Source: Eutreptiella sp. 'Long Island Sound 2002'
Lineage: Eukaryota; Protista; Euglenida
Direction of reading: 5' to 3'
DNA length: 64,000 nt
NCBI GenBank assembly: GCA_964036045.1
Contig: OZ038378.1
Span: forward strand, 104,904,001 to 104,968,000
Part shown: positions 1 through 64,000 of the stretch, in pieces
Layout of the letters: each line of letters opens with the position of its first letter
Numbering within the stretch: position 1 is the stretch's first letter
Notes under the pieces: model-generated
The model's input: only the letters and a program-made list of their open reading frames with translations
What the model was told of the DNA's origin: nothing
Databases searched by the model: none
Translations under genes and position numbers: made by a program

Positions 1-289
1 GTCCCACAGGTTGCAAATTTGCCTCTCGCACAACCGCCGTCAGTGCCGGATATGCAACTGCAAGCCAGCTTGCTCGCAGCGCTCAGGCCTGATTCTTGTG
101 CAACTGGCCTGATTTGAAGGGACGAATGAACCAACCTGCCTCAGCTGACAGCTGAGGTGCATCGCACTGCAAGCAGGATCAATAGTGACTGCACCGAATT
201 GACCCCCCCCTGTTGTTACAGCCAGCACCCCAGGCAGGACAGGCACCCCCCTCGCACAGATTACCAATCGGAGCACCAGGGCTAATCGG

Positions 290-2733
290 GTGACGGAGCT
301 GAGCAGGGAAGTGCAGCAACCGTTGCAGTACTCAGGTGTTGCCCCAGAACCTACTGTTGCCATTGTACAAATGACATCAGAACTGCTGGATGAAAAAGCC
401 TCAGGCAGGAGAACCTCGAGGCCATTTACGGGTATTTCTGATGACACTTTGACAGAGATCAGCAGACGGCTCCAGCGACTGTTGCAGCATCATGGGGTTG
501 ACCCTGAAGCAATAGCTGCGATTGTTCAGGCAACAGCAAATTTGTTGGAGGGGAAATCCCCCGCAGGCCGCGGAATGACAACAGTGAAGGGCCATTGTAG
601 CCGTAGGCACACCTCTCTGGCAGACATCACCAACATGAAAAAGAAGCAGAATCGTGTCAGGCAACTGAAAGTGCGCTTGCAGCAGCTGCTGACGAGTGAT
701 GGGCCGTCTGTAGAGGTCACTGCCTCCGCGGTCCTTGCGGCTGCAGCATTGTTGGATAATAGGCGGTGCACCATGACACAGCCACAGGGTCACGAGAGCA
801 AACCAGCAGAAACACGTATGAGCGCCCCAGCCAACCCCAGCAGACAGGTTCTGTTAAACAACCTCGCTGCTATCCATGAATCCAAAGAGGCATGGCTTCG
901 GGTCAGAGCCATCAAGCAGGAGGATGGAGTGTATAGGAATTCAACGGAGCGCGTCAAAAAAAGTTTGTTGCAGGGAATCAGCATTGCTGAATGGCGGCAC
1001 GGCGCCTTCTTCGACCCCGTCATTGTGATTTCTTTCTTTTTAAAGCTTGCAGCAACGTCACATGTTTTGCACTCTGGCACCCACCCCCTGGCATTGTGTG
1101 TATTCCTGGACGCAAAGAAAATGTGAAATGACTGCAAAAGCCAGTTGTTGTCAATTTTGTTGCATTACGCACGCAGCCCTCACCAAGTGCCATTGCAGCT
1201 CACTGTCGCAAGGTTGCTTGCAAACGACAGTGCTTTCGGGATTTTGCAGTTTTTCGGAAGCTGGATCTCTGTGAGGCACTGCAGCAGGTGCTGCAAGGGG
1301 GGTTTGTGGGGGCGCCGTTGCTATTAGTGTGGGCCCCAGATTGGCAGGCACTTCGCACAGTGCTCAACTGGGTTGGCCGAGGGGATGAGCAGGCATGTCC
1401 TGCATGTTCGGCACCAAAGGGCATGTGGAAGCGTGCACTTTATGGGCATGCAGCCCGGCGGCGCCTCACTGATTTCTGTACCGCGTGTTATGAGTTCCTG
1501 CGCCTCTGTGGATCAGACCTTGACATTGTGTATGACCCGTTGCACTGTGCAGCACTCGCCATTAGTCATGCAGTGTTGGATAGCATATATTTGTGGGTGC
1601 AGGCCCACTGCAGCGAGCCGCCATATATGATGCGGGAGCTTCTGCAACTCTTTGAAAGTGCAAAATTGACAAAAAAATACAAACCCGCTAAATCAGACGC
1701 AATCCAGCGCAAGGAGTGGGCTATAGGGAACAAAGGTACCAAGGTCCTGTTGAAACCGGACACTTTCTGGAAACCATCTTGCCAATTTACTGCCCACATG
1801 GCCTGGCGGCCTGACAGTTTCATATCTGGCCCAGGGTATGACCGGGTATGTCCTGCATGTTCGGCACCAAAGCACATGTGGCAGCGTGCACTTTATAGGC
1901 ATGCAGCCCCGCAGCGCCTCAATAATTTCTGGACCCCGTGTTTTCAGTTTCTGCGCCTCTGTGGATCTGACCTTGACGTTGTGTATGACCCGTCGCACTG
2001 TGCAGCACTCGTCATTAGTCATGCAGTGTTTCAAAGCATATATTTGTGGGTGCAGGCCCACTGCAGCGAGGTGCCATCCATGATGCAAGGAGCTTCTGCA
2101 AATCTTTGAAAGTGCAAAATCAATCAAAAAAACAAACCTGCTGAATCAGACGCAATCCACCGCAAAGAGTGGGCTATAGGGAACGAAAATACAGAGATCC
2201 TGTTGAAACCTGACACTTTTTGGACCCATCTTGCCAATTCACTGCCCACATGGCCTGGTGGCCTGACTGTTTGATAGCTCGACCTGAGTGCCTCAGAAAA
2301 GGCCAGCCCTTTCCAGCATTATTTGCGGTCGGTCAGATTCCATGCGCAGCATTTGCTGTCATGGACCCCAAAAGGGGTTGACACGAGGGATGCTTACGGT
2401 AGGCGCATGCATCTGTTGTTTGATAGTCTGTCACTGTCTCTGCAACGGTGGTCTGTGGCTGTGCACCATTTCACAATGCATTACAGAGACCACCTCCGCA
2501 GGCACTGTAACGTCCATGGCATGTGCTCTGAGGGCAGAGAGCACCTCCAGCAGCCACATGCACTGCTCGTTGAGAGGTTGCTTTCAAAGCCCTCGTGGAA
2601 ATGCCCTATCGGTTTGATGCCAACTGCCCGTTGGGGAGCTCGCGCCCTGCGATTCTGGGCAGCACAAGTTCTTGTTCCATCTCTCTTGTCCTCTTGTGGT
2701 TCTGAACCACCCACTTTTCCACCCTGTGAGTGA
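290..2733 (+). pseudogene. RAG1/Transib-like DDE transposase, frameshifted, with an internal duplication
   Basis: Motifs occur in RAG1-core order across ORFs 290-1126, 1288-2109 and 2323-2733: LCVFLDAK (D1), LVWAPDWQAL (D2), CPAC, YDPLHC (cf. RAG1 IDALHC), and HHFTMH...SEGREH (cf. HKTLAH...SEGNES). Stops and frameshifts separate the segments. Confidence 0.7.
1395..2272 (+). repeat. 453-bp in-frame tandem duplication inside the transposase
   Basis: ATGTCCTGCATGTTCGGCACC occurs at 1395 and 1848, and the CPAC...YDPxHC block is repeated. The second copy is diverged and carries a stop at 2107-2109. Confidence 0.9.
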
Positions 2734-2889
2734 TTCGATTTGTCTCGGCAATGTTGGTTGCAGTTTGTCTTTTTCTGAAGTGTTCCCCACAGGTGCAATG
2801 CAATCAGATAACTGAGGTCAAGAGCAGATCAAGTCCAGAGCCAAGAGCCAGAACGGCTGATGCTAGCTTAAGCTGTGATTCTACGCCAG

Positions 2890-3290
2890 TGTCTGGTTTT
2901 GCATGCAGGAGTTTGCTGTTATTTGCACTGATGACCCTTACTTTTGAATTTCAATTTTGGTTTATGCTCCAAGCTCCAAGATCACATCAAGTCGAGATCC
3001 AAGAGCTGTCATCGTATGCGAGTGTCTTGTTTTGCATGCAGGTTTGGTTGTATTGGCACTGATGACCCTGTGGTTCGAATTTTGATATTGTTTTATGGTC
3101 CCAGTTTCAAGATCAGATCAACTCTAGATCAAAGAGCCTGAATCAACGGCACTGTGTTCCCCAACATATCACCATATAGAGCAGATTTGTTTTGCGTTGC
3201 AACGTGTGATCCGATGCCGTCTGGTTTTGCATGCAGGTGTTGGTAATGATGACCCTCAGGTTCGAATTTGAATTTTCCCTTTTGATCCAA
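2890..3290. repeat. Three degenerate ~130-190-bp repeats, probably subterminal repeats of the first transposon
   Basis: GTTTTGCATGCAGG...GATGACCCT...GAATTT recurs near 2897, 3028 and 3224. Confidence 0.6.
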
Positions 3291-3816
3291 GCTTCTGGTT
3301 GTCTTTATTCTTGGGGGGGGGGTGTCGTTGTTTCCCCTGCAATTTTCCTTGTCGCCGGGTTTGGCAGGGCAGAGCATGTGCGGGCAGTGCAGGGCACGGC
3401 TGAGCAGGGCAAAGCAGCGTGCAGGTATATATTTTTCAATTATGGTATATACTTTTGCTGTCTTGTGTTTGTTTTTAATCTTGGCAGTTGAGGGGGGATG
3501 GGAAGGGGGCAGTGGAAGGGCAGGGAGGGGGCATGGTAGTAAATTCTCATCCCATTTTCCGTTGCTGAACTAAATGCAAATATTCGCAAATTCTGGTTGT
3601 CATTCAATACCGCGTTGTTGCACATGCAGACACATGTAGGTTGGGCTGGGGAATTGTGGAGTTCAATTGTTTTGGGCCCAGGATGAAGCAAGACCCGGGC
3701 AGACTGGCATGAAGCCTTCTGACCAAAATGTTGACATCTCATTAAAGAGAGTTATTATGCCGCTTTCTTCGGTTTCTCAACATTTCTTGGGGGTTTCAAG
3801 GCACTGAAATGCAATT

Positions 3817-4712
3817 TCAGAAACTCCAGGACACTTTTTGGGGATATCCGGGGTCCTGAATGCCTAGGTTGTAGAAGGCGTACCCGGGGTGCCAGCTGCC
3901 GGCCCTGCCGGACACACTGGTTGTCAGTGGATCTTGAAGCTCGCTCGGGTGCAAAGTGGTGGGGACATCCGGCAGGCCCATGTCCCTGGGGAGCATGGAG
4001 TTGACGGCCTCCAGGTCACAATGGCAATCCAGCGGCAGATGGGTGATCCTCACCTGGTAGTAGTGGCCATTCTGGAATACAACCATGCTGACGGTGCTGG
4101 AGGTGTGCCTCTGGTCCCGCCATGTACGTGTAGCGCTCCCTCATGTTCCGGAGGCTGCGGCCCCTTCTTCGGGCCGTCCAGCTTTCCCAGGTCGCCAGGC
4201 CACTGCACGGCAGGATGTTGAGGTTTTTGGCGCTCAGCTGAGGCGCGGCTTGTTCTCGGGCTCAGGGGCTTGTAGCAGGTTGAGGCCCGGTTGGCGGGGC
4301 GATGAGCGTGTGTGCTCAAGCAAGGTGTCGGACCCACACTTGCCCCTGGTCCGCATGGGTGAGGTTGAACGATCAGATCCACACGTTGATGAGGTAGTTT
4401 TGGGAGCGCTCCCCGGGGTTGAGGAGCGCTTGGAGTTGCCGCACGCAGATGTTGGTAGCACCATGCGACAGGAGGGTCACAGCGAAGCGCCTGTCCGGTT
4501 GGATGCCCTGGCAGTTTTTCTGGAGGGCGTCTACCAGGGCGTGCGGGGGCGTGCCGTGATAGACGTTGCAAGTCCTCTGCAGCTCCTCCAGGTCAAGGAG
4601 CTCTCTCGATTATGGCGGTCTCCGGGCCAGGGGGGGGCATGGTCACCCTGTCTTCGGCCGCAAGGGTGCCAGGCAAGGGAGCCCCCCCCCCCCCGAACGC
4701 CCACTTGGTCCC
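3817..4712 (-). pseudogene. Ulp1/C48 (SUMO-protease-like) domain remnant of the GC-rich host element
   Basis: The minus strand reads LQALLNPGERSQNYLINVWI (cf. Ulp1 L-x-P-x-x-WLNDxIIN), then VVFQNGHYYQVRITH...EAVNSM (catalytic His and DS-like site). Stops and frameshifts are present. Confidence 0.45.
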
Positions 4713-5093
4713 TAGTTTGATCTTAAGAAATTTATCTTCTTAAGATGAACCATTCATCTTAAGGTGAAAAGCAAGAAGAAAAATAAGAAAAAAGATCTAC
4801 TGAACTTTTTCTTTTGGGTTCCCCCTTTTTGCCTACACTTTTTTGTAGTTTTACAGTTCTGGGGACTCTTTGCACCTTTGCAGTTGTAAACACTTACATT
4901 TATCATTGCAGCTACGAAGTTGATGCATTGCTTGATTGATCATTAGGATTTGCCCAAATCAAAAATCCACCCCCTATTATTGAACACATAGCCTTTTGTT
5001 TGCCCGATTTTTTCAGAGCGATGAGAACCGCAATTCAACAACTACAAACAGCAATCAAGAAGATAACACGTCAATACTCAGCTTATGGTGACA

Positions 5094-5295
5094 TGGACAC
5101 ATGTGAGGACACCCTCCCACCTGGGACACATGGACCGGGTGGCCGCGACAATGCCTTCCCAAGCACATGCGGGAGCGGCTCAAGAGGCACCTAACATAGG
5201 GCAGTGGGAGGGACAGGACGTCCCCTTGGTAAGACCTTCTTCCTGCACCGTCAAAGGAGGCATCCCGAGCTCCCGAAAATACCTACCTACCTACC
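5094..5295 (+). mobile_element. 202-bp 5'-truncated non-LTR retroposon insertion with a (TACC)4 tail
   Basis: 16-bp TSD TCAGCTTATGGTGACA at 5078-5093 and 5296-5311, and tail TACCTACCTACCTACC at 5280-5295. Removing the insert joins ORF 5000-5194 in frame to ORF 5389-5760. Confidence 0.85.
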
Positions 5296-5936
5296 TCAGC
5301 TTATGGTGACAATGCTGCCAGATTACTAGCGGCTTTCTCTGATGGTTCTACTTTTGGTCGCTCCCTATTCCACCAAATCAACAACAAAATGCAACTCACG
5401 GCAAAAAGTGTTGAGCTGCACGATTTCACAAAAAACTGGTGTAGTCCAATACAAGCTGTGTGCTTGATTGTGGCACTTGGCCTCTGCCGGGCAAAATACA
5501 GGCACCTCCTGTCCTTTGCAAGTGCCAAGCAGCAGGCCTATTTCAATGCCACGGGGTTCGTGTTCCCAATTTGTCCCCGGGTCGACGGACTGTGGAGGAT
5601 ACATGAAAAGGTCTCACAACCCTTTCTGCATTTGAGTCACCTACATGGTGCAACAACACCGTCGCAATTTCCTGGCCACTCGAAGAATGATTGGAATATG
5701 TGCAGTCCCAAGATGCTATCTGGAACACTGTTGCAGACCCGCAGGATGGTATCACATTGATTATCCGAGGCGATGGTTATCCGGTTGCGGTTTGTAGTTG
5801 GACACAGTTAAATGTGTCCATCATGGACCATGGTCGTCATGCAAGGACAACCAGCCACATGTGGGTGATTTCACAGGCCTATGCAAGCGACAAGGACATG
5901 GAGGACCTGAAGATTCCTTGAAAAACCAATCTGGAG

Positions 5937-6015
5937 GTGTGCTGCGCTGCATTCTTCTTAATGTTTCATCGTAAGATGAAATTTTAATCGTAAAATAATT
6001 CTCTCTTCCCTGCAG
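5937..6015 (+). other. Predicted GT-AG intron with a palindrome triplet
   Basis: GAG|GTGTGC...TCTCTTCCCTGCAG|GCG; contains TTCATCGTAAGATGAA at 5965-5980. Confidence 0.55.
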
Positions 6016-7048
6016 GCGGTTCAGCAAATCTTGATGACTGGTTGCATTTCTCTGCGGTGTGGTATGGTGCCGGGTACCTGCAAGTTTGGTGGCAAAACCT
6101 GTTTCTCTGTGGTATCCTCGGACTCAGTAGAACTTGGATGGTTCCTTCCCCATTCTCCTATATTCTTTGGTCTGATGCGCACCAAGAATTCACTGGGTGG
6201 GAAAGGCAGCGAACACCTGAGGAGGACGCACAATGCAGAGGCAAACTGCCCTTTGTACAGGCTGGAAAGGGAGTCAACTATGAACCCATGTTTGACACTG
6301 AAAGATCATCATTTTTCCCTTGTATTCTACACATCATGATGATCTGTGGTAAGCTGATCTTATCTCTTACACGCAAGGTTGCACTGGACCTGCCCAACGA
6401 CAGGGTGCGGCTGCCAAAAGCGACGTTCAAGGCTGCCAATATCCGATGGAGGGGGTTGCACAAGGAGTATGCACCAGATGGCCAGGAAGTCAAGCGTCTG
6501 CTTTGCGCTTGGGATGCAGTGGCACACGTGTTGCGCATTCACAGATCGGCAGCAGATGAGGCAGTGCGGCAGCTCGGTGAAGTACTGCGCGAACTGTATC
6601 ACTCTGGGGCCCCGGTTGATGGCTTCGAACATCGGGTGGAGCTAGCGGCACGCAACTTCCAGTTGCATTGTGTTCCCCATTACAAATCGTCGTATCTGTA
6701 CATCCTCATCCATGACATGAAAACCATCATCAGCGAATGTCGCAACTTGAGAGTCGGTGTGGCGATGTTTTCAAACAACCTGAAAGAAACCGTGAATGCA
6801 ATTATGAAGGGAAAACACCTCCAGCAGAGCAGCAGAGGGGCTGGTTCTGCAAGAGAATATGGATTTGGAAAAGCCTCTGCACTAAGGCAGACCATTCTGC
6901 ATGTTTTTCTACTGAATCATGCACATCTGGGTGCCCATGGCGTGCCACGACCCTGCACATCACGTCTGGCATCACTGGATCGCTCAATACAGAAGCCAAA
7001 CTGGACCAAGACTTCGGAGGATTTCTGGAGTTCAAGAAGTGGAAAGAG

Positions 7049-7289
7049 GTATGCCGTGAAAATAATGATGATACTAACAATAATAACAATAACAATAATT
7101 TTTTCAAAAAAAAATTTGAAATTTTTTTCGTCGGGAAAATTGATCTCAAATTTTCATCTTAAGAAGAAAATATTGATCGTTAGAAGAAAAATTCGTCGTA
7201 CGAAGAAAATCATCGGAAAAAACAGAAGTAATTGCAAAACCAGAAAAAAAGTGTATTTTTTGCCGAGAAAGCCATTTCTGCCACCTCAG
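7049..7289 (+). other. Predicted GT-AG intron with a palindrome triplet
   Basis: GAG|GTATGC...CCACCTCAG|GCC; very AT-rich. Splicing joins FKKWKE to AHKQAP in frame. Palindromes at 7153, 7173 and 7192. Confidence 0.75.
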
Positions 7290-8096
7290 GCCCACAAACA
7301 AGCTCCAGCAGCCACGGTGACTCCAAGCAAGGAGCTGCCAGCTGCAGATCAATTGGTTCACACACCAACACAATTGGCTCAGCACCCTGTGCGACAACTT
7401 GAACTGAGTGCCACAGACAGCCCACGCAGTGCACTTGGCAGCCCCCCTTCTCGAATGTCTGGCTACAAGCTATCTAGCCATGAGAAGGTGGTCCTGGAGG
7501 AATGCCGGTTGAACCAAATGTTTTTGAAGTGCCTGGAGGATGATGTTGATATTCCTGGGCCGTCAACACCCATTTACACTGACCCTACCGTGGTGCACAT
7601 GACACTCAATCATGCTTTTGGTGGTTGTTGGAACAAGCTTACGAAGCAGCACCAGAGCATGAGCCTGGATGCCTGGGTTACAGCAAATCAGCTGGCTGAC
7701 CAACGACCTTTTGGTGTCCCATTGACTGGAAAGCAGAGAGAAAATCCACCCTGTGAGCCTCTGGTGCATCCAACCGCCCTGCTAAAATTATCGGGAGTCA
7801 TCTGGAAATTACATGGAGTTGTTGAGCTTCATGCTGAAGCGGGTGAATGCATGCTATGGTTTTCCAGCACCCCCGCACCTGACGGTTGGAATATTGCTAT
7901 CCCTGAGGGCAAGCAGAAAGGGAGACCTCCAGTGACATCTGCGCCACCACCTGCTATGAGATCGACATCTGCACCACTACAAGAAGCAAGTGAACCTCTA
8001 TCAGCAGTAGCAGCAGCACCAAATTGGAGCCCGACGTTGATGGCAGCCGTGACTGCTCGACTCGGGGAGAAGGCAACAAAGCAGCGCCAATATGAG

Positions 8097-8247
8097 GTAG
8101 GCAACCTGTGAAGAGGTGCGCGCGTAACGTGCAACGATTCATATATATAATTCTTCGTCACACGAATAATTCATCCAAAGAAGAAAGCAATTCGTCGTAC
8201 CGTGAAACGGTACGAAAAATGTCGTTCATTCAGTGCTCTTTCCTCAG
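8097..8247 (+). other. Predicted GT-AG intron with a palindrome triplet
   Basis: GAG|GTAGGC...CTCTTTCCTCAG|GTT. Splicing joins QRQYE to VEGVECS in frame. Palindromes at 8154, 8170 and 8191. Confidence 0.8.
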
Positions 8248-11200
8248 GTTGAAGGTGTTGAGTGCTCAGCTGTAGGAGTTCGATTTGTTGTGGGCAATAT
8301 TGGTACTGACCTTGGGGTTCAGCATGTTTTCACTGCAGGAGGCATCCTAATTTCACTGAGACGTGCACCCGCTCGAACATTGGGGATGCTACAAGCATTG
8401 GAGACAGATGAGAACGCAGCAAGAGCAAGGCAGCACGAGCAGAAAAAGGCTGTTCACTGGGAGCCCTGGCAGAGCCCAGTGAAAGCGGCAACAACAACTG
8501 TGAAAATTGCAAAGCCCATTAACCCCAATGCCATGCGGACATGGTTTGCCCTCCAGGAACAAGCCACAAGGACGGGCACACAAAAGAGTAATGCAAAAAG
8601 TAATGAAAAAAGCGAACCGACAAAAGCAGCACCACGAGCCACCAGAAAACGCAAGTGGGAATCTGAGTCTGAAAACGAGGAGTCGGAAGAACCTGAGAAG
8701 GATGAAGGTGACGACGAGGAAAAGGAAGATGAGAGTGATGCCAGCGATGAAGGCGTCACCCAAACAACTCCAGCCAAAGGAATGAAGTGGTTGTATGTCC
8801 CATACTAGGCGGAGGCCACTAACGAATCGAAGGTGGCACCAGGGATTGCTCGTCGATTTTACGAGCCTGGAGCAACAAAAGTATCTGACGAACTAGTGGC
8901 TGAAGCGGAGGGGACTAAGGGCACTATCGATTGGCTTCCTGACGATAGCATCGACAAGAGCTGGAACGTGGAAGGTCAATACCTTGCTGCTCGCATCGCG
9001 TTTTGCACTCCGAAAGAAGCCAAGCTTTACCGCAAAGGCATGACGCTGGCACTGAAGAAGCGCAAGATGAAAGAACAGCAGCAGAAGGAGCGCAAGGCCC
9101 ACAAGGTAGGCAAGGCAGAAGCTGCTGCAGAACCAGTTGCACCACGAGCGCCAGCTGCAGATCAAGAAGGGCCCGAGGAACAAACAGATAACGTGTCAGT
9201 AGGTGCAGGTGCGAGTGGTGCAGCGCCTGCCGGTGCAGAGGGCAACTGAACGTATCCATTTGGATTGCCATTGACTGTTGGAAGTGACTGTTACGACTTT
9301 CACTGTTACTGTGTCACATTTTGGTGCGGATTTTTGCATGTCGCTTCTGTCGCGCTACATTCATCGTAAACTTTCATCGTACGACAAAATTTTTCGTCGT
9401 ACGATGAACTTTCTGTGAAAAAAAGGTTCCGTGCAAATAGTTACAGCGACAGACTGGCCAGCGCGTGTTGGAGGGGGCGGTGGATGAGCTGGACGTAGCG
9501 TTCTCCGCCGGTCTGGCTTGCGCACCAAGCGCTGCCAGTTGCGCTCACCCAGTCGACGGGAGAATGGTGAGCATTTTTGTCTGCTCCAACCTGGGCATTT
9601 TGATCCGGCGCTGGGGGTTCTCCGTGGTTGACATCTGCCGGCGCTGTCTCCCACTGGATCCGCCGTGGCCGCCGTCTGCTGTCATCGTGGAAGACCACCC
9701 GTTGCGCCGCAGGGGGCGCCGTGCGACTTTGGCTCCGGGCACTCGGCGTTCCCATGGTCCCCCAGCGCTGTTCTGGCCTCCGGGGGGATAGCTACCCAGT
9801 CTCCATTCCCGGGGTGTGCTCACCGCTGAGTTCCAACCCTGGCTGGGCCAACAGCCGGAGGGGGCTCTGTTGTGGACTGTAGGGGGAGTAGGCTGTAGTG
9901 GCTCTGCGAGGTGCTGGTGCGCGCCAATTTTTCTCGGGGGTCCCAGGTTCTTGACCGCTGGCGCTGGTGCCCCGTGGTCCATTTCGGGGCGGCTTGCCCT
10001 CGGGGACGGTCGGTCCGGATCATCCAGATATGGTGCCTGAGCAGGGCATCCCGGATGCGGAGGGCCGCCCTCAAGTGCCATCGCCGGTGCAGACTGTTCA
10101 GGTCGTCCGCCGTATCGACCCCCATGTGTGCCACAAGGCAGCCGGCCACCTAGCGCCACTGGCTGAGGTGGTCGATGGTAGGGTGTGGGGCATGTGGCCC
10201 CCCCCTGGTGGTCAAAATGGACGTCTGCCATGATGTGAGTCCTGTTCATGATGTGTTTGATCTCCTTGAGCAGCCACCGGGCCCAGAACTGGAGGGTGAG
10301 CTGCTCCGTGTTGTTGGTCCTGGGGACCCGAGGATCTAGGTCACAGGCCAAACCGCCCCCTGCTTCCGCGCTGGGGTCTTGGGCCTCGGACTTCGACTAG
10401 TCCAGGTTCTCCTGTCTGCAGGATGGGGCGATCCGTGGAGGCAGACGGTCTGCTGGGCTGCTCGTGGCGTTGGTGGCCGCCGGCGCACGGGCCCCATGGG
10501 CCCGTGTGGCCTGTACGGGCGGGTCCGTTGCCTCTGTGGGTTGCCCCTATGCGTGACCGTCACCCGCGGCGGCTGTGCGGCCGGCGACCTCCGGTCCCAG
10601 TACGGCATAGTTTTGACGAAGGTGCACCTGGCGGGATGCTGAGGCGGGGTCCCGCATAGAGGTGGCAGGTTCCGTGTGCGGCGTCGCAGGGTTGGGCTTT
10701 GATGGGGGCATCGGGCCACCGGTGGAGGTCCTGTCCCTGCACGACGCCATCAAGGTCTCAAATTACTCATCATTGCGGCGTTGCCGCTCCGTCGGTTGCC
10801 CTTGTCCAGTGGCCACTGCGGGCTCGTTGAAGATCAACGCCAGGTCCTTCGCCGCTTCTGGACCCCGGGCTGGTTGGTCGTCGCGTCCCCCGCCGTGCAC
10901 TATGTCGCGGCAGTGCTTGCATGTTTGTCCGCGGCTGTGGGTTTGAGCAGGCCGGCGTCGTCGGTCGTTTCCTCTGCCTGTTCCCCATGGGTCGGTACCA
11001 GGGGAGGTGTCGGCCGCCTGCTCAGCCCCCCGTGCCCTCGTTCTCCGTGCCTGGTTGTTCGGTGTCCTCCCCCTCCCCGCCTGCACACGCCTCTGCGTCC
11101 GGCTGGTCGGTGGTCTGTGGGCAGGGCGCCCCACCAGCGGTGAGGGGTGGGGCATGTCGACCCCTCCCCGATGGTCGAAGATGATGTCTGCCATGGTGCG

Positions 11201-11403
11201 GGTCCTGTTCATGATTTGTTGGATATCCTGGAATAGCCACCACGTCCGGACCTGGATGGTGAGCTGCTTCGTGTCAGTGGTCCTGGGTACTCACAGATTC
11301 AGGTCACAGGCCGCCCCACGCTCCACTTCTGTGCTGGGGCGGTGGATGTCCCCCTTGGACTTCGCCTAGTCCAGGTTCTCCTGTCTGCAGGGCGGACGCT
11401 CTG

Positions 11404-11948
11404 TCACATAGGTTTTTGAAGGCAAAAGTGTTAGTTTATTCTGAAAACTAAGAAGATGGCGGAGTGACTTGTTTTTGGGCTTAAATATCATGCCAACCAT
11501 GCTGCAAAACCTATTTTGGTGAGTCTGGCACCGCCAAAATAGGGTGCAGGGGCCTTGAAGGGAGCCCCCAAGCATACAGCATTCAGATTCTTGGGAGAAT
11601 ATTGGCAACGTTAGGCCATTTTTTGACGCATAATGTCTTTTTTCACGCCAAAGAGGCCCTGAAAAACCTATCTGCTGGGTCCAATAATTTTCAATACATG
11701 GCTTTCTGCGTCAGACATCTGACAAATAGGGTAAGAGGGGGCTTGTACAGACCATTAGAGTCCAAAAAACAATTTTTTTGCCCACAATTGTAATTTGTAT
11801 GCACTTTTATGTCATTTTCTGGCAACAAATGGGCTTTCTTTGGCTGGGGCGGCCCCGAATCTCTAATTATCAGGCTTCCTAACCCTGCAACACATATTTG
11901 TTTGAGTCCAGCACCTGCGAAATAGGGTGGGGGGCGTTTGTGCAACCA
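11404..11948. mobile_element. AT-rich insertion, probable relic of a DNA-transposon end
   Basis: It interrupts the ~950-bp unit relative to the paralogous units. CGCCAAAATAGGGTGCAG (11532-11549) resembles the reverse complement of the left end of the 12053-20324 element. No TIR or TSD found. Confidence 0.45.
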
Positions 11949-13144
11949 CCCGCCCGCTCGGCGTGCTGATTGCCGCCAGCGCACGGGCCCCATGGGCCTT
12001 TGTGCCCTCAACGCGCAGGTTCTGGTCCGCTGTGTCCGTGGATTGCCCCTCACTTAGCCCACGCAAACTGCACCCTGTTTTGCGCGCCGAACGCGCAAAA
12101 AAGGACCGGTTCGCAACAGGGCAAAAAAACTATTTTTTTGGATGTTTCATGAACGTGATTTTAGACGTAGTGAAATAAATTGCTTTTTTCGTGTTGTGCA
12201 ACTCCGTGTTCCTCAATGTGACGTTTTTTACATTTCTCTGGCGTTCTGAGTGCGCGAGGCCTCGCGCACTCAAGATAGCGAAAGCAGAGTTTATCACGAA
12301 ACGTAACAACCCGTAAGGACTGGCTTTTGCGGAAATACGCAGCTCCCACACGGTATTAAAATTAGGATTGTGTTGACCAGGGAGCATTGGAAGTGTATGG
12401 CTGTCGGACTTCCCATGTTAGGGGAAACACATGTACTGTAAAGTGAAAATAAAATACAAATTTAAGCAACCTGAGTGCGCGAGGCCTCGCGCACTCAGGT
12501 CACGTTATGTATTGAATTTTCAGACTGGATGTGACGCGTACAATTGCAGGTACAGTACGAGACGGACAAACACGTTTGATTTTTCCGGTGTATATGTGTG
12601 TAGACACCATGTTGATCAGATTCAACACGGTATAGAACATTGTTTCCCCGGAAACAATCAGTGCGCGAGGCCTCGCGCACTTAAATGACAGAAGAAAATG
12701 AAAAAGCGATCAAGCTAGGCTACGCCGGTATTTACATTCCCCTTCACGTCTACCACCTGTGACAGTCGATTATACATCGGTAACCTTCGTCATATTTTTC
12801 AGGGGATCAGGGGAATGATTTGCTTTTTTCCAACAGCCACTCGATGGTAGACGTGTCCGGTTTTAATAGCGGCGTAGCCTTCGTTGACCGATAGACATGG
12901 TTTTTTTTTCCAACTGGGTTTAAAGACGGACGCAGAACAGGAAATTGTGGTTGCGAAAACAGTTTGCGGTTACTGGGAACGGAGCGCACGCAGACACCAA
13001 ATCCAATTTGCGGCGACAGCACACGCACCAGAATGACGACAGGAAAAGGCCAGATGTTTTCTAATACATTTTTTTTAAAGGTCGCTGTGCGAAACGATAA
13101 CCAACATATGTGCGCAAATATAATTCCACAGAGAAAGACGCAAA

Positions 13145-15142
13145 ATGCCACTTCGAGCCAGAAAATCCGTAGAGCAACGCATGATTGCAGAAGTAAGCAA
13201 AGGAGCAGCAGCACTACGAGAGGCATGCGCGGCAGAACCAGCATACCAAACAGCAGGTGACCTATGGAAAGGACTGAAACGGAACGACCTGGCGGCGCAA
13301 CTGGTGTTAACATTTGCACAGCGACTCAGGTTCAACAAAAGAACGCGCCACAGTTTACCAGCAGCTAAACGACAGGAGGACAAGCGCTGGGTGCGCATTT
13401 TGCAACAGGAGGGCTGGAACCTGTACCTGTTGATGCGTCAACGGGCAGTACCAAACAGGAAAAAACCGGGAAACACAACAGGGTACCTGACGCAAACAGA
13501 AAGACGAACAAAAGTACGACTCGGGCAAGCAGACGCTGCCGCAGACACAGTGGACGAACAGGCAGCAGCAGCACTTAAAGCAACTTGGTCACTGGTGCTT
13601 TCGTCGTGTTGCGTGCTGTGGATAGACAACTGGTACCGGGCACAATACACGACACACCCAGACGAAAGTGACCGGTCGCAAAACTGTACTGCAATGGCAG
13701 TACTTCAACTGAAACAGAGGCCCACGTATTGGGCAGGACATCCAGCCATTGAGGAACTGGCAGCACGGATAACGACAGTCGCAAGGGCTCTGCAACAGCG
13801 TGAACGGAGAATCCACCAGACATTGCGTGACATGGGGTATGCAGATGGGTGTACACCAGACGCTGGAAACGTGAGAGCGCCGTTGGATGTGAGGAGGGAT
13901 GCAAGGACTGTACAGGCACCGGTGTGGCGCCCGTTTGCCCTGTCCAAAGAGAAGGTAACTTGTGGTGTTGGTCTGTTAAACTTGTTACACTTTGCAAGGG
14001 ACGTAGCACAACAGACAAACAGAGTTCTACCGCTGTTGGTTGACGAAAACATACACTACAGGGTACTAAAGTTGTTGTACGGTGCCAAGAACCAACGATG
14101 GAACATGCGTGCATACCTGCGTTACGTGCCTGTAGTTTACGGTGTCTGGCATGCCTACAAGTTCGTTGTTACTCATACTTTTCGGGTGTTCTGGCCTATT
14201 CTAACCTACCTACGGAAAGGTCTGCTACGACCTGGTTCCACCATACTATCATACCCCAAACTGATAGTTATGGAAAAAACTATTGCTGCGCTGATGCTTG
14301 CCACACCCCGAATACTACGCCCGTATCGGCGCAAGGCACAAGCTGCAACCGCGATCAGTGGTCGTGACACTACGCATGCCAACAGGGCAGCAGTGGCAAA
14401 CGCAGTCTTGCATTTGTTGTCGGATTGGTGCCCGTTGTTGTTGTACTTGGGTCACCTGGTACGGGAGTGCAATTGGTCGGGGGAAAACAACGCTACAGGG
14501 ACACGAGCTCAGGAGGTGTTGCAGTTGAGTTTGTGTCTGTTGCGGAGGCTGCGTCGAGGACCGTGTGACACCATACTGAAGTACGAGCGCACAATCATGT
14601 GCACATTGTTGTACAACAGCAAGTGGCACCAGGACCTGCCCGGTCAGGCACACTCAGAGGAGTTTGGAGAAGGGATGTTGAGCAAGCTGGTGCGGGACAA
14701 GGCGAGAAACACGGGTTCTGTTACTGTTCAGGAGGTGGAAAACCATTACTTGTTGCTAAAGGTTGGTCCTGGTGGAAAACGCGTGGGGGTGCAAAACGTT
14801 CCCAAGAACCTGGTACACAGCATGCGACAACGACTGACCAGATTTTTGGCGACAGACCGGATATGCATGGCCTATGTGGAATGGGAGTCGGACAGAGTAA
14901 GCACGGTTGCACCTTCTTGGCCGCGGAGGTTACCGAGATTTCCGCCCTCACCTACACAACCCCTCGGTTACGACCACTACCGGCTACTTGGTCACAGCGT
15001 ACTAGATGCCCTCATTGACCAGAAAACAAATCCCACCAACCAACTGAAACGGAAACTGGATGCTGTTGTGGGACAGAGAACAGATATGGATGCCGACAGA
15101 CAGGAAGCAGCAACACGCAACGTGCGGCAACGCTTGCGGTAA
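13145..15142 (+). CDS. Putative DDE transposase (665 aa, intact)
   Basis: Uninterrupted ORF inside the TIRs. CCVLWIDNWY, LPLLVDENIHY, YGVWHAYK and HSEEFGEGMLS are spaced like a D..D..(G-x-x-H insertion)..E RNase H-fold transposase. Confidence 0.8.
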   Translation: MPLRARKSVEQRMIAEVSKGAAALREACAAEPAYQTAGDLWKGLKRNDLAAQLVLTFAQRLRFNKRTRHSLPAAKRQEDKRWVRILQQEGWNLYLLMRQRAVPNRKKPGNTTGYLTQTERRTKVRLGQADAAADTVDEQAAAALKATWSLVLSSCCVLWIDNWYRAQYTTHPDESDRSQNCTAMAVLQLKQRPTYWAGHPAIEELAARITTVARALQQRERRIHQTLRDMGYADGCTPDAGNVRAPLDVRRDARTVQAPVWRPFALSKEKVTCGVGLLNLLHFARDVAQQTNRVLPLLVDENIHYRVLKLLYGAKNQRWNMRAYLRYVPVVYGVWHAYKFVVTHTFRVFWPILTYLRKGLLRPGSTILSYPKLIVMEKTIAALMLATPRILRPYRRKAQAATAISGRDTTHANRAAVANAVLHLLSDWCPLLLYLGHLVRECNWSGENNATGTRAQEVLQLSLCLLRRLRRGPCDTILKYERTIMCTLLYNSKWHQDLPGQAHSEEFGEGMLSKLVRDKARNTGSVTVQEVENHYLLLKVGPGGKRVGVQNVPKNLVHSMRQRLTRFLATDRICMAYVEWESDRVSTVAPSWPRRLPRFPPSPTQPLGYDHYRLLGHSVLDALIDQKTNPTNQLKRKLDAVVGQRTDMDADRQEAATRNVRQRLR

Positions 15143-15390
15143 CTGACACCCGCAGTGCGCGAGGCCTCGCGCACTAAACGTTATGAAAACAGGTATGTAA
15201 TGCGATGTGAGTGCGCGAGGCCTCGCGCACTGAGTACTTCGCTAAGTGCCGTGGATTAAGTCACAACAAAGACGTTTGTGGAACAGATTTCCGAAAACGA
15301 CCTGCAAAATACCGTTTCGACTGATTTCAGAGTTCAAATGACCGTGTTTCATGTCATGCCATTTGCCCTTTTCAGGTATTGTTTGGCATC

Positions 15391-18300
15391 ATGAGTGAAC
15401 CAGGGTCGCCAGAACGTCCAGTAACAGACGCAGAGGCCATGGAGTCGTCACCAGGGACCGACCACGGGGACACGCCGAAGAAAGGACGCAAGAAGAAGGG
15501 TGAGAAGAAAGCAATACCGGAGATGAAGCTCACAGTCGAAGTGGCACAGTGGCTGCGGCAGGAGAATGGTAAAGCCGTGAAGGTAAAGATTGCTGATTTG
15601 AAAATTGACAAGACCAAGGAGCGCGGACAGATCCGATCCATCAACTATGACGACGTTGCCAGAAAAGTGGCAGGATACCAAGCACTGCCACCAGCTGGAC
15701 CGTTGCGCATAACGGCGTGGGAGGATGGTGGTATGACTCGCTTCGCTTTCGATCGAAGACGGTTCTTCTTTTTGCTTCGGTACATGATTTGCTTTGCAGA
15801 TGGCTCCCTTTACGTTCTGAATGGTCAACATGGCACAGAAACATGCAGAAAGATTCAGCAACAGCGTCTCGAAGAAGGCAAAGAATTGGAGGATTGGCAG
15901 GAGTTTTGCTACGTTGACATTCTGAAGTACGAAACGCCTTGGAGGATCCGTGCCAAGGTTGCAGGATTGCAACAAGCTGGCAGCCAGTCTGTGACGTGGA
16001 TTCCGCTCTCCGAGGCGCTGGACAACATGTTGTTGTACATTGAGGATCAGAAGCGGGAAAAAGAGCCACAAGATTTCGAGAGGTTCAAGATTGCTGTTGT
16101 CCAAGCTGCCGTCAACTCTGCGTTTCTTGCACCCGAGGCTTTGGAGGAAGCAGGACATACAGTATGTATTCGTGTATCGCACGGTTACAGTGCGCGAGGC
16201 CTCGCGCACTCCATGACACTGTCTCCCCCCGCAGGACTCGACATTCAAGAATTGGAGGGACATCTTCTCCCTGGCGTATTACTGCGGCCGTGAGGCGGTT
16301 ACTGGTATGAGGAACCTCGAGAGTAAGAGCAAGAAAGAGGACGTTACAAGGAATGCCTTCAAGAGGCTGGAGGGGCTGCATCTACCGAGCCTATTGCAGA
16401 AAGTCTGTGCGCACATGAACCTGAAGGACTCGACCTTGAAGACCACCCAGAACTACATTGACGCGCAGATTACGGAACAATGGGTTATTTTCCATCTTGA
16501 CCATCCGGACAATACGCAGCATGTCAACCAGACCGCAGGTATGCGTCAGTGTCGCAGCTGCAGTGCGCGAGGGCTCGCGCACTTCACCACGTTTGTCACA
16601 TCCGTACAGCTGCCGATGCGAAGATCCGAGCAGAAGTCGCAGCACTGGGCACGCCGCAATTGAAAATTGGGCTTGGAAATTGGGGTTATTGGGTGGACGC
16701 AAAAAGTACGAAGTTTCGGTCGCCCTGGCCAAAATGGAAGACGTTGCTCACTGCACCTCTGTGGCGCACTGGGGACAAGGGCGCACCTCCATTACCACAG
16801 ACGTTGGCCGTGCGGAAACAACTGCAAAGGAAGGTTGAGGCACCATCATCGGCACCTTCACAGACACAGCTCAGTAATGGCGATGTGATCAATGTCTCCA
16901 AGTCGGACGAGCAAGGGATCAAATACGCTTTGACAGCCTGCCGTATTGAGAATATTGAAGAGACACCGCCAGGCCGTTTCCGGGATCTGCAGTACCCGTT
17001 GTGGATCATCAACGCTGACCTTTTCATTGAATACGACTCTCCAGGATTTGTTCCGAAGTGGCTGTTCGATGTGATGATGCTGGGGAAAGACGTCATTTTC
17101 TATGGCGAGGCTGATGTTGTGCACCGTATTGGCCGCGAAATGCAGAGGCTCTGGCGTATGGAGAAGGACAAGGATCCAACCACAGTGCCATTCTACCATG
17201 TTCGGTTGCCGGTGTACTCTTGGTTATCGGGTCCCGTGACCAGCAGTACGTATCATCGGCAAAGATTCAGCAACAGCGTCTCGAAGAAGGCAAAGAATTG
17301 GAGGATTGGCAGGAGTTTTGCTACGTTGACATTCTGAAGTACGAAACGCCTTGGAGGATCCGTGCCAAGGTTGCAGGATTGCAACAAGCTGGCAGCCAGT
17401 CTGTGACGTGGATTCCGCTCTCCGAGGCGCTGGACAACATGTTGTTGTACATTGAGGATCAGAAGCGGGAAAAAGAGCCACAAGATTTCGAGAGGTTCAA
17501 GATTGCTGTTGTCCAAGCTGCCGTCAACTCTGCGTTTCTTGCACCCGAGGCTTTGGAGGAAGCAGGACATACAGTATGTATTCGTGTATCGCACGGTTAC
17601 AGTGCGCGAGGCCTCGCGCACTCCATGACACTGTCTCCCCCCGCAGGACTCGACATTCAAGAATTGGAGGGACATCTTCTCCCTGGCGTATTACTGCGGC
17701 CGTGAGGCGGTTACTGGTATGAGGAACCTCGAGAGTAAGAGCAAGAAAGAGGACGTTACAAGGAATGCCTTCAAGAGGCTGGAGGGGCTGCATCTACCGA
17801 GCCTATTGCAGAAAGTCTGTGCGCACATGAACCTGAAGGACTCGACCTTGAAGACCACCCAGAACTACATTGACGCGCAGATTACGGAACAATGGGTTAT
17901 TTTCCATCTTGACCATCCGGACAATACGCAGCATGTCAACCAGACCGCAGGTATGCGTCAGTGTCGCAGCTGCAGTGCGCGAGGGCTCGCGCACTTCACC
18001 ACGTTTGTCACATCCGTACAGCTGCCGATGCGAAGATCCGAGCAGAAGTCGCAGCACTGGGCACGCCGCAATTGAAAATTGGGCTTGGAAATTGGGGTTA
18101 TTGGGTGGACGCAAAAAGTACGAAGTTTCGGTCGCCCTGGCCAAAATGGAAGACGTTGCTCACTGCACCTCTGTGGCGCACTGGGGACAAGGGCGCACCT
18201 CCATTACCACAGACGTTGGCCGTGCGGAAACAACTGCAAAGGAAGGTTGAGGCACCATCATCGGCACCTTCACAGACACAGCTCAGTAATGGCGATGTGA

Positions 18301-19758
18301 TCAATGTCTCCAAGTCGGACGAGCAAGGGATCAAATACGCTTTGACAGCCTGCCGTATTGAGAATATTGAAGAGACACCGCCAGGCCGTTTCCGGGATCT
18401 GCAGTACCCGTTGTGGATCATCAACGCTGACCTTTTCATTGAATACGACTCTCCAGGATTTGTTCCGAAGTGGCTGTTCGATGTGATGATGCTGGGGAAA
18501 GACGTCATTTTCTATGGCGAGGCTGATGTTGTGCACCGTATTGGCCGCGAAATGCAGAGGCTCTGGCGTATGGAGAAGGACAAGGATCCAACCACAGTGC
18601 CATTCTACCATGTTCGGTTGCCGGTGTACTCTTGGTTATCGGGTCCCGTGACCAGCAGTACGTATCAGTTCGACGAGCACTGTATGTGGATCGGAACAAC
18701 GAGTCGCTGGGATAAGCAGGTATATCTGCTTCTTTCGATTGTTACGATGCCGTTGTGTGCGCGAGGCCTCGCGCACTGCTGCCTCCGTTATTCGTCTATA
18801 TTCATCACATTTACAGTTGCCGAACTATGTGTCGTATTCCGCTGGACATTTCGAAGAGATGCAAGAGAAGAACCTCGGCGGTTTCATGCCTCTGATTCAC
18901 GTGCTGTGGTACCTGGACAGATACGTTTTGTGCAGTGGGCTTCCTGATGCAGTGGTTGTTGTGGACGACACGCCTGCCATGGCCGCAAAGATTGCGATGT
19001 CTGACCTCAAAACTAAAGTGGCGTTTCTGGCTGTGTCAACGATCAAGCAAAAGGACCTAGGGAATGCCGTTGGAGGTGCTCTGCAGCATGCAATCGTGAT
19101 GCGGTACATGCTGGAGGCCGATCAGACGGAGCAGGGAGCAACAGCTGCAACTTGGGATACTCAAGAAGAGTGGCTCCAGCGTGGCATTCCACTGTGGGTT
19201 TTGGACAGCAAACGAGGGCATGAAGGGCACCAGCAGGTGCATGCTGCAGAAGCCGTCCAGCAAGATGTCGTGACTGAGGCCCCCGCTGAAGACACTGAGC
19301 CTGGTGCGCCTGCACCTACCTTGCCAATGCAAGCCAAGATGAAGAAGACTACCAAAGTTGTACCAACCCAGGGTACTGCAGCCGGAAAAGGAACACCCTC
19401 GAGTACCAAGAAGCAAGCAAAAGGGAAAGAGAAGGAATCGGACAAGCCCGCGGAATCAGACGACGACGATACTGACGAGGAGTCAGAAGAAGACGATCTG
19501 GAGCAAGTACTGGAGACCCAGCAGAAGCGCAAGCGGGCATCCGCCTCTCACTTCGATGCAAGCAGCCCCGACTCTGGTAAGGAACAGTCCAAGAAGAAAG
19601 CGAAGACTGCTGCCAGTGCTACTGCAGAGTTCAAGCCGCCCTCGCGTTCTGGTACCCTGCCGTCTCGAGGTACCGTTGCCTCTCCAAGTGGGACAAGTAC
19701 AACAGCAAGAAGCCTGGGTTCCAGGTTGGCTAAGGTTGCTGGACCGAAGAAGAAGTAA
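15391..19758 (+). CDS. Multi-exon accessory protein: ParB/Srx-like N-terminus, degenerate circularly permuted methyltransferase-like domain and K/E/S-rich tail; frame broken by an internal duplication
   Basis: GT-AG introns at 15731-15799, 16162-16234, 16539-16609 (duplicates 17574-17646 and 17951-18021) and 18720-18816 each join exons in frame. Peptides: GQIRSINY...YVLNGQHG, YPLWIINADLF, KDVIFYG, DEHCMWIG, FMPLIHVLWYLD, DAVVVVDD. Confidence 0.65.
15849..18667 (+). repeat. 1412-bp-period tandem duplication with apparently identical copies
   Basis: 15849-17255 is repeated at 17261-18667 with a 5-nt filler TCGGC. ORF translations are identical at an offset of 1412. Confidence 0.95.
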
Positions 19759-22700
19759 GTCACCATTAACCCAAGTGTTACGCCTCTTTTTGCAGTCATG
19801 AGTGCGCGAGGGCTCGCGCACTCGCCTTCGACGCGAATGCAATTATATGCCCTTAAAGGGTTGTACATTTTTGCCAAGCTTTTATCTCAGTGTTTGTACG
19901 TTGTGCACTTCGTGTCCTGTTTTTGTTGCCCTCTGTACACAATTGTTTCCATGACCTTGAGTGCGCGAGGCCTCGCGCACTCAGGTACACAAAAAAGCAA
20001 TTTATTTCGCAGGACAAACATAGGTGCAACTGGAGACCCGCAGAATGTCATATTTTGAAAATGAGCTCCCGAACAGGCACGCACCAGTTGGCTTTTGAAA
20101 TACAAAAACGACAAGATTGGTAAAACACACCCCTCAAATCAGACAAAATAATAGTTTATTTTGATAAGCAAAAAGTGGAAAAAAGCAGCAAATTGGGTAA
20201 AATTGTATTTTTTCGGTGGCATCTGGGCCATGTGTGTTGCAAATGTCCAAAAAAAATAGTTATTTGGGCGGTCATTTTTTAGGTCCTTCTCTTCCAAAAG
20301 GGGGTGCAGTTTGCGTGGGCTAAGCCTCAGTGTGCCCGTCACCCGCTGCGGCTGTGGGGCAGGCAACCGCAGGTCCCAGGGCGGCATAGTTGCGACAAAG
20401 GTGCACCTGGCAGGATGCTGAAGCGGGGTCCCGCATAGGGGTGGCAGGTTCCCTGTGCGGCGTCCCACGGTTGGGTTTTGATGGAGGAATGGGCCCACAG
20501 CGGAGGTTCCGTCCCTTCAGGAAGCCGTGAAGGCGTCAAATGACTCAACGTCGCGGGGTTGCCAGTCTGTCGGTTGCTCTTGTCCAGTAACCCCTGAGGG
20601 CTCAACGAAGATCTACACCAGGAAGTTTGCCGCTTCCGGAGCCCGGGGTGGTTGGTCGTTGCATGCCCCCCTGTGCGCTATGTTGCGGCAGTGTTCGGGT
20701 GGGCACGTTTGTCCACGGCTGTGGGTTCCGGCAGGCTGGCGTCGTTGGTGGTTTCATCAGTCTGTCCCCCACCGGTCGGTCTTAGGGGGGGGTGTCGGCC
20801 ACCTGCTCGGCCCCCCGTCCCCTGGTGTCCCAGCCCGGTCGGTCGGTGTCCTCCGCCTTGCCGCCTGCACACGGCTGGTGGCTGGTCTGTGGACAGGGCG
20901 CCCCATCGGCTGTGAGGGGTGGGGCATGTCGCCCCCTCCACGGTGGCCATGGTGCGGCCATTGTTCATGATGTGTTTGATATCCTGGAGCAGCCACCAGG
21001 TCCGGAGGTGGAGGGTGAGCTGCTCCATGTGGTTGGTCCTGGGTACTCACGGATCCAGGTCACAGGCCGACCCACGCTCCACTTCCGCGATGGGTCGGTG
21101 GGTGTCCCCCTTGGACTGCGGGTAGTCCACGTTTTCCTGTCTGCAGGCTGGGGCAATCCGTGGAGGCGGACGGTCCGCTGGCCCGCTCGTGGCGCTGGTG
21201 GCCGCCGGGACACGGGCCCCATGGACCTTTCTGCCGTCTATGCACATATTCTGGTCCCCTGTCTCCGTGGGTCGCCCTTCCGCGTGACCGTCGTCCGCAG
21301 CAGCTGTGGGGCCGGCGGCCGCCGGTCTCAGGGGGGCATAGTTGCGACGAAGGTGCACCGGGCCAGATGCTAAGGCGGGGTCCCGCATAGGGGTGGCAGG
21401 TTCCCTGTGCGGCATCGCACACTTAGTTTTTGACATGGGCCTTGGTCCGACAGGGGGGGGCCATCCCAGCAGGATGCCATGAATGCTTCAAAGCACTCGT
21501 CATCGCACGGTTGGCAGTCCATCAGTTGCCCTTGGCCAGTAGCCGCCGCGGGCTCATCGAAGATCAACGCCAGGACGTTCTCTGCTTCGGGAGCCCGGCT
21601 CGGTTGGTCGTTGATTGCCCCCCTCTGTGCGCTGTGTCTGCGGCAGCGTCGAGGTGGGCACCTTTGTCCATGGCTGTGGGTTCCGGCAGGCCGGCGTCAT
21701 CGGTGATTTCCCCAGTCTGTTCACCATGGGTCGGTACCGGGGGAGGGTCGGCCGCCTGCATAGCCCGCCGTCATTGAATTTCCGTGCTTGGTCGGTTGGT
21801 CTCCTCGGCCTCTCGCTGGTTGGTGGTCTGTGGGCAGTGCCCCCCACCGGCGGCGTCAGCCGTTTCCGGGCAGGCCGCAGGCGGCGCCCAGCCGTCGAAG
21901 CCTGTGTCTGTGGCAGCGCCCCGCTGGGTCGGCGCTGTTGGTGGGTTCCTGGACCTGTTCCCCGGGGGTTGGCGCCTTGGGGGCACTGGGCATTTGTTGG
22001 CCCCTTGTCCAATGTTTCCTGTGCTGTGCTGGTCGGCCTCTGCCGCCGCACAGTCTGCACGTGGCTCTACCCCCGGCTGATGGGTGGTCCTCTGTCAGGG
22101 CGCGTCAGTGATCGCGTCCGCCGGTGTTGGAGAGGCCGCAGGTGGTACTTTAGCGCCAAGACTCGCTGTCGGCACAGCTGCCACTTCCACATCCTCGACT
22201 GTCATTGGCTCAGTTCGACGTGAGCGGCCTGCTCCTCCGCATATTTCGCCTTCGACCTCCCTCGTGGAACGGGCTCTGGTGCCCACCGTGGAGCCCTTCC
22301 GCCGCGGGTTAGCCGCCTGTTTGGGTGGCGCATTCGTGCTGTCCGCGGCCCCTGCCTCCTGGCCCGTCCTTGGGCCACTTGGCACTGGTGGCGCGTGATC
22401 CGTGGTGTCGGCCGTTGCCTGCGTCGTGTCCATGTCCATCCCGTCACCCGACCCTGTCCTTGCTGCCTGGCGGCGTGTTGTGGGTAGGGTTCAGGCCAGT
22501 GCTATCCCCCGTGCGTGCCGCACCGTTGCTCAGGGCTCGTGGTGCGGCGCGCCTGTCGGCGCATTGGCGTCCGGGGTGGTGGCGCGCACCGGGGCCGGTG
22601 CCGGGGTCTAGCCCGGGGTTGGAGGTCTGTCAGGTGGCACGGCTGCTGTCAGCTGGGCTGGCGAACCAAGGTTCGGGTAGCGCTCTGGTTGCGCCTGTGT

Positions 22701-24099
22701 CGGGGTCCTGTAATGATGCCCGTGGGCCGACGTTGGAGCCTGTGGGGTCAGGTTCCTTGTGGGTTTCAAGTTGGTCGTTGGTTGCGGGCGCGTGGTGCGG
22801 AGGGGTTCCTCAGGCCGTGCGTCAGTAGCGGGGTCTATATCCGTCGCCGTCCATTGTGGAATGCTCCCCCCCTCAACGGCAGGCGCCGGATTGCCATGGT
22901 TCGCGGTTGGTGCGCCCTCTGGTGGTGTGCTGGTGGCGTCAATGTGTCGTTGTGGTGTTGGTAGGTAATCTCCTGCTGCCCGTTTGGCGGCACAGTGTTG
23001 TTGGCAGCTTTTTGGTACATCGGCCCTTGATGGTGTGGCAGCCCTCCTAGTCCTAGTTGTGTCTCCTGGTCGCTGTTGGGCCCGGATGGTCGCGCCCGGG
23101 CCGGAGCTGGATGAGCTGGAGCTGAACCAAGCCGGTGCTGGCACGCTTGGGGCCGCCCTGGCCACCGCCGCATTGCCATATGTGCCCCGTCGTGGCGAGG
23201 GGACGAACGGCTGGTTGGCTCCCTCGGCCATAGGCCGTAGCCAGCTGGGTACAGGGCTCTGCCTCCATGTCATCCAAGGCGCAATAAGTCTCTGGGTTGT
23301 GTCGCCGGGGCACAGGCCCCCACTGCGGCAGGAGATTTCCCCCCACTTCTGGCTGAGGGCGCCAAGGATGATCCCCATGGCAGCCTCGGCGTCCCCCACC
23401 AGCCATCCAAAGGCGAGGGGGAGGCGGGTGGTGAGTGCGAGGGTGGCGGCCATGTAGTTATCAATGTTCATGGGACTTGGGTCCCAGCTTCTCAGCAGCT
23501 CGCTCAGGAGGGGCAGACTACCCCGCGGCACCGCGTCGTAGGGCTCGAGATCCGGCACCCATTTAGTGGGGTTGTCCCCTGCTGGCAGCTGCCAGCGCGC
23601 CGGGAGCCAGGGCGGGCGGGCCCGTTGCTCCGCCAGGTGCTCCGGCACCTCCTCTCACTCCACATCCGGGCTGTGCCTGCCGCCGATGTGGTCATTGGAG
23701 GCCCAGACGTTCTGGGTGGCAATCATCCGGCCCGTCGCCATTGGGTCCTCATCCTGGCTCCCTCGGGGGGGGCGGGCTGGTGCAGAGGGGGTGCCGTTGC
23801 CTGCAGAGGGGGCAGGCCTACAGCTTGATGACGCACTGCCTGCAGAACCAGTCCCTCGTCTCGGCGCTGCCGCAGCCAAGATCGTGTCCAAGAAGCTAAG
23901 ACTCGAAGGACACGCTGCATTGCACATCTGGCCCATGCGGATGGGGAGCCTCGCCTGCGGGCATCCTGAGCAAAAATGTGGACAGTGGACTTGGACCAGT
24001 GGGCTTCGGGGTGCACGCACCATTGGTCCGTGTAGTGTGGTGTGTGCCGTGGTGTGATAGGTGTCGCAGCTACAGCCCTCCGGGGGCTATGGGATGGTG

Positions 24100-26250
24100 T
24101 GCATGGCTAGTCTGTTGGCTGAATTCGTTGCTAATGTATCAGCAGGTTGTAGTACTTGCCTTGGTTGTTCGGGGCGTGTTGTGCTGCCTCTGCAAACAAC
24201 GGGACGCGATGTTGTAGTTGTGTGTCCGCCCGTTTGATTCTTGTGAGTTGCATGTGGCTGAATGTGGCCTTTGTATTTGGTGCATTGTCGGTGATGACTT
24301 GGTAGAGTTGGAGGGGTACCGCCCCCCTTAACACCGGTCCCTTGATCTCTGGTTGCCGCATCAGGCGCCGACTTTGTTCGCCGGTGGCGTCCCTGGGCCC
24401 CATCCGGCGTGTTGTGTGATCGTGTTTTCTGGCTTCCACATGGCCACATGGACGCCCTCCTGGACTAGTGGGCAATGTGTGAAATGGTCCCACTTTTCCG
24501 GCTGTTGTGGGTGGCAAGGGCATATGGAGTACCCGGGGGGGGGGTGTCAGTGCCCTTCCTGCTGTACCACCGTGGCACACTGTCGTGAAAGGGGAGCTGT
24601 TGAAGTATGAGCTGACGATGTCCCTTTTGCAGACGTACCGGTAAAAGGGACCAGTTGAGGGCCCAGAAGTACAGCGCGAATTCTAGTTCCTGTTGTAGGC
24701 CAGTCAGGAGGGTGTTGTTGGCGTGGCTGCCCCGGATGTGGCCGATGGTTCTGAGCGGCTGTGCGTAGTGGTACGCTCGCCCCGTGTCGTTGTAGATCAC
24801 GTCATCTGGCACCCAAGACGGTGTCTTTCCTGGCTGTGGGATCAGGGTTAGGTGGTGCAGGTGCGGCTGCATGTGGTCATGCAGCGGAGGTTCGTACGTG
24901 TTCGGCATGTGCTCTGCGATTTGATTGTGGACATGCAGGTATATGTGTATGTTGCCCAGGCTGTAGCGATGAAAGTGCTGTTTGACCAGGTGTTGGACGA
25001 CGCATTCCAGGAGAATTCGTACACAAGTGCCCACAAGTGCCTGTGTGCCCAGGCTTGAGTCGGTTGCTTTATCCAGCCGCTGCCTGGCGAGCCGTCGGAT
25101 GATCTGCAAGTCCACAGCTGCGTTGACCACGACCCGCAAGTGGTGTGTGTGGTCCTGTTGTTGTCTGTGGGCGGTGCTGATGCCGTCCAAAGTGATCGCC
25201 AGTGTCTCCAGTTCTTTGTGCGAGGATGCCCCAAAGATGGTGGCTCCCGTCAGTTGGTGTTGTCGTAACTGACCTGTCGTGTCCGGCGATAGTTCCAGAG
25301 CTGTTCCGCCGGCTGCCGGGGTGAGGCCCGTTGTGCCGGAGGCGTGGGCAAACATACCGGTGTTCCGGTCATCCGGCAGGGGTAGGCGGTACGGCGTTGT
25401 CGGTTGGTGGGCGTGGATGCGTGCCCGTCCTGTTGTGGTGGTCCACTGTGTGGCGGTGGCCAGTTTGATTTTGGGGGGTGGCGTACACGCCTATCCCCTG
25501 GAGGATGATCTCTTTCGCTGCCGCATTAATTTGCACATACTCGTCGTTCCTTCCGTGCCCTTCCGCAAGGTAGGTGTGTAAGTACTGGACCAGGTATGCA
25601 ATGTTTGAAGAGTCAGTGGTCCATTCGATGGTCTGCTTCTCCGCCCCAGCGCGCCAGCAGTGGTGTTTCACGGGGTACGCGGAGGCTTCTGGTATGGCGC
25701 TGCTGTGCTTGGCTATCAGCGGGTAACAATGGCGGGTTATTTGGTGTGTAGTGTGCCTCAGTGGATACGCCACTCCGTCGTGGCCTCAGGGCCCCTGGCT
25801 ATGGTGCTTAGTACATCCGCTGGGGCCGGCCCGGAGTGTGTCTGCAGCCACCGGTGTTGTTCTGGGGTAGCGTGGGCCTTGGGCGTGTAGCGGTGTCGCG
25901 CCAGCAGTCGGAGGATGGGACAGACCGTGGCCAGTGTTTGGGGCCCGCATCGCCCGCATGTGCTGGGTGTGCCCGTAAGTGGGTCCTGTGGTAGCGCTGG
26001 CGGCTGGAACTTGCGTGCTGTGGGTGCAGGTACCATCCGCAAGTTGCCCTGTGCTTTGCTTGGCCAGAGGGTGACTTTGAGGCCATTGGTTGTAAGGAGG
26101 GGAAATGCCGGTATGGTGGCCTCCTGGGCGTATCCCACCTGTTCTAGTGGTCGGTGGTTGGCCTGGTTTCTGTTCGAGGGGCTCTGTGGTAGAGGCTACC
26201 TGTGCGTGCCTCAGAACAGATTGTATGCGTCTCGGACCAGAGACAGTGGC
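24100..26250 (-). pseudogene. 3' part of a LINE-type ORF2 (post-RT region, RNase H, CCHC-like knuckle), 5'-truncated
   Basis: FAHASG...GGTALEL, SSHKELETLAI, VVVNAAVD and VKQHFHRYSLGN are RNase H-like. ICPCHPQQPEKWDHFTHCP follows downstream. Confidence 0.6.
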
Positions 26251-26520
26251 ATGATGGGCAATTTCCCTATCTTCCATGTCATGAATGGAAATGATGAATG
26301 ATGAATGAATGACTGATCATCCCTGATCATGACCAATGATGGGCAGATGATGGGCAGATAACACCGGAACCTAAATCAATGAAATGTCGGACATCTGAGT
26401 GATGATGACCATGATGCATGATGATGATTAGATGATCATAAATGATTGAGATGGGCGTCATCATGTGTAATGTGCAGAAATTATGATGGATGATCCTGAT
26501 ATCGACCCGGATGAACAGAT
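26250..26520. repeat. ATGA/TCAT-rich LTR-like fragment related to 52760-52830
   Basis: About 70 bp (GCATGATGG.CAATTT...GTCATGAAT.GAAATGATGAATGATG...GACTGATC) align with the region upstream of the gypsy gag. A purine tract lies adjacent on the minus strand at ~26521-26535. Confidence 0.4.
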
Positions 26521-28345
26521 TTCCCCCTCACTCCTTGCCATCTCTGGGGTCCCCTACGAGGACGAGCGCCCCCTCGGGCCTTGGCCCCTAGTGGCCAGTT
26601 GCCACTGACGCTGACACCACAGACTGCAGGTTGTGGAATCCCATCACGGATTGTCGCAGGTTGTCCACGTTCACCTCGGGGTCGTATCTGGGCGGCACAA
26701 TTTTTGCCTCGTCATTCTGGGCGTCTTCCTGTTGGAGGAAGGCCAGCTGGCTGTGGCGCCTGAGCTCCTTCGGGGTAAGGCCAGTGGATCCAGACTTTCT
26801 TCGGCTACTATGATGCAGGTTTGGTTGGATCATTCTGTGGTTGCCACATCCCCGGCTGCTTCGCTTGATTTGTACATTGTGTTGCCTTTTTGCCTTGTCC
26901 TCCTTTGGCATGCATCACTGCGCCAAAAATGACAAACCTGTCCTGACTTCCTGCACCCCCTTGTACACTCAGACCAGCAAAGCAGCACCAGCTGGATGAG
27001 GATCACTGGGATGTGCAAAGCGGTAGTCAATGGCAGATGGACATGAAGATGATGTGGAAGCAAGCAGATGCAATTGAAATAATAAAAGCAGAAATAGGGG
27101 AACCTATGTGACAGAAGGAGTCACGCTGGGTCACTAAGCACAGATGGCAGGAGAGGTCAGGATCAGGATAGTGCAAAGGACAAAGGTTGCTTGAAGCCAG
27201 GGATGTCATTAACGTTGTTAAACTGTCACTTAAACGCGTTCGTTCGTCCGTTCAACGAAATTCGTTAACAAGCGAACTTTCAACAAAAGAGCCGTAGAGG
27301 GTCAGTTGGTGCCCTGATCAAGAGGTATTTGACTACATTTGTTCGTATTTTAAGTGTTCTTTCGACTTTCTGCGGACTTTCCAACAAGTTGGTTTGTTTG
27401 TTCATACATTCTTTCGTTAGTTCGCCTGAAAAAAAAAACAAGGAATGTTTGTTAATGACAACCCTGGTCGAAGATCATGGATGGCCCACGCAAGCCACCC
27501 TGTGGTAACACCTCCCCTTATCATGTGCCTGGGGTGCGTCGAGTGCAGAGGTTGGAACCCGATGGCTGCATCGAGCACGGCCTGGAGGAAGTATGCCAGG
27601 GCTTTGGTGGACAGTGCGGCGATGCGTGCAATGACAAGTGTGCCCGACAATTGGCGGTCCGAATTCCGTGGCAGTGTGACCTCTTTCAATGAGGCCGCCT
27701 GCTAAATCTCCAGATAGCTGGCAGTGTCCTCCAGGGGTCGGGGGTGGTTCTTTTAAGACATCTCAACATCTTCAGAGTTCACTGTGGTTCAATCGCGGGA
27801 CATATTTACATGGAGGAAACTTATGGACACTTGCAGAAACCTGCGGCCCACTATGACCAAAGGTGGTCGGACTACAATGTGGTGCGGCCCTGAACTGTCC
27901 TTTGTAGCTGCCTGAGTCCTGGAGTGGAGAAGTTCAGCGCATCCATCTACGTCCACCGACGTACTGCACTGTGGACATGTACCTGAAGTCTGTACGTGAA
28001 AACGTCACCTCGGCTGTGGTGTGAGTGCATCGGAGGGGGCTGCATGGGGCGGGGGGGGCGGGGACCCCCCAGGATGGACCAGAGGGAATACAAGGGGGGT
28101 AGGGGCTCTGACAGGGGGGGCGAAGAGTAAAAGGACATAACAATCAGGAAATCCAGCCGGCAGGCTGCTGTCGGTGGGGGGGGGGGGGTAGAAAAAGGCA
28201 CAGCCAATGCAACTGAGCAAGCAATGAGTAACAAAGCGGTAAGTGAACACTTTGACGAAGCTGTGGTCCGCAGGTGATGAATAGAAGCAGAAACCTGCAG
28301 GAAAACGTGACCTGACTTACGATTACTTCGTGTAGCCTTGGGGAA

Positions 28346-31300
28346 TCAGTTGAGCGAATGAAGGGTCTGCGAAAAAGAACGGAGTGATGTACGGTTACGT
28401 GCCTGCGAAGAATTCGTGGACATACAGTTGTCGGCGTGCCACAGAAGCCGGCTGCACAACAGAAGTCGTAGGTCTCGGCCGCTTACCTGGTGGTATTTGG
28501 TGGGCAGAGGAGCGTTTTCGTTTTTGATGAAGTTTGGGCTTCGATTGGACCTGTATGGGGAAGGGGAGAGGGTGGGAGGTAGATGTGGACAGGTGACGCA
28601 GGGGGGGCGGTCGGTGGTGCTGTACGGCCCGTGGGACTGGAAAAAGGTGTTGTCTGTGAGGGGTGGGGGCAGGGGGTCAGGAAGGGGGTGACTGCGTCGG
28701 TGCTCACATGCAGACTTGACAATGGACGTGAGGCAGGTGCGTCTGGGTTTTAGGGCTGCATACATGGCCTCTTTGCGGGACCGAGACTCAGTCATTAGTT
28801 TGTACAGGGAGAGGGGGACGAGAGTGCGGGCGAAGTTGCGTAGCTCCCCCTTAGTGCGCTGTCCCTGGACACACTGCCACGCAATAGGTCCTAGAACTGT
28901 ACCCCAGGAATGGGCCATTCGCTCAAGGAAAGATGACATATCTCCGCAGAAGGCTATAGAGGAGACTAGGTCCAGGGGGTGCTGCCTGTTGCACACTGGA
29001 CATTGACGGTCAGACAGGTCCGGGAACGGGCTGGACCCTGCATTGCCCTTTACCCCCAGAGTCCACTTGTCAGCGAAAGAGCTGAACCAGGAATGGTTGT
29101 TGGGCCAGTCAAAGCTGACTGACTTTGCTATGCCCGTGTGATCGTGCTCCGGGTACAGTCTCTTTCGAGCTGCGCCTCCGAATTTCTGTATATTGGGCTG
29201 TCCCCCAAACGTGACCGTGTGCATGCAGGGAGGCTGAAGGTGCGAAGGCAACACCCTACATGTTTATGCCGTGTATTTGGCAAAGGCATCAGCAATTTCA
29301 TTGCCCGTAAAACCAACGTGAGGCTTGAGCCATCCCACACCTACATCAAACCTCACCGCGTGAATTAAGTCGTCAACGACGCACTGCCAAGTGCCTCGCG
29401 TACTGGAGCTCGCAGGGATATGGGGTTCCCCCGCCAGTCTGTTATCGATGCAGCTAACCAGCTGTGAGTTATCGATGCAATAAAAGACAGAGCCTTTGAA
29501 CCCTACGGATTCTAGGTAGCGTGTGCACTGCACAAACGCCCAGAATTCTGAATCTTTACTGCTGTGATGTGGACAGGGGATGGCGGGGGCTATCGTGATG
29601 CTGTCTGGCCAGCAGAGAATGGCTGCAGATCCAGCCCAGGGGCGGTCCCATGACCCGTCCAGATAAACCGACAGCCACTGTGCCGATCGCGGCTTGGTCC
29701 ATGCCTCCAGAACACTCTCACAACACCACTCAGAGAGGGCTGAGGCCTGTAGTCTCGGAGGGTCTCCCAAATAACGGTAGATGTGTCCAAACGGGTTGGA
29801 ATCCACATACTGTGAAGAGTACGGGAATGGGTAGGGGGGAGAGGACGAGGCACAGTGAGCAGAACATGGGAGAGGGTCATGTGCTGGCAAACCGGAGGGG
29901 AGGCTGGCAGTCGTTGGGGGGGTGGGTGGAGAGAGAAGGTATGAAGCTTGTCTTTGACATGAAAAGTGGTTGCATCGACGTGGAATTTGATGAGGGAGGC
30001 TTTGGCTGTCTCGTCGTAATGGAGAACACACCCTGTAAACCATCCTGTGTTAAATTCCACGTGGATCTCCTCGCCCGGGAGTAGGCTCTTCACTGGGTCG
30101 TGGGTGGTTCTCTGGGGCAGAGATGCAGGGGTGGTGCGTTGTGTGCCATGGTGGCGGATTCGACGTTGTGCACCAGAAGTTTGTTGCTTTCCAGGTAGTT
30201 TGTAACGTCGTGAAGTACCTCGTTGGCCCTGGTGTTGTCTTGGGCGTTAGCTAGGGGTTGACGGGCGGCGGTGGTCACCACCACCATGTCATCTGCGTAC
30301 GCCAGGAGCCTGGTTTGTAGGGGTTATGGTGCCATCTCAGGGTAGGAGTGTTGTATGTAGAAGGCCAGCGGGAGGGTGACGAGCAGAAGAGGAACTCGCC
30401 TTCGGCGCCCCCCTATGTGACCCTGCTGGTGGGGTGTGTCTATGGCGTGTTGCGCACATCTGTTTGTATCGCATACAGGCGGCTGGCGACGTACGCGTGC
30501 AGGAAACCCTGGAAGGGGAGTCCCATGTGCTCTCAGATGGCGCGCAGAAGCCGATGTGGGGTGTTGGGGAAGGCGCCTCTGGCCTCCAGGAACGTGATGA
30601 TGAGGCTCATTGGGTCCATGTCCACCACATCGTCTTGCATACAGATTGCCTCCAGCAACAAGCGTCCTGGTACTGCTCCCCACATTGTGGGTGGGATGGC
30701 CCGGTATACTGCTGGGACTATGCGCTTTCTGATGAGCATCCAGATGAGCGTTGCTTCCGTCATGGCACGTACCATGGGTTTCCAACTGTCTGAGGTCGCC
30801 CAGTTGCCCTTCTTGTACAGTGGGTGTACCAGGTTTCCCAAGTCCGGTGGTATGTCTGTCCTCCCTATGGCAATGTCCCAGAGAAACGCCGTCAGGTGCC
30901 TCTTCAGGTTGAGCGGGAGTCTGCAGTAGACTTCGGCAGGCAGGCTGTCCATCCCCGGAGTTTTCCCCGGCTTTAGCTTCTGCAACATCTCATCCAGTTC
31001 CTGTACGGTGCACGGGGTGTGGTGCATGTAGTGTTGTTGTGCCCGGTTGTATAGTGCTGGTAGGTGTGATATCAGTTACTTGACATAGTCGGACAGTTCC
31101 CTGTCTTCCGCGTTGTGTTGGCGTTTGAAGCTGCTGAGTACCTCCTCCATGACAACATTGGGCTGGTTGGTCTCCGTGCCTTCCTGAACGTGCACTGCAC
31201 TGATGCTCTGGTGGCCTGTTTCTCCCAAGACTTTGTCCACGTGCTTCAAGGAGTTGTATGGTTTGGGGCTTCGGAGAAACCTTTGTTGCTCCTGCGCCAG

Positions 31301-34300
31301 GTCCTTCGCCCGGCATTCGTGCCACTCCCTCAGCTGCCGATGCGTGGTTTGCAGTCGCGTCCCAGTGTGTTGGGTGCTTTGTTTGGTTTTTGGGTCGTGG
31401 GAGTGGATCGCCATATGTAGGTTCTGTTTGCCACGCCATATGGCGCTGACCATGGAGCGTAGGTCCCGGTGAGGGGTTGTCGCCTCCTGCTCGTGGCGGT
31501 TCATCTCGTGGAGGCCACATGCTGCCGCTGCTTGCCGCATGGCGAGGTTGAGGTCTGCGTCGGCTTAATTGCTGAGGACACAGTCCACCGGTCGGTAGTA
31601 CGCCATTCTTTTGTGTGTGTTGTCTTCGTCTCGAGGGCTAATAGGCGGCTGTTCGTCTTGGTCTGTATCGCCGGAGAGGGTCGGGGGTACTTGCAGCACT
31701 TTGAGCATTACCTCTCGTGGGCGGTGTCCGCTTGTCTTGGATGACATGCCGTGGTACCCTGTCGGTGTCACCTCCACTTGTGCCGGGTCCGCTTAGCACA
31801 GGTCGATGCGTGAGTCTGTCGAGCCTAGTTGTGGTGGCTGGTGTGAGGGTTGGCCCCCTAGGGAGGCTGTGAGGTCCTGCAGGCCCAGGTGCTGCATGGC
31901 CACTTACACAGATGTGTCCTCCGGTGTGGGCGGCCCCCCGCGGTTGTCCACTGTGGATGCGGCCTTGAAGTCTCTGATGATGACTGTTGGCCCAATACGG
32001 GCCGGTTGCAAGTAGGTCTCCATGAGGTGCTCGGGGAACGTATTCGTGGCGTCGCCGAATCAGACGTACACGTTGATGACGTTGAGTTGCCAGGATGGGC
32101 CCACTAGGTCATATGCCAGCAGGCGGCCCTCGATGCCCAGATGACCGTGGACATGGACCTGGCCCTAACCTTTTTGTGATATGGGTACGCCTTTGACCCA
32201 GGTGGTACAATAATGGTACCCGGTTATGGTTGTGCACGTTTTGAGAGCTTGTGTCTGCCATAGACCCTGCCATGATAGGTATGTCTTCCAGGTCCGGGGC
32301 GTTGGTCGCGTCGTACACGACGCCTGGTTCGCTTAGGGACATCAGGGTGATAAGTGCGGAGGTGGCCTTGTAGGTGTGTGCCCTGATGGTAAATTTCCCT
32401 CGCTTTGTCCGATGGGCTTGGAGTCATTGTTCCAGGCGCAGTTTGTGCATGAGGACCATCGCCATCCGCTGTTCCTTGGGGACGTTAGGTTCCTCAAGCC
32501 ATGCCTCGGGTACATCTCCTGTCAAAACCGTTCCCGGTGTTACCTGGTTTTCGGGTGTGCGGAGTTGCAGTGGGCACTCCGGGATTGGCCTGTCGTTCCA
32601 GAGCTGAAAGTTGGGTGCTTCTGCTATCTCGCCGCACTTCCAGTAAGGCTTGCCAACAGACTTTGAGTCGTGGGTTGCCGTGTTTGCCTGGTGTAGCCAG
32701 CCTGTATTTCACCGTGCCTTTGAACCAGACCCACCGCTTGGGTTGCCCTTTCAACGTGGCCCTAAATACCCCTTGCACTTCCGCACCATAAAGGTATTCA
32801 AGTCGGATGGCGCTGCGTTCTTGCGGTGAGAAAAATGGGCAGATCTGGGGTTTTGGCTTGGGTTTGGTCGGGGGAAAATGCTACTTTGGGTGCCGATCCA
32901 AACCTCTTGGCCCTTCGGGCCGGTGCCGCTGCTCCTTCAGGCCTTACGCATGGTTTGAATGGCACCCGTTCTGGTGCTGGACATCGGGCTGATGCTGGCT
33001 TTGGGGGTATTGCGACCTTGGAAGATGCTATACGCCGGTCCGTCGCCCTCCCTGGGCCAGTGCATGCCTCGCAGCTTGTTGGCCTGGGTTTGCAGGTTGG
33101 CTATGGAGAGCCTGACAGTCTGCTCCGTGTCCGTGGGCCATGACATCCAGCGTCCCTTCTGTGCCATCCCATGCCTGCGTACGTAAGCTGCTGGGTGAGC
33201 CGCGTGGTGGAGATTGTGGTGTCCTTGGTTGAGGCATTCACTGTCCAGTGCATAGCCGTTTTGAGTGCCAGCCAGTGCACCAGGGGGTGGACGGTGTTGC
33301 GGATAGAGTGCCTGAAAGGGTCCCCGAGCGCCAGCGGGGTGGCCGTCCGTGGCGCTGCTGTGCATGTCTGTACTCCGGTCGCTGTGTCCTTGCCATCCCA
33401 TTGTGCGACCCATCAGGTGTGTTGGTGGCAGGTGAGGCTCGCCGTAGGGGTGACCGGGGGTCGGTTGAGGACCGTCCAGTCAGTGACCTTGAGCGCAAAT
33501 TTTTGTGCAGATTGTTCAGCTGGACTTGTAAGTTGCACCAGATTCTGCATAAGCTCCGGTGTCAGGGTGTCTTCCCTTTCCTGACCTCTGTCCTTGCGTT
33601 CTGTCAGGTGTCCTACGTTGTTATCCCATGTATCCTTGACAGCTGCCAAGGTGTTGGCTGCCGGGGTGATGATGTCCTCTGTAAGACCTTCCACAATGAA
33701 GTTTTTTTTCCCCGCAAAGGGTGGCCAGGAGCGGGGCTGTGGCCTTCATTGTGAGGTGTATCAGCGTCCTGTCGGGGTTGGGGAACGCATACCCCGCGTC
33801 CTGCCAGTGGGTGTCGCGGCTTGCTGATGTCGGGTAGTCGTGGCCAAATCCTCATGTGTTGGATCTGGTTTAGGGGGATGGCTTGGTTCAGTTTGTCCCC
33901 CGCTGTCAAGTAGATTCCTTTGGCTCCTGGTACTGTGTTAAGGTAGATACCCGGGAGTGGGACGAGCTGTGGGGGCAGCGGTTGGAACAAGGAATGGGGG
34001 CAGGGGTGTCTCCATGGGGGTCTTCAGACCGGAGTCCTGGGCAGGGGCCTTCAATGCGGTGTGGGAATCGGTACAAGATGTAGGGTCCTGCTACCCTGCG
34101 GAGCTTCTTGGAGTTAAAGCCGGTGACCAGCCTGCCCGTCCGGATAGTGACAGAACACTGGTCAAGCCAGGTGGCTTGGCCGCGTTCTATGTCATCGTGT
34201 AGGGCCAGTCTGCTGGTGACCCACGTTCTGCCGTGGCTGGTGTCGTCCCGGCTTCGGCATCCTGTACGCATGAGGGGCATCCTGGCAATCCCGAGGGCCG

Positions 34301-35769
34301 ATTTTCTGATGTTTGTGGGTGGGGTTCCAGCCCGAGCAATGTTTCTTGTCTGTTTCGTTCCACCTTGTCTTGGTACGCATTTCCTGTGTAGGGGCTGGTG
34401 CCAGGTTGGGTCCAGATGCCAGGTGGGGCCAGGCAGGTCGTTGACTGTGCTTGGGTGTACAACGTGTAGGCCGCGTTCTCGGCATTGGGGTGCAGTCTGT
34501 ATGTAGACCTCTGTGCCGCGGCGTAGGTGACAATCGCGTTGGAGGTAGGGATGGTGTATTGGAGTCGTGTGTGTGCCAGATTGTGTGTGAGTTGCATATC
34601 CGTGCCCTTCCGGTGGTCGCCGTGGTAATCGAGAATGAAGTGCACCATTCACGGGCTGTGGGGTTAGAGATTGCCTTCCTTGTCCCACAGTGGTGCTTGT
34701 ATTTGGCGCCCTGTTTGTTGCGCCTTGGTGGTGTTGTGTTGGACGGGCTGCTCCACCAGGGTGTTGGGTGTCCAGTCCAGTGGGGCCCCTTCCCTGCGTG
34801 CCGGGGCTTGCAGTGCTCTGGCGAGTGGCGTGACGGTGCGTGGTAGGGCGGGCACAGCCTCTTAGGGTACCATGCCGGCGGCTGTTGGGAAATTTCAGTA
34901 TGAGGTGAACGCCCCTGGTTGGTGGGCGTTGTGGGTGTCCGGGAGCGCAGAAAGGGTGCTTCCTTGATCTGTGATACCGTCTCTCGGTCATTGGTGGTGG
35001 GGTAGTGCCAGATTGCGTGCTTGGCAATGCTGTGGTGCGCCTCGGTAGCGTGTCTCGCGGGTTCCATTGTTTGTTGGGTGAGGGTGTCGTCGAGGGTGAG
35101 GTGGCTTAGTCGGTCTATCGCTGCGGTCCACCGCGTCTGCCAGCCGTTTGTCATCGGGTCGCCGTCAGTACATTCCACGGTACAGTGGACGGTGGCCCAT
35201 TCCGAGTCCGGGTCAAACATTATGTCGTTGTTCGTTGTCGCTGTCGCCAAGATGGCTTGTGTGGGTCGTGCCTGGGGTGGCTGGTTGTCTTCTGCAACGA
35301 TGGCGCCTTCGATGGTGGCGGTGCCCTGGACGGTGATGAGAAGATGTGCGGGTGGTGCTGGTCTTATCCGATCAGGTGTGATGAGGTGGATTGCTTCTAC
35401 CGCTGTTACTCCAAGGAAGATCTGTTTCCTTTCTATGGTACCGGTCGTTAGCTTCCATGTCGGCGCTGTGCGGCGAGTGTGGATAGAGGCAGGTAGTTGT
35501 CCGGGATGTGGTGTGTGGTGAGAGGTTTGGGTACGTGTTGGACGGTGGCGACAGTCATGGTGTCTCTGAGGTTTTGTTGGTCGTCCTCCCGTGGCGGGGA
35601 GTCGCCCGCGGTTGGTGAGTGGGGCCGCTTTGGGCGGGGGGGTATGTATGGTTCTGATATCGGTTGAGCTGCCGCTGGTTGGAGGTTCGTGATCGGATGT
35701 GCTCCTGTGGTTGCATTCTCGTGCAGGTAAAACTCCAGCGCGGGGGGCCCAATAGGGTGCCACTCGCAC
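28346..35769 (-). mobile_element. Degenerate LINE (non-LTR retrotransposon): ORF1-like region, APE, RT, Tudor-like domain, RNase H, Cys-rich C-terminus
   Basis: APE: LNVINVYV, VIIRDFKA, SRIDLC (~32350-31650). RT: KLKPGKTPGMDSLPAEVY...KKG..., LLAYADD (~31030-30290). RNase H: VYLDGS...DSEFWA...IDNSQ...WLKPHVGFTGNEIAD (~29680-29264). CPVC downstream. Many stops and frameshifts. Confidence 0.85.
29925..30093 (-). other. Tudor/SH3-like segment between the LINE RT and RNase H
   Basis: LLPGEEIHVEFNTGWFTGCVLHYDETAKASLIKFHVD matches the Tudor-like pattern G-x2-V-x-V-x4-W(F/Y)-x-G-x-V-x2-YD...(V/I)-x-F. Confidence 0.45.
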
Positions 35770-36679
35770 CCTTAATCAGATGCCCAATGGAGGTGGAGAT
35801 GTTGCCCGGTGGTTGGAGGTTTTGAGGTTTGACTTTCCGGACACCAGGCGTTCTTCGGCCCCGGGGGGCCACCTGGTCGGACCAGATGATATCATCCCCA
35901 TTGGGACCTACTGGGGGGCCCTTCGTGCCACACCTCCTGCCTAGTGGCGGAGTCCCCCGGGTTCACGGGGCTCGGAGCCCTGTCCCTTCCCAGCTTACCC
36001 ATTTTGCCACTCCCCGGTCAGTGCGACGGTTAGGAAACGTGGTTGCAGGCGCTTACCCACTACTCCGCCCCCCTGATGCGTGGTTGCCCGGGCTGCCAGG
36101 GCCCCTGGGCCCTTGCTACTGGCTTGTCGCCGGTGGGACCCCCATGGGCTGGCGCCGAGGCTGCCTAGCCGCAGGGCTGTTGCTTAGCACTGTGTGCTAC
36201 TACTGCCGTAGCGGGTGCAGTGCCATGGTGGTGTGTGCGCAGCGCTCGCAGCAGGTATGGGGGGTCGGGGCCGGTGCCGGTTCTTGCTCTTCCCTTCCCT
36301 CGCGCCCCTCACGGTGCGTGTTGCGGGCTGTCAATGTCCAGGTGTCCCTTCCCTCCGCCTGCCGGTACGCCATTCGGTGCCGTCTGTGCGTTCCGCGGGC
36401 TCAGTCCGGTTGCCCCTCGGGTCCGACCGCGTGTCCATTGGGTGTGGGTGCGCTCGTGCTCCAGCGGCGTACGCGCTTGCCCTCCCTCACCGGGTGGGTG
36501 TGGCGCGCGCACTACACGCCGTTCTGGTGCAGGGCGCCGGTAGGGGCGTTCCAGGCTGTTCGTGCCCCTCCACGTTTCCCGCCCTGGTCCCGTCGTCCGT
36601 CTTTTTAGCTCTCGGGGGGGTGACCCGCTCCCTTCGTCCCCTTGCCTGGCTTGGGGTCGCTCGCCCCCCTGTTTGCGGG

Positions 36680-38200
36680 CCTGCCCTTGCGAGCTGGCTT
36701 TGCGCGCCGTGGGGGCGGCACGGGGGCGCCCGGGCAGGGGCGCCCCTTGCCTGGGTGTGGAGCGTCCGGGGTTAGGTGCTCTCCCAGGCCCGACCGCCCG
36801 TCCTTGGGGTGTGCGGCCGGGTCCTGCTACGCACCGGCTGTGGGTGCGGGGGTCTTGGGCCTGGGGACCCATCGCCAACCCAACAGCGCGCACTCCTGCG
36901 AGCTGGCTTTGTGTGCTGTGGGGGCGCCACAATGACACCCGGGGGGGGGGGGGGCTCTTGCCTGTGTGTTGGGTGGTCGGGGTTGGGCGCTCCCCCACGC
37001 CCGACTGCCCGTTCTTGTTGCGTACGGCCGGGGCCCGCTACCCAGTGGCTTTGCGTGCGGGGGGTGTGGGCGTGGCAACCCGTCACGAACCCCACAGTGC
37101 GCGCTCGTGCACGCTGTGGGGGCGGCATGAGGGCCTTTAAGGGGGGGGGCGCCGGTTGCCTGGCCGTGGAGTGTCCGGGGTTGGGCGCTCTCCCGTGCCG
37201 GTCCGCCCGTCCTCGGGGCGTGCGACCGGGGCCCGCTACGCAACGCATGTGGGTGCGGGGGGTGTGAGCCTGGGCACCCGTCACCAACCCCACAGTGCGC
37301 GCTCTTGCGAGTTGGCTTTGCGGGCTGTGGGGGCGGCACGAGAACAACTGGTGGGGGGGGGGGGGGATTGCCTGGGTGTGAGGCGTCGAGGGTTGGAGGC
37401 TCTCCCACGCCTGACTGCCCGTCCTTGGGGCGTCCGGCCGGGGCCCGCTACACACTGGCTCTGGTTGCGGGGGGTGTGGGCGTGGTGACCGTCACCAACC
37501 CCACAGGGCACGCTCTTGCGAGCTGGCATTGTGCGCTTAGGGGGCGGCACAAGGGCGTCTGGGGGGGGGACCTACCCACTGGCTGTAGGTGCGGGGGATG
37601 TGGGGGTGGGGACCCGTCATCAACCCCACAGCGCGAGCTTTTGCACGCTGAGAAGGCGGCAGGAGGGCGCCTGGGGGGGGGGCAGCTCTTGCTTGGGTGT
37701 TGGGCGTCCGGGGTTGGGAGCTCTCTCGCGCCCAACCGCCCGTCCTTGCGGCGTGCGGCCGGGGCCCTCTACCCACTGGCTGTGGGTGCGGAGGTTGTGG
37801 GCCTGGAGACCTGTCACCAACTCCACAGCGCGCGCTCTTGCGATCTGGCTCTGCGCGCCTTGGGGGCGGCACGAGGGCGCCCATGGGGGGAGGGGCCACT
37901 TACCTGGGTGTGGGGCCTCCGGGTCGGGGCGCTCCCCCACGCCCGACCGCCCGTCCTTGGGGTGTGCGGCCGGGGCCCCCTACCCACTGGCTGTGCGTGT
38001 GGGGGGTGTGGGCTTGGGTGCCCTCTCAGCAACCCCACAGCGCGCGCTCCTGCGCGCTGTGAGGGCGGCACGAGGGCGCCCAAGGGGGGGGCGCTGCTTG
38101 CCTAGGTGTGGGGCGCCCGGCGTTGGGCGCTCTTGCACGCCCACCGCTCGTCCTTGCTGCGTGCGGCCGGGGCCCGCTACCCACTGGCTGTGGGTGCGGT
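36680..38200. repeat. About 7-8 GC-rich ~190-210-bp tandem units upstream of the LINE
   Basis: GCGAGCTGGCTTTGCG...GGGGTTGGGCGCTC.CCCACGCCCGAC.GCCCGTCCT...GGCCGGGGCCCGCTAC recurs near 36690, 36900, 37305, 37515, 37840 and 38050. Confidence 0.85.
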
Positions 38201-38799
38201 TTTCCTTGGCACCTTCTCCCGTACCGCGGTTTGTTGTGTGTTGTTCGAGCTTCCCGGGTTTGCGGCACCTGTTGGCCGTTGTTGCTTGGCACCTGTCCCT
38301 GTACCGTGTCTGTGGCTGGCGGTGCCTCGTGCCTCGTGGCCCCGCGTTGGTGCGCCGCCCCTTGTCCGGTCCGGTCGCTCCCGGTGCTCCAGTCAGCTTT
38401 CCTGTTTCCGTAGTGCCTCCCCCGACCCCTTGGGCTGTCGCCCCCGGAATTACCAGGAGGCTGCGCTGGCCACGTGGAGGCCGGCCGGGAACCCGGCTCA
38501 TTGTGCCTGCCGCTGGCCCCTGACCAGGCAGGGGCGCTGGGCTCGCTCCGCGTCGTACCCTGTCCGGGGCCCTGCGATGGGGTTGTCCTTGCTCGGTTGC
38601 TCCAGCTTCGTTCTCCGGCTGCGTGCGCTCGCGGTGGTTTGCCGTGTGCGGACCCAGTCACTGAAGCGTCCGGTTTTCTGTACCGTCCGTCTTTCGACAA
38701 GGGACTTCGGCAGTTCACTGGGGCGGTTTCGTGTGGACGCCGACACCTCCCCCTTCGGGTCGGAGGACGCCACGCCCGGGTCCCGCGCGTGTGTGCCTG

Positions 38800-40560
38800 T
38801 GCGTGCTCTTCTTGGTCTGGTCGGGTGGGCGGGCCTTCAGGTGCGCCTCACCTTTCCTTTGGCCGTTTTGTCCTTCTTCTTTGTTCGGCCCCCTCCAGGC
38901 TGGGGTTGCCCGTCCTCCGGTTTTCTTTTGTTTTTTCCTTTTTGGTTTTTTTTCCCGGTTCCTCTCTTTTTCTCTCCCCATCTCCCCTCGCACCCCCGCT
39001 GTCTCCAGCGTTTTGTGCCTCCCGGCCCTGGGTGCCCTGGGCCTTGGCGCCCTGTGTTTCCTCCTGCCCCCCCCCTTTTTTTGTTCCTTTCTGTTTTTTT
39101 TGTGTTTTCCTTTTTTATCCCGTCGTGCGTTCCCCCTCTCTTCGATCTGCAACCCTTCTCTCGCTGGCTGTTGCGTTCTCCTGTTTCCGGCCGCGGGTGC
39201 GCTCGGTTTTGGTGTTGCGCAGTTTGCGCCCCCCCCCCCTTCTTTTTTTCCCCTGCCCCCCCCCCCCCCGCCCACCCTGCCCCCTTTGCCTCGGTGTGCT
39301 GGTGCCCGCTGTTGCCCATCGCTGTGCTTTCTGCTATGTGTGTCCTGGGGTGTCGTGCCGTGCCTCCCTTGCCCTCTCCCCTCTGTGCGGTGCAAGGCTG
39401 CACTGTGGTGGTCGGTGCGCTCGCTTCGTGCTGTTCATTTGGTCTGTGCTGTTTCAGGCGCCCGGTCCTCTGGGGCATTACTGTGTGCTGCGCTCTTTAA
39501 CGTGGTGTTCTGTTGTCTGGTGTTGCGCTGCGCTGCTGGGTGCTTGGTGTGCTGTGCTGCTGCGCGCTGTGCCATTTTCTCCTGCGTCCTGTCGTGTTGT
39601 GCGGCGGCGCCTCCTGTGCGCTGCTGTGTTGTGCTGTGCTAGCGCGCCTGTGTCCTGCTCCTGTGTTGAGCGCTCCCATGCTGTTTTGCTCCTGCCTGCT
39701 TGCTTGCTGTTCTCTCAGCTTGCCCCCCCCCCTGGTGTGCGCGCAGTGCCTTGTGCCGTCTGCTGTCGCCTTGCTGTGCTGCCCTTCTGTCTGGTGCTTT
39801 GCGGTGCCGTGTTGCCGTGTTCTGTGCTGCGTGTTGTGGTGTGGTGTCCCACCTTGCTTTGTTGTGGGCTGCCCCGCGCTGGTCGTGTCGTCCGGCTGCC
39901 TTGGTGGCGTTGTGTTTTGATATCTGGTTTTGCTGTGTGTTGCCTTGTGCCGTGTCCCTGGGTGCTGTGCTGCGCGGTGTTGCTCTGCCCTGTGTTGTGC
40001 TGTTGTGTGCTATGCTGTTTTGCTTAGACCGTTTGGTGCTGCTGCGTGCTGTGTCGTGCCCTTGGGCGCTATCCGTTGCTCTGGGGTCCTGCGGTTTCCG
40101 GCGCTGTGTTTTGTGGTTTTCCTCCGCGCTGTATGCTCTTTGCTGTGTGGTCGTGTGTGCTGTTGTTCGCTGCAGGGCTTTGTGCTGTGGTTGTTCTGGC
40201 GTGTCTTGCTGTGCGTTCCCTGTCCTCTCCGCTCCGGGCGGTGCTGTGCTGCGCTGTGCTGGTGCGCTTGCGTCGCGCTGTTCGTGTGGTCCGCGCTGTT
40301 TCCAGCGCTGTTTCCGGCGCCCGGTGCTGTGGTGGGATGCTGTGTGTTGTTCTGTTGCCTGTGGTGTGCTGTGGCGCGGTGCTGGGTCTTGCTCTCCGTG
40401 GTCGTCTTCTGGTGGCGTGTTTCGGTGTCGGTCGCCCTGTTTGGCCGCTTGGCCTGCTTCCCTGTGGTTGCTGTGGTTTGCTGCGGTGCCCTGCTCCCCT
40501 GTGCTGTGTTCGTTGTTGCTGTGCTGTTGTGTGGTACTGTGCTGTGGTGTTCTGCTGTGT
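38800..40560. repeat. Low-complexity T/G/C tract almost devoid of A on the + strand
   Basis: Degenerate TGTG/TGCTG/GTTG repeats with only a few A per 60-nt line. Confidence 0.9.
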
Positions 40561-41829
40561 TTTTGCGGCGCTGTTTGTTTTTCCTGTTTCTTTTCTCTTT
40601 GGAAAACCGCTCCAAAACCCGTAAAAGAAATATATTTTTCCCCCTTTTTTTGTTTTTTTTTTGAAATAAAATAAAATTATACACAACCCAACACACCTGC
40701 AGATGTTGCGGAGTGGTCCAGCTGTGATAGGACATCATGGCTTTCAGAATGGTGGGGTCCTACGTGTCCTCAAATGGGTGGTTGGGTCCCGTGCTCTGGA
40801 GCAGCTTTGCTGGTGCACCTATGTCCCTGTCGGGCACCAGGTCGTCTCATGTTGCTTGGGGTGTGGTATCCGGTGGTCCTGTGTGCCCTTCAGGTACTTC
40901 CATCTCACACTTTGTCCAGCCGCGTAGCATGCCTTCCACGTACGTGACGTCCATGTACGGTCGGATGCTGTGCTCCGCTAGGGTGCGGGCATGGGCTAGT
41001 TGTCCCAACAGTGTCCACTGTTGGTGTGCCGGCGAAGTTGGCTGGGCTGTAGGCTGTTGAGGCTCCTCCGCCTCCGTCACTGCCTCCCTGTGGCTTACGT
41101 TGTGTACAAAGGTGTATTTGTCGTTCTGCTGTGTAGGTGTCCAGTCCAGGTGGACCGCACCTGTGGCTGCTGTGGCTGGCCAGCATGTTGCGGTGCGTGC
41201 ATAGGGCGGGCCAATTTTGTCATGGAGGGGAATGGTGTGGTTCCACGTCCAGCTGTTCAAGGTCAGGATGAGGTCCGCCGCTGTTTCTTCGTGTGTTGCT
41301 GGTTGTAGGCCATCTGACTTTTGGATGTGGTCCAAGTCCTCTTGCGCGGGTCGCGCCTCCGTGAGGTCCATCCAACTCCCCGCCTTGGATACACGTTTCT
41401 GCAACACAACTCCTTCTTGGGGTTTTTGTGGGCCTCCTGCATGCATCGCCAAATCCTTTGGGCGTATGCTTTCGGGTCCAGGCTTCCTCTTGCTGTTGTG
41501 CCGGTCGTCATCTGCCTCCCTGCCTCATTGAGCGCTCGGCACAGGCTCCATGTGGGTCCTTGGTGCGCCTGGGCACCAAACAAACTTGCTGATAGTATCA
41601 TGCCACCCAGCAAGTCAGGCGACAGGTCCAGAGGGGGTGTTGACAAACTCCGTTTCCCAATTCCTCAGGGATTTGTGGTCTCAGCAGACGCATACCAGCT
41701 GCAGAGCAATTTGGCCCCCCCCGTTGAAGAGGGCGCTCACAGTTGTATGGGCCCCCCTGGACCTTTTTTTTGCATTCTGCATCCGGTAAGTCCCCGGGGT
41801 GCTAGGTAGGCCTCCTTGGTGCTTGCAGT

Positions 41830-44743
41830 GCTTGACTTCGTCTGGGAGGGGCTGAGGACACGGGACCAAAATGCAACACGCCAATAGTTCCCCTTGTCGT
41901 CAGTTTGTTCCAGAATGGTGCCCGTGGCATAGTCGCTCGTGTCCGTTCGGATGACAAGGGGCTTGTCTGGTTTCACCAGAAAGAGGGCAAGAGGCTTGAG
42001 CAGCTCTTGCTTGAGGTCCTGGAAGGCAGTGTCTGGTTCTGGCGTCCAATGTAAGGGGTGATTAGAGCCCCTTCGCGCCTCTGACATGGAGAGTTGAAGC
42101 ATGGAGTATAGGGGGGCCGCATGATGTCCAGAGAGACGGACGACTTCCTGGTAAAAGTCGACATGTCCAAGGAATGCTCTGAGCTCAGAGACTGCTTGGA
42201 GCTTGTCCCACCTTCCGGGGCACGCAATCATGCCGTGGACGGGCCTCTTGACAGCATAGCCGACCACATGGCCGGGCAAATTTGAGTTGCTTGACCAACA
42301 TTTTGGCCTTGTTGGGTGAAACAGCACGCTTGTTCTCCCTGAAGCGCCGTAGCACAAGCCGTAGGTGCTTGGCGTGCTTCTGCATGGCCTCTCCGTTGGT
42401 TGGACGTCCTGAACTGACGATCATGTTGACCACGAATGGTCTGGTAAAGTTGCGGTAATCCTTCAGGACGTCGTCCAGGAGGCCTTGAAGGGCCGCATTG
42501 CCCCTTTTGACCCCCATCAGGATTACGCGCCACTTGTAAGTGCGGATAGGCCCGGACATTGTCGTGCAATCCTGCGACTCGTCCGCCAACTTCATTTGAT
42601 GGTTGCCATGCTTCATATCCAGCACACTGAACACCTGTTTTTCGCACTTGATCCTGCAAGATGTTGTTTATCAGGGGGATACCATACGAGTGCATCTCAG
42701 TCATGGAGTTTAATTGTCTGTAATCTACCTCAAGCCGCCCTGAACCGTTCATCTTTTGGGCAACAATGAATGCCGGCGACCCCCGTTCCGAAACAGAGTG
42801 GGCTGTCAAACCACGCTCCAGGAACTGGTCCATACCGGCCTTCAACTCCTCCATAATATCGCTTTTCGGGACGAGATTCCTTTGGTGGAAGGGTTTGTGG
42901 TCCTTCACCAACTTGATGACCGCCTCAGCGAATGCACTGCGTTCTTTCGCAGGGGGATTTTTTGCAGGCGTAGCGCCGATCACGCCCGTGAACTCCACCT
43001 TCACATTTCCTCCAATTTGTGTAGCGCCGGACCTGTGTATGCCTCGGACAAGGCTTGAGTAGGCACCCGGACCACTGAGGGGATACCTGCCTCCGGGATT
43101 GACTGGTCAATCCGCTCCATGCGGTCCCTCAAAGATGTGATGATCCGAGCAAGGTCTCTCAGCAAGCGTGGATGGTGCCAATTATTCGGTCCATGGAGGT
43201 GGTGACTTGTGCTGGCATTAGAGTTCAAGCCCTGCTGAGATGAGAAGGGACTCTCAGAGGCGTCGACGGACCCCATCAGTTACTGGGGCGGTGAAATAGA
43301 GCCGATAGGTACCTCAGAACCGCCCAAATCTGTCGCCAAAGGCTCACCAGACTTTATAAGGGCTGATTCCAAAGTCGACCTGGATGGAGTTCCGATGCAA
43401 TGCCGGGAGGCAGATGATAATGTCGCATTTTTGAGAGATGAAGTGGATGATTGGTAGGATTTCGAACTTTCCAGACTCAATGGGGCTCGATCGAGCGATT
43501 TCAGTATTTTGGTCATGAATGATGATGATTGCGGAGATGATGATGATCATGATGATGATGGGGAATATGACTGCTTGTCCAACAATTCGCCCATCGACTA
43601 GGAGATCCACGAATGATCCTGAAATCTGCCACACAATACATCCCTGGTGTGGATGATGGCATGGCTTGCAGAGGGAGGGGATGGCTGGGCACTCACAGAG
43701 TGCATGTCCAGATGCTGGGCGAAAATTGTGCAGACAGCATCATCATCCGACTGAGTCTTGAGCTACGGGCTCCAGATTGGCATCATCAGGTCGGTGTCCT
43801 CCTCATATTGGAATCTCACGGCTGATATTCTGGCAGTATCCACCTCTGATGGCAGGGCGTCAAGGAATCCGTCAACCCAAATAGCCCAGGTACCCCCATT
43901 GCAAGGCGTGCGACCCGATGCTTTGCCATTTCCGGACAAGAAGAGCTTGGTGTGGGGCGGAACTGTGCAATCCGCCAAGGTGATGGAGTTCAATGCGCCA
44001 CGATGCGCGGCCTCGTTGAATGGGCAGGCCGATGAATAATCCCGCAGGAGCAACATTTGCTGGGCCTTGTCCGAGATGAACTTCTGGACAACCTGTTCGA
44101 GCCATTCAGACCAGGGATTGGACCATTTTTGCTGCCATGCACCGTCCATTTTGGTCCAGTACCGAGAAAATTGGTGGTTACCGGCCGAGGGGAGGGCGTC
44201 CACGGTGGGGGTTGGGTAGCCAACATGCTGGAGCCACGTCTGAAGATGCTGTAAATAGATGGTGTAGGAGCTGGTAACCCAACGCGTGGGTCGATCTGGC
44301 AGGACATCCTGAGGCATGCATGGGGGGATTGTCTTTATGGCAGGAAGGTCTAACTGGGATCTGGGTATAAGGTAGAGGAAAACGTCCTCTGACTCGATCA
44401 CGAGACATCGACAGTGTGGCAGCGCGCCCATGGAACTGTTGACCATGAAGGGGTATGCCACAGGGAGGTTGTAGCCTAAGATGTTGGCCTGATAGAACAG
44501 ATCAGAGAACTCCGCTGAAGTGGTGGAGAAGTCAACTTGTGGCGAATGAGACGGCCAGAAGTGTAGGCTGAGATTTGCCTGTTCAGAACCTCCGAATATG
44601 CAGGTGCCGTTGGCAACTTTGAGCCGAACCGGCTGAGAAGTGGTGCAGAGAAGAGATGGGTGGAGGAGTCCACGGCAGATGACATCCACGTGGGCCCCCG
44701 AGTCCAGCAAGACAAGTAGATCTCTGGTGGTTACATCGAACAT
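41830..44743 (-). pseudogene. Ty3/gypsy-type pol remnant: aspartic protease, Dam-like methyltransferase, RT, RNase H (integrase not seen)
   Basis: PR: LLDSGAHVDVIC. RT: SPAFIVAQK..GRLEVDYRQLN and FSVLDMKHGNHQ. Connection: LRAFLGHVDFY. RNase H: PLVIRTDTSDYATGTILEQ...VAFWSRVL. The YxDD motif is decayed to FVVN. Confidence 0.85.
43880..44230 (-). other. Dam-like N6-adenine methyltransferase domain remnant (left copy)
   Basis: VDALPSAGNHQFSRYWTKMDGAWQQKWSNPWSEWLEQVVQKFISDKAQQMLLLRDY resembles the phage/DIRS Dam pattern D-x-F-A-S-x2-N...Y...DA...W...NPP(W/F)...K.... Confidence 0.6.
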
Positions 44744-45442
44744 GGTTATGAAGAATGTGAGAAGAACTTGGGTGCGATCGGGGGTGTGTCAAATTTGCTT
44801 GAGCTTGATGGAGGCGTCTTTTCACAGAACCTGGGACGGGGATGAGGAGGGGACAATCGCCTTCGGTGGTGGCATGTTGGGGGGGACATCATGCCAAACA
44901 ATTCTCGGGTGGATGGCAGGAGATGGCAATTGCCCTGGTCATCAGCGTTGCCCTGGCTGGGCATCCAATGGTGCAATGGCCCCCCTATTTTGCTGCTGTC
45001 TGGCCCCCCTTCTCCTTCTCCTTATCTTTGCCCTTGTTGGGCGTTGACTTGGGCGGCGTCTTCAATATCTCACTCTCCTTCTTGCGCTGCTCATTGGTGA
45101 GCGCCAGCGCGTCATCGGCCTTCTATCTGGCACCCAACACCCTCACTAACTACACCTCACATCTCCTATGGTCGTGGCCCCAATCTTTCTTGCGGGCGTC
45201 ATTGCCCTAAAATTTTCTTAGCAGGCGTAACAACCAGATCCCTAGGGGTACTGCTGCACAAAATGGTGGAATCCGGGAATTCCACTGGAGGTAATCCACT
45301 TCTGCCAGTCCTCTTCGGACAACTCATGGACCAGGGCTCCACCGGATGAGTCCTTGCCTGGGGGTTTACCCCCTTGCGGACGGTGATCTTGTCCTCCTTG
45401 TCGTCGCTGCTGGCATTTGTCGGCACGCGGGGCGGGTGCAAC

Positions 45443-48400
45443 TGAAGCATTTTCGGCGGGGGTGATGTCCGTGCGTCCACAGAAAAATCGAAAATTCTTC
45501 AACCCATCACCCCAACCCCTCTAAGTACTACATGAAGTCTATTCCAAACTTAGATTCCATTGGAGTTGCGTAAATGGTCTTGGAATCCTTGCTCACCCCA
45601 CGGGGAGCGTCCGCGGACAGAATCTGGCGTCTATGGACAAAGAAATGGTATATGTAACAAAATAAATGCGTTGACATGTACAATGTATATGTATCACCTC
45701 TAAACTATAAAATAGCTTAAAAAGGAAGACGAAATGAAGGCGACGGCGTCGCCGCCATCAGAAAATCTGACGGCTACGAGGCGTCGCCATCAGGATCTCC
45801 ACTGAGATCCTGCCCAAACTGGGCCAACCAGTGGTTTCTTGGGCGAAAAACAATGAAATAAAGTGATTTTTGAGTCAAAAACACTCATTTTGCGCGTCTC
45901 CCCCCAACGCGTCGCGTAGCCGACACGACGCGTTTCTGTACCAATTCAACCTACATATGAAAAGGCCCACTGTTGGGCTACGCCATGGGTGTCTGGGCGA
46001 TTCCTGGAATCGCCTCAGCATTTTTTGAAAAATGCGTGAACGTGCTACTTTTCGCAAAAATGGACCTTCGCGGAACGCCGCGAAAAAGGTCACGCTACAA
46101 TCTTTTAGTTCTAAAAACGATAAAACAATAATAAAATTGCCTAAAATCTTTAGAAATCTTCTCGATCTGGGGCTGCGTCGCGCAGGCGACGACTGTCGTC
46201 GCCAGCCCAAAAATAGACGTAAAATAACGATTTCTGGGGTATTCTACAAAAATCCCACAGAAATCAAGATGCCGTAGCATCAACAGGAAAATTCCTGATC
46301 TGGCCTGGCGAAGAGCGCCACAGGCTGTGCAGCGGGTATGGGTGAAGCACCCCATACCGCTTCACCCCCCTCCTTAGAAGCCTTGCCTATATCCAAAGGA
46401 AGGCAAGGCCAAGGAGGCGCTCTGACCCCTGCAGTGCCCTGGTTTCAACTCTGATACAGCAAGACAGTGGGGGGGGGGGGGGCTTCGTGAGTAATTTACA
46501 TGCCACACACATGTAAAAAAACAAATTTTTTTTTGATCTTGATATATTCATAGGGCAATTCCCCCCCAGGCGACCACACTGGTCCCTGGCACTCCTCGTA
46601 GCCTCTGGTGACCAAACCAGGGGCGCTGCAGGGCCTTCCGCCCTAACTGATGGCGCTTAGGCGCACATATTGGCCCTTTTTCTCCATGGGCATGGAGATC
46701 AATAATTCAATAAATTCGGAAAAAATTATTTAGGGTCAAACCCAAGGCGACGACTTCCTCGCGCCTGAATTTAGGGCCATATCCTGCCCAAGGCGACGAA
46801 TTCCTCGTGCCTTTTAGGGTCGATTCCCGACCCAGGGTGACGAATGAACGCACCGGTTTCGGGGGATTTAGGGTCATTTCCTACCCATGGCGCCCCACGC
46901 CTATTTAGGAGGGGACCTCCCGGAGGGTCAACCAACCCAAGGCGACGAATTAACGCGCCTGATTTGGTTACTGGTGGACGAGCAGCGCCTTCCGCGCAGC
47001 ATGCTGTCGTCGCTTCAAGGATCAACCATCATAGAAGTCCACGCCACTTGTCAGGCTGCTGCAGGGTCCAGAATTCCTCAAGACCTCTGCTGGGATCGTC
47101 GTCGTCACCGCAGGAGCTCCTGGAGCTGATCTCAGGGCTGTCGTCGTCGCTGCTGTTGCCTTGGGGGCCAGTCTTGGCCCAGGCGTCCCTTCTTGCACTG
47201 TATTTCCACCAGTGCAATACCTTAGGCTGCAGTCTGTTGCGCTGCGGGAGTTGTCGAAAACCAGGCAGCAGGATACCACCTCAACGTTGTGGGAGCTCAT
47301 CGACAGGACCACAAGTGAACCACGCGGACAGCGGCAAGACCATTTTGAAGCATTTTCGGCGGGGGTGATGTCCGTGCGTCCACAGAAAAATCGAAAATTC
47401 TTCAACCCATCACCCCAACCCCTCCAAGTACTACATGAAGTCTATTCCAAACTTCGATTCCATTGGAGTTGCGTAAATGGTCTTGGAATCCTTGCTCACA
47501 CCACGGGGAACGTCCGCGAACACAATCTGGCGTCTATGGACAAAGAAATGGTATATGTAACAAAATAAATGCGTTGACATGTACAATGTATATGTATCAC
47601 CTCTAAACTATAAAATAGCTTAAAAAGGAAGACGAAATGAAGGCGACGGCGTCGCCGCCATCAGAAAATCTGACGGCTACGAGGCGTCGCCATCAGGATC
47701 TCCACTGAGATCCTGCCCAAACTGGGCCAACCAGTGGTTTTTTGGGCGAAAAACAATGAAATAAAGTGATTTTTGAGTCAAAAACACTCATTTTGCGCGT
47801 CTCCCCCCAACGCGTCGCGTAGCCGACACGACGCGTTTCTGTACCAATTCAACCTACATATGAAAAGGCCCACTGTTGGGCTACGCCATGGGCGTCTGGG
47901 CGATTCCTGGAATCGCCTCAGCATTTTTTGAAAAATGCGTGAACGTGCTACTTTTCGCAAAAATGGACCTTCGCGGAACGCCGCGAAAAAGGTCACGCTA
48001 CAATCTTTTAGTTCTAAAAACGATAAAACAATAATAAAATTGCCTAAAATCTTTAGAAATCGAGAGTTAAATTCTCGATCTGGGGCTGCGTCGCGCAGGT
48101 GACGACTGTCGTCGCCAGCCCAAAAAAGACGTAAAATAACGATTTCTGGGGTATTTTACAAAAATCCCACAGAAATCAAGATGCCGTAGCATCAACAGGA
48201 AAATTCCTGATCTGGCCTGGCGAAGAGCGCCACAGGCTGTGCAGCGGGTATGGGTGAAGCACCCCATACCGCTTCACCCCCCTCCTTAGAAGCCTTGCCT
48301 AAATCCAAAGGAAGGCAAGGCCAAGGAGGCGCTCTGACCCCTGCAGTGCCCTGGTTTCAACTCTGATACAGCAAGACAGTGGGGGGGGGGGCTTCATGAG

Positions 48401-50186
48401 TAATTTACATGCCACACACATGTAAAAAAAAATTATTTTTTTTTGATCTTGATATATTCATAGGGCAATTCCCCCCCAGGCGACCACACTGGTCCCTGGC
48501 ACTCCTCGTAGCCTCTGGTGACCAAACCAAGGGCGCTGCAGGGCCTTCCGCCCTGACTGATGGCGCTTAGGCGCACATATTGGCCCTTTTTCTCCATGGG
48601 CATGGAAATCAATAATTCAATAAATTCGGAAAAAATTATTTAGGGTCAAACCCAAGGCGACGACTTCCTCGCGCCTGAATTTAGGGCCATTTCCTGCCCA
48701 AGGCGACGAATTCTTCGTGCCTTTTAGGGTCGATTCCCAACCCAGGGTGACGAATGAACGCACCTGATTTGGGGGATTTAGGGTCATTTCCTACCCATGG
48801 CGCCCCACGCCTATCTAGGAAGGGACCTCCCGGAGGGTCAACCAACCCAAGGCGACGAATTAACGCGCCTGATTTGGTTACTGGTGGACGAGCAGCGCCT
48901 TCCGCGCAGCATGCTGTCGTCGCTTCAAGGATCAACCATCATAGAAGTCCACGCCACTTGTCAGGCTGCTGCAGGGTCCAGAATTCCTCAACACCTCTGC
49001 TGGGATCGTCGTCGTCACCGCAGGAGCTCCTGGAGCTGATCTCAGGGCTGTCGTCGTCGCTGCTGTTGCCTTGGGGGCCAGTCTTGGCCCAGGCGTCCAT
49101 TCTTGCACTGTATTTCCACCAGTGCAATACCTTAGGCTGCAGTCTGTTGCGCTGCGGGAGTTGTCGAAAACCAGGCAGCAGGATACCACCTCAACGTTGT
49201 GGGAGCTCATCGACAGGACCACAAGTGAACCACGCGGACAGCGGCAAGACCATTTTGAAGCATTTTCGGCGGGGGTGATGTCCGTGCGTCCACAGGAAAA
49301 TTCAAAATTCTTCAACCCATCACCCCAACCCCTCCAAGTACTACATGAAGTCTATTCCAAACTTCGATTCCATTGGAGTTGCGTAAATGGTCTTGGAATC
49401 CTTGCTCACACCACGGGGAACGTCCGCGGACACAATCTGGCGTCTATGGACAAAGAAATGGTATATGTAACAAAATAGATGCGTTGACATGTACAATGTA
49501 TATGTATCACCTCTAAACTATAAAATAGCTTAAAAAGGAAGACGAAATGAAGGCGACGGCGTCGCCGCCATCAGAAAACCTGACGGCTACGAGGCGTCGC
49601 CATCAGGATCTCCACTGAGATCCTGCCCAAACTGGGCCAACCAGTGGTTTTTGGGCGAAAAACAATGAAATAAAGTGATTTTTGAGTCAAAAACACTCAC
49701 TTTGCGCGTCTCCCCCCAACGCGTCGCGTAGCCGACACGACGCGTTTCTGTACCAATTCAACCTACATATGAAAAGGCCCACTGTTGGGCTACGCCATGG
49801 GCGTCTGGGCGATTCCTGGAATCGCCTCAGCATTTTTTTGAAAAATGCGTGAACGTGCTACTTTTCGCAAAAATGGACCTTCGCGGAACGCCGCGAAAAA
49901 GGTCACGCTACAATTTTTTAGTTCTAAAAACGATAAAACAATAATAAAATTGCCTAAAATCTTTAGAAATCGAGAGTTAAATTCTCGATCTGGGGCTGCG
50001 TCGCGCAGGCGACGACTGTCGTCGCCAGCCCAAAAAAGACGTAAAATAACGATATCTGGGGTATTTTACAAAAATCCCACAGAAATCAAGATGCCGTAGC
50101 ATCAACAGGAAAATTCCTGATCTGGCCTGGCGAAGAGCGCCACACGCTGTGCAGCGGGTATGGGTGAAGCACCGCATACCGCTTCA
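45443..50186 (-). mobile_element. Non-autonomous LTR element as a tandem array LTR-I-LTR-I-LTR (TRIM/LARD-like)
   Basis: LTRs at 45443-46364, 47346-48276 and 49256-50186, each TGAAGC...GCTTCA. 4-bp TSD CAAC at 45439-45442 and 50187-50190. Minus-strand PPT AAGGAGGGGG(G) next to the LTRs and PBS-like TGGTCTTGCCGC after them. The ~980-bp internal regions have no pol. Confidence 0.93.
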
Positions 50187-50190
50187 CAAC

Positions 50191-52440
50191 GCCACAGATA
50201 GTGCTGTGCACACCCTGCTTGATCTTATCCTGCAGCTTTGAGGTCACCCAGGCGATCATGCAATCAGCGATCCACCTGTTAACGAGCTGCTGCACCTTGA
50301 TGGGTGCATGTCCCCCAACCAGATGCACCACCCAGTGAAATTTCTCGGCGTAGGCCGCCTTTTCCGACCGATCCCCAGGGGATGCGGACGCAATTTCTCT
50401 TCGCGACCATCTTGAGGGGCCTTCCCAGGGAAGATCAGGCCAACTGCTGCACGATCCGCTGCCCAATGCTCACCGGATCCTGGCACGTCGACGAAGCGGA
50501 CTCGGTCTTTCGCAGCCTCGGCTTCGGCAAGCTTGCGCCAGTACAATGGGGGCAACTCGGCGAGCAAATGCTCCATCTCGGACAGGTCAGCGAAGTGCTC
50601 AACCCGCGTTCTCAATCGTTTGTACTTCCTGAAATAACTTGCCGATCCGCTGTACGGGCCTGCCGCAGCTGGAATTCGTATGAGGGGAAGACCTTCTTGG
50701 GGGCCCGGGGCGTTCCAGAAACACCGCATCCTGTACAAAATTCCAGGCCTCAGAGAAGCTCACTGTGAGGCGATCGGAGAACAACAACTGGAGGCACTCT
50801 CGCAGCGAGGGGATCCAATGCTGAATCACGAGATCTCGCTTGGCCCTGTCGTCCCGGGTATCCGGGCAACCAATGAGCTTGTAGAAGTTCCAGCTGTCCC
50901 AGATCATCTCCGTCTACGAGAATTAATCGGGGTTGAGGTGAAAGTTGGGGGTCCTCATCTCCGTTGAGTAATCAAAGATGTTGGCTCTGCCAGGGAAGGA
51001 GGCGGTTATGAGCGTGGTGGAGGCCACTGGGGGGCATCACGGGCACCCTTGAAGGTGACCCATGAAGAATGGGCTGCACCATGGCTTGAAGCAAACCACC
51101 AAACTCTCTCGTGACCCGGAACTCCAACAGTCCGAGGGAATTCTTGCCTGGGGAGGAGTAGGGCGGGGGGTAGCCCGCCGTCTGGGCGTGATTCGTACAT
51201 GGAGTAGTAGGGATCCGGCCTGGGCTATGCGGTGGAAGTGGAAAATGAGGGTCAAGAGACCACATTTTCGGGACACGATGGGGCCATCAGAGAGGAAGAT
51301 GGGTGGCTGAGGCCGAAGCTGTCGCTGGGGGCACTGTAATGGGTGGAGGAGGCATAAGTTGGACCAGGCGGCACGTCTGGCACGTGCTCAGGCGCTGGAG
51401 GTGAGGGGACCAGAGGTACATGGGCGCAGGCCGGTTCTAGAGAAGGTCCTGGTCGTGAAACTGAAGGGGCGGAAGGCTGGTTGCAGCAGATCACACGGGT
51501 TTCAGGCGACACTGGCGCCCACAGCCAGCGCAGCGCCTACAACACCCGTCTGCAATTCTACCCTGCACCTTGCGCTGGAACTGGCCCACACATGCGGTCA
51601 TCTTGTCCAAGCTGCCCATTATCTTTGTCAGCAGCTCGCAGAGCTTGTGGAAGTTCTCCCGCAGCCGCCGCACCTCAGCAAGTGGGGTGCCATGAGGGGT
51701 CAGACCCGCAAGGGGATTGGGGAGCAACAGAGGCAACAAACTGGGCCCGACCATGGACAACAAGCCCTGTTTCTCGTTGACCTTCAGCTACTCGACCGCC
51801 GCCAAGACACGCAGGCGCAACCCCTTCTCTCATGGGCTGATCGTCGCCATCTCCTGGGGGTTTGCCCCATTCTGCTTGGTGCTTGCCGCACCTCAGGTGG
51901 CTTGGGCGGTCCTGCTTTGCTTCCCAGAACCGCGCCACTTCCAGATCCTCCACGTCAGGGAACGGCACGTCTTGGTACTTGGCTGTCAGGGCGCAGAGGA
52001 CGGCTTCTTTGTCTTCTTCTGCCGCGTCCAACCCATAATCTGACCCACAGTACACCACATCTACTTCCCTGTAGTGGGAGTCCCCTGGTTCTGAGGTGCC
52101 TGACTCCATGTCAGGCATCGGCACTACACCCAACCCACTCTCTGAATGCATTTTCTTCGGCCTTCTACCAACACTTGCATGTTGAAGCACTGACCTCTCC
52201 AGACTCCCTTGCAACAAACTCAGGTCGACAGACGTCTGCAGGAGTTCCAACTCATGCACAGAGGCCAAGCCTCTGCTACCATGAGGCATCTCCCGGGATG
52301 CTAGGACCTTCTCACCCAATTCGTGATTCACACAGCAAACACAAGGAACATTAACAGGCAAAAGAATCTGATAGAGGGCTTCAGAGTCAAATGGTGTGAT
52401 ATAACCCTTAATTGAGTACATAATTGGCCAATTAATCACA
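50191..52440 (-). pseudogene. gag-like/ORF1 region of the left gypsy copy, continuing at 45438 beyond the LTR array
   Basis: Homologous (reverse complement) to 56100-58390. Peptides IWDSWNFYKLIGCPD...DLVIQHWIPSLR and YFRKYKRLRTRVEHFADLSE lie upstream of the protease. Confidence 0.55.
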
Positions 52441-53159
52441 GAATCACGGTTATTTCACCTACAATTGATCCCATTTGGCTAATGTCATATCATGGCTGAA
52501 ATCGGGCAATCTGAAGGAAATGAATCAAATTCATAACCAGTTGGGATCAGCATGCGCAGCATGTATCATTGCTCATTCATGACATGAATCGGGGCAATTG
52601 GGGGAAATATGCATGATGTCATGATAGATCCTCCATCAGCAATTGAAAATCAGATTCCGGTTGAAAATGGCAAAATAACACAACAGTAATCAAATATCGA
52701 CCCCAGCGTTGGCACCTCTGAAGACAATGGTACAGGTCACTTTCCCATCTGAAAAGTCGCATGATGGTCAATTTGCAGATCTTCCGTGTCATGAATTGAA
52801 ATGATGAATGATGGGTGGATGACTGATCCACAGCGCGTTTAACGCGCGCGATCTGCGACAAATGAATTTGCCGCATCGCAGCCGGAAAACGATGTGAAAG
52901 TCCACGAAATTGCGATCGGAAAGTATAAATTGTCATTTTGTAGTCATTATCTGCAGTACATGAAAGAATCTGCCAATCTCAACCACTTTCGAATAAGTCT
53001 GTGATTTGTGGTGCCAACCTCCATAGTAAATTGGAGCAACGACCCTGCTTCCAATTGCTGGTGACCAATAGTGCATTGATACTATATTAGACTGTGATAC
53101 GAACTTCTTAAGAGCCTCTAGGTGTGACGTTTGTGAGCTTTTGTTGACTCAGGGCGTCA

Positions 53160-55250
53160 GGACCCAAAAACCCATTTTTCGCCCAAAAATGGCCAGAACA
53201 TGCCAATTTACATCCCAAATCAGTGTCTTTTGGGTCCACTTGGTCAGTTGGTGCCCCCGTATCCAATTTGGAGGGTGCTGGACTCCAAAAAAAACATGTG
53301 TCGCATGCCATTCAACCCATTCAACAAGTGTTTCAGGGCCGCCACCACCAAAAAAACATAATTTTTCCCCAAAAAGTGGTCAAAAAATGCCAATCTCTAG
53401 CCCAAATCAGTGTTTTCTGGGCCCGCGTGGTGAGCCTTTGTACCACCTACTCTATTTTCAGGGTGCTGGACTCAAAAGAAGATGTGCGGCATGCCATTGC
53501 ACCGATTTCACAGGTGTTTCAGGGGCGCCAGCACCCAACAAAAACACCATTTTTCGCCGGAAAATGGCCAAAAAGTGCCAATTTTTACCCTAGATCAGTG
53601 TTTTGTGGGTCCGAGTGGTCAGTTGGTGCCCCCTCTACCCTCTTTTGATGATGCTAAATTCAGAAAAAAGGTATTGCATGCCCTTGACCCCATTGAACAA
53701 GTGTTTCAGGTCCGCCATCACCCAAAGAACACTGTTTTTCGCCGTAAAATGGCCAAAAGTGCCAATTTGGGGCCCAAATCAGTGTTTTCTGGGCCTGAAT
53801 GGTCAGTTCGTGCCCCCCCTACCCCCTTTTGAGGTTGCTGACAAGATGTACTGCATGCGATTGAGCCCATTGAACAAGAGTTTCAGTGCCGCCGCCACAA
53901 AAAAACACAATTTTTGCTCGAAAATGGCAAATGTAATCATATCATTTGCAAGCCTCATAAATGCGTGCTATCTAACTTCCCCGGCGGTGTGCCTTTTAAA
54001 CATTCGTAATGAATAATCCAGCGGCATGTGGTCAAATCATTCAACTCTATGGCACATTGCAGATTCTGCACATTGCTGAGTTTTTTTCCAGATCTCAACA
54101 AACATGGCAAATTGGCACTGACACAGTTGTGAAATGGCGTCAATGGCATACAACACATCTTTTGTGGGATCGGGCACCCTCAAAAAAGGGAGCAAGAGCA
54201 CAACCCGACCGCTCAGACCCAGAAAACACTGATTTGAGGTAAAAAATTGGCATTTTTTGGCCATTTGTTTGGCGAAAATGGTGTCCTTTTTAGGGGGTTC
54301 GACACTGAAACACTTGTTAAATGGGCTCAAGGGCATGCAACACATCTTTTCTGACTACAGACCCCTCAAAAAAGGGTAGGGGTGGTACCAACTGACCATC
54401 CGGACCAAGAAAACACTGATTTGAGCTAAAAATTAGCACTTTTTGGTCATGTTCGGCGAAAAATGGTGTTTTTCTGCTGGCGGCGGCCCTTAAACACTTG
54501 TCAACTGCATTCAATGGCATGCAAGACGCCTTGTTTTCAGTCCAGCAACCTCCAAAAGGGGTAGGTGGGGCCTCGAACTGACGACCCAGGCCCAGAAGAC
54601 ACTGATTCGGGCCCCAAATTGGCAATTTTTGGTCATTTTTCACCTTTTTGTGGGCGAAAAATGGTGTTTTTTGGGTGGTGGCGGACCTGAAACACATGTC
54701 CAATGGGTTCAATGGCATGCAACACCTGGTCTTGTGAACTTAGCATTCCCAGAAAAGGGTAGGGGGGGCACCAACTGACCACTCGCACCCAGAAAACACT
54801 GATCTAGGGTAAAAGTTGGCATTTGTTTGCCATTTCCCGGCGAAAAAAGGTGTTTTTTTGGTGGTTGCGGCCCTGAAACACTTGTGAAATGGGTTCAATA
54901 GCATGCTGCACATCTTCTTTTGAGTCGAACAGCCTCACAATAGGGTAGGGGGTACAAAGGCTGACCACCCGGACCCAGAAAACACTGATATGGGCTAAAG
55001 ATTGGCATCTTTCAACAACTTTTAGGGCGAAAATGGTTTTTTTTGGTGGCGGCGGCCCTGAAACACTTGTTAAATGGGTTCAATGGCATGCAACACCTTT
55101 TGTTCGGAGTCCAAAACACTCCGAATCGGATACAGGGGCACCAACTGACCACGTGGACTCAAAAGACACTGATTTGGGATGTAAATTGGCATTTTCGGGC
55201 CATTTTTGGGCGAAAAAATGGTTTTTTGGGTCCTGACGCCCTGAGTCAAC
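53160..55250. repeat. ~186-bp satellite-like units with a polarity switch at the centre of the inverted duplication
   Basis: A(A/G)ATCAGTGT near 53217, 53404, 53592 and 53776; the reverse complement ACACTGAT near 54225, 54413, 54598, 54796, 54984 and 55165. A non-repeat spacer lies at ~53920-54130. Confidence 0.9.
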
Positions 55251-56104
55251 AAAAGCTCACAAACGTCACACCTAGCAGCTCTCAAGAACTTCTAATCACA
55301 GTCTCATATAGTACCCATGCACTAATGGTCACCAGCAATAGGAAGCAGGGTAGTTGCTCCAATTTACTATGGAGGTTGGTACCACAAATCACAGATTTAT
55401 TGGAAAGTGGTTGAGATTGGCAGATTCTCTGATGTACTGCAGATAATGACTACGAAATGACAATTTCTCCTTTCCAATCGTAATTTCGTGGATTTTCAAA
55501 TCGTTTTCCAGCTGCGATGCGGCAAATTGATTTGTCCCAGATTGCACGCGTTAAACGCGCTGTGGATCAGTCATCCACCCATCATTCGTCATTTCAATTC
55601 ATGAGACGGAAGATCTGCAAATTGACCATCATGCCACTGTCTCAGATGGGAAGGTGACCTGTACCATTGTCTTCAGAGGTGCCAAGGCTGGGGTCGATAT
55701 TTGATTACTTTTGTGTAATTTTGTTTTCTTCGACCGGAATCTGATTTTCAATTGCTGATGAAGGGTCCATCATGACATCATGCATATTTCCCCCCATTGC
55801 CCCGATTCATGTCATGAATGAGCAATGATACATGCTGCGCATGCTGATCCCAACTGGTTATGAATTTGATTCATTTCCATCAGATTGCCCCCTTTCAGCC
55901 ATGATCTGACATTAGCCGAATGGGATCAATTGTATGTGAAATACCCTTGATTTTGTGATTAAACGGCCAATTAGGTACTGAATTAAGGGTTATATCAGGC
56001 CATTTGACTCCCAGGCCCTCTATCAGATTTCTTTGCCTGTTAATGTTCCTTGTATTTGTTATGTGGATGAAGAATAGGATGAGAAGGTCCTGGCATCCCG
56101 GAAT

Positions 56105-59100
56105 ATGCCTCATGGTAGCAGAGGCTTGGCCTCTGTGCATGAACTGAATCTCCTGCAGCCGTCTGCTGACCTGAGTTTGTTGCAAGGGAGTCTGGAGAGC
56201 TCAGTGCTTCAACATGCGAGTGTTGGTGAAAGGCCGAAGATAATGCATTCAGAGAGTGGGTTGGGTGTAGTGCCGATGCCCGACATGGAGTCGGGCACCT
56301 CAGAACCAGGGGACTCCCACTACAGGGAAGTAGATGTGGCGTACTGTGGGTCAGATTATGGCCTGGACGTGGCAGAAGAAGACGAAGAAGCCGTCCTCTG
56401 CGCCCTGACAGCCAAGTGCCCAGACTTGCCGTTCCCTGACGTTGAAGATCTGGACGTGGCGTGGTTCTGGGAAGCAAAGCAGGACCGCCAGAGCCACCTG
56501 AGGTGCGCCAAGCAACAAGCGGAATGGGGCAAACACCCTGGGGATGGCGACGACCAGCCCATGAGAGAAGAGGTTGCGCCTGCCGGTCATGGCGGCGGCA
56601 CTAAGGCTGCCAATGTTGTGCCCCTTCCAGATGTTGTCGAGTAGCTGAAGGTTAACGAGGAACTGGGCTTGTTGCCCTTGGTGGGGCCCACTTTGTTGCC
56701 TCCGTTGCTCCCCCATCCTCTTGCGGGTCTGTCTCCCCATGGCGCCCCACTCGCTGAGGTGCGGCGGGTGCGAAGGAGCTTCCACAAGCTCTGCGAGCTG
56801 CTGACGAAGAGGATAGACAACTTGGACAAGATGACCGCACGTGTGGGCCAGTTCCAGCGCAAGGTGCAGGGGTGGTTGCAGCAGATCTGAAATGACACAG
56901 ACGAGATCAAAGCTCTCGATGCGCGATCGACGCAGCTGGAGTTGTTTAAGGACACGCTGCCGGAGTTCGTGAGCACCAACCTCAACCTCAGGATTACAAA
57001 GCTCATGAGGTACCTGGTGTTACACGGGTTTCAGCCGACACTGGCGCCCACACCCAGCGCAACGCCTCCAACAGGAGTCTCCCATTCGACTTCCACCCCT
57101 TCAGTTTCATGACCAGGTCCTTCTCAAGAACCGGCCTGCGCCCATGTGCCTCTGGTCCCCTCACCTCCAGCGCCAGAGCACGTGCCAGACGTTGCGCCCA
57201 GTGCAACGTATGCCCCTTCCACGCGTTACAATGCCCCCAGTCACAGCGTTGGCCTCAGCCACCCATCTTCCTCTCCGATGGCCCCTGCGTGCCCCCGAAA
57301 ATGCGGTCTCTTGACCCTCATTTTCCAGTTGCACAGCATAGCCCAGGCCGGATCCCTGCTACTGCATGTACGAATCACACCCAGACAGCGGGCTACCCCC
57401 CGCCCTACTCCTCCCCAGGCGAGAATTCCCTGGGACTGTTGGAGTTCTGGGTCACCACAGAGTTGGATGGCTTGCCTCAAGCCATGGTACAGCCCATTCG
57501 TCATGGGTGGCCTTCAAGGGTGCCCGTGAAGCCCCCCAGTGGCCTCCACCTGTCTCATGACCGCCTCCTTCCCTGGCAGAGCCGACAAGTTTGATTACGC
57601 AAAGGAGATGAGCCCCCAAAACTTCCACCTCAACCCCGATGAATTCTCGGAGATGGAGAGGATCTGAAACAGCTGGAACTTCTACAAGCTCATGGATTGC
57701 CCGGATGCCCCCGACGACAGGGCCAAGCGAGATCTCGTGATTCAGCTTTGGGTCCCCTCGCTGCGGGACTCCCTCCAGTTGATGTGCTCTGATCCCCGCT
57801 TAGTGAGCTTCTCCGAGGCCTTGGGATTCGTTGTTTCTGGATCGCCCCGGGGTCCCAAAAAAGGACTTCCTCTCATACAAATTCCAGCTGCGGCTGGCTG
57901 AACCCCTCACGTACAGCGGATGGGCAAGTTACATCCGGAAGTACAAACTATTGAGAGCGCGGGTAGTGCACTTCGCTGACCTGTCCGAGAGGGAGCATTT
58001 GCTCGCCGAGTTGCCCCCATTCTACTGGCGAGAGCTTGCTGAAGCCGAGGCTGCGAAAGACCGGGTCCGCTCTGTCGTGAAGGTGACGTGCCAGGATCCG
58101 GTGAGGATTGGGCAGCAGATCGTGCGGCAGATGGCCTGGCCTTCCCTGGGAAGGCCCCTCAAGATGGTGGCGAAGAGAAATTGCGTCCGCATCCACTGTG
58201 GATCTGTCGACCAGGCGGCCTACGCCAGGAAAGTTTACTGTGTGGCGCATCTGGTGGGGGGACATGCACCCATCAGGCTGCAGCAGGTGGTTCACAGGTG
58301 GATCGCTGATTGCATGATCGCCTGGGTGACCTCAAAGCTGCAGAATGAGGTCAAGCAGGGTGTGCTCACCACCAACCGTGGCGTTGCCCCCGCTCGTGTG
58401 CCGACAAATGCCAGCAGCGACGACAAGGAGGACAACATGACCTTCCGCAAGGGGGTAAACCCCCAGGCAAGGACTTGTCCGGTGGAGCCCTGGTCCAAGG
58501 GGTGTCCGAGGAGGACTGGCAAAAGTGGATTACCTCCAGTGGAATTCCCGGATTCGACCAGTTTGTGCACCAGTACCCCTGAGGATCTGGTTGTTACGCC
58601 TGCTAAGAAAGTTTTAGGGCAATCATGCCCCCCAGAAAGGTTCGAGCCACGGCCATAGGAGATGTGAGGTATGGCAGTTGGTCCCGGAGACGAGGCTGCG
58701 GACACCCTAGGGGCGACTCCCCCAATTTACGAGGGTGTTGGTTGCCAGATAGAAGGCCGATTACGCGGTGGCGCTCACCGATGAGCAGCGCAAGAAGGAG
58801 AAGGAGATGTTGAAGACGCTACTCAAGTCAACGCCCAACAAGGGGGAAGACAAGGAGAAGAACACGGGTGGCCAGACAGCAGCAAATAAGGGGGGCCATT
58901 GCATCAATACAGGCCCAGTGAGGGGAACGCTGATGGCCGGCGCAATTGCCATCTCCTGCCATCCACCAGAGAATGGTCTTGCATGATGTTCCCCCCAACA
59001 TGCCAGCACCGAAGGCGATTGTCCTCTCCTCATCCCTGGCCGAGCTTCTGCGAACTGACACAGCCTCGATTGCACCCAGGTTCTTCTCACATTCTCGGCA

Positions 59101-60085
59101 ACCCTGTTCGATGAGACCACCAGAGATATACTTGTTTTGGTGGACTTGAGAGCCCAGGTGAATCTTGTTTGCCGTGGACTCCTCAACACATCTCTTCTCT
59201 GCACCAATTCCCAGCCGGTTCGGCTCAAAGTTGCCAACGGCACCTGCATATTTGGAGGTTGTGAAGAGGCAAATCTCAGCGTACACTTCTGGCAGTCTCA
59301 TTCGGCACAAGTTGACTCCTCTGCCACGCCCGCAGAGTTCTCTGATGTGTTCTATCAGGCCAACATCTCAGGCTACGACTTCGCTGTGGGATGCCCTCTC
59401 ATGGTCCACAATTCCATTGGCTCGCTGCCACACCGTCGATGCCTCTGATCGAGTGAGGGGACGTTTTATTTTACCTTATACCCAGATCTCAGGGTGACCT
59501 TTTTGCCATAGAGACAATCCCCCCATGCATGCCTCAGGATGTGCTGCCAGATCGACCCACGCGTTGGATTACCAGCTCCTACACCATCAAATTACAGCAT
59601 CTTCAGACGTGGCTCCAGCATATTGGCCGCCCAACGCAGACCGTGGACGCCTTCCCCTCGGCCGCTAACCACCGATTCCCTCGGTACTGGACCGAAATGG
59701 ACGGTGCATGGCAGCAAAAATGGTGCAAGCCATTAATCTTTGCCAATCAGCCAATCCCTGGTCCGAAGGGCTCGAACAGATTGTGCAGAAGTTCATCTCG
59801 GACAAGGCCCAGGGGAATTCGCTCCTCCTGGATTATTCATCCACCTGCCCATCCAAAGAGGCCGCCTATCGTGGCGCATTGAACTCCATTACCTTGGCGG
59901 GTTGCACATTTCCGCCCCACACCAAGCTGTTCTTGTCAGAAAATGGCAAAGCATCGGGTCCCACGCCTTGGAGTGGGGGTACCTGGGCTATTTGGGTTGA
60001 CGGAACCTTGACGCCGTGCCATCAGAGGTGGACACTGCCAGAATTTCAGCTGTGCGATTCCGATATGAGGAGGACACCGACCTGA
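56105..60085 (+). pseudogene. Right gypsy copy: gag-like region, protease and Dam-like methyltransferase (RT not present)
   Basis: LVDLRAQVNLVCRGLL (decayed PR); VDAFPSAANHRFPRYWTEMDGAWQQKWCKPLIFAN/PWSEGLEQIVQKFISDKAQ. Homology to the left arm ends near 60217. Confidence 0.75.
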
Positions 60086-62919
60086 TGATGCCCATCTGGA
60101 GCCTGTAGCTCAAGACTCAGTCGGATGATGATGCTGTCTCCTCAATTTTCGCCCAGCATCTGGACATGCACTCTGTGAGTGCCCAGCCATCCCCTGCCAC
60201 TGCAGGCCATGCCATCAGGGTTGCTGGCGGCCGCGTCGGGTATAAACGCACAGAGTGGGGCAGAGAACGGAGAGGGTGAACCCGACCGGAAAAACAGGAG
60301 CGGGGAACGGGGCAGTCCAGGAATGCGGCCCTGAATGAGGGGAGCTGTAGGCGAACCCAAAGAGAGGGGGACCCAGGGACAGGAAACGGAAGGAAGTAAG
60401 GACAAACCTTGCATTGGCAGGAAACGGTCCTTCGGGCTCCCGCCACAAGGTTGCTGGCAGCCCGGTGGGAGATAAATACGCCAGGTACAGACAGGAAGAT
60501 GAAGGAGGACTGAGGGCACCCGGTCAGGGACCCCGCGCAAGAAGGAAAGACGCAAGAGGCGCAGGGACAAGGGCACAAAAACAACAGCCCCGCGGGACGG
60601 GGAAACCAGCCGCCATGGAGAGGTGAACCATGGGCCAACCATGGTGAGCTTGGCCGGGGAAATTGGGAAAATGACGTGGACCCTGCGATGAGCGTAATTT
60701 GTTTTGGGGGTGGGTCAGGATTGACCCCGGGGCCCCGACGTCAAGAGCCAGAGTACGCTTTGGCTCGCGCGTGAGCGGAGCCAAGAAAGCGTGGAAACGG
60801 TCACCCTCTGGCCTCCAGCCGCGGATGCACAACAGCCAAGTGCATCTGGAAGCTAAGTGGATACTCGAGCCCCAGAGAGATGCGGAGTGTTCGAGTGTGG
60901 TTGCAAGAAATGCTGCGCTGTTTGCGACGGCTATCCACAAAAAGCACGGCTGTAGGCAACCGAAAACCGAAAGGCTGTGCTAGGGGGGGGCAGGCCGGAG
61001 GAACCTTCGAAAAGGGACTGGAAGGGGCACACCTGAGCGCGGCGCCTGAAGGAGACCTACTGCCAGTCAGGACTGAGTAAGGTTGGGAACCTGCTAGTTT
61101 TGTGAGTAACCGGTTGTAACCGATTATGTTTACAATAATGGCCGCTTTGACGGAGAAATAGTTTTCGAAATAAACGGTTCTTCCGATGGATTCTCTTTCA
61201 CTAACCAAAATTTTGCAATTGGCAAAAGAGAGCCCATACAAGGAGGAGCACAGTGATCTAATCTACGTTCGAAGTTGTAATTCACCATCAGCCATCGCTT
61301 ATTGCTACCAAAGCCTCTGTTTGGTGCAAAAGTTGGACAGAAAGTACTGCAGAAAAGAACCGAAAAGTTTCAACACCATTCTGGTTCATTGGTTTCAATC
61401 AGTTTTCAAAATAACCGGTTGGGCCAATTGTTTTGAAAAAAATATTATTGCCGATAACCGGTTTTTCCGATTAATTGGTAAAGCTGGTTCCGAACCCTAG
61501 GACCGAGGGGAACCTGGTTGAAGTTCTCGGCCCTGAGGCGGGAGGCTGGGCGAACCAATGGTAGAGAACTCTCCCTCCTGCTAGAGGCGGGCACCGTGTA
61601 GAATAGAAAAAGAAGGTGTAAGACAAGACTGCGTTCGTGGCCGCCCTTACTTACTTCTTTAATTACATCCTCTCGGTCGTTCTAGTCTCAAGCAGTAATC
61701 GCGGTGGCTTTGGGCGACATTTTTTTGCAAATTAAAGAGCTACGACATGAGCGCCACGAAGCGCCCATCCAACATGCCGGGGTGAAGATGACCTCTCCCT
61801 AGTAGCTGTGCGGCGCGCCAATTGAGATAAAGATGAGTCGGAGGCATTGGCAAGGTGTAGGGACTATGAGGCTAAAGAGGCAAGGAAGAAGAAAGGGACA
61901 TAGTTCTCTACAAATGAATATGAGTTTTTTGATTCTATGTGGTGTACGAGGGTGCTCATGTGGTCATGTGTTCTTCAATACATGAGAAGAATTGAGCCTA
62001 TGGTGCCACACCTCATCGTGCCCCATTCGGCATCGTGGTACAATTTAACGTTCATTTTCCTCAATCCGTTCCATCGGTGTGGCTATGTGCATTTGTCTTT
62101 GTGGAAAGGTAGGGAGGTCGTTTGCCATTGGTGGGAAACTCATTTTTGCATGAGGTAGTATATGTTTGGTTTTCTTTTGGCCTCCAAAATGTGATTTTCT
62201 GAGCAAAACACACTTGTGGGATTGAAGCATTCAATTCAACACAACCGAGTACAATGGAAACAATTGCATTGAGATGAAATGAACACCGATAACCTTACAA
62301 TGGTATTCTAGGGAAGAAGACACAGGGGGTAATTGTTTCCTCTGCCAAAAATGCATTCAAATGAAGAGGAAATGTCTTCATTTCTATCGATATTCGAGAC
62401 TGGATGCGGGTGCCCCATGTGGGCAGATCTTATTTGTCTACGCAACTTCTCCAACCTCTGCCTAGGGGACAAAATCGAACAGCTCATAACTCGGGCTACG
62501 TGTGTATTTCTCTTACGCCGTTCCACAAGAGGGCTCCTCATCTCTGTAAAACTGATAGTGCCAATGGCGTACCAGACCTCCACGGTTCATTTTTGACCCC
62601 TTCATGCCCCCCAGGTGTATATCTCCTACATGTCTGGACCTGATCAGTCAGCAGCCAAAGCATGCTCTAGAAAGCAAAAAACGAACACCACACAGCCACT
62701 CAACCACTCAAAAAAGCCCTGTACAGACAAGGTAGGTCTGGGGCTTCATAGGATTGCAGAACTGCCTCAGTTTGGTCCAACAAAGAGACACGGTTGACTC
62801 TCACCCTCGGACGTACATACCAGAATGTCCAAGAGGCCTTGATCACTTTGATGGCACTGTTCAGGACATGTACAGTCAACGTTTTAGAAGTGGGGTTAGG
62901 CAACAAGCTACAACCGTGT

Positions 62920-63290
62920 TGCGTTGTGTTGTGATGTGTTGTGTCGCCCTGTGTTTCGGTGTGTTGTGTTGTGTTGTGTTGTGTTGTGTTGTGTTGTGTG
63001 TGGTGGTGGTGTGTGGCCCCCCCCATGGTGGGGCGTGGTGCGTTGATGTGTGGCCCCCCTCATGGTGGGCCGTGCTGCACTGGGGTGCGGTGTGTTGTGT
63101 TGTGTGGCGTTGTGTGTTGTGGTGGTGTGTGGCCCCCCGCATGGTGGGGCGTGCTGCGTTGGTGTGTGGCCCCCCCCATTGGTGGGGCGTGTTATGTTGG
63201 TGTGTGGCTCCCCTCATACTGGGACGTGTGGTGGTGGTGTGCGGCCCCCCTCATGGTGGGGCTGTGCTGCGTTGTCTTGTGTCGTGTCGA
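62920..63290. repeat. (GTGTT)n microsatellite plus a ~40-bp GTGTGGCCCCCC..ATGGTGGGG minisatellite
   Basis: GTGTT run at ~62950-63000. About six GTG(T/C)GGC(C/T)CCCC units between 63010 and 63260. Confidence 0.85.
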
Positions 63291-64000
63291 ATACGAGAAG
63301 CGAGAGAAGAACGTCCTGGGGCAATTGTTCGAACATCCAATGGCCTACACGTACCCTGTGTACCAAGTCTCATAGTCCATGGACTGCACAACTCTCATTT
63401 GATGGCATCTGTTCGGGAACAGGGGCTCAAAGCAAGATGAGTAAGAACTCATGGCAGCCGCCGGCACATTGGGCGCTGTCGGCTGCCTTGGGCCTCCCTC
63501 CACTGCCATCCTCCTCGCCCCCTCCCCCTCATCCTCCGACACGACGAGGATGTCGTTGACTACCGACTCCCCCCTCCCAGAATCCACACCCGCCATCAGG
63601 TCCGCGATGTTGAACGGGTCCGCCCGCCGCCTCCCCACCGCTCCCTGCCCCTGCCCCTCCCCCATCCACTTAGCTTCCGCTGCCACCACCTCCGTCCTGC
63701 CTCCACTCGCCTCTGCCTGTCCTCCCTTCTCTCCTCCCTCCCCTGTCGCTGCCGCGGCGTCTTCTCCCCTCTGCCGCCCTGCTGCCCGAGGCCCTTCCTG
63801 CCGGACCGTCTCCGGATTCTCCGGAGAACAGGGCGACGACACCTCTGCTGATTTCGCCAAGGACGCCAGCCAGGGGGGCTGCGGGGCTGCGTCCCCCTGC
63901 ATGCGGGCCACCTCCATCCTCACGCCCGCCATTCCCGGCCCCCCGTACCCCCTCACTGCCCGGGGCGGCGGCGCAATCTCCGCTGCTGCCGGCTGGCTGT

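Follow-up and report, generated by a model that had tools for sequence, protein, structure and literature searches.

A 22-bp palindrome, AGTGCGCGAGGSCTCGCGCACT, occurs at 12 sites (24 strand matches) in the 64-kb window, i.e. the whole stretch of DNA that we analysed, against an expectation of 0 from shuffles. All 12 sites lie within one palindrome-bearing cut-and-paste transposon of 8,272 bp at window positions 12053–20324; none is found elsewhere in the 64 kb and none in a coding exon, as a first-pass annotation of the same DNA had claimed. Based on sequence comparison, structure modeling and analogy to bacterial systems, we suggest that the palindromes are cis-acting DNA sites to which the ParB-fold accessory protein encoded by the element most likely binds as a dimer, a reading that we give an even chance.

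With terminal inverted repeats (TIRs) and a target site duplication (TSD) of fixed length, the element is a class II cut-and-paste DNA transposon. A 5-bp TSD flanks three insertions, CCTCA at the window element, TCACA at locus L003 and ATAAT at a gene-less derivative in L011. The first 23 nt of the TIR are identical at both ends and in L001, L002, L011 and L012. Features of the element outside the accessory gene are as follows.

12048..12052, no strand: left TSD, CCTCA; the same 5 nt repeat to the right of the element, at 20325–20329
12053..12082, plus strand: left TIR, 30 nt, begins CTTAG, 93% complementary to 20295–20324
12249..12270, no strand: palindrome 1, left subterminal; distance to the left end 196 nt, the same within 1 nt in the L003 family and the L011 gene-less derivative
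12474..12495, no strand: palindrome 2, left subterminal; homologous sites in L001 and L002
12660..12681, no strand: palindrome 3, left subterminal; from motif scan and comparison with related loci
13145..15142, plus strand: intronless 665-aa ORF, probable transposase; from ORF analysis, many copies in one assembly
15154..15175, no strand: palindrome 4, intergenic, 12 nt past the transposase stop codon
15210..15231, no strand: palindrome 5, intergenic, in the accessory-gene outron, upstream of the trans-splice site
19801..19822, no strand: palindrome 9, 43 nt past the stop codon; X1 record positions 2715–2736, followed by matching downstream letters
19960..19981, no strand: palindrome 10, right subterminal; distance to the right end 343 nt (344 nt in the L011 gene-less derivative)
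20295..20324, minus strand: right TIR, pairs with the left TIR 12053–12082
20325..20329, no strand: right TSD, CCTCA, equal to the left TSD

The 12 sites start at 12249, 12474, 12660, 15154, 15210, 16189, 16562, 17601, 17974, 18756, 19801 and 19960. There were ten before a tandem duplication and 12 after it, because segment 15849–17255 was duplicated; the window scan reproduced the counts of the first-pass annotation. Its description of the sites as regularly spaced did not hold, however, as the gaps between successive sites of the original ten range from 56 to 2494 nt (225, 186, 2494, 56, 979, 373, 782, 1045 and 159 nt). Palindromes 6, 7 and 8 lie in introns 2, 3 and 4 of the accessory gene, respectively, and palindrome 9 is still present in the 3' UTR once the accessory mRNA is mature. 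A pair resembling palindromes 4 and 5, with a spacing of ~54–56 nt, is also present in L003, L004 and the second element of L012. A scan of JGI metagenome contigs did not find the 22-mer.

Judging from its sequence, the 665-aa ORF is the probable transposase of the element. It is multi-copy in one assembly, with families at 81–95% and about 45% identity, and contains conserved acidic motifs (W-x-D-N, V-D-E-N-I-H-Y-R and E-E-F-x-E). It gave no match in Pfam, no significant sequence or profile match in the PDB and no nameable DNA-binding domain. Its nearest ESM Atlas clusters are DUF6589, which we treat as a lead only; structural neighbors of the model of the top DUF6589 cluster include bacterial IS transposases. 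In families of this genome, the 2.5-kb transposase gene is free of the palindrome, so full coverage of the element by sites is not required.

The accessory mRNA is spliced-leader capped. In RNA contigs it begins at 15375/15376 with a spliced-leader tail, the longest loose end of which, ..TCTATTTTTTTTC (X3), then G, agrees with the last letters of the E. gracilis spliced leader (PMC6242988). Given the trans-splice acceptor at 15374–15375, the sites at 15154 and 15210 are upstream of the mRNA start. The first-pass annotation had suggested that site 15210 may lie in a 5'-UTR intron (15193–15375); we rejected this intron since the mRNA starts at the spliced-leader acceptor, and the segment is the outron preceding it. 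The accessory gene comprises the following features.

15374..15375, plus strand: AG acceptor of spliced-leader trans-splicing; contigs of three RNA runs (X1, X3, X4) start here
15391..19758, plus strand: accessory gene, 881 aa once the duplication is removed; predicted ParB-fold N-terminus; spliced mRNA; frameshifted in this copy
15391–15730, 15800–16161, 16235–16538, 16610–17255 joined to 18668–18719, 18817–19758, plus strand: accessory exons, from RNA contigs and removal of the duplication
15731..15799, plus strand: intron 1, GT..AG, without palindrome; joint skips 69 nt in four RNA runs
16162..16234, plus strand: intron 2, palindrome 6 at 16189–16210; joint skips 73 nt in three runs
16539..16609, plus strand: intron 3, palindrome 7 at 16562–16583, centre GGGC; joint skips 71 nt in three runs
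17256..18667, plus strand: tandem duplication, a 5-nt filler TCGGC and a 1,407-nt copy of 15849–17255 at 17261–18667
17601..17622 and 17974..17995, no strand: duplicate palindromes carried by the tandem duplication
18720..18816, plus strand: intron 4, palindrome 8 at 18756–18777, first base T; removal deduced from record arithmetic

All four introns begin with GTAT and end with AG and are of the spliceosomal GT-AG type. RNA support for the splice sites, which the first-pass annotation had called for, came from GT..AG joints for introns 1–3 and from record arithmetic for intron 4: in record 1 of X1, position 17255 falls at 1678 and 19801 at 2715, which fits only if 97 nt are subtracted. Intron 1 lacks the motif, as previously noted. 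Introns 2, 3 and 4 do carry one site each, but only introns 2 and 3, and not all three as had been stated, were duplicated. Likewise, the flanks reported for the palindromes in introns 2, 3 and 4 (27/24, 23/26 and 36/39 nt) are correct, whereas the centring they imply is exact only in this family; in two other families the palindrome is offset by 3.5–8.5 nt toward the intron 3' end, and we do not regard exact centring as conserved. Intron length is the same whether or not a palindrome is present. Contig word depth, a rough measure only, was ~224 for the accessory mRNA vs. 2–5 for the transposase region.

The two copies of the duplicated 1,407 nt show zero differences. The spliced length of the duplication is not a multiple of three, so the reading frame breaks; the accessory frame is open only with the duplication taken out. 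The duplication is absent from L001 and L002, as well as from the mRNA contigs, in which a loose end falls at 17255. Two other kinds of intron were ruled out. Non-conventional euglenid introns do not fit borders of GTAT..AG, an internal palindrome and unpaired intron ends. In the case of introner- or MITE-derived introns, the intron sequences beyond the palindrome are unrelated to one another, and the intron positions are common to families with or without the palindrome.

Comparison among families supports maintenance of the palindrome by selection. An 18-bp core, TGCGCGAGGCCTCGCGCA, is identical in the window family and the L003/L004 family (46% transposase identity), and it is also found, decayed, in the second element of L012 (35–41% transposase identity). 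The window family has the 22-bp form, with outer bases AG..CT, and the L003 family a 20-bp form, TTGCGCGAGGCCTCGCGCAA. In the L005 family, which comes from other samples (38% transposase identity), the site reads ACAC-CGCGAGGCCTCGCG-GTGT, with the 14-bp centre kept and the outer arms changed symmetrically; in the transposase gene of this family, a variant site is located in the part that codes for a variable loop. Identity of intron flanks between families is 0.45–0.51, vs. 0.43–0.53 for shuffles. Within the window family, the palindromes diverge by 3.6% and 2.3%, compared to about 8–10% for other non-coding DNA (Fisher p = 0.016 and 0.0004, respectively). When relatives were aligned as the first-pass annotation had proposed, the palindrome proved conserved and the flanks drifted, and its claim of selection is sustained by a core fixed across families of 35–46% transposase identity, flanks at shuffle level and low within-family divergence.

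The arrangement of three left, two intergenic, three intronic and two right sites recurs in L003, and in the window family as in the L003 family, 196 nt separate the left end from the first site. Introns of the accessory gene hold copies of the palindrome in every family examined. Which of the homologous introns carry a site varies between families, the intron 1 homologue of the L003 family having one. The idea of introns as carriers fits these data as well as does simple tolerance of sites that are harmless to coding sequence.

A gene-less derivative (L011:2419–3629, 1,211 bp) shares with the autonomous element only the TIRs and three palindromes, the sequence between them being visibly dissimilar in alignments. 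In this derivative, the only one compared, palindromes lie 197 and 344 nt from the ends, vs. 196 and 343 nt in the window element. Sites kept at fixed end distances in a gene-less derivative favor DNA sites over RNA hairpins.

An unrelated second element in the window, at 4717–9408, has palindromes of its own. We detected no ParB-like gene, no homologue of either protein and no Pfam match in it, so transposon palindromes here need not always pair with ParB.

The N-terminus of the accessory protein is predicted to have a ParB/sulfiredoxin fold. The ParB/Srx core fold was recognized in a predicted structure of the homologous N-terminal region from L005, built with a 60-row alignment (a single-sequence prediction reached a pLDDT of only 34.6). 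Fold matches of this model include KorB structures, with whole-model TM-scores <0.5, and its helices 156–211 align partly with KorB and pNOB8 ParB beyond the core, with no helix-turn-helix identified as such. A nearly invariant G-Q-x-R may correspond to the ParB arginine patch. The Pfam ParB domain matched none of five accessory exon pieces, the L005 and L003 homologues or 60 family members. A PDB profile search with the accessory protein gave sulfiredoxin as the best match, at only E = 0.15, and an ESM Atlas search with accessory exon 4 was uninformative. In L009 and L010, distant ParB-like relatives on short metagenome contigs with little context, no perfect palindromes with arms of at least 7 nt were found.

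We infer that a protein binds at the palindromes, and the identity of this protein and the consequences of binding are proposed here in the same spirit. A ParB-fold dimer would bind symmetric sites, as ParB does on parS or KorB on OB operators. The near-end sites, at fixed distances from the TIRs, would be needed in cis for mobilization and might help build or position an end complex together with the transposase. The intergenic pair and the copies in introns and the 3' UTR could be further loading or operator sites, and through such internal sites the protein may mark the entire element, regulate it or keep it together. Within the accessory gene, only introns would tolerate a site without a change in the protein. 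There are precedents for such a scheme: KorB binds palindromic OB sites on plasmid RK2, acting at a distance (PMC11790492), and for algal transposons with a ParB-like accessory protein, binding of this protein to repeats of the same element has been suggested (PMC12477816; bioRxiv 10.1101/2025.02.11.637652).

Alternatively, the palindromes might bind the transposase itself, as subterminal or internal enhancers like the repeats of Ac or the P element, with the ParB-like protein doing something else. Fixed distances to both TIRs, kept in the gene-less derivative, are typical of transposase cis requirements, and the clusters of three left and two right sites resemble known subterminal repeat arrays. 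However, the TIRs differ by family while the palindrome core is common, and with such TIRs the transposase is already provided with a site particular to its family. Transposase-binding repeats are also not usually located in introns or a 3' UTR; Pfam and PDB profile searches pointed to no DNA-binding domain in the transposase, and a symmetric 18–22-bp site would suit a dimeric ParB-type helix-turn-helix protein, with a predicted ParB-fold protein encoded next door. We therefore regard binding by the transposase as rather unlikely. We see a slimmer chance that the palindromes work at the RNA level, forming hairpins in outron, introns and 3' UTR that aid splicing, trans-splicing, stability or evasion of silencing. 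Folding predictions give each intronic copy an 8–9-bp G+C-rich stem with a 4-nt loop, in which the variable central base would sit, and sites 4 to 9 are in the accessory transcribed region or just upstream of the trans-splice site. Yet intron 1, which has no palindrome, is spliced all the same, with equal contig depth in X1, X3 and X4; site-bearing homologous introns vary by family, with the same intron length with or without a site; and sequence, beyond mere pairing, is fixed over 14–18 nt including the loop. Moreover, the assembled contigs of the accessory mRNA do not extend to site 10 or to any of the three left-end sites, and the derivative, gene-less and intron-less, retains three sites at unchanged end distances.

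Sites read by a host factor or host DNA modification, such as CpG methylation of a CpG-rich word, or kept uniform by functionless gene conversion, would account for an 18-bp core that is common to three families of one genome and different in L005 from other samples, and for several C-to-T or G-to-A mutations at CpG in decayed copies. They would not account for outer 2–4 bp that are family-specific and symmetric; homogenization alone leaves the conserved layout and end distances unexplained, and gene conversion would have to act on tracts of 22 bp, which is very short for this process. We consider a host-based origin improbable. The first-pass annotation had allowed that the motif could be an independent micro-element or common genomic motif, here accumulating in a transposon, and the unrelated flanks of the copies are as expected of separate insertions. 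In the window and six other loci (about 173 kb), however, 58/58 core sites (≤2 mismatches) are inside elements of the same group; site positions are homologous between copies and between families, and the copies are not flanked by target duplications or other signs of insertion. We regard this explanation as highly implausible.

Recognition of the palindromes by the element's ParB-fold protein invites comparison with known two-component systems. Like plasmid RK2 with KorB/OB, the window element is a mobile element with many dispersed copies of one short palindrome and its own, predicted, ParB-fold protein. RK2 carries 12 OB sites; multiple palindromes on the protein-encoding element, a feature of ParB-parS and KorB-OB modules, are present here as ten per element, and likewise in sister families. 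In contrast, KorB, a CTP-dependent clamp and repressor of the ParB family, comes from a bacterial plasmid, and the window element is a transposon that resides in eukaryotic chromatin; the two kinds of site are unrelated in sequence, and the accessory protein has no Pfam-level similarity. In En/Spm (CACTA), a transposase is accompanied by a separate, more abundant DNA-binding protein, TnpA, that reads short motifs near the ends and regulates the element. The two-protein design is similar, but TnpA lacks a ParB fold, and its 12-bp motifs are subterminal only and not perfect palindromes; we know of no intronic TnpA sites. ParB-like cargo with inverted repeats has already been reported in red and brown algal transposons, namely Bostrychia Plavaka PAG3 with adjacent inverted-repeat arrays and an Ectocarpus Sola1 ParB-methyltransferase gene (PMC12477816; bioRxiv 10.1101/2025.02.11.637652). 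These, too, are cut-and-paste elements of eukaryotes in which an accessory gene encodes a ParB-like protein. Their repeats, however, are described as tandem arrays beside the gene, unlike the single dispersed sites of the window element, whose transposase was neither Plavaka nor Sola by any test run and is DUF6589-like as a lead only.

More broadly, and as a possibility that we hold only tentatively, a widespread group of euglenid transposons may run a eukaryotic counterpart of ParB/parS or KorB/OB, in which the element's own ParB-fold protein reads the palindrome. The palindrome would be needed at the measured end distances for mobilization, and internal sites would be kept, with introns and one transposase loop as carriers, for self-recognition, regulation or holding the element together. 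If the ParB-fold protein does bind, a bacterial logic of self-recognition by one protein and many palindromes would have been taken up by eukaryotic transposons and be used at element ends and inside genes alike. The introns would offer a clean example of selection acting on their content for reasons at the level of DNA, and the ends would define a small cis module in which a TIR and a palindrome are a set distance apart. In annotation, this group of elements and their gene-less derivatives can be recognized by the motif, and it may provide a handle on how transposons in a very repeat-rich genome distinguish their own copies from others.

A search of the window with AGTGCGCGAGGSCTCGCGCACT, allowing up to three mismatches, returned 12 sites, while 0 were expected from dinucleotide-preserving shuffles of the window. 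The count and coordinates in the first-pass annotation were thus correct; the regular spacing it also claimed is absent. Nine sites are a perfect 22-bp palindrome or deviate from it at the central S position only, and the first base of the site at 18756 is T instead of A. At the same threshold, no copy was found in the rest of the 64-kb window, outside the main element.

Features of the main element and its gene-less derivative (window positions unless a locus is named)
12053-20324: main element, 8,272 bp; 30-nt inverted ends starting CTTAG; 5-bp target-site duplication (TSD) CCTCA
13145-15142: intronless ORF of the main element, 665 aa (probable transposase)
15391-19758 (+): second, accessory gene, with four introns
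17256-18667: tandem duplication including its filler
12249, 12474, 12660, 15154, 15210, 16189, 16562, 17601, 17974, 18756, 19801, 19960: AGTGCGCGAGGSCTCGCGCACT sites found by the search
L011:2419-3629: gene-less element, 1,211 bp, in a locus found via the accessory protein; terminal inverted repeats (TIRs) the same as those of the main element; own 5-bp TSD ATAAT

Window 15849-17255 is repeated in tandem at 17261-18667 with 0 differences over 1,407 nt and a 5-nt filler, TCGGC, ahead, which is why there are 12 sites rather than 10. After splicing, the duplicated segment has a length not divisible by three, which frameshifts the accessory gene in the window copy; an open 881-aa frame is restored once the duplication is removed. 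Neither the mRNA contigs nor two other copies of the family (L001 and L002) have the duplication, which might stem from a recent error in repair or replication, reflect a difference between strains or be an artefact of assembly.

Other palindromes occur in the window. A second, unrelated element at 4734-9408, with no homologue of either main-element protein and no Pfam match, has a 16-bp palindrome of its own, TTCRTCKTAMGAYGAA, in eight copies (up to two mismatches; 0.1 expected). The copies are grouped in clusters ~1-1.2 kb apart, and several copies look decayed through CpG transitions. A 17-nt palindrome, GCGATTCCTGGAATCGC, is present three times, ~1.9 kb apart, at 45997, 47900 and 49809. 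Just within the left TIR of the main element, at 12078-12100, lies a related hairpin-like word, TTTTGCGCG-CCGAA-CGCGCAAAA, with arms similar to the L003-family 20-bp palindrome (see below); the right end showed no counterpart.

Assembled contigs from four public RNA runs were placed on window 12053-17256. They bear out the intron borders of the first-pass annotation, as accessory introns 15731-15799, 16162-16234 and 16539-16609 are spliced out at GT..AG borders, with the first joint present in all four runs and the other two in three of the four. Intron 18720-18816 is likewise removed, since in one 2,756-nt contig window 17255 corresponds to record position 1678 and the 3'-UTR palindrome at 19801 to 2715, a distance that fits only without those 97 nt. 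The 5' end of the accessory mRNA lies at 15375/15376, with no cis-spliced 5' exon. Of the loose contig ends at this position, the longest, from run X3, is ..TCTATTTTTTTTC, then G, and matches the terminal part of the Euglena gracilis spliced leader, ACTTTCTGAGTGTCTATTTTTTTTCG (PMC6242988). The accessory gene is therefore trans-spliced, and the segment 15193-15375, previously regarded as a potential 5'-UTR intron, is its outron. The trans-splice acceptor is downstream of sites 15154 and 15210, and site 19801 is retained in the 3' UTR. Besides lacking the duplication, the mRNA has a single base difference from the window, and its source is therefore a sister copy or a strain without the duplication. 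Contig word depth, a rough expression guide only, was ~224 over the accessory gene versus 2-5 over the transposase ORF. In run X8, which bears a second organism label, one contig begins at 16863, preceded by spliced-leader-like TTTCTGAGTGTCTATTTCTTTTC, which suggests an internal trans-splice acceptor within accessory exon 4 at 16862-16863. A 4,014-nt contig (run X3, record 2) continues from the accessory mRNA into sequence that matches the right subterminal palindrome and the TIR (window 19842-20324), and then ~770 nt further. Either transcription reads through past the end of the element, or the library contained carried-over DNA.

The 665-aa protein is multi-copy in one ENA assembly (81-95% identity), with further families near 45%. 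We compared two copies of the window family (L001 and L002, the latter aligned only up to element position 6278), two of a family at ~46% transposase identity (L003 and L004), a family at 38% from other samples (L005-L008) and two loci found via the accessory protein (L011 and L012). The L002 copy carries a ~1.6-kb insertion at element position 3390, near the accessory gene start (locus positions 10264-11868). The L003 family palindrome, TTGCGCGAGGCCTCGCGCAA, has an 18-bp core identical to that of the window and different outer bases. Its layout is also that of the window family (three left, two intergenic, three intronic and two right sites), and in both families 196 nt separate the left end from the first site. 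L012 contains a further element (35-41% transposase identity) whose sites share this core in a form decayed mainly through CpG transitions; three of these sites are again left and two intergenic. The L005 family palindrome, ACACCGCGAGGCCTCGCGGTGT, retains the 14-bp centre with symmetrically altered outer arms. Several changes in decayed palindromes of L001-L004 and L012 are C-to-T or G-to-A at CpG, the pattern expected if these CpG-rich sites become methylated in inactivated copies.

Within the window family, palindromes diverge by 3.6% and 2.3%, versus ~8-10% for other non-coding and 5-7% for coding DNA (Fisher p = 0.016 and 0.0004, the copies being non-independent samples), in line with the earlier suggestion of selection on the palindrome. 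The claim that sites avoid exons holds for the window family and not for the whole group, since L005:1849-1870, inside the transposase ORF, is a palindrome variant, AGACCACGAGGCCTCGCGGTCT, encoding D-H-E-A-S-R-S in a variable loop with a 2-aa insertion relative to other families.

Accessory intron positions are common to the families, and the introns that bear sites vary. The palindrome is found in introns 2, 3 and 4 of the window family (intron 1 has none), in introns 1, 2 and 4 of the L003 family (intron 3 has a short remnant, AGTGCGCCGCACT), and in introns 3 and 4 of the L005 family, which lacks intron 1 and has one extra intron. Outside the core, homologous introns of two Euglena families are similar only at the level of shuffled sequence. 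The proposed centring of sites in introns applies to the window family only, to within 1.5 nt; in the two other families the site is off-centre by 3.5-8.5 nt, on the side of the 3' splice site. Introns of ~70 nt leave little room for site placement after sparing splice signals.

The strongest argument for the palindromes as cis DNA sites, at least near the ends, is the gene-less derivative in L011, which has transposed without genes or introns and keeps its palindromes in register with the ends. It has in common with the autonomous element the TIRs and three 22-mer copies, and nothing else. Measured from the ends, its sites lie at 197 nt (left) and 344 nt (right), compared with 196 and 343 in the window element, and its two right-hand sites are 156 nt apart (159 in the window element). 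In alignments, the sequence between palindromes is visibly unlike that of the window element, which shows that the conserved feature near the ends is distance, not flanking sequence.

ParB-family proteins are dimers that bind palindromes. Pfam contains no model matching any part of the 665-aa or the accessory protein, and so did not place the latter among ParB proteins at the sequence level. Among 1.84 billion representatives, profile searching identified 321 relatives of the accessory N-terminus. The L005 homologue, modelled with an alignment of 60 of these relatives (pLDDT 85.8), resembles solved structures of ParB, Noc, KorB and sulfiredoxin (Foldseek probability 1.0), and the Swiss-Prot models it matches are ParB and Noc throughout; these matches assign a predicted ParB fold to the accessory N-terminus. 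A helix-turn-helix after the ParB core is only partly supported, and the transposase appears DUF6589-like by language-model features only. KorB of plasmid RK2 is a CTP-dependent clamp on palindromic operators that acts at a distance (PMC11790492).

We propose, as the most likely reading and with about an even chance of being right, that the element's own ParB-fold protein uses the palindromes as parS/OB-like sites. End-proximal palindromes would count among the sequences needed in cis for mobilisation, and internal ones may be loading or operator sites that would survive only in non-coding stretches, within the accessory gene its introns. That the transposase reads the palindrome seems unlikely, and we consider it improbable that a host factor does so or that the copies reflect homogenisation without function. 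There is similarly little to recommend RNA hairpins, which fit poorly with the gene-less derivative, with the splicing of intron 1 without a site and with a predicted loop that is fixed in sequence. An independent micro-element is very improbable, given that ~173 kb of Euglena DNA contain 58 core sites (inner 18 bp) and all of them fall within elements of this transposon group.

A link between ParB-like cargo and repeats in algal transposons is already in the literature: transposons of brown and red algae have been described with ParB-like accessory genes, and in Bostrychia inverted-repeat arrays lie beside a ParB-like gene, for which the authors proposed self-binding (PMC12477816; bioRxiv 10.1101/2025.02.11.637652). 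What is new here is a core common to families whose outer arms have changed symmetrically, the conserved site layout and end distances, a minimal gene-less derivative, the spliced-leader and splicing evidence, and the turnover of sites among conserved introns.
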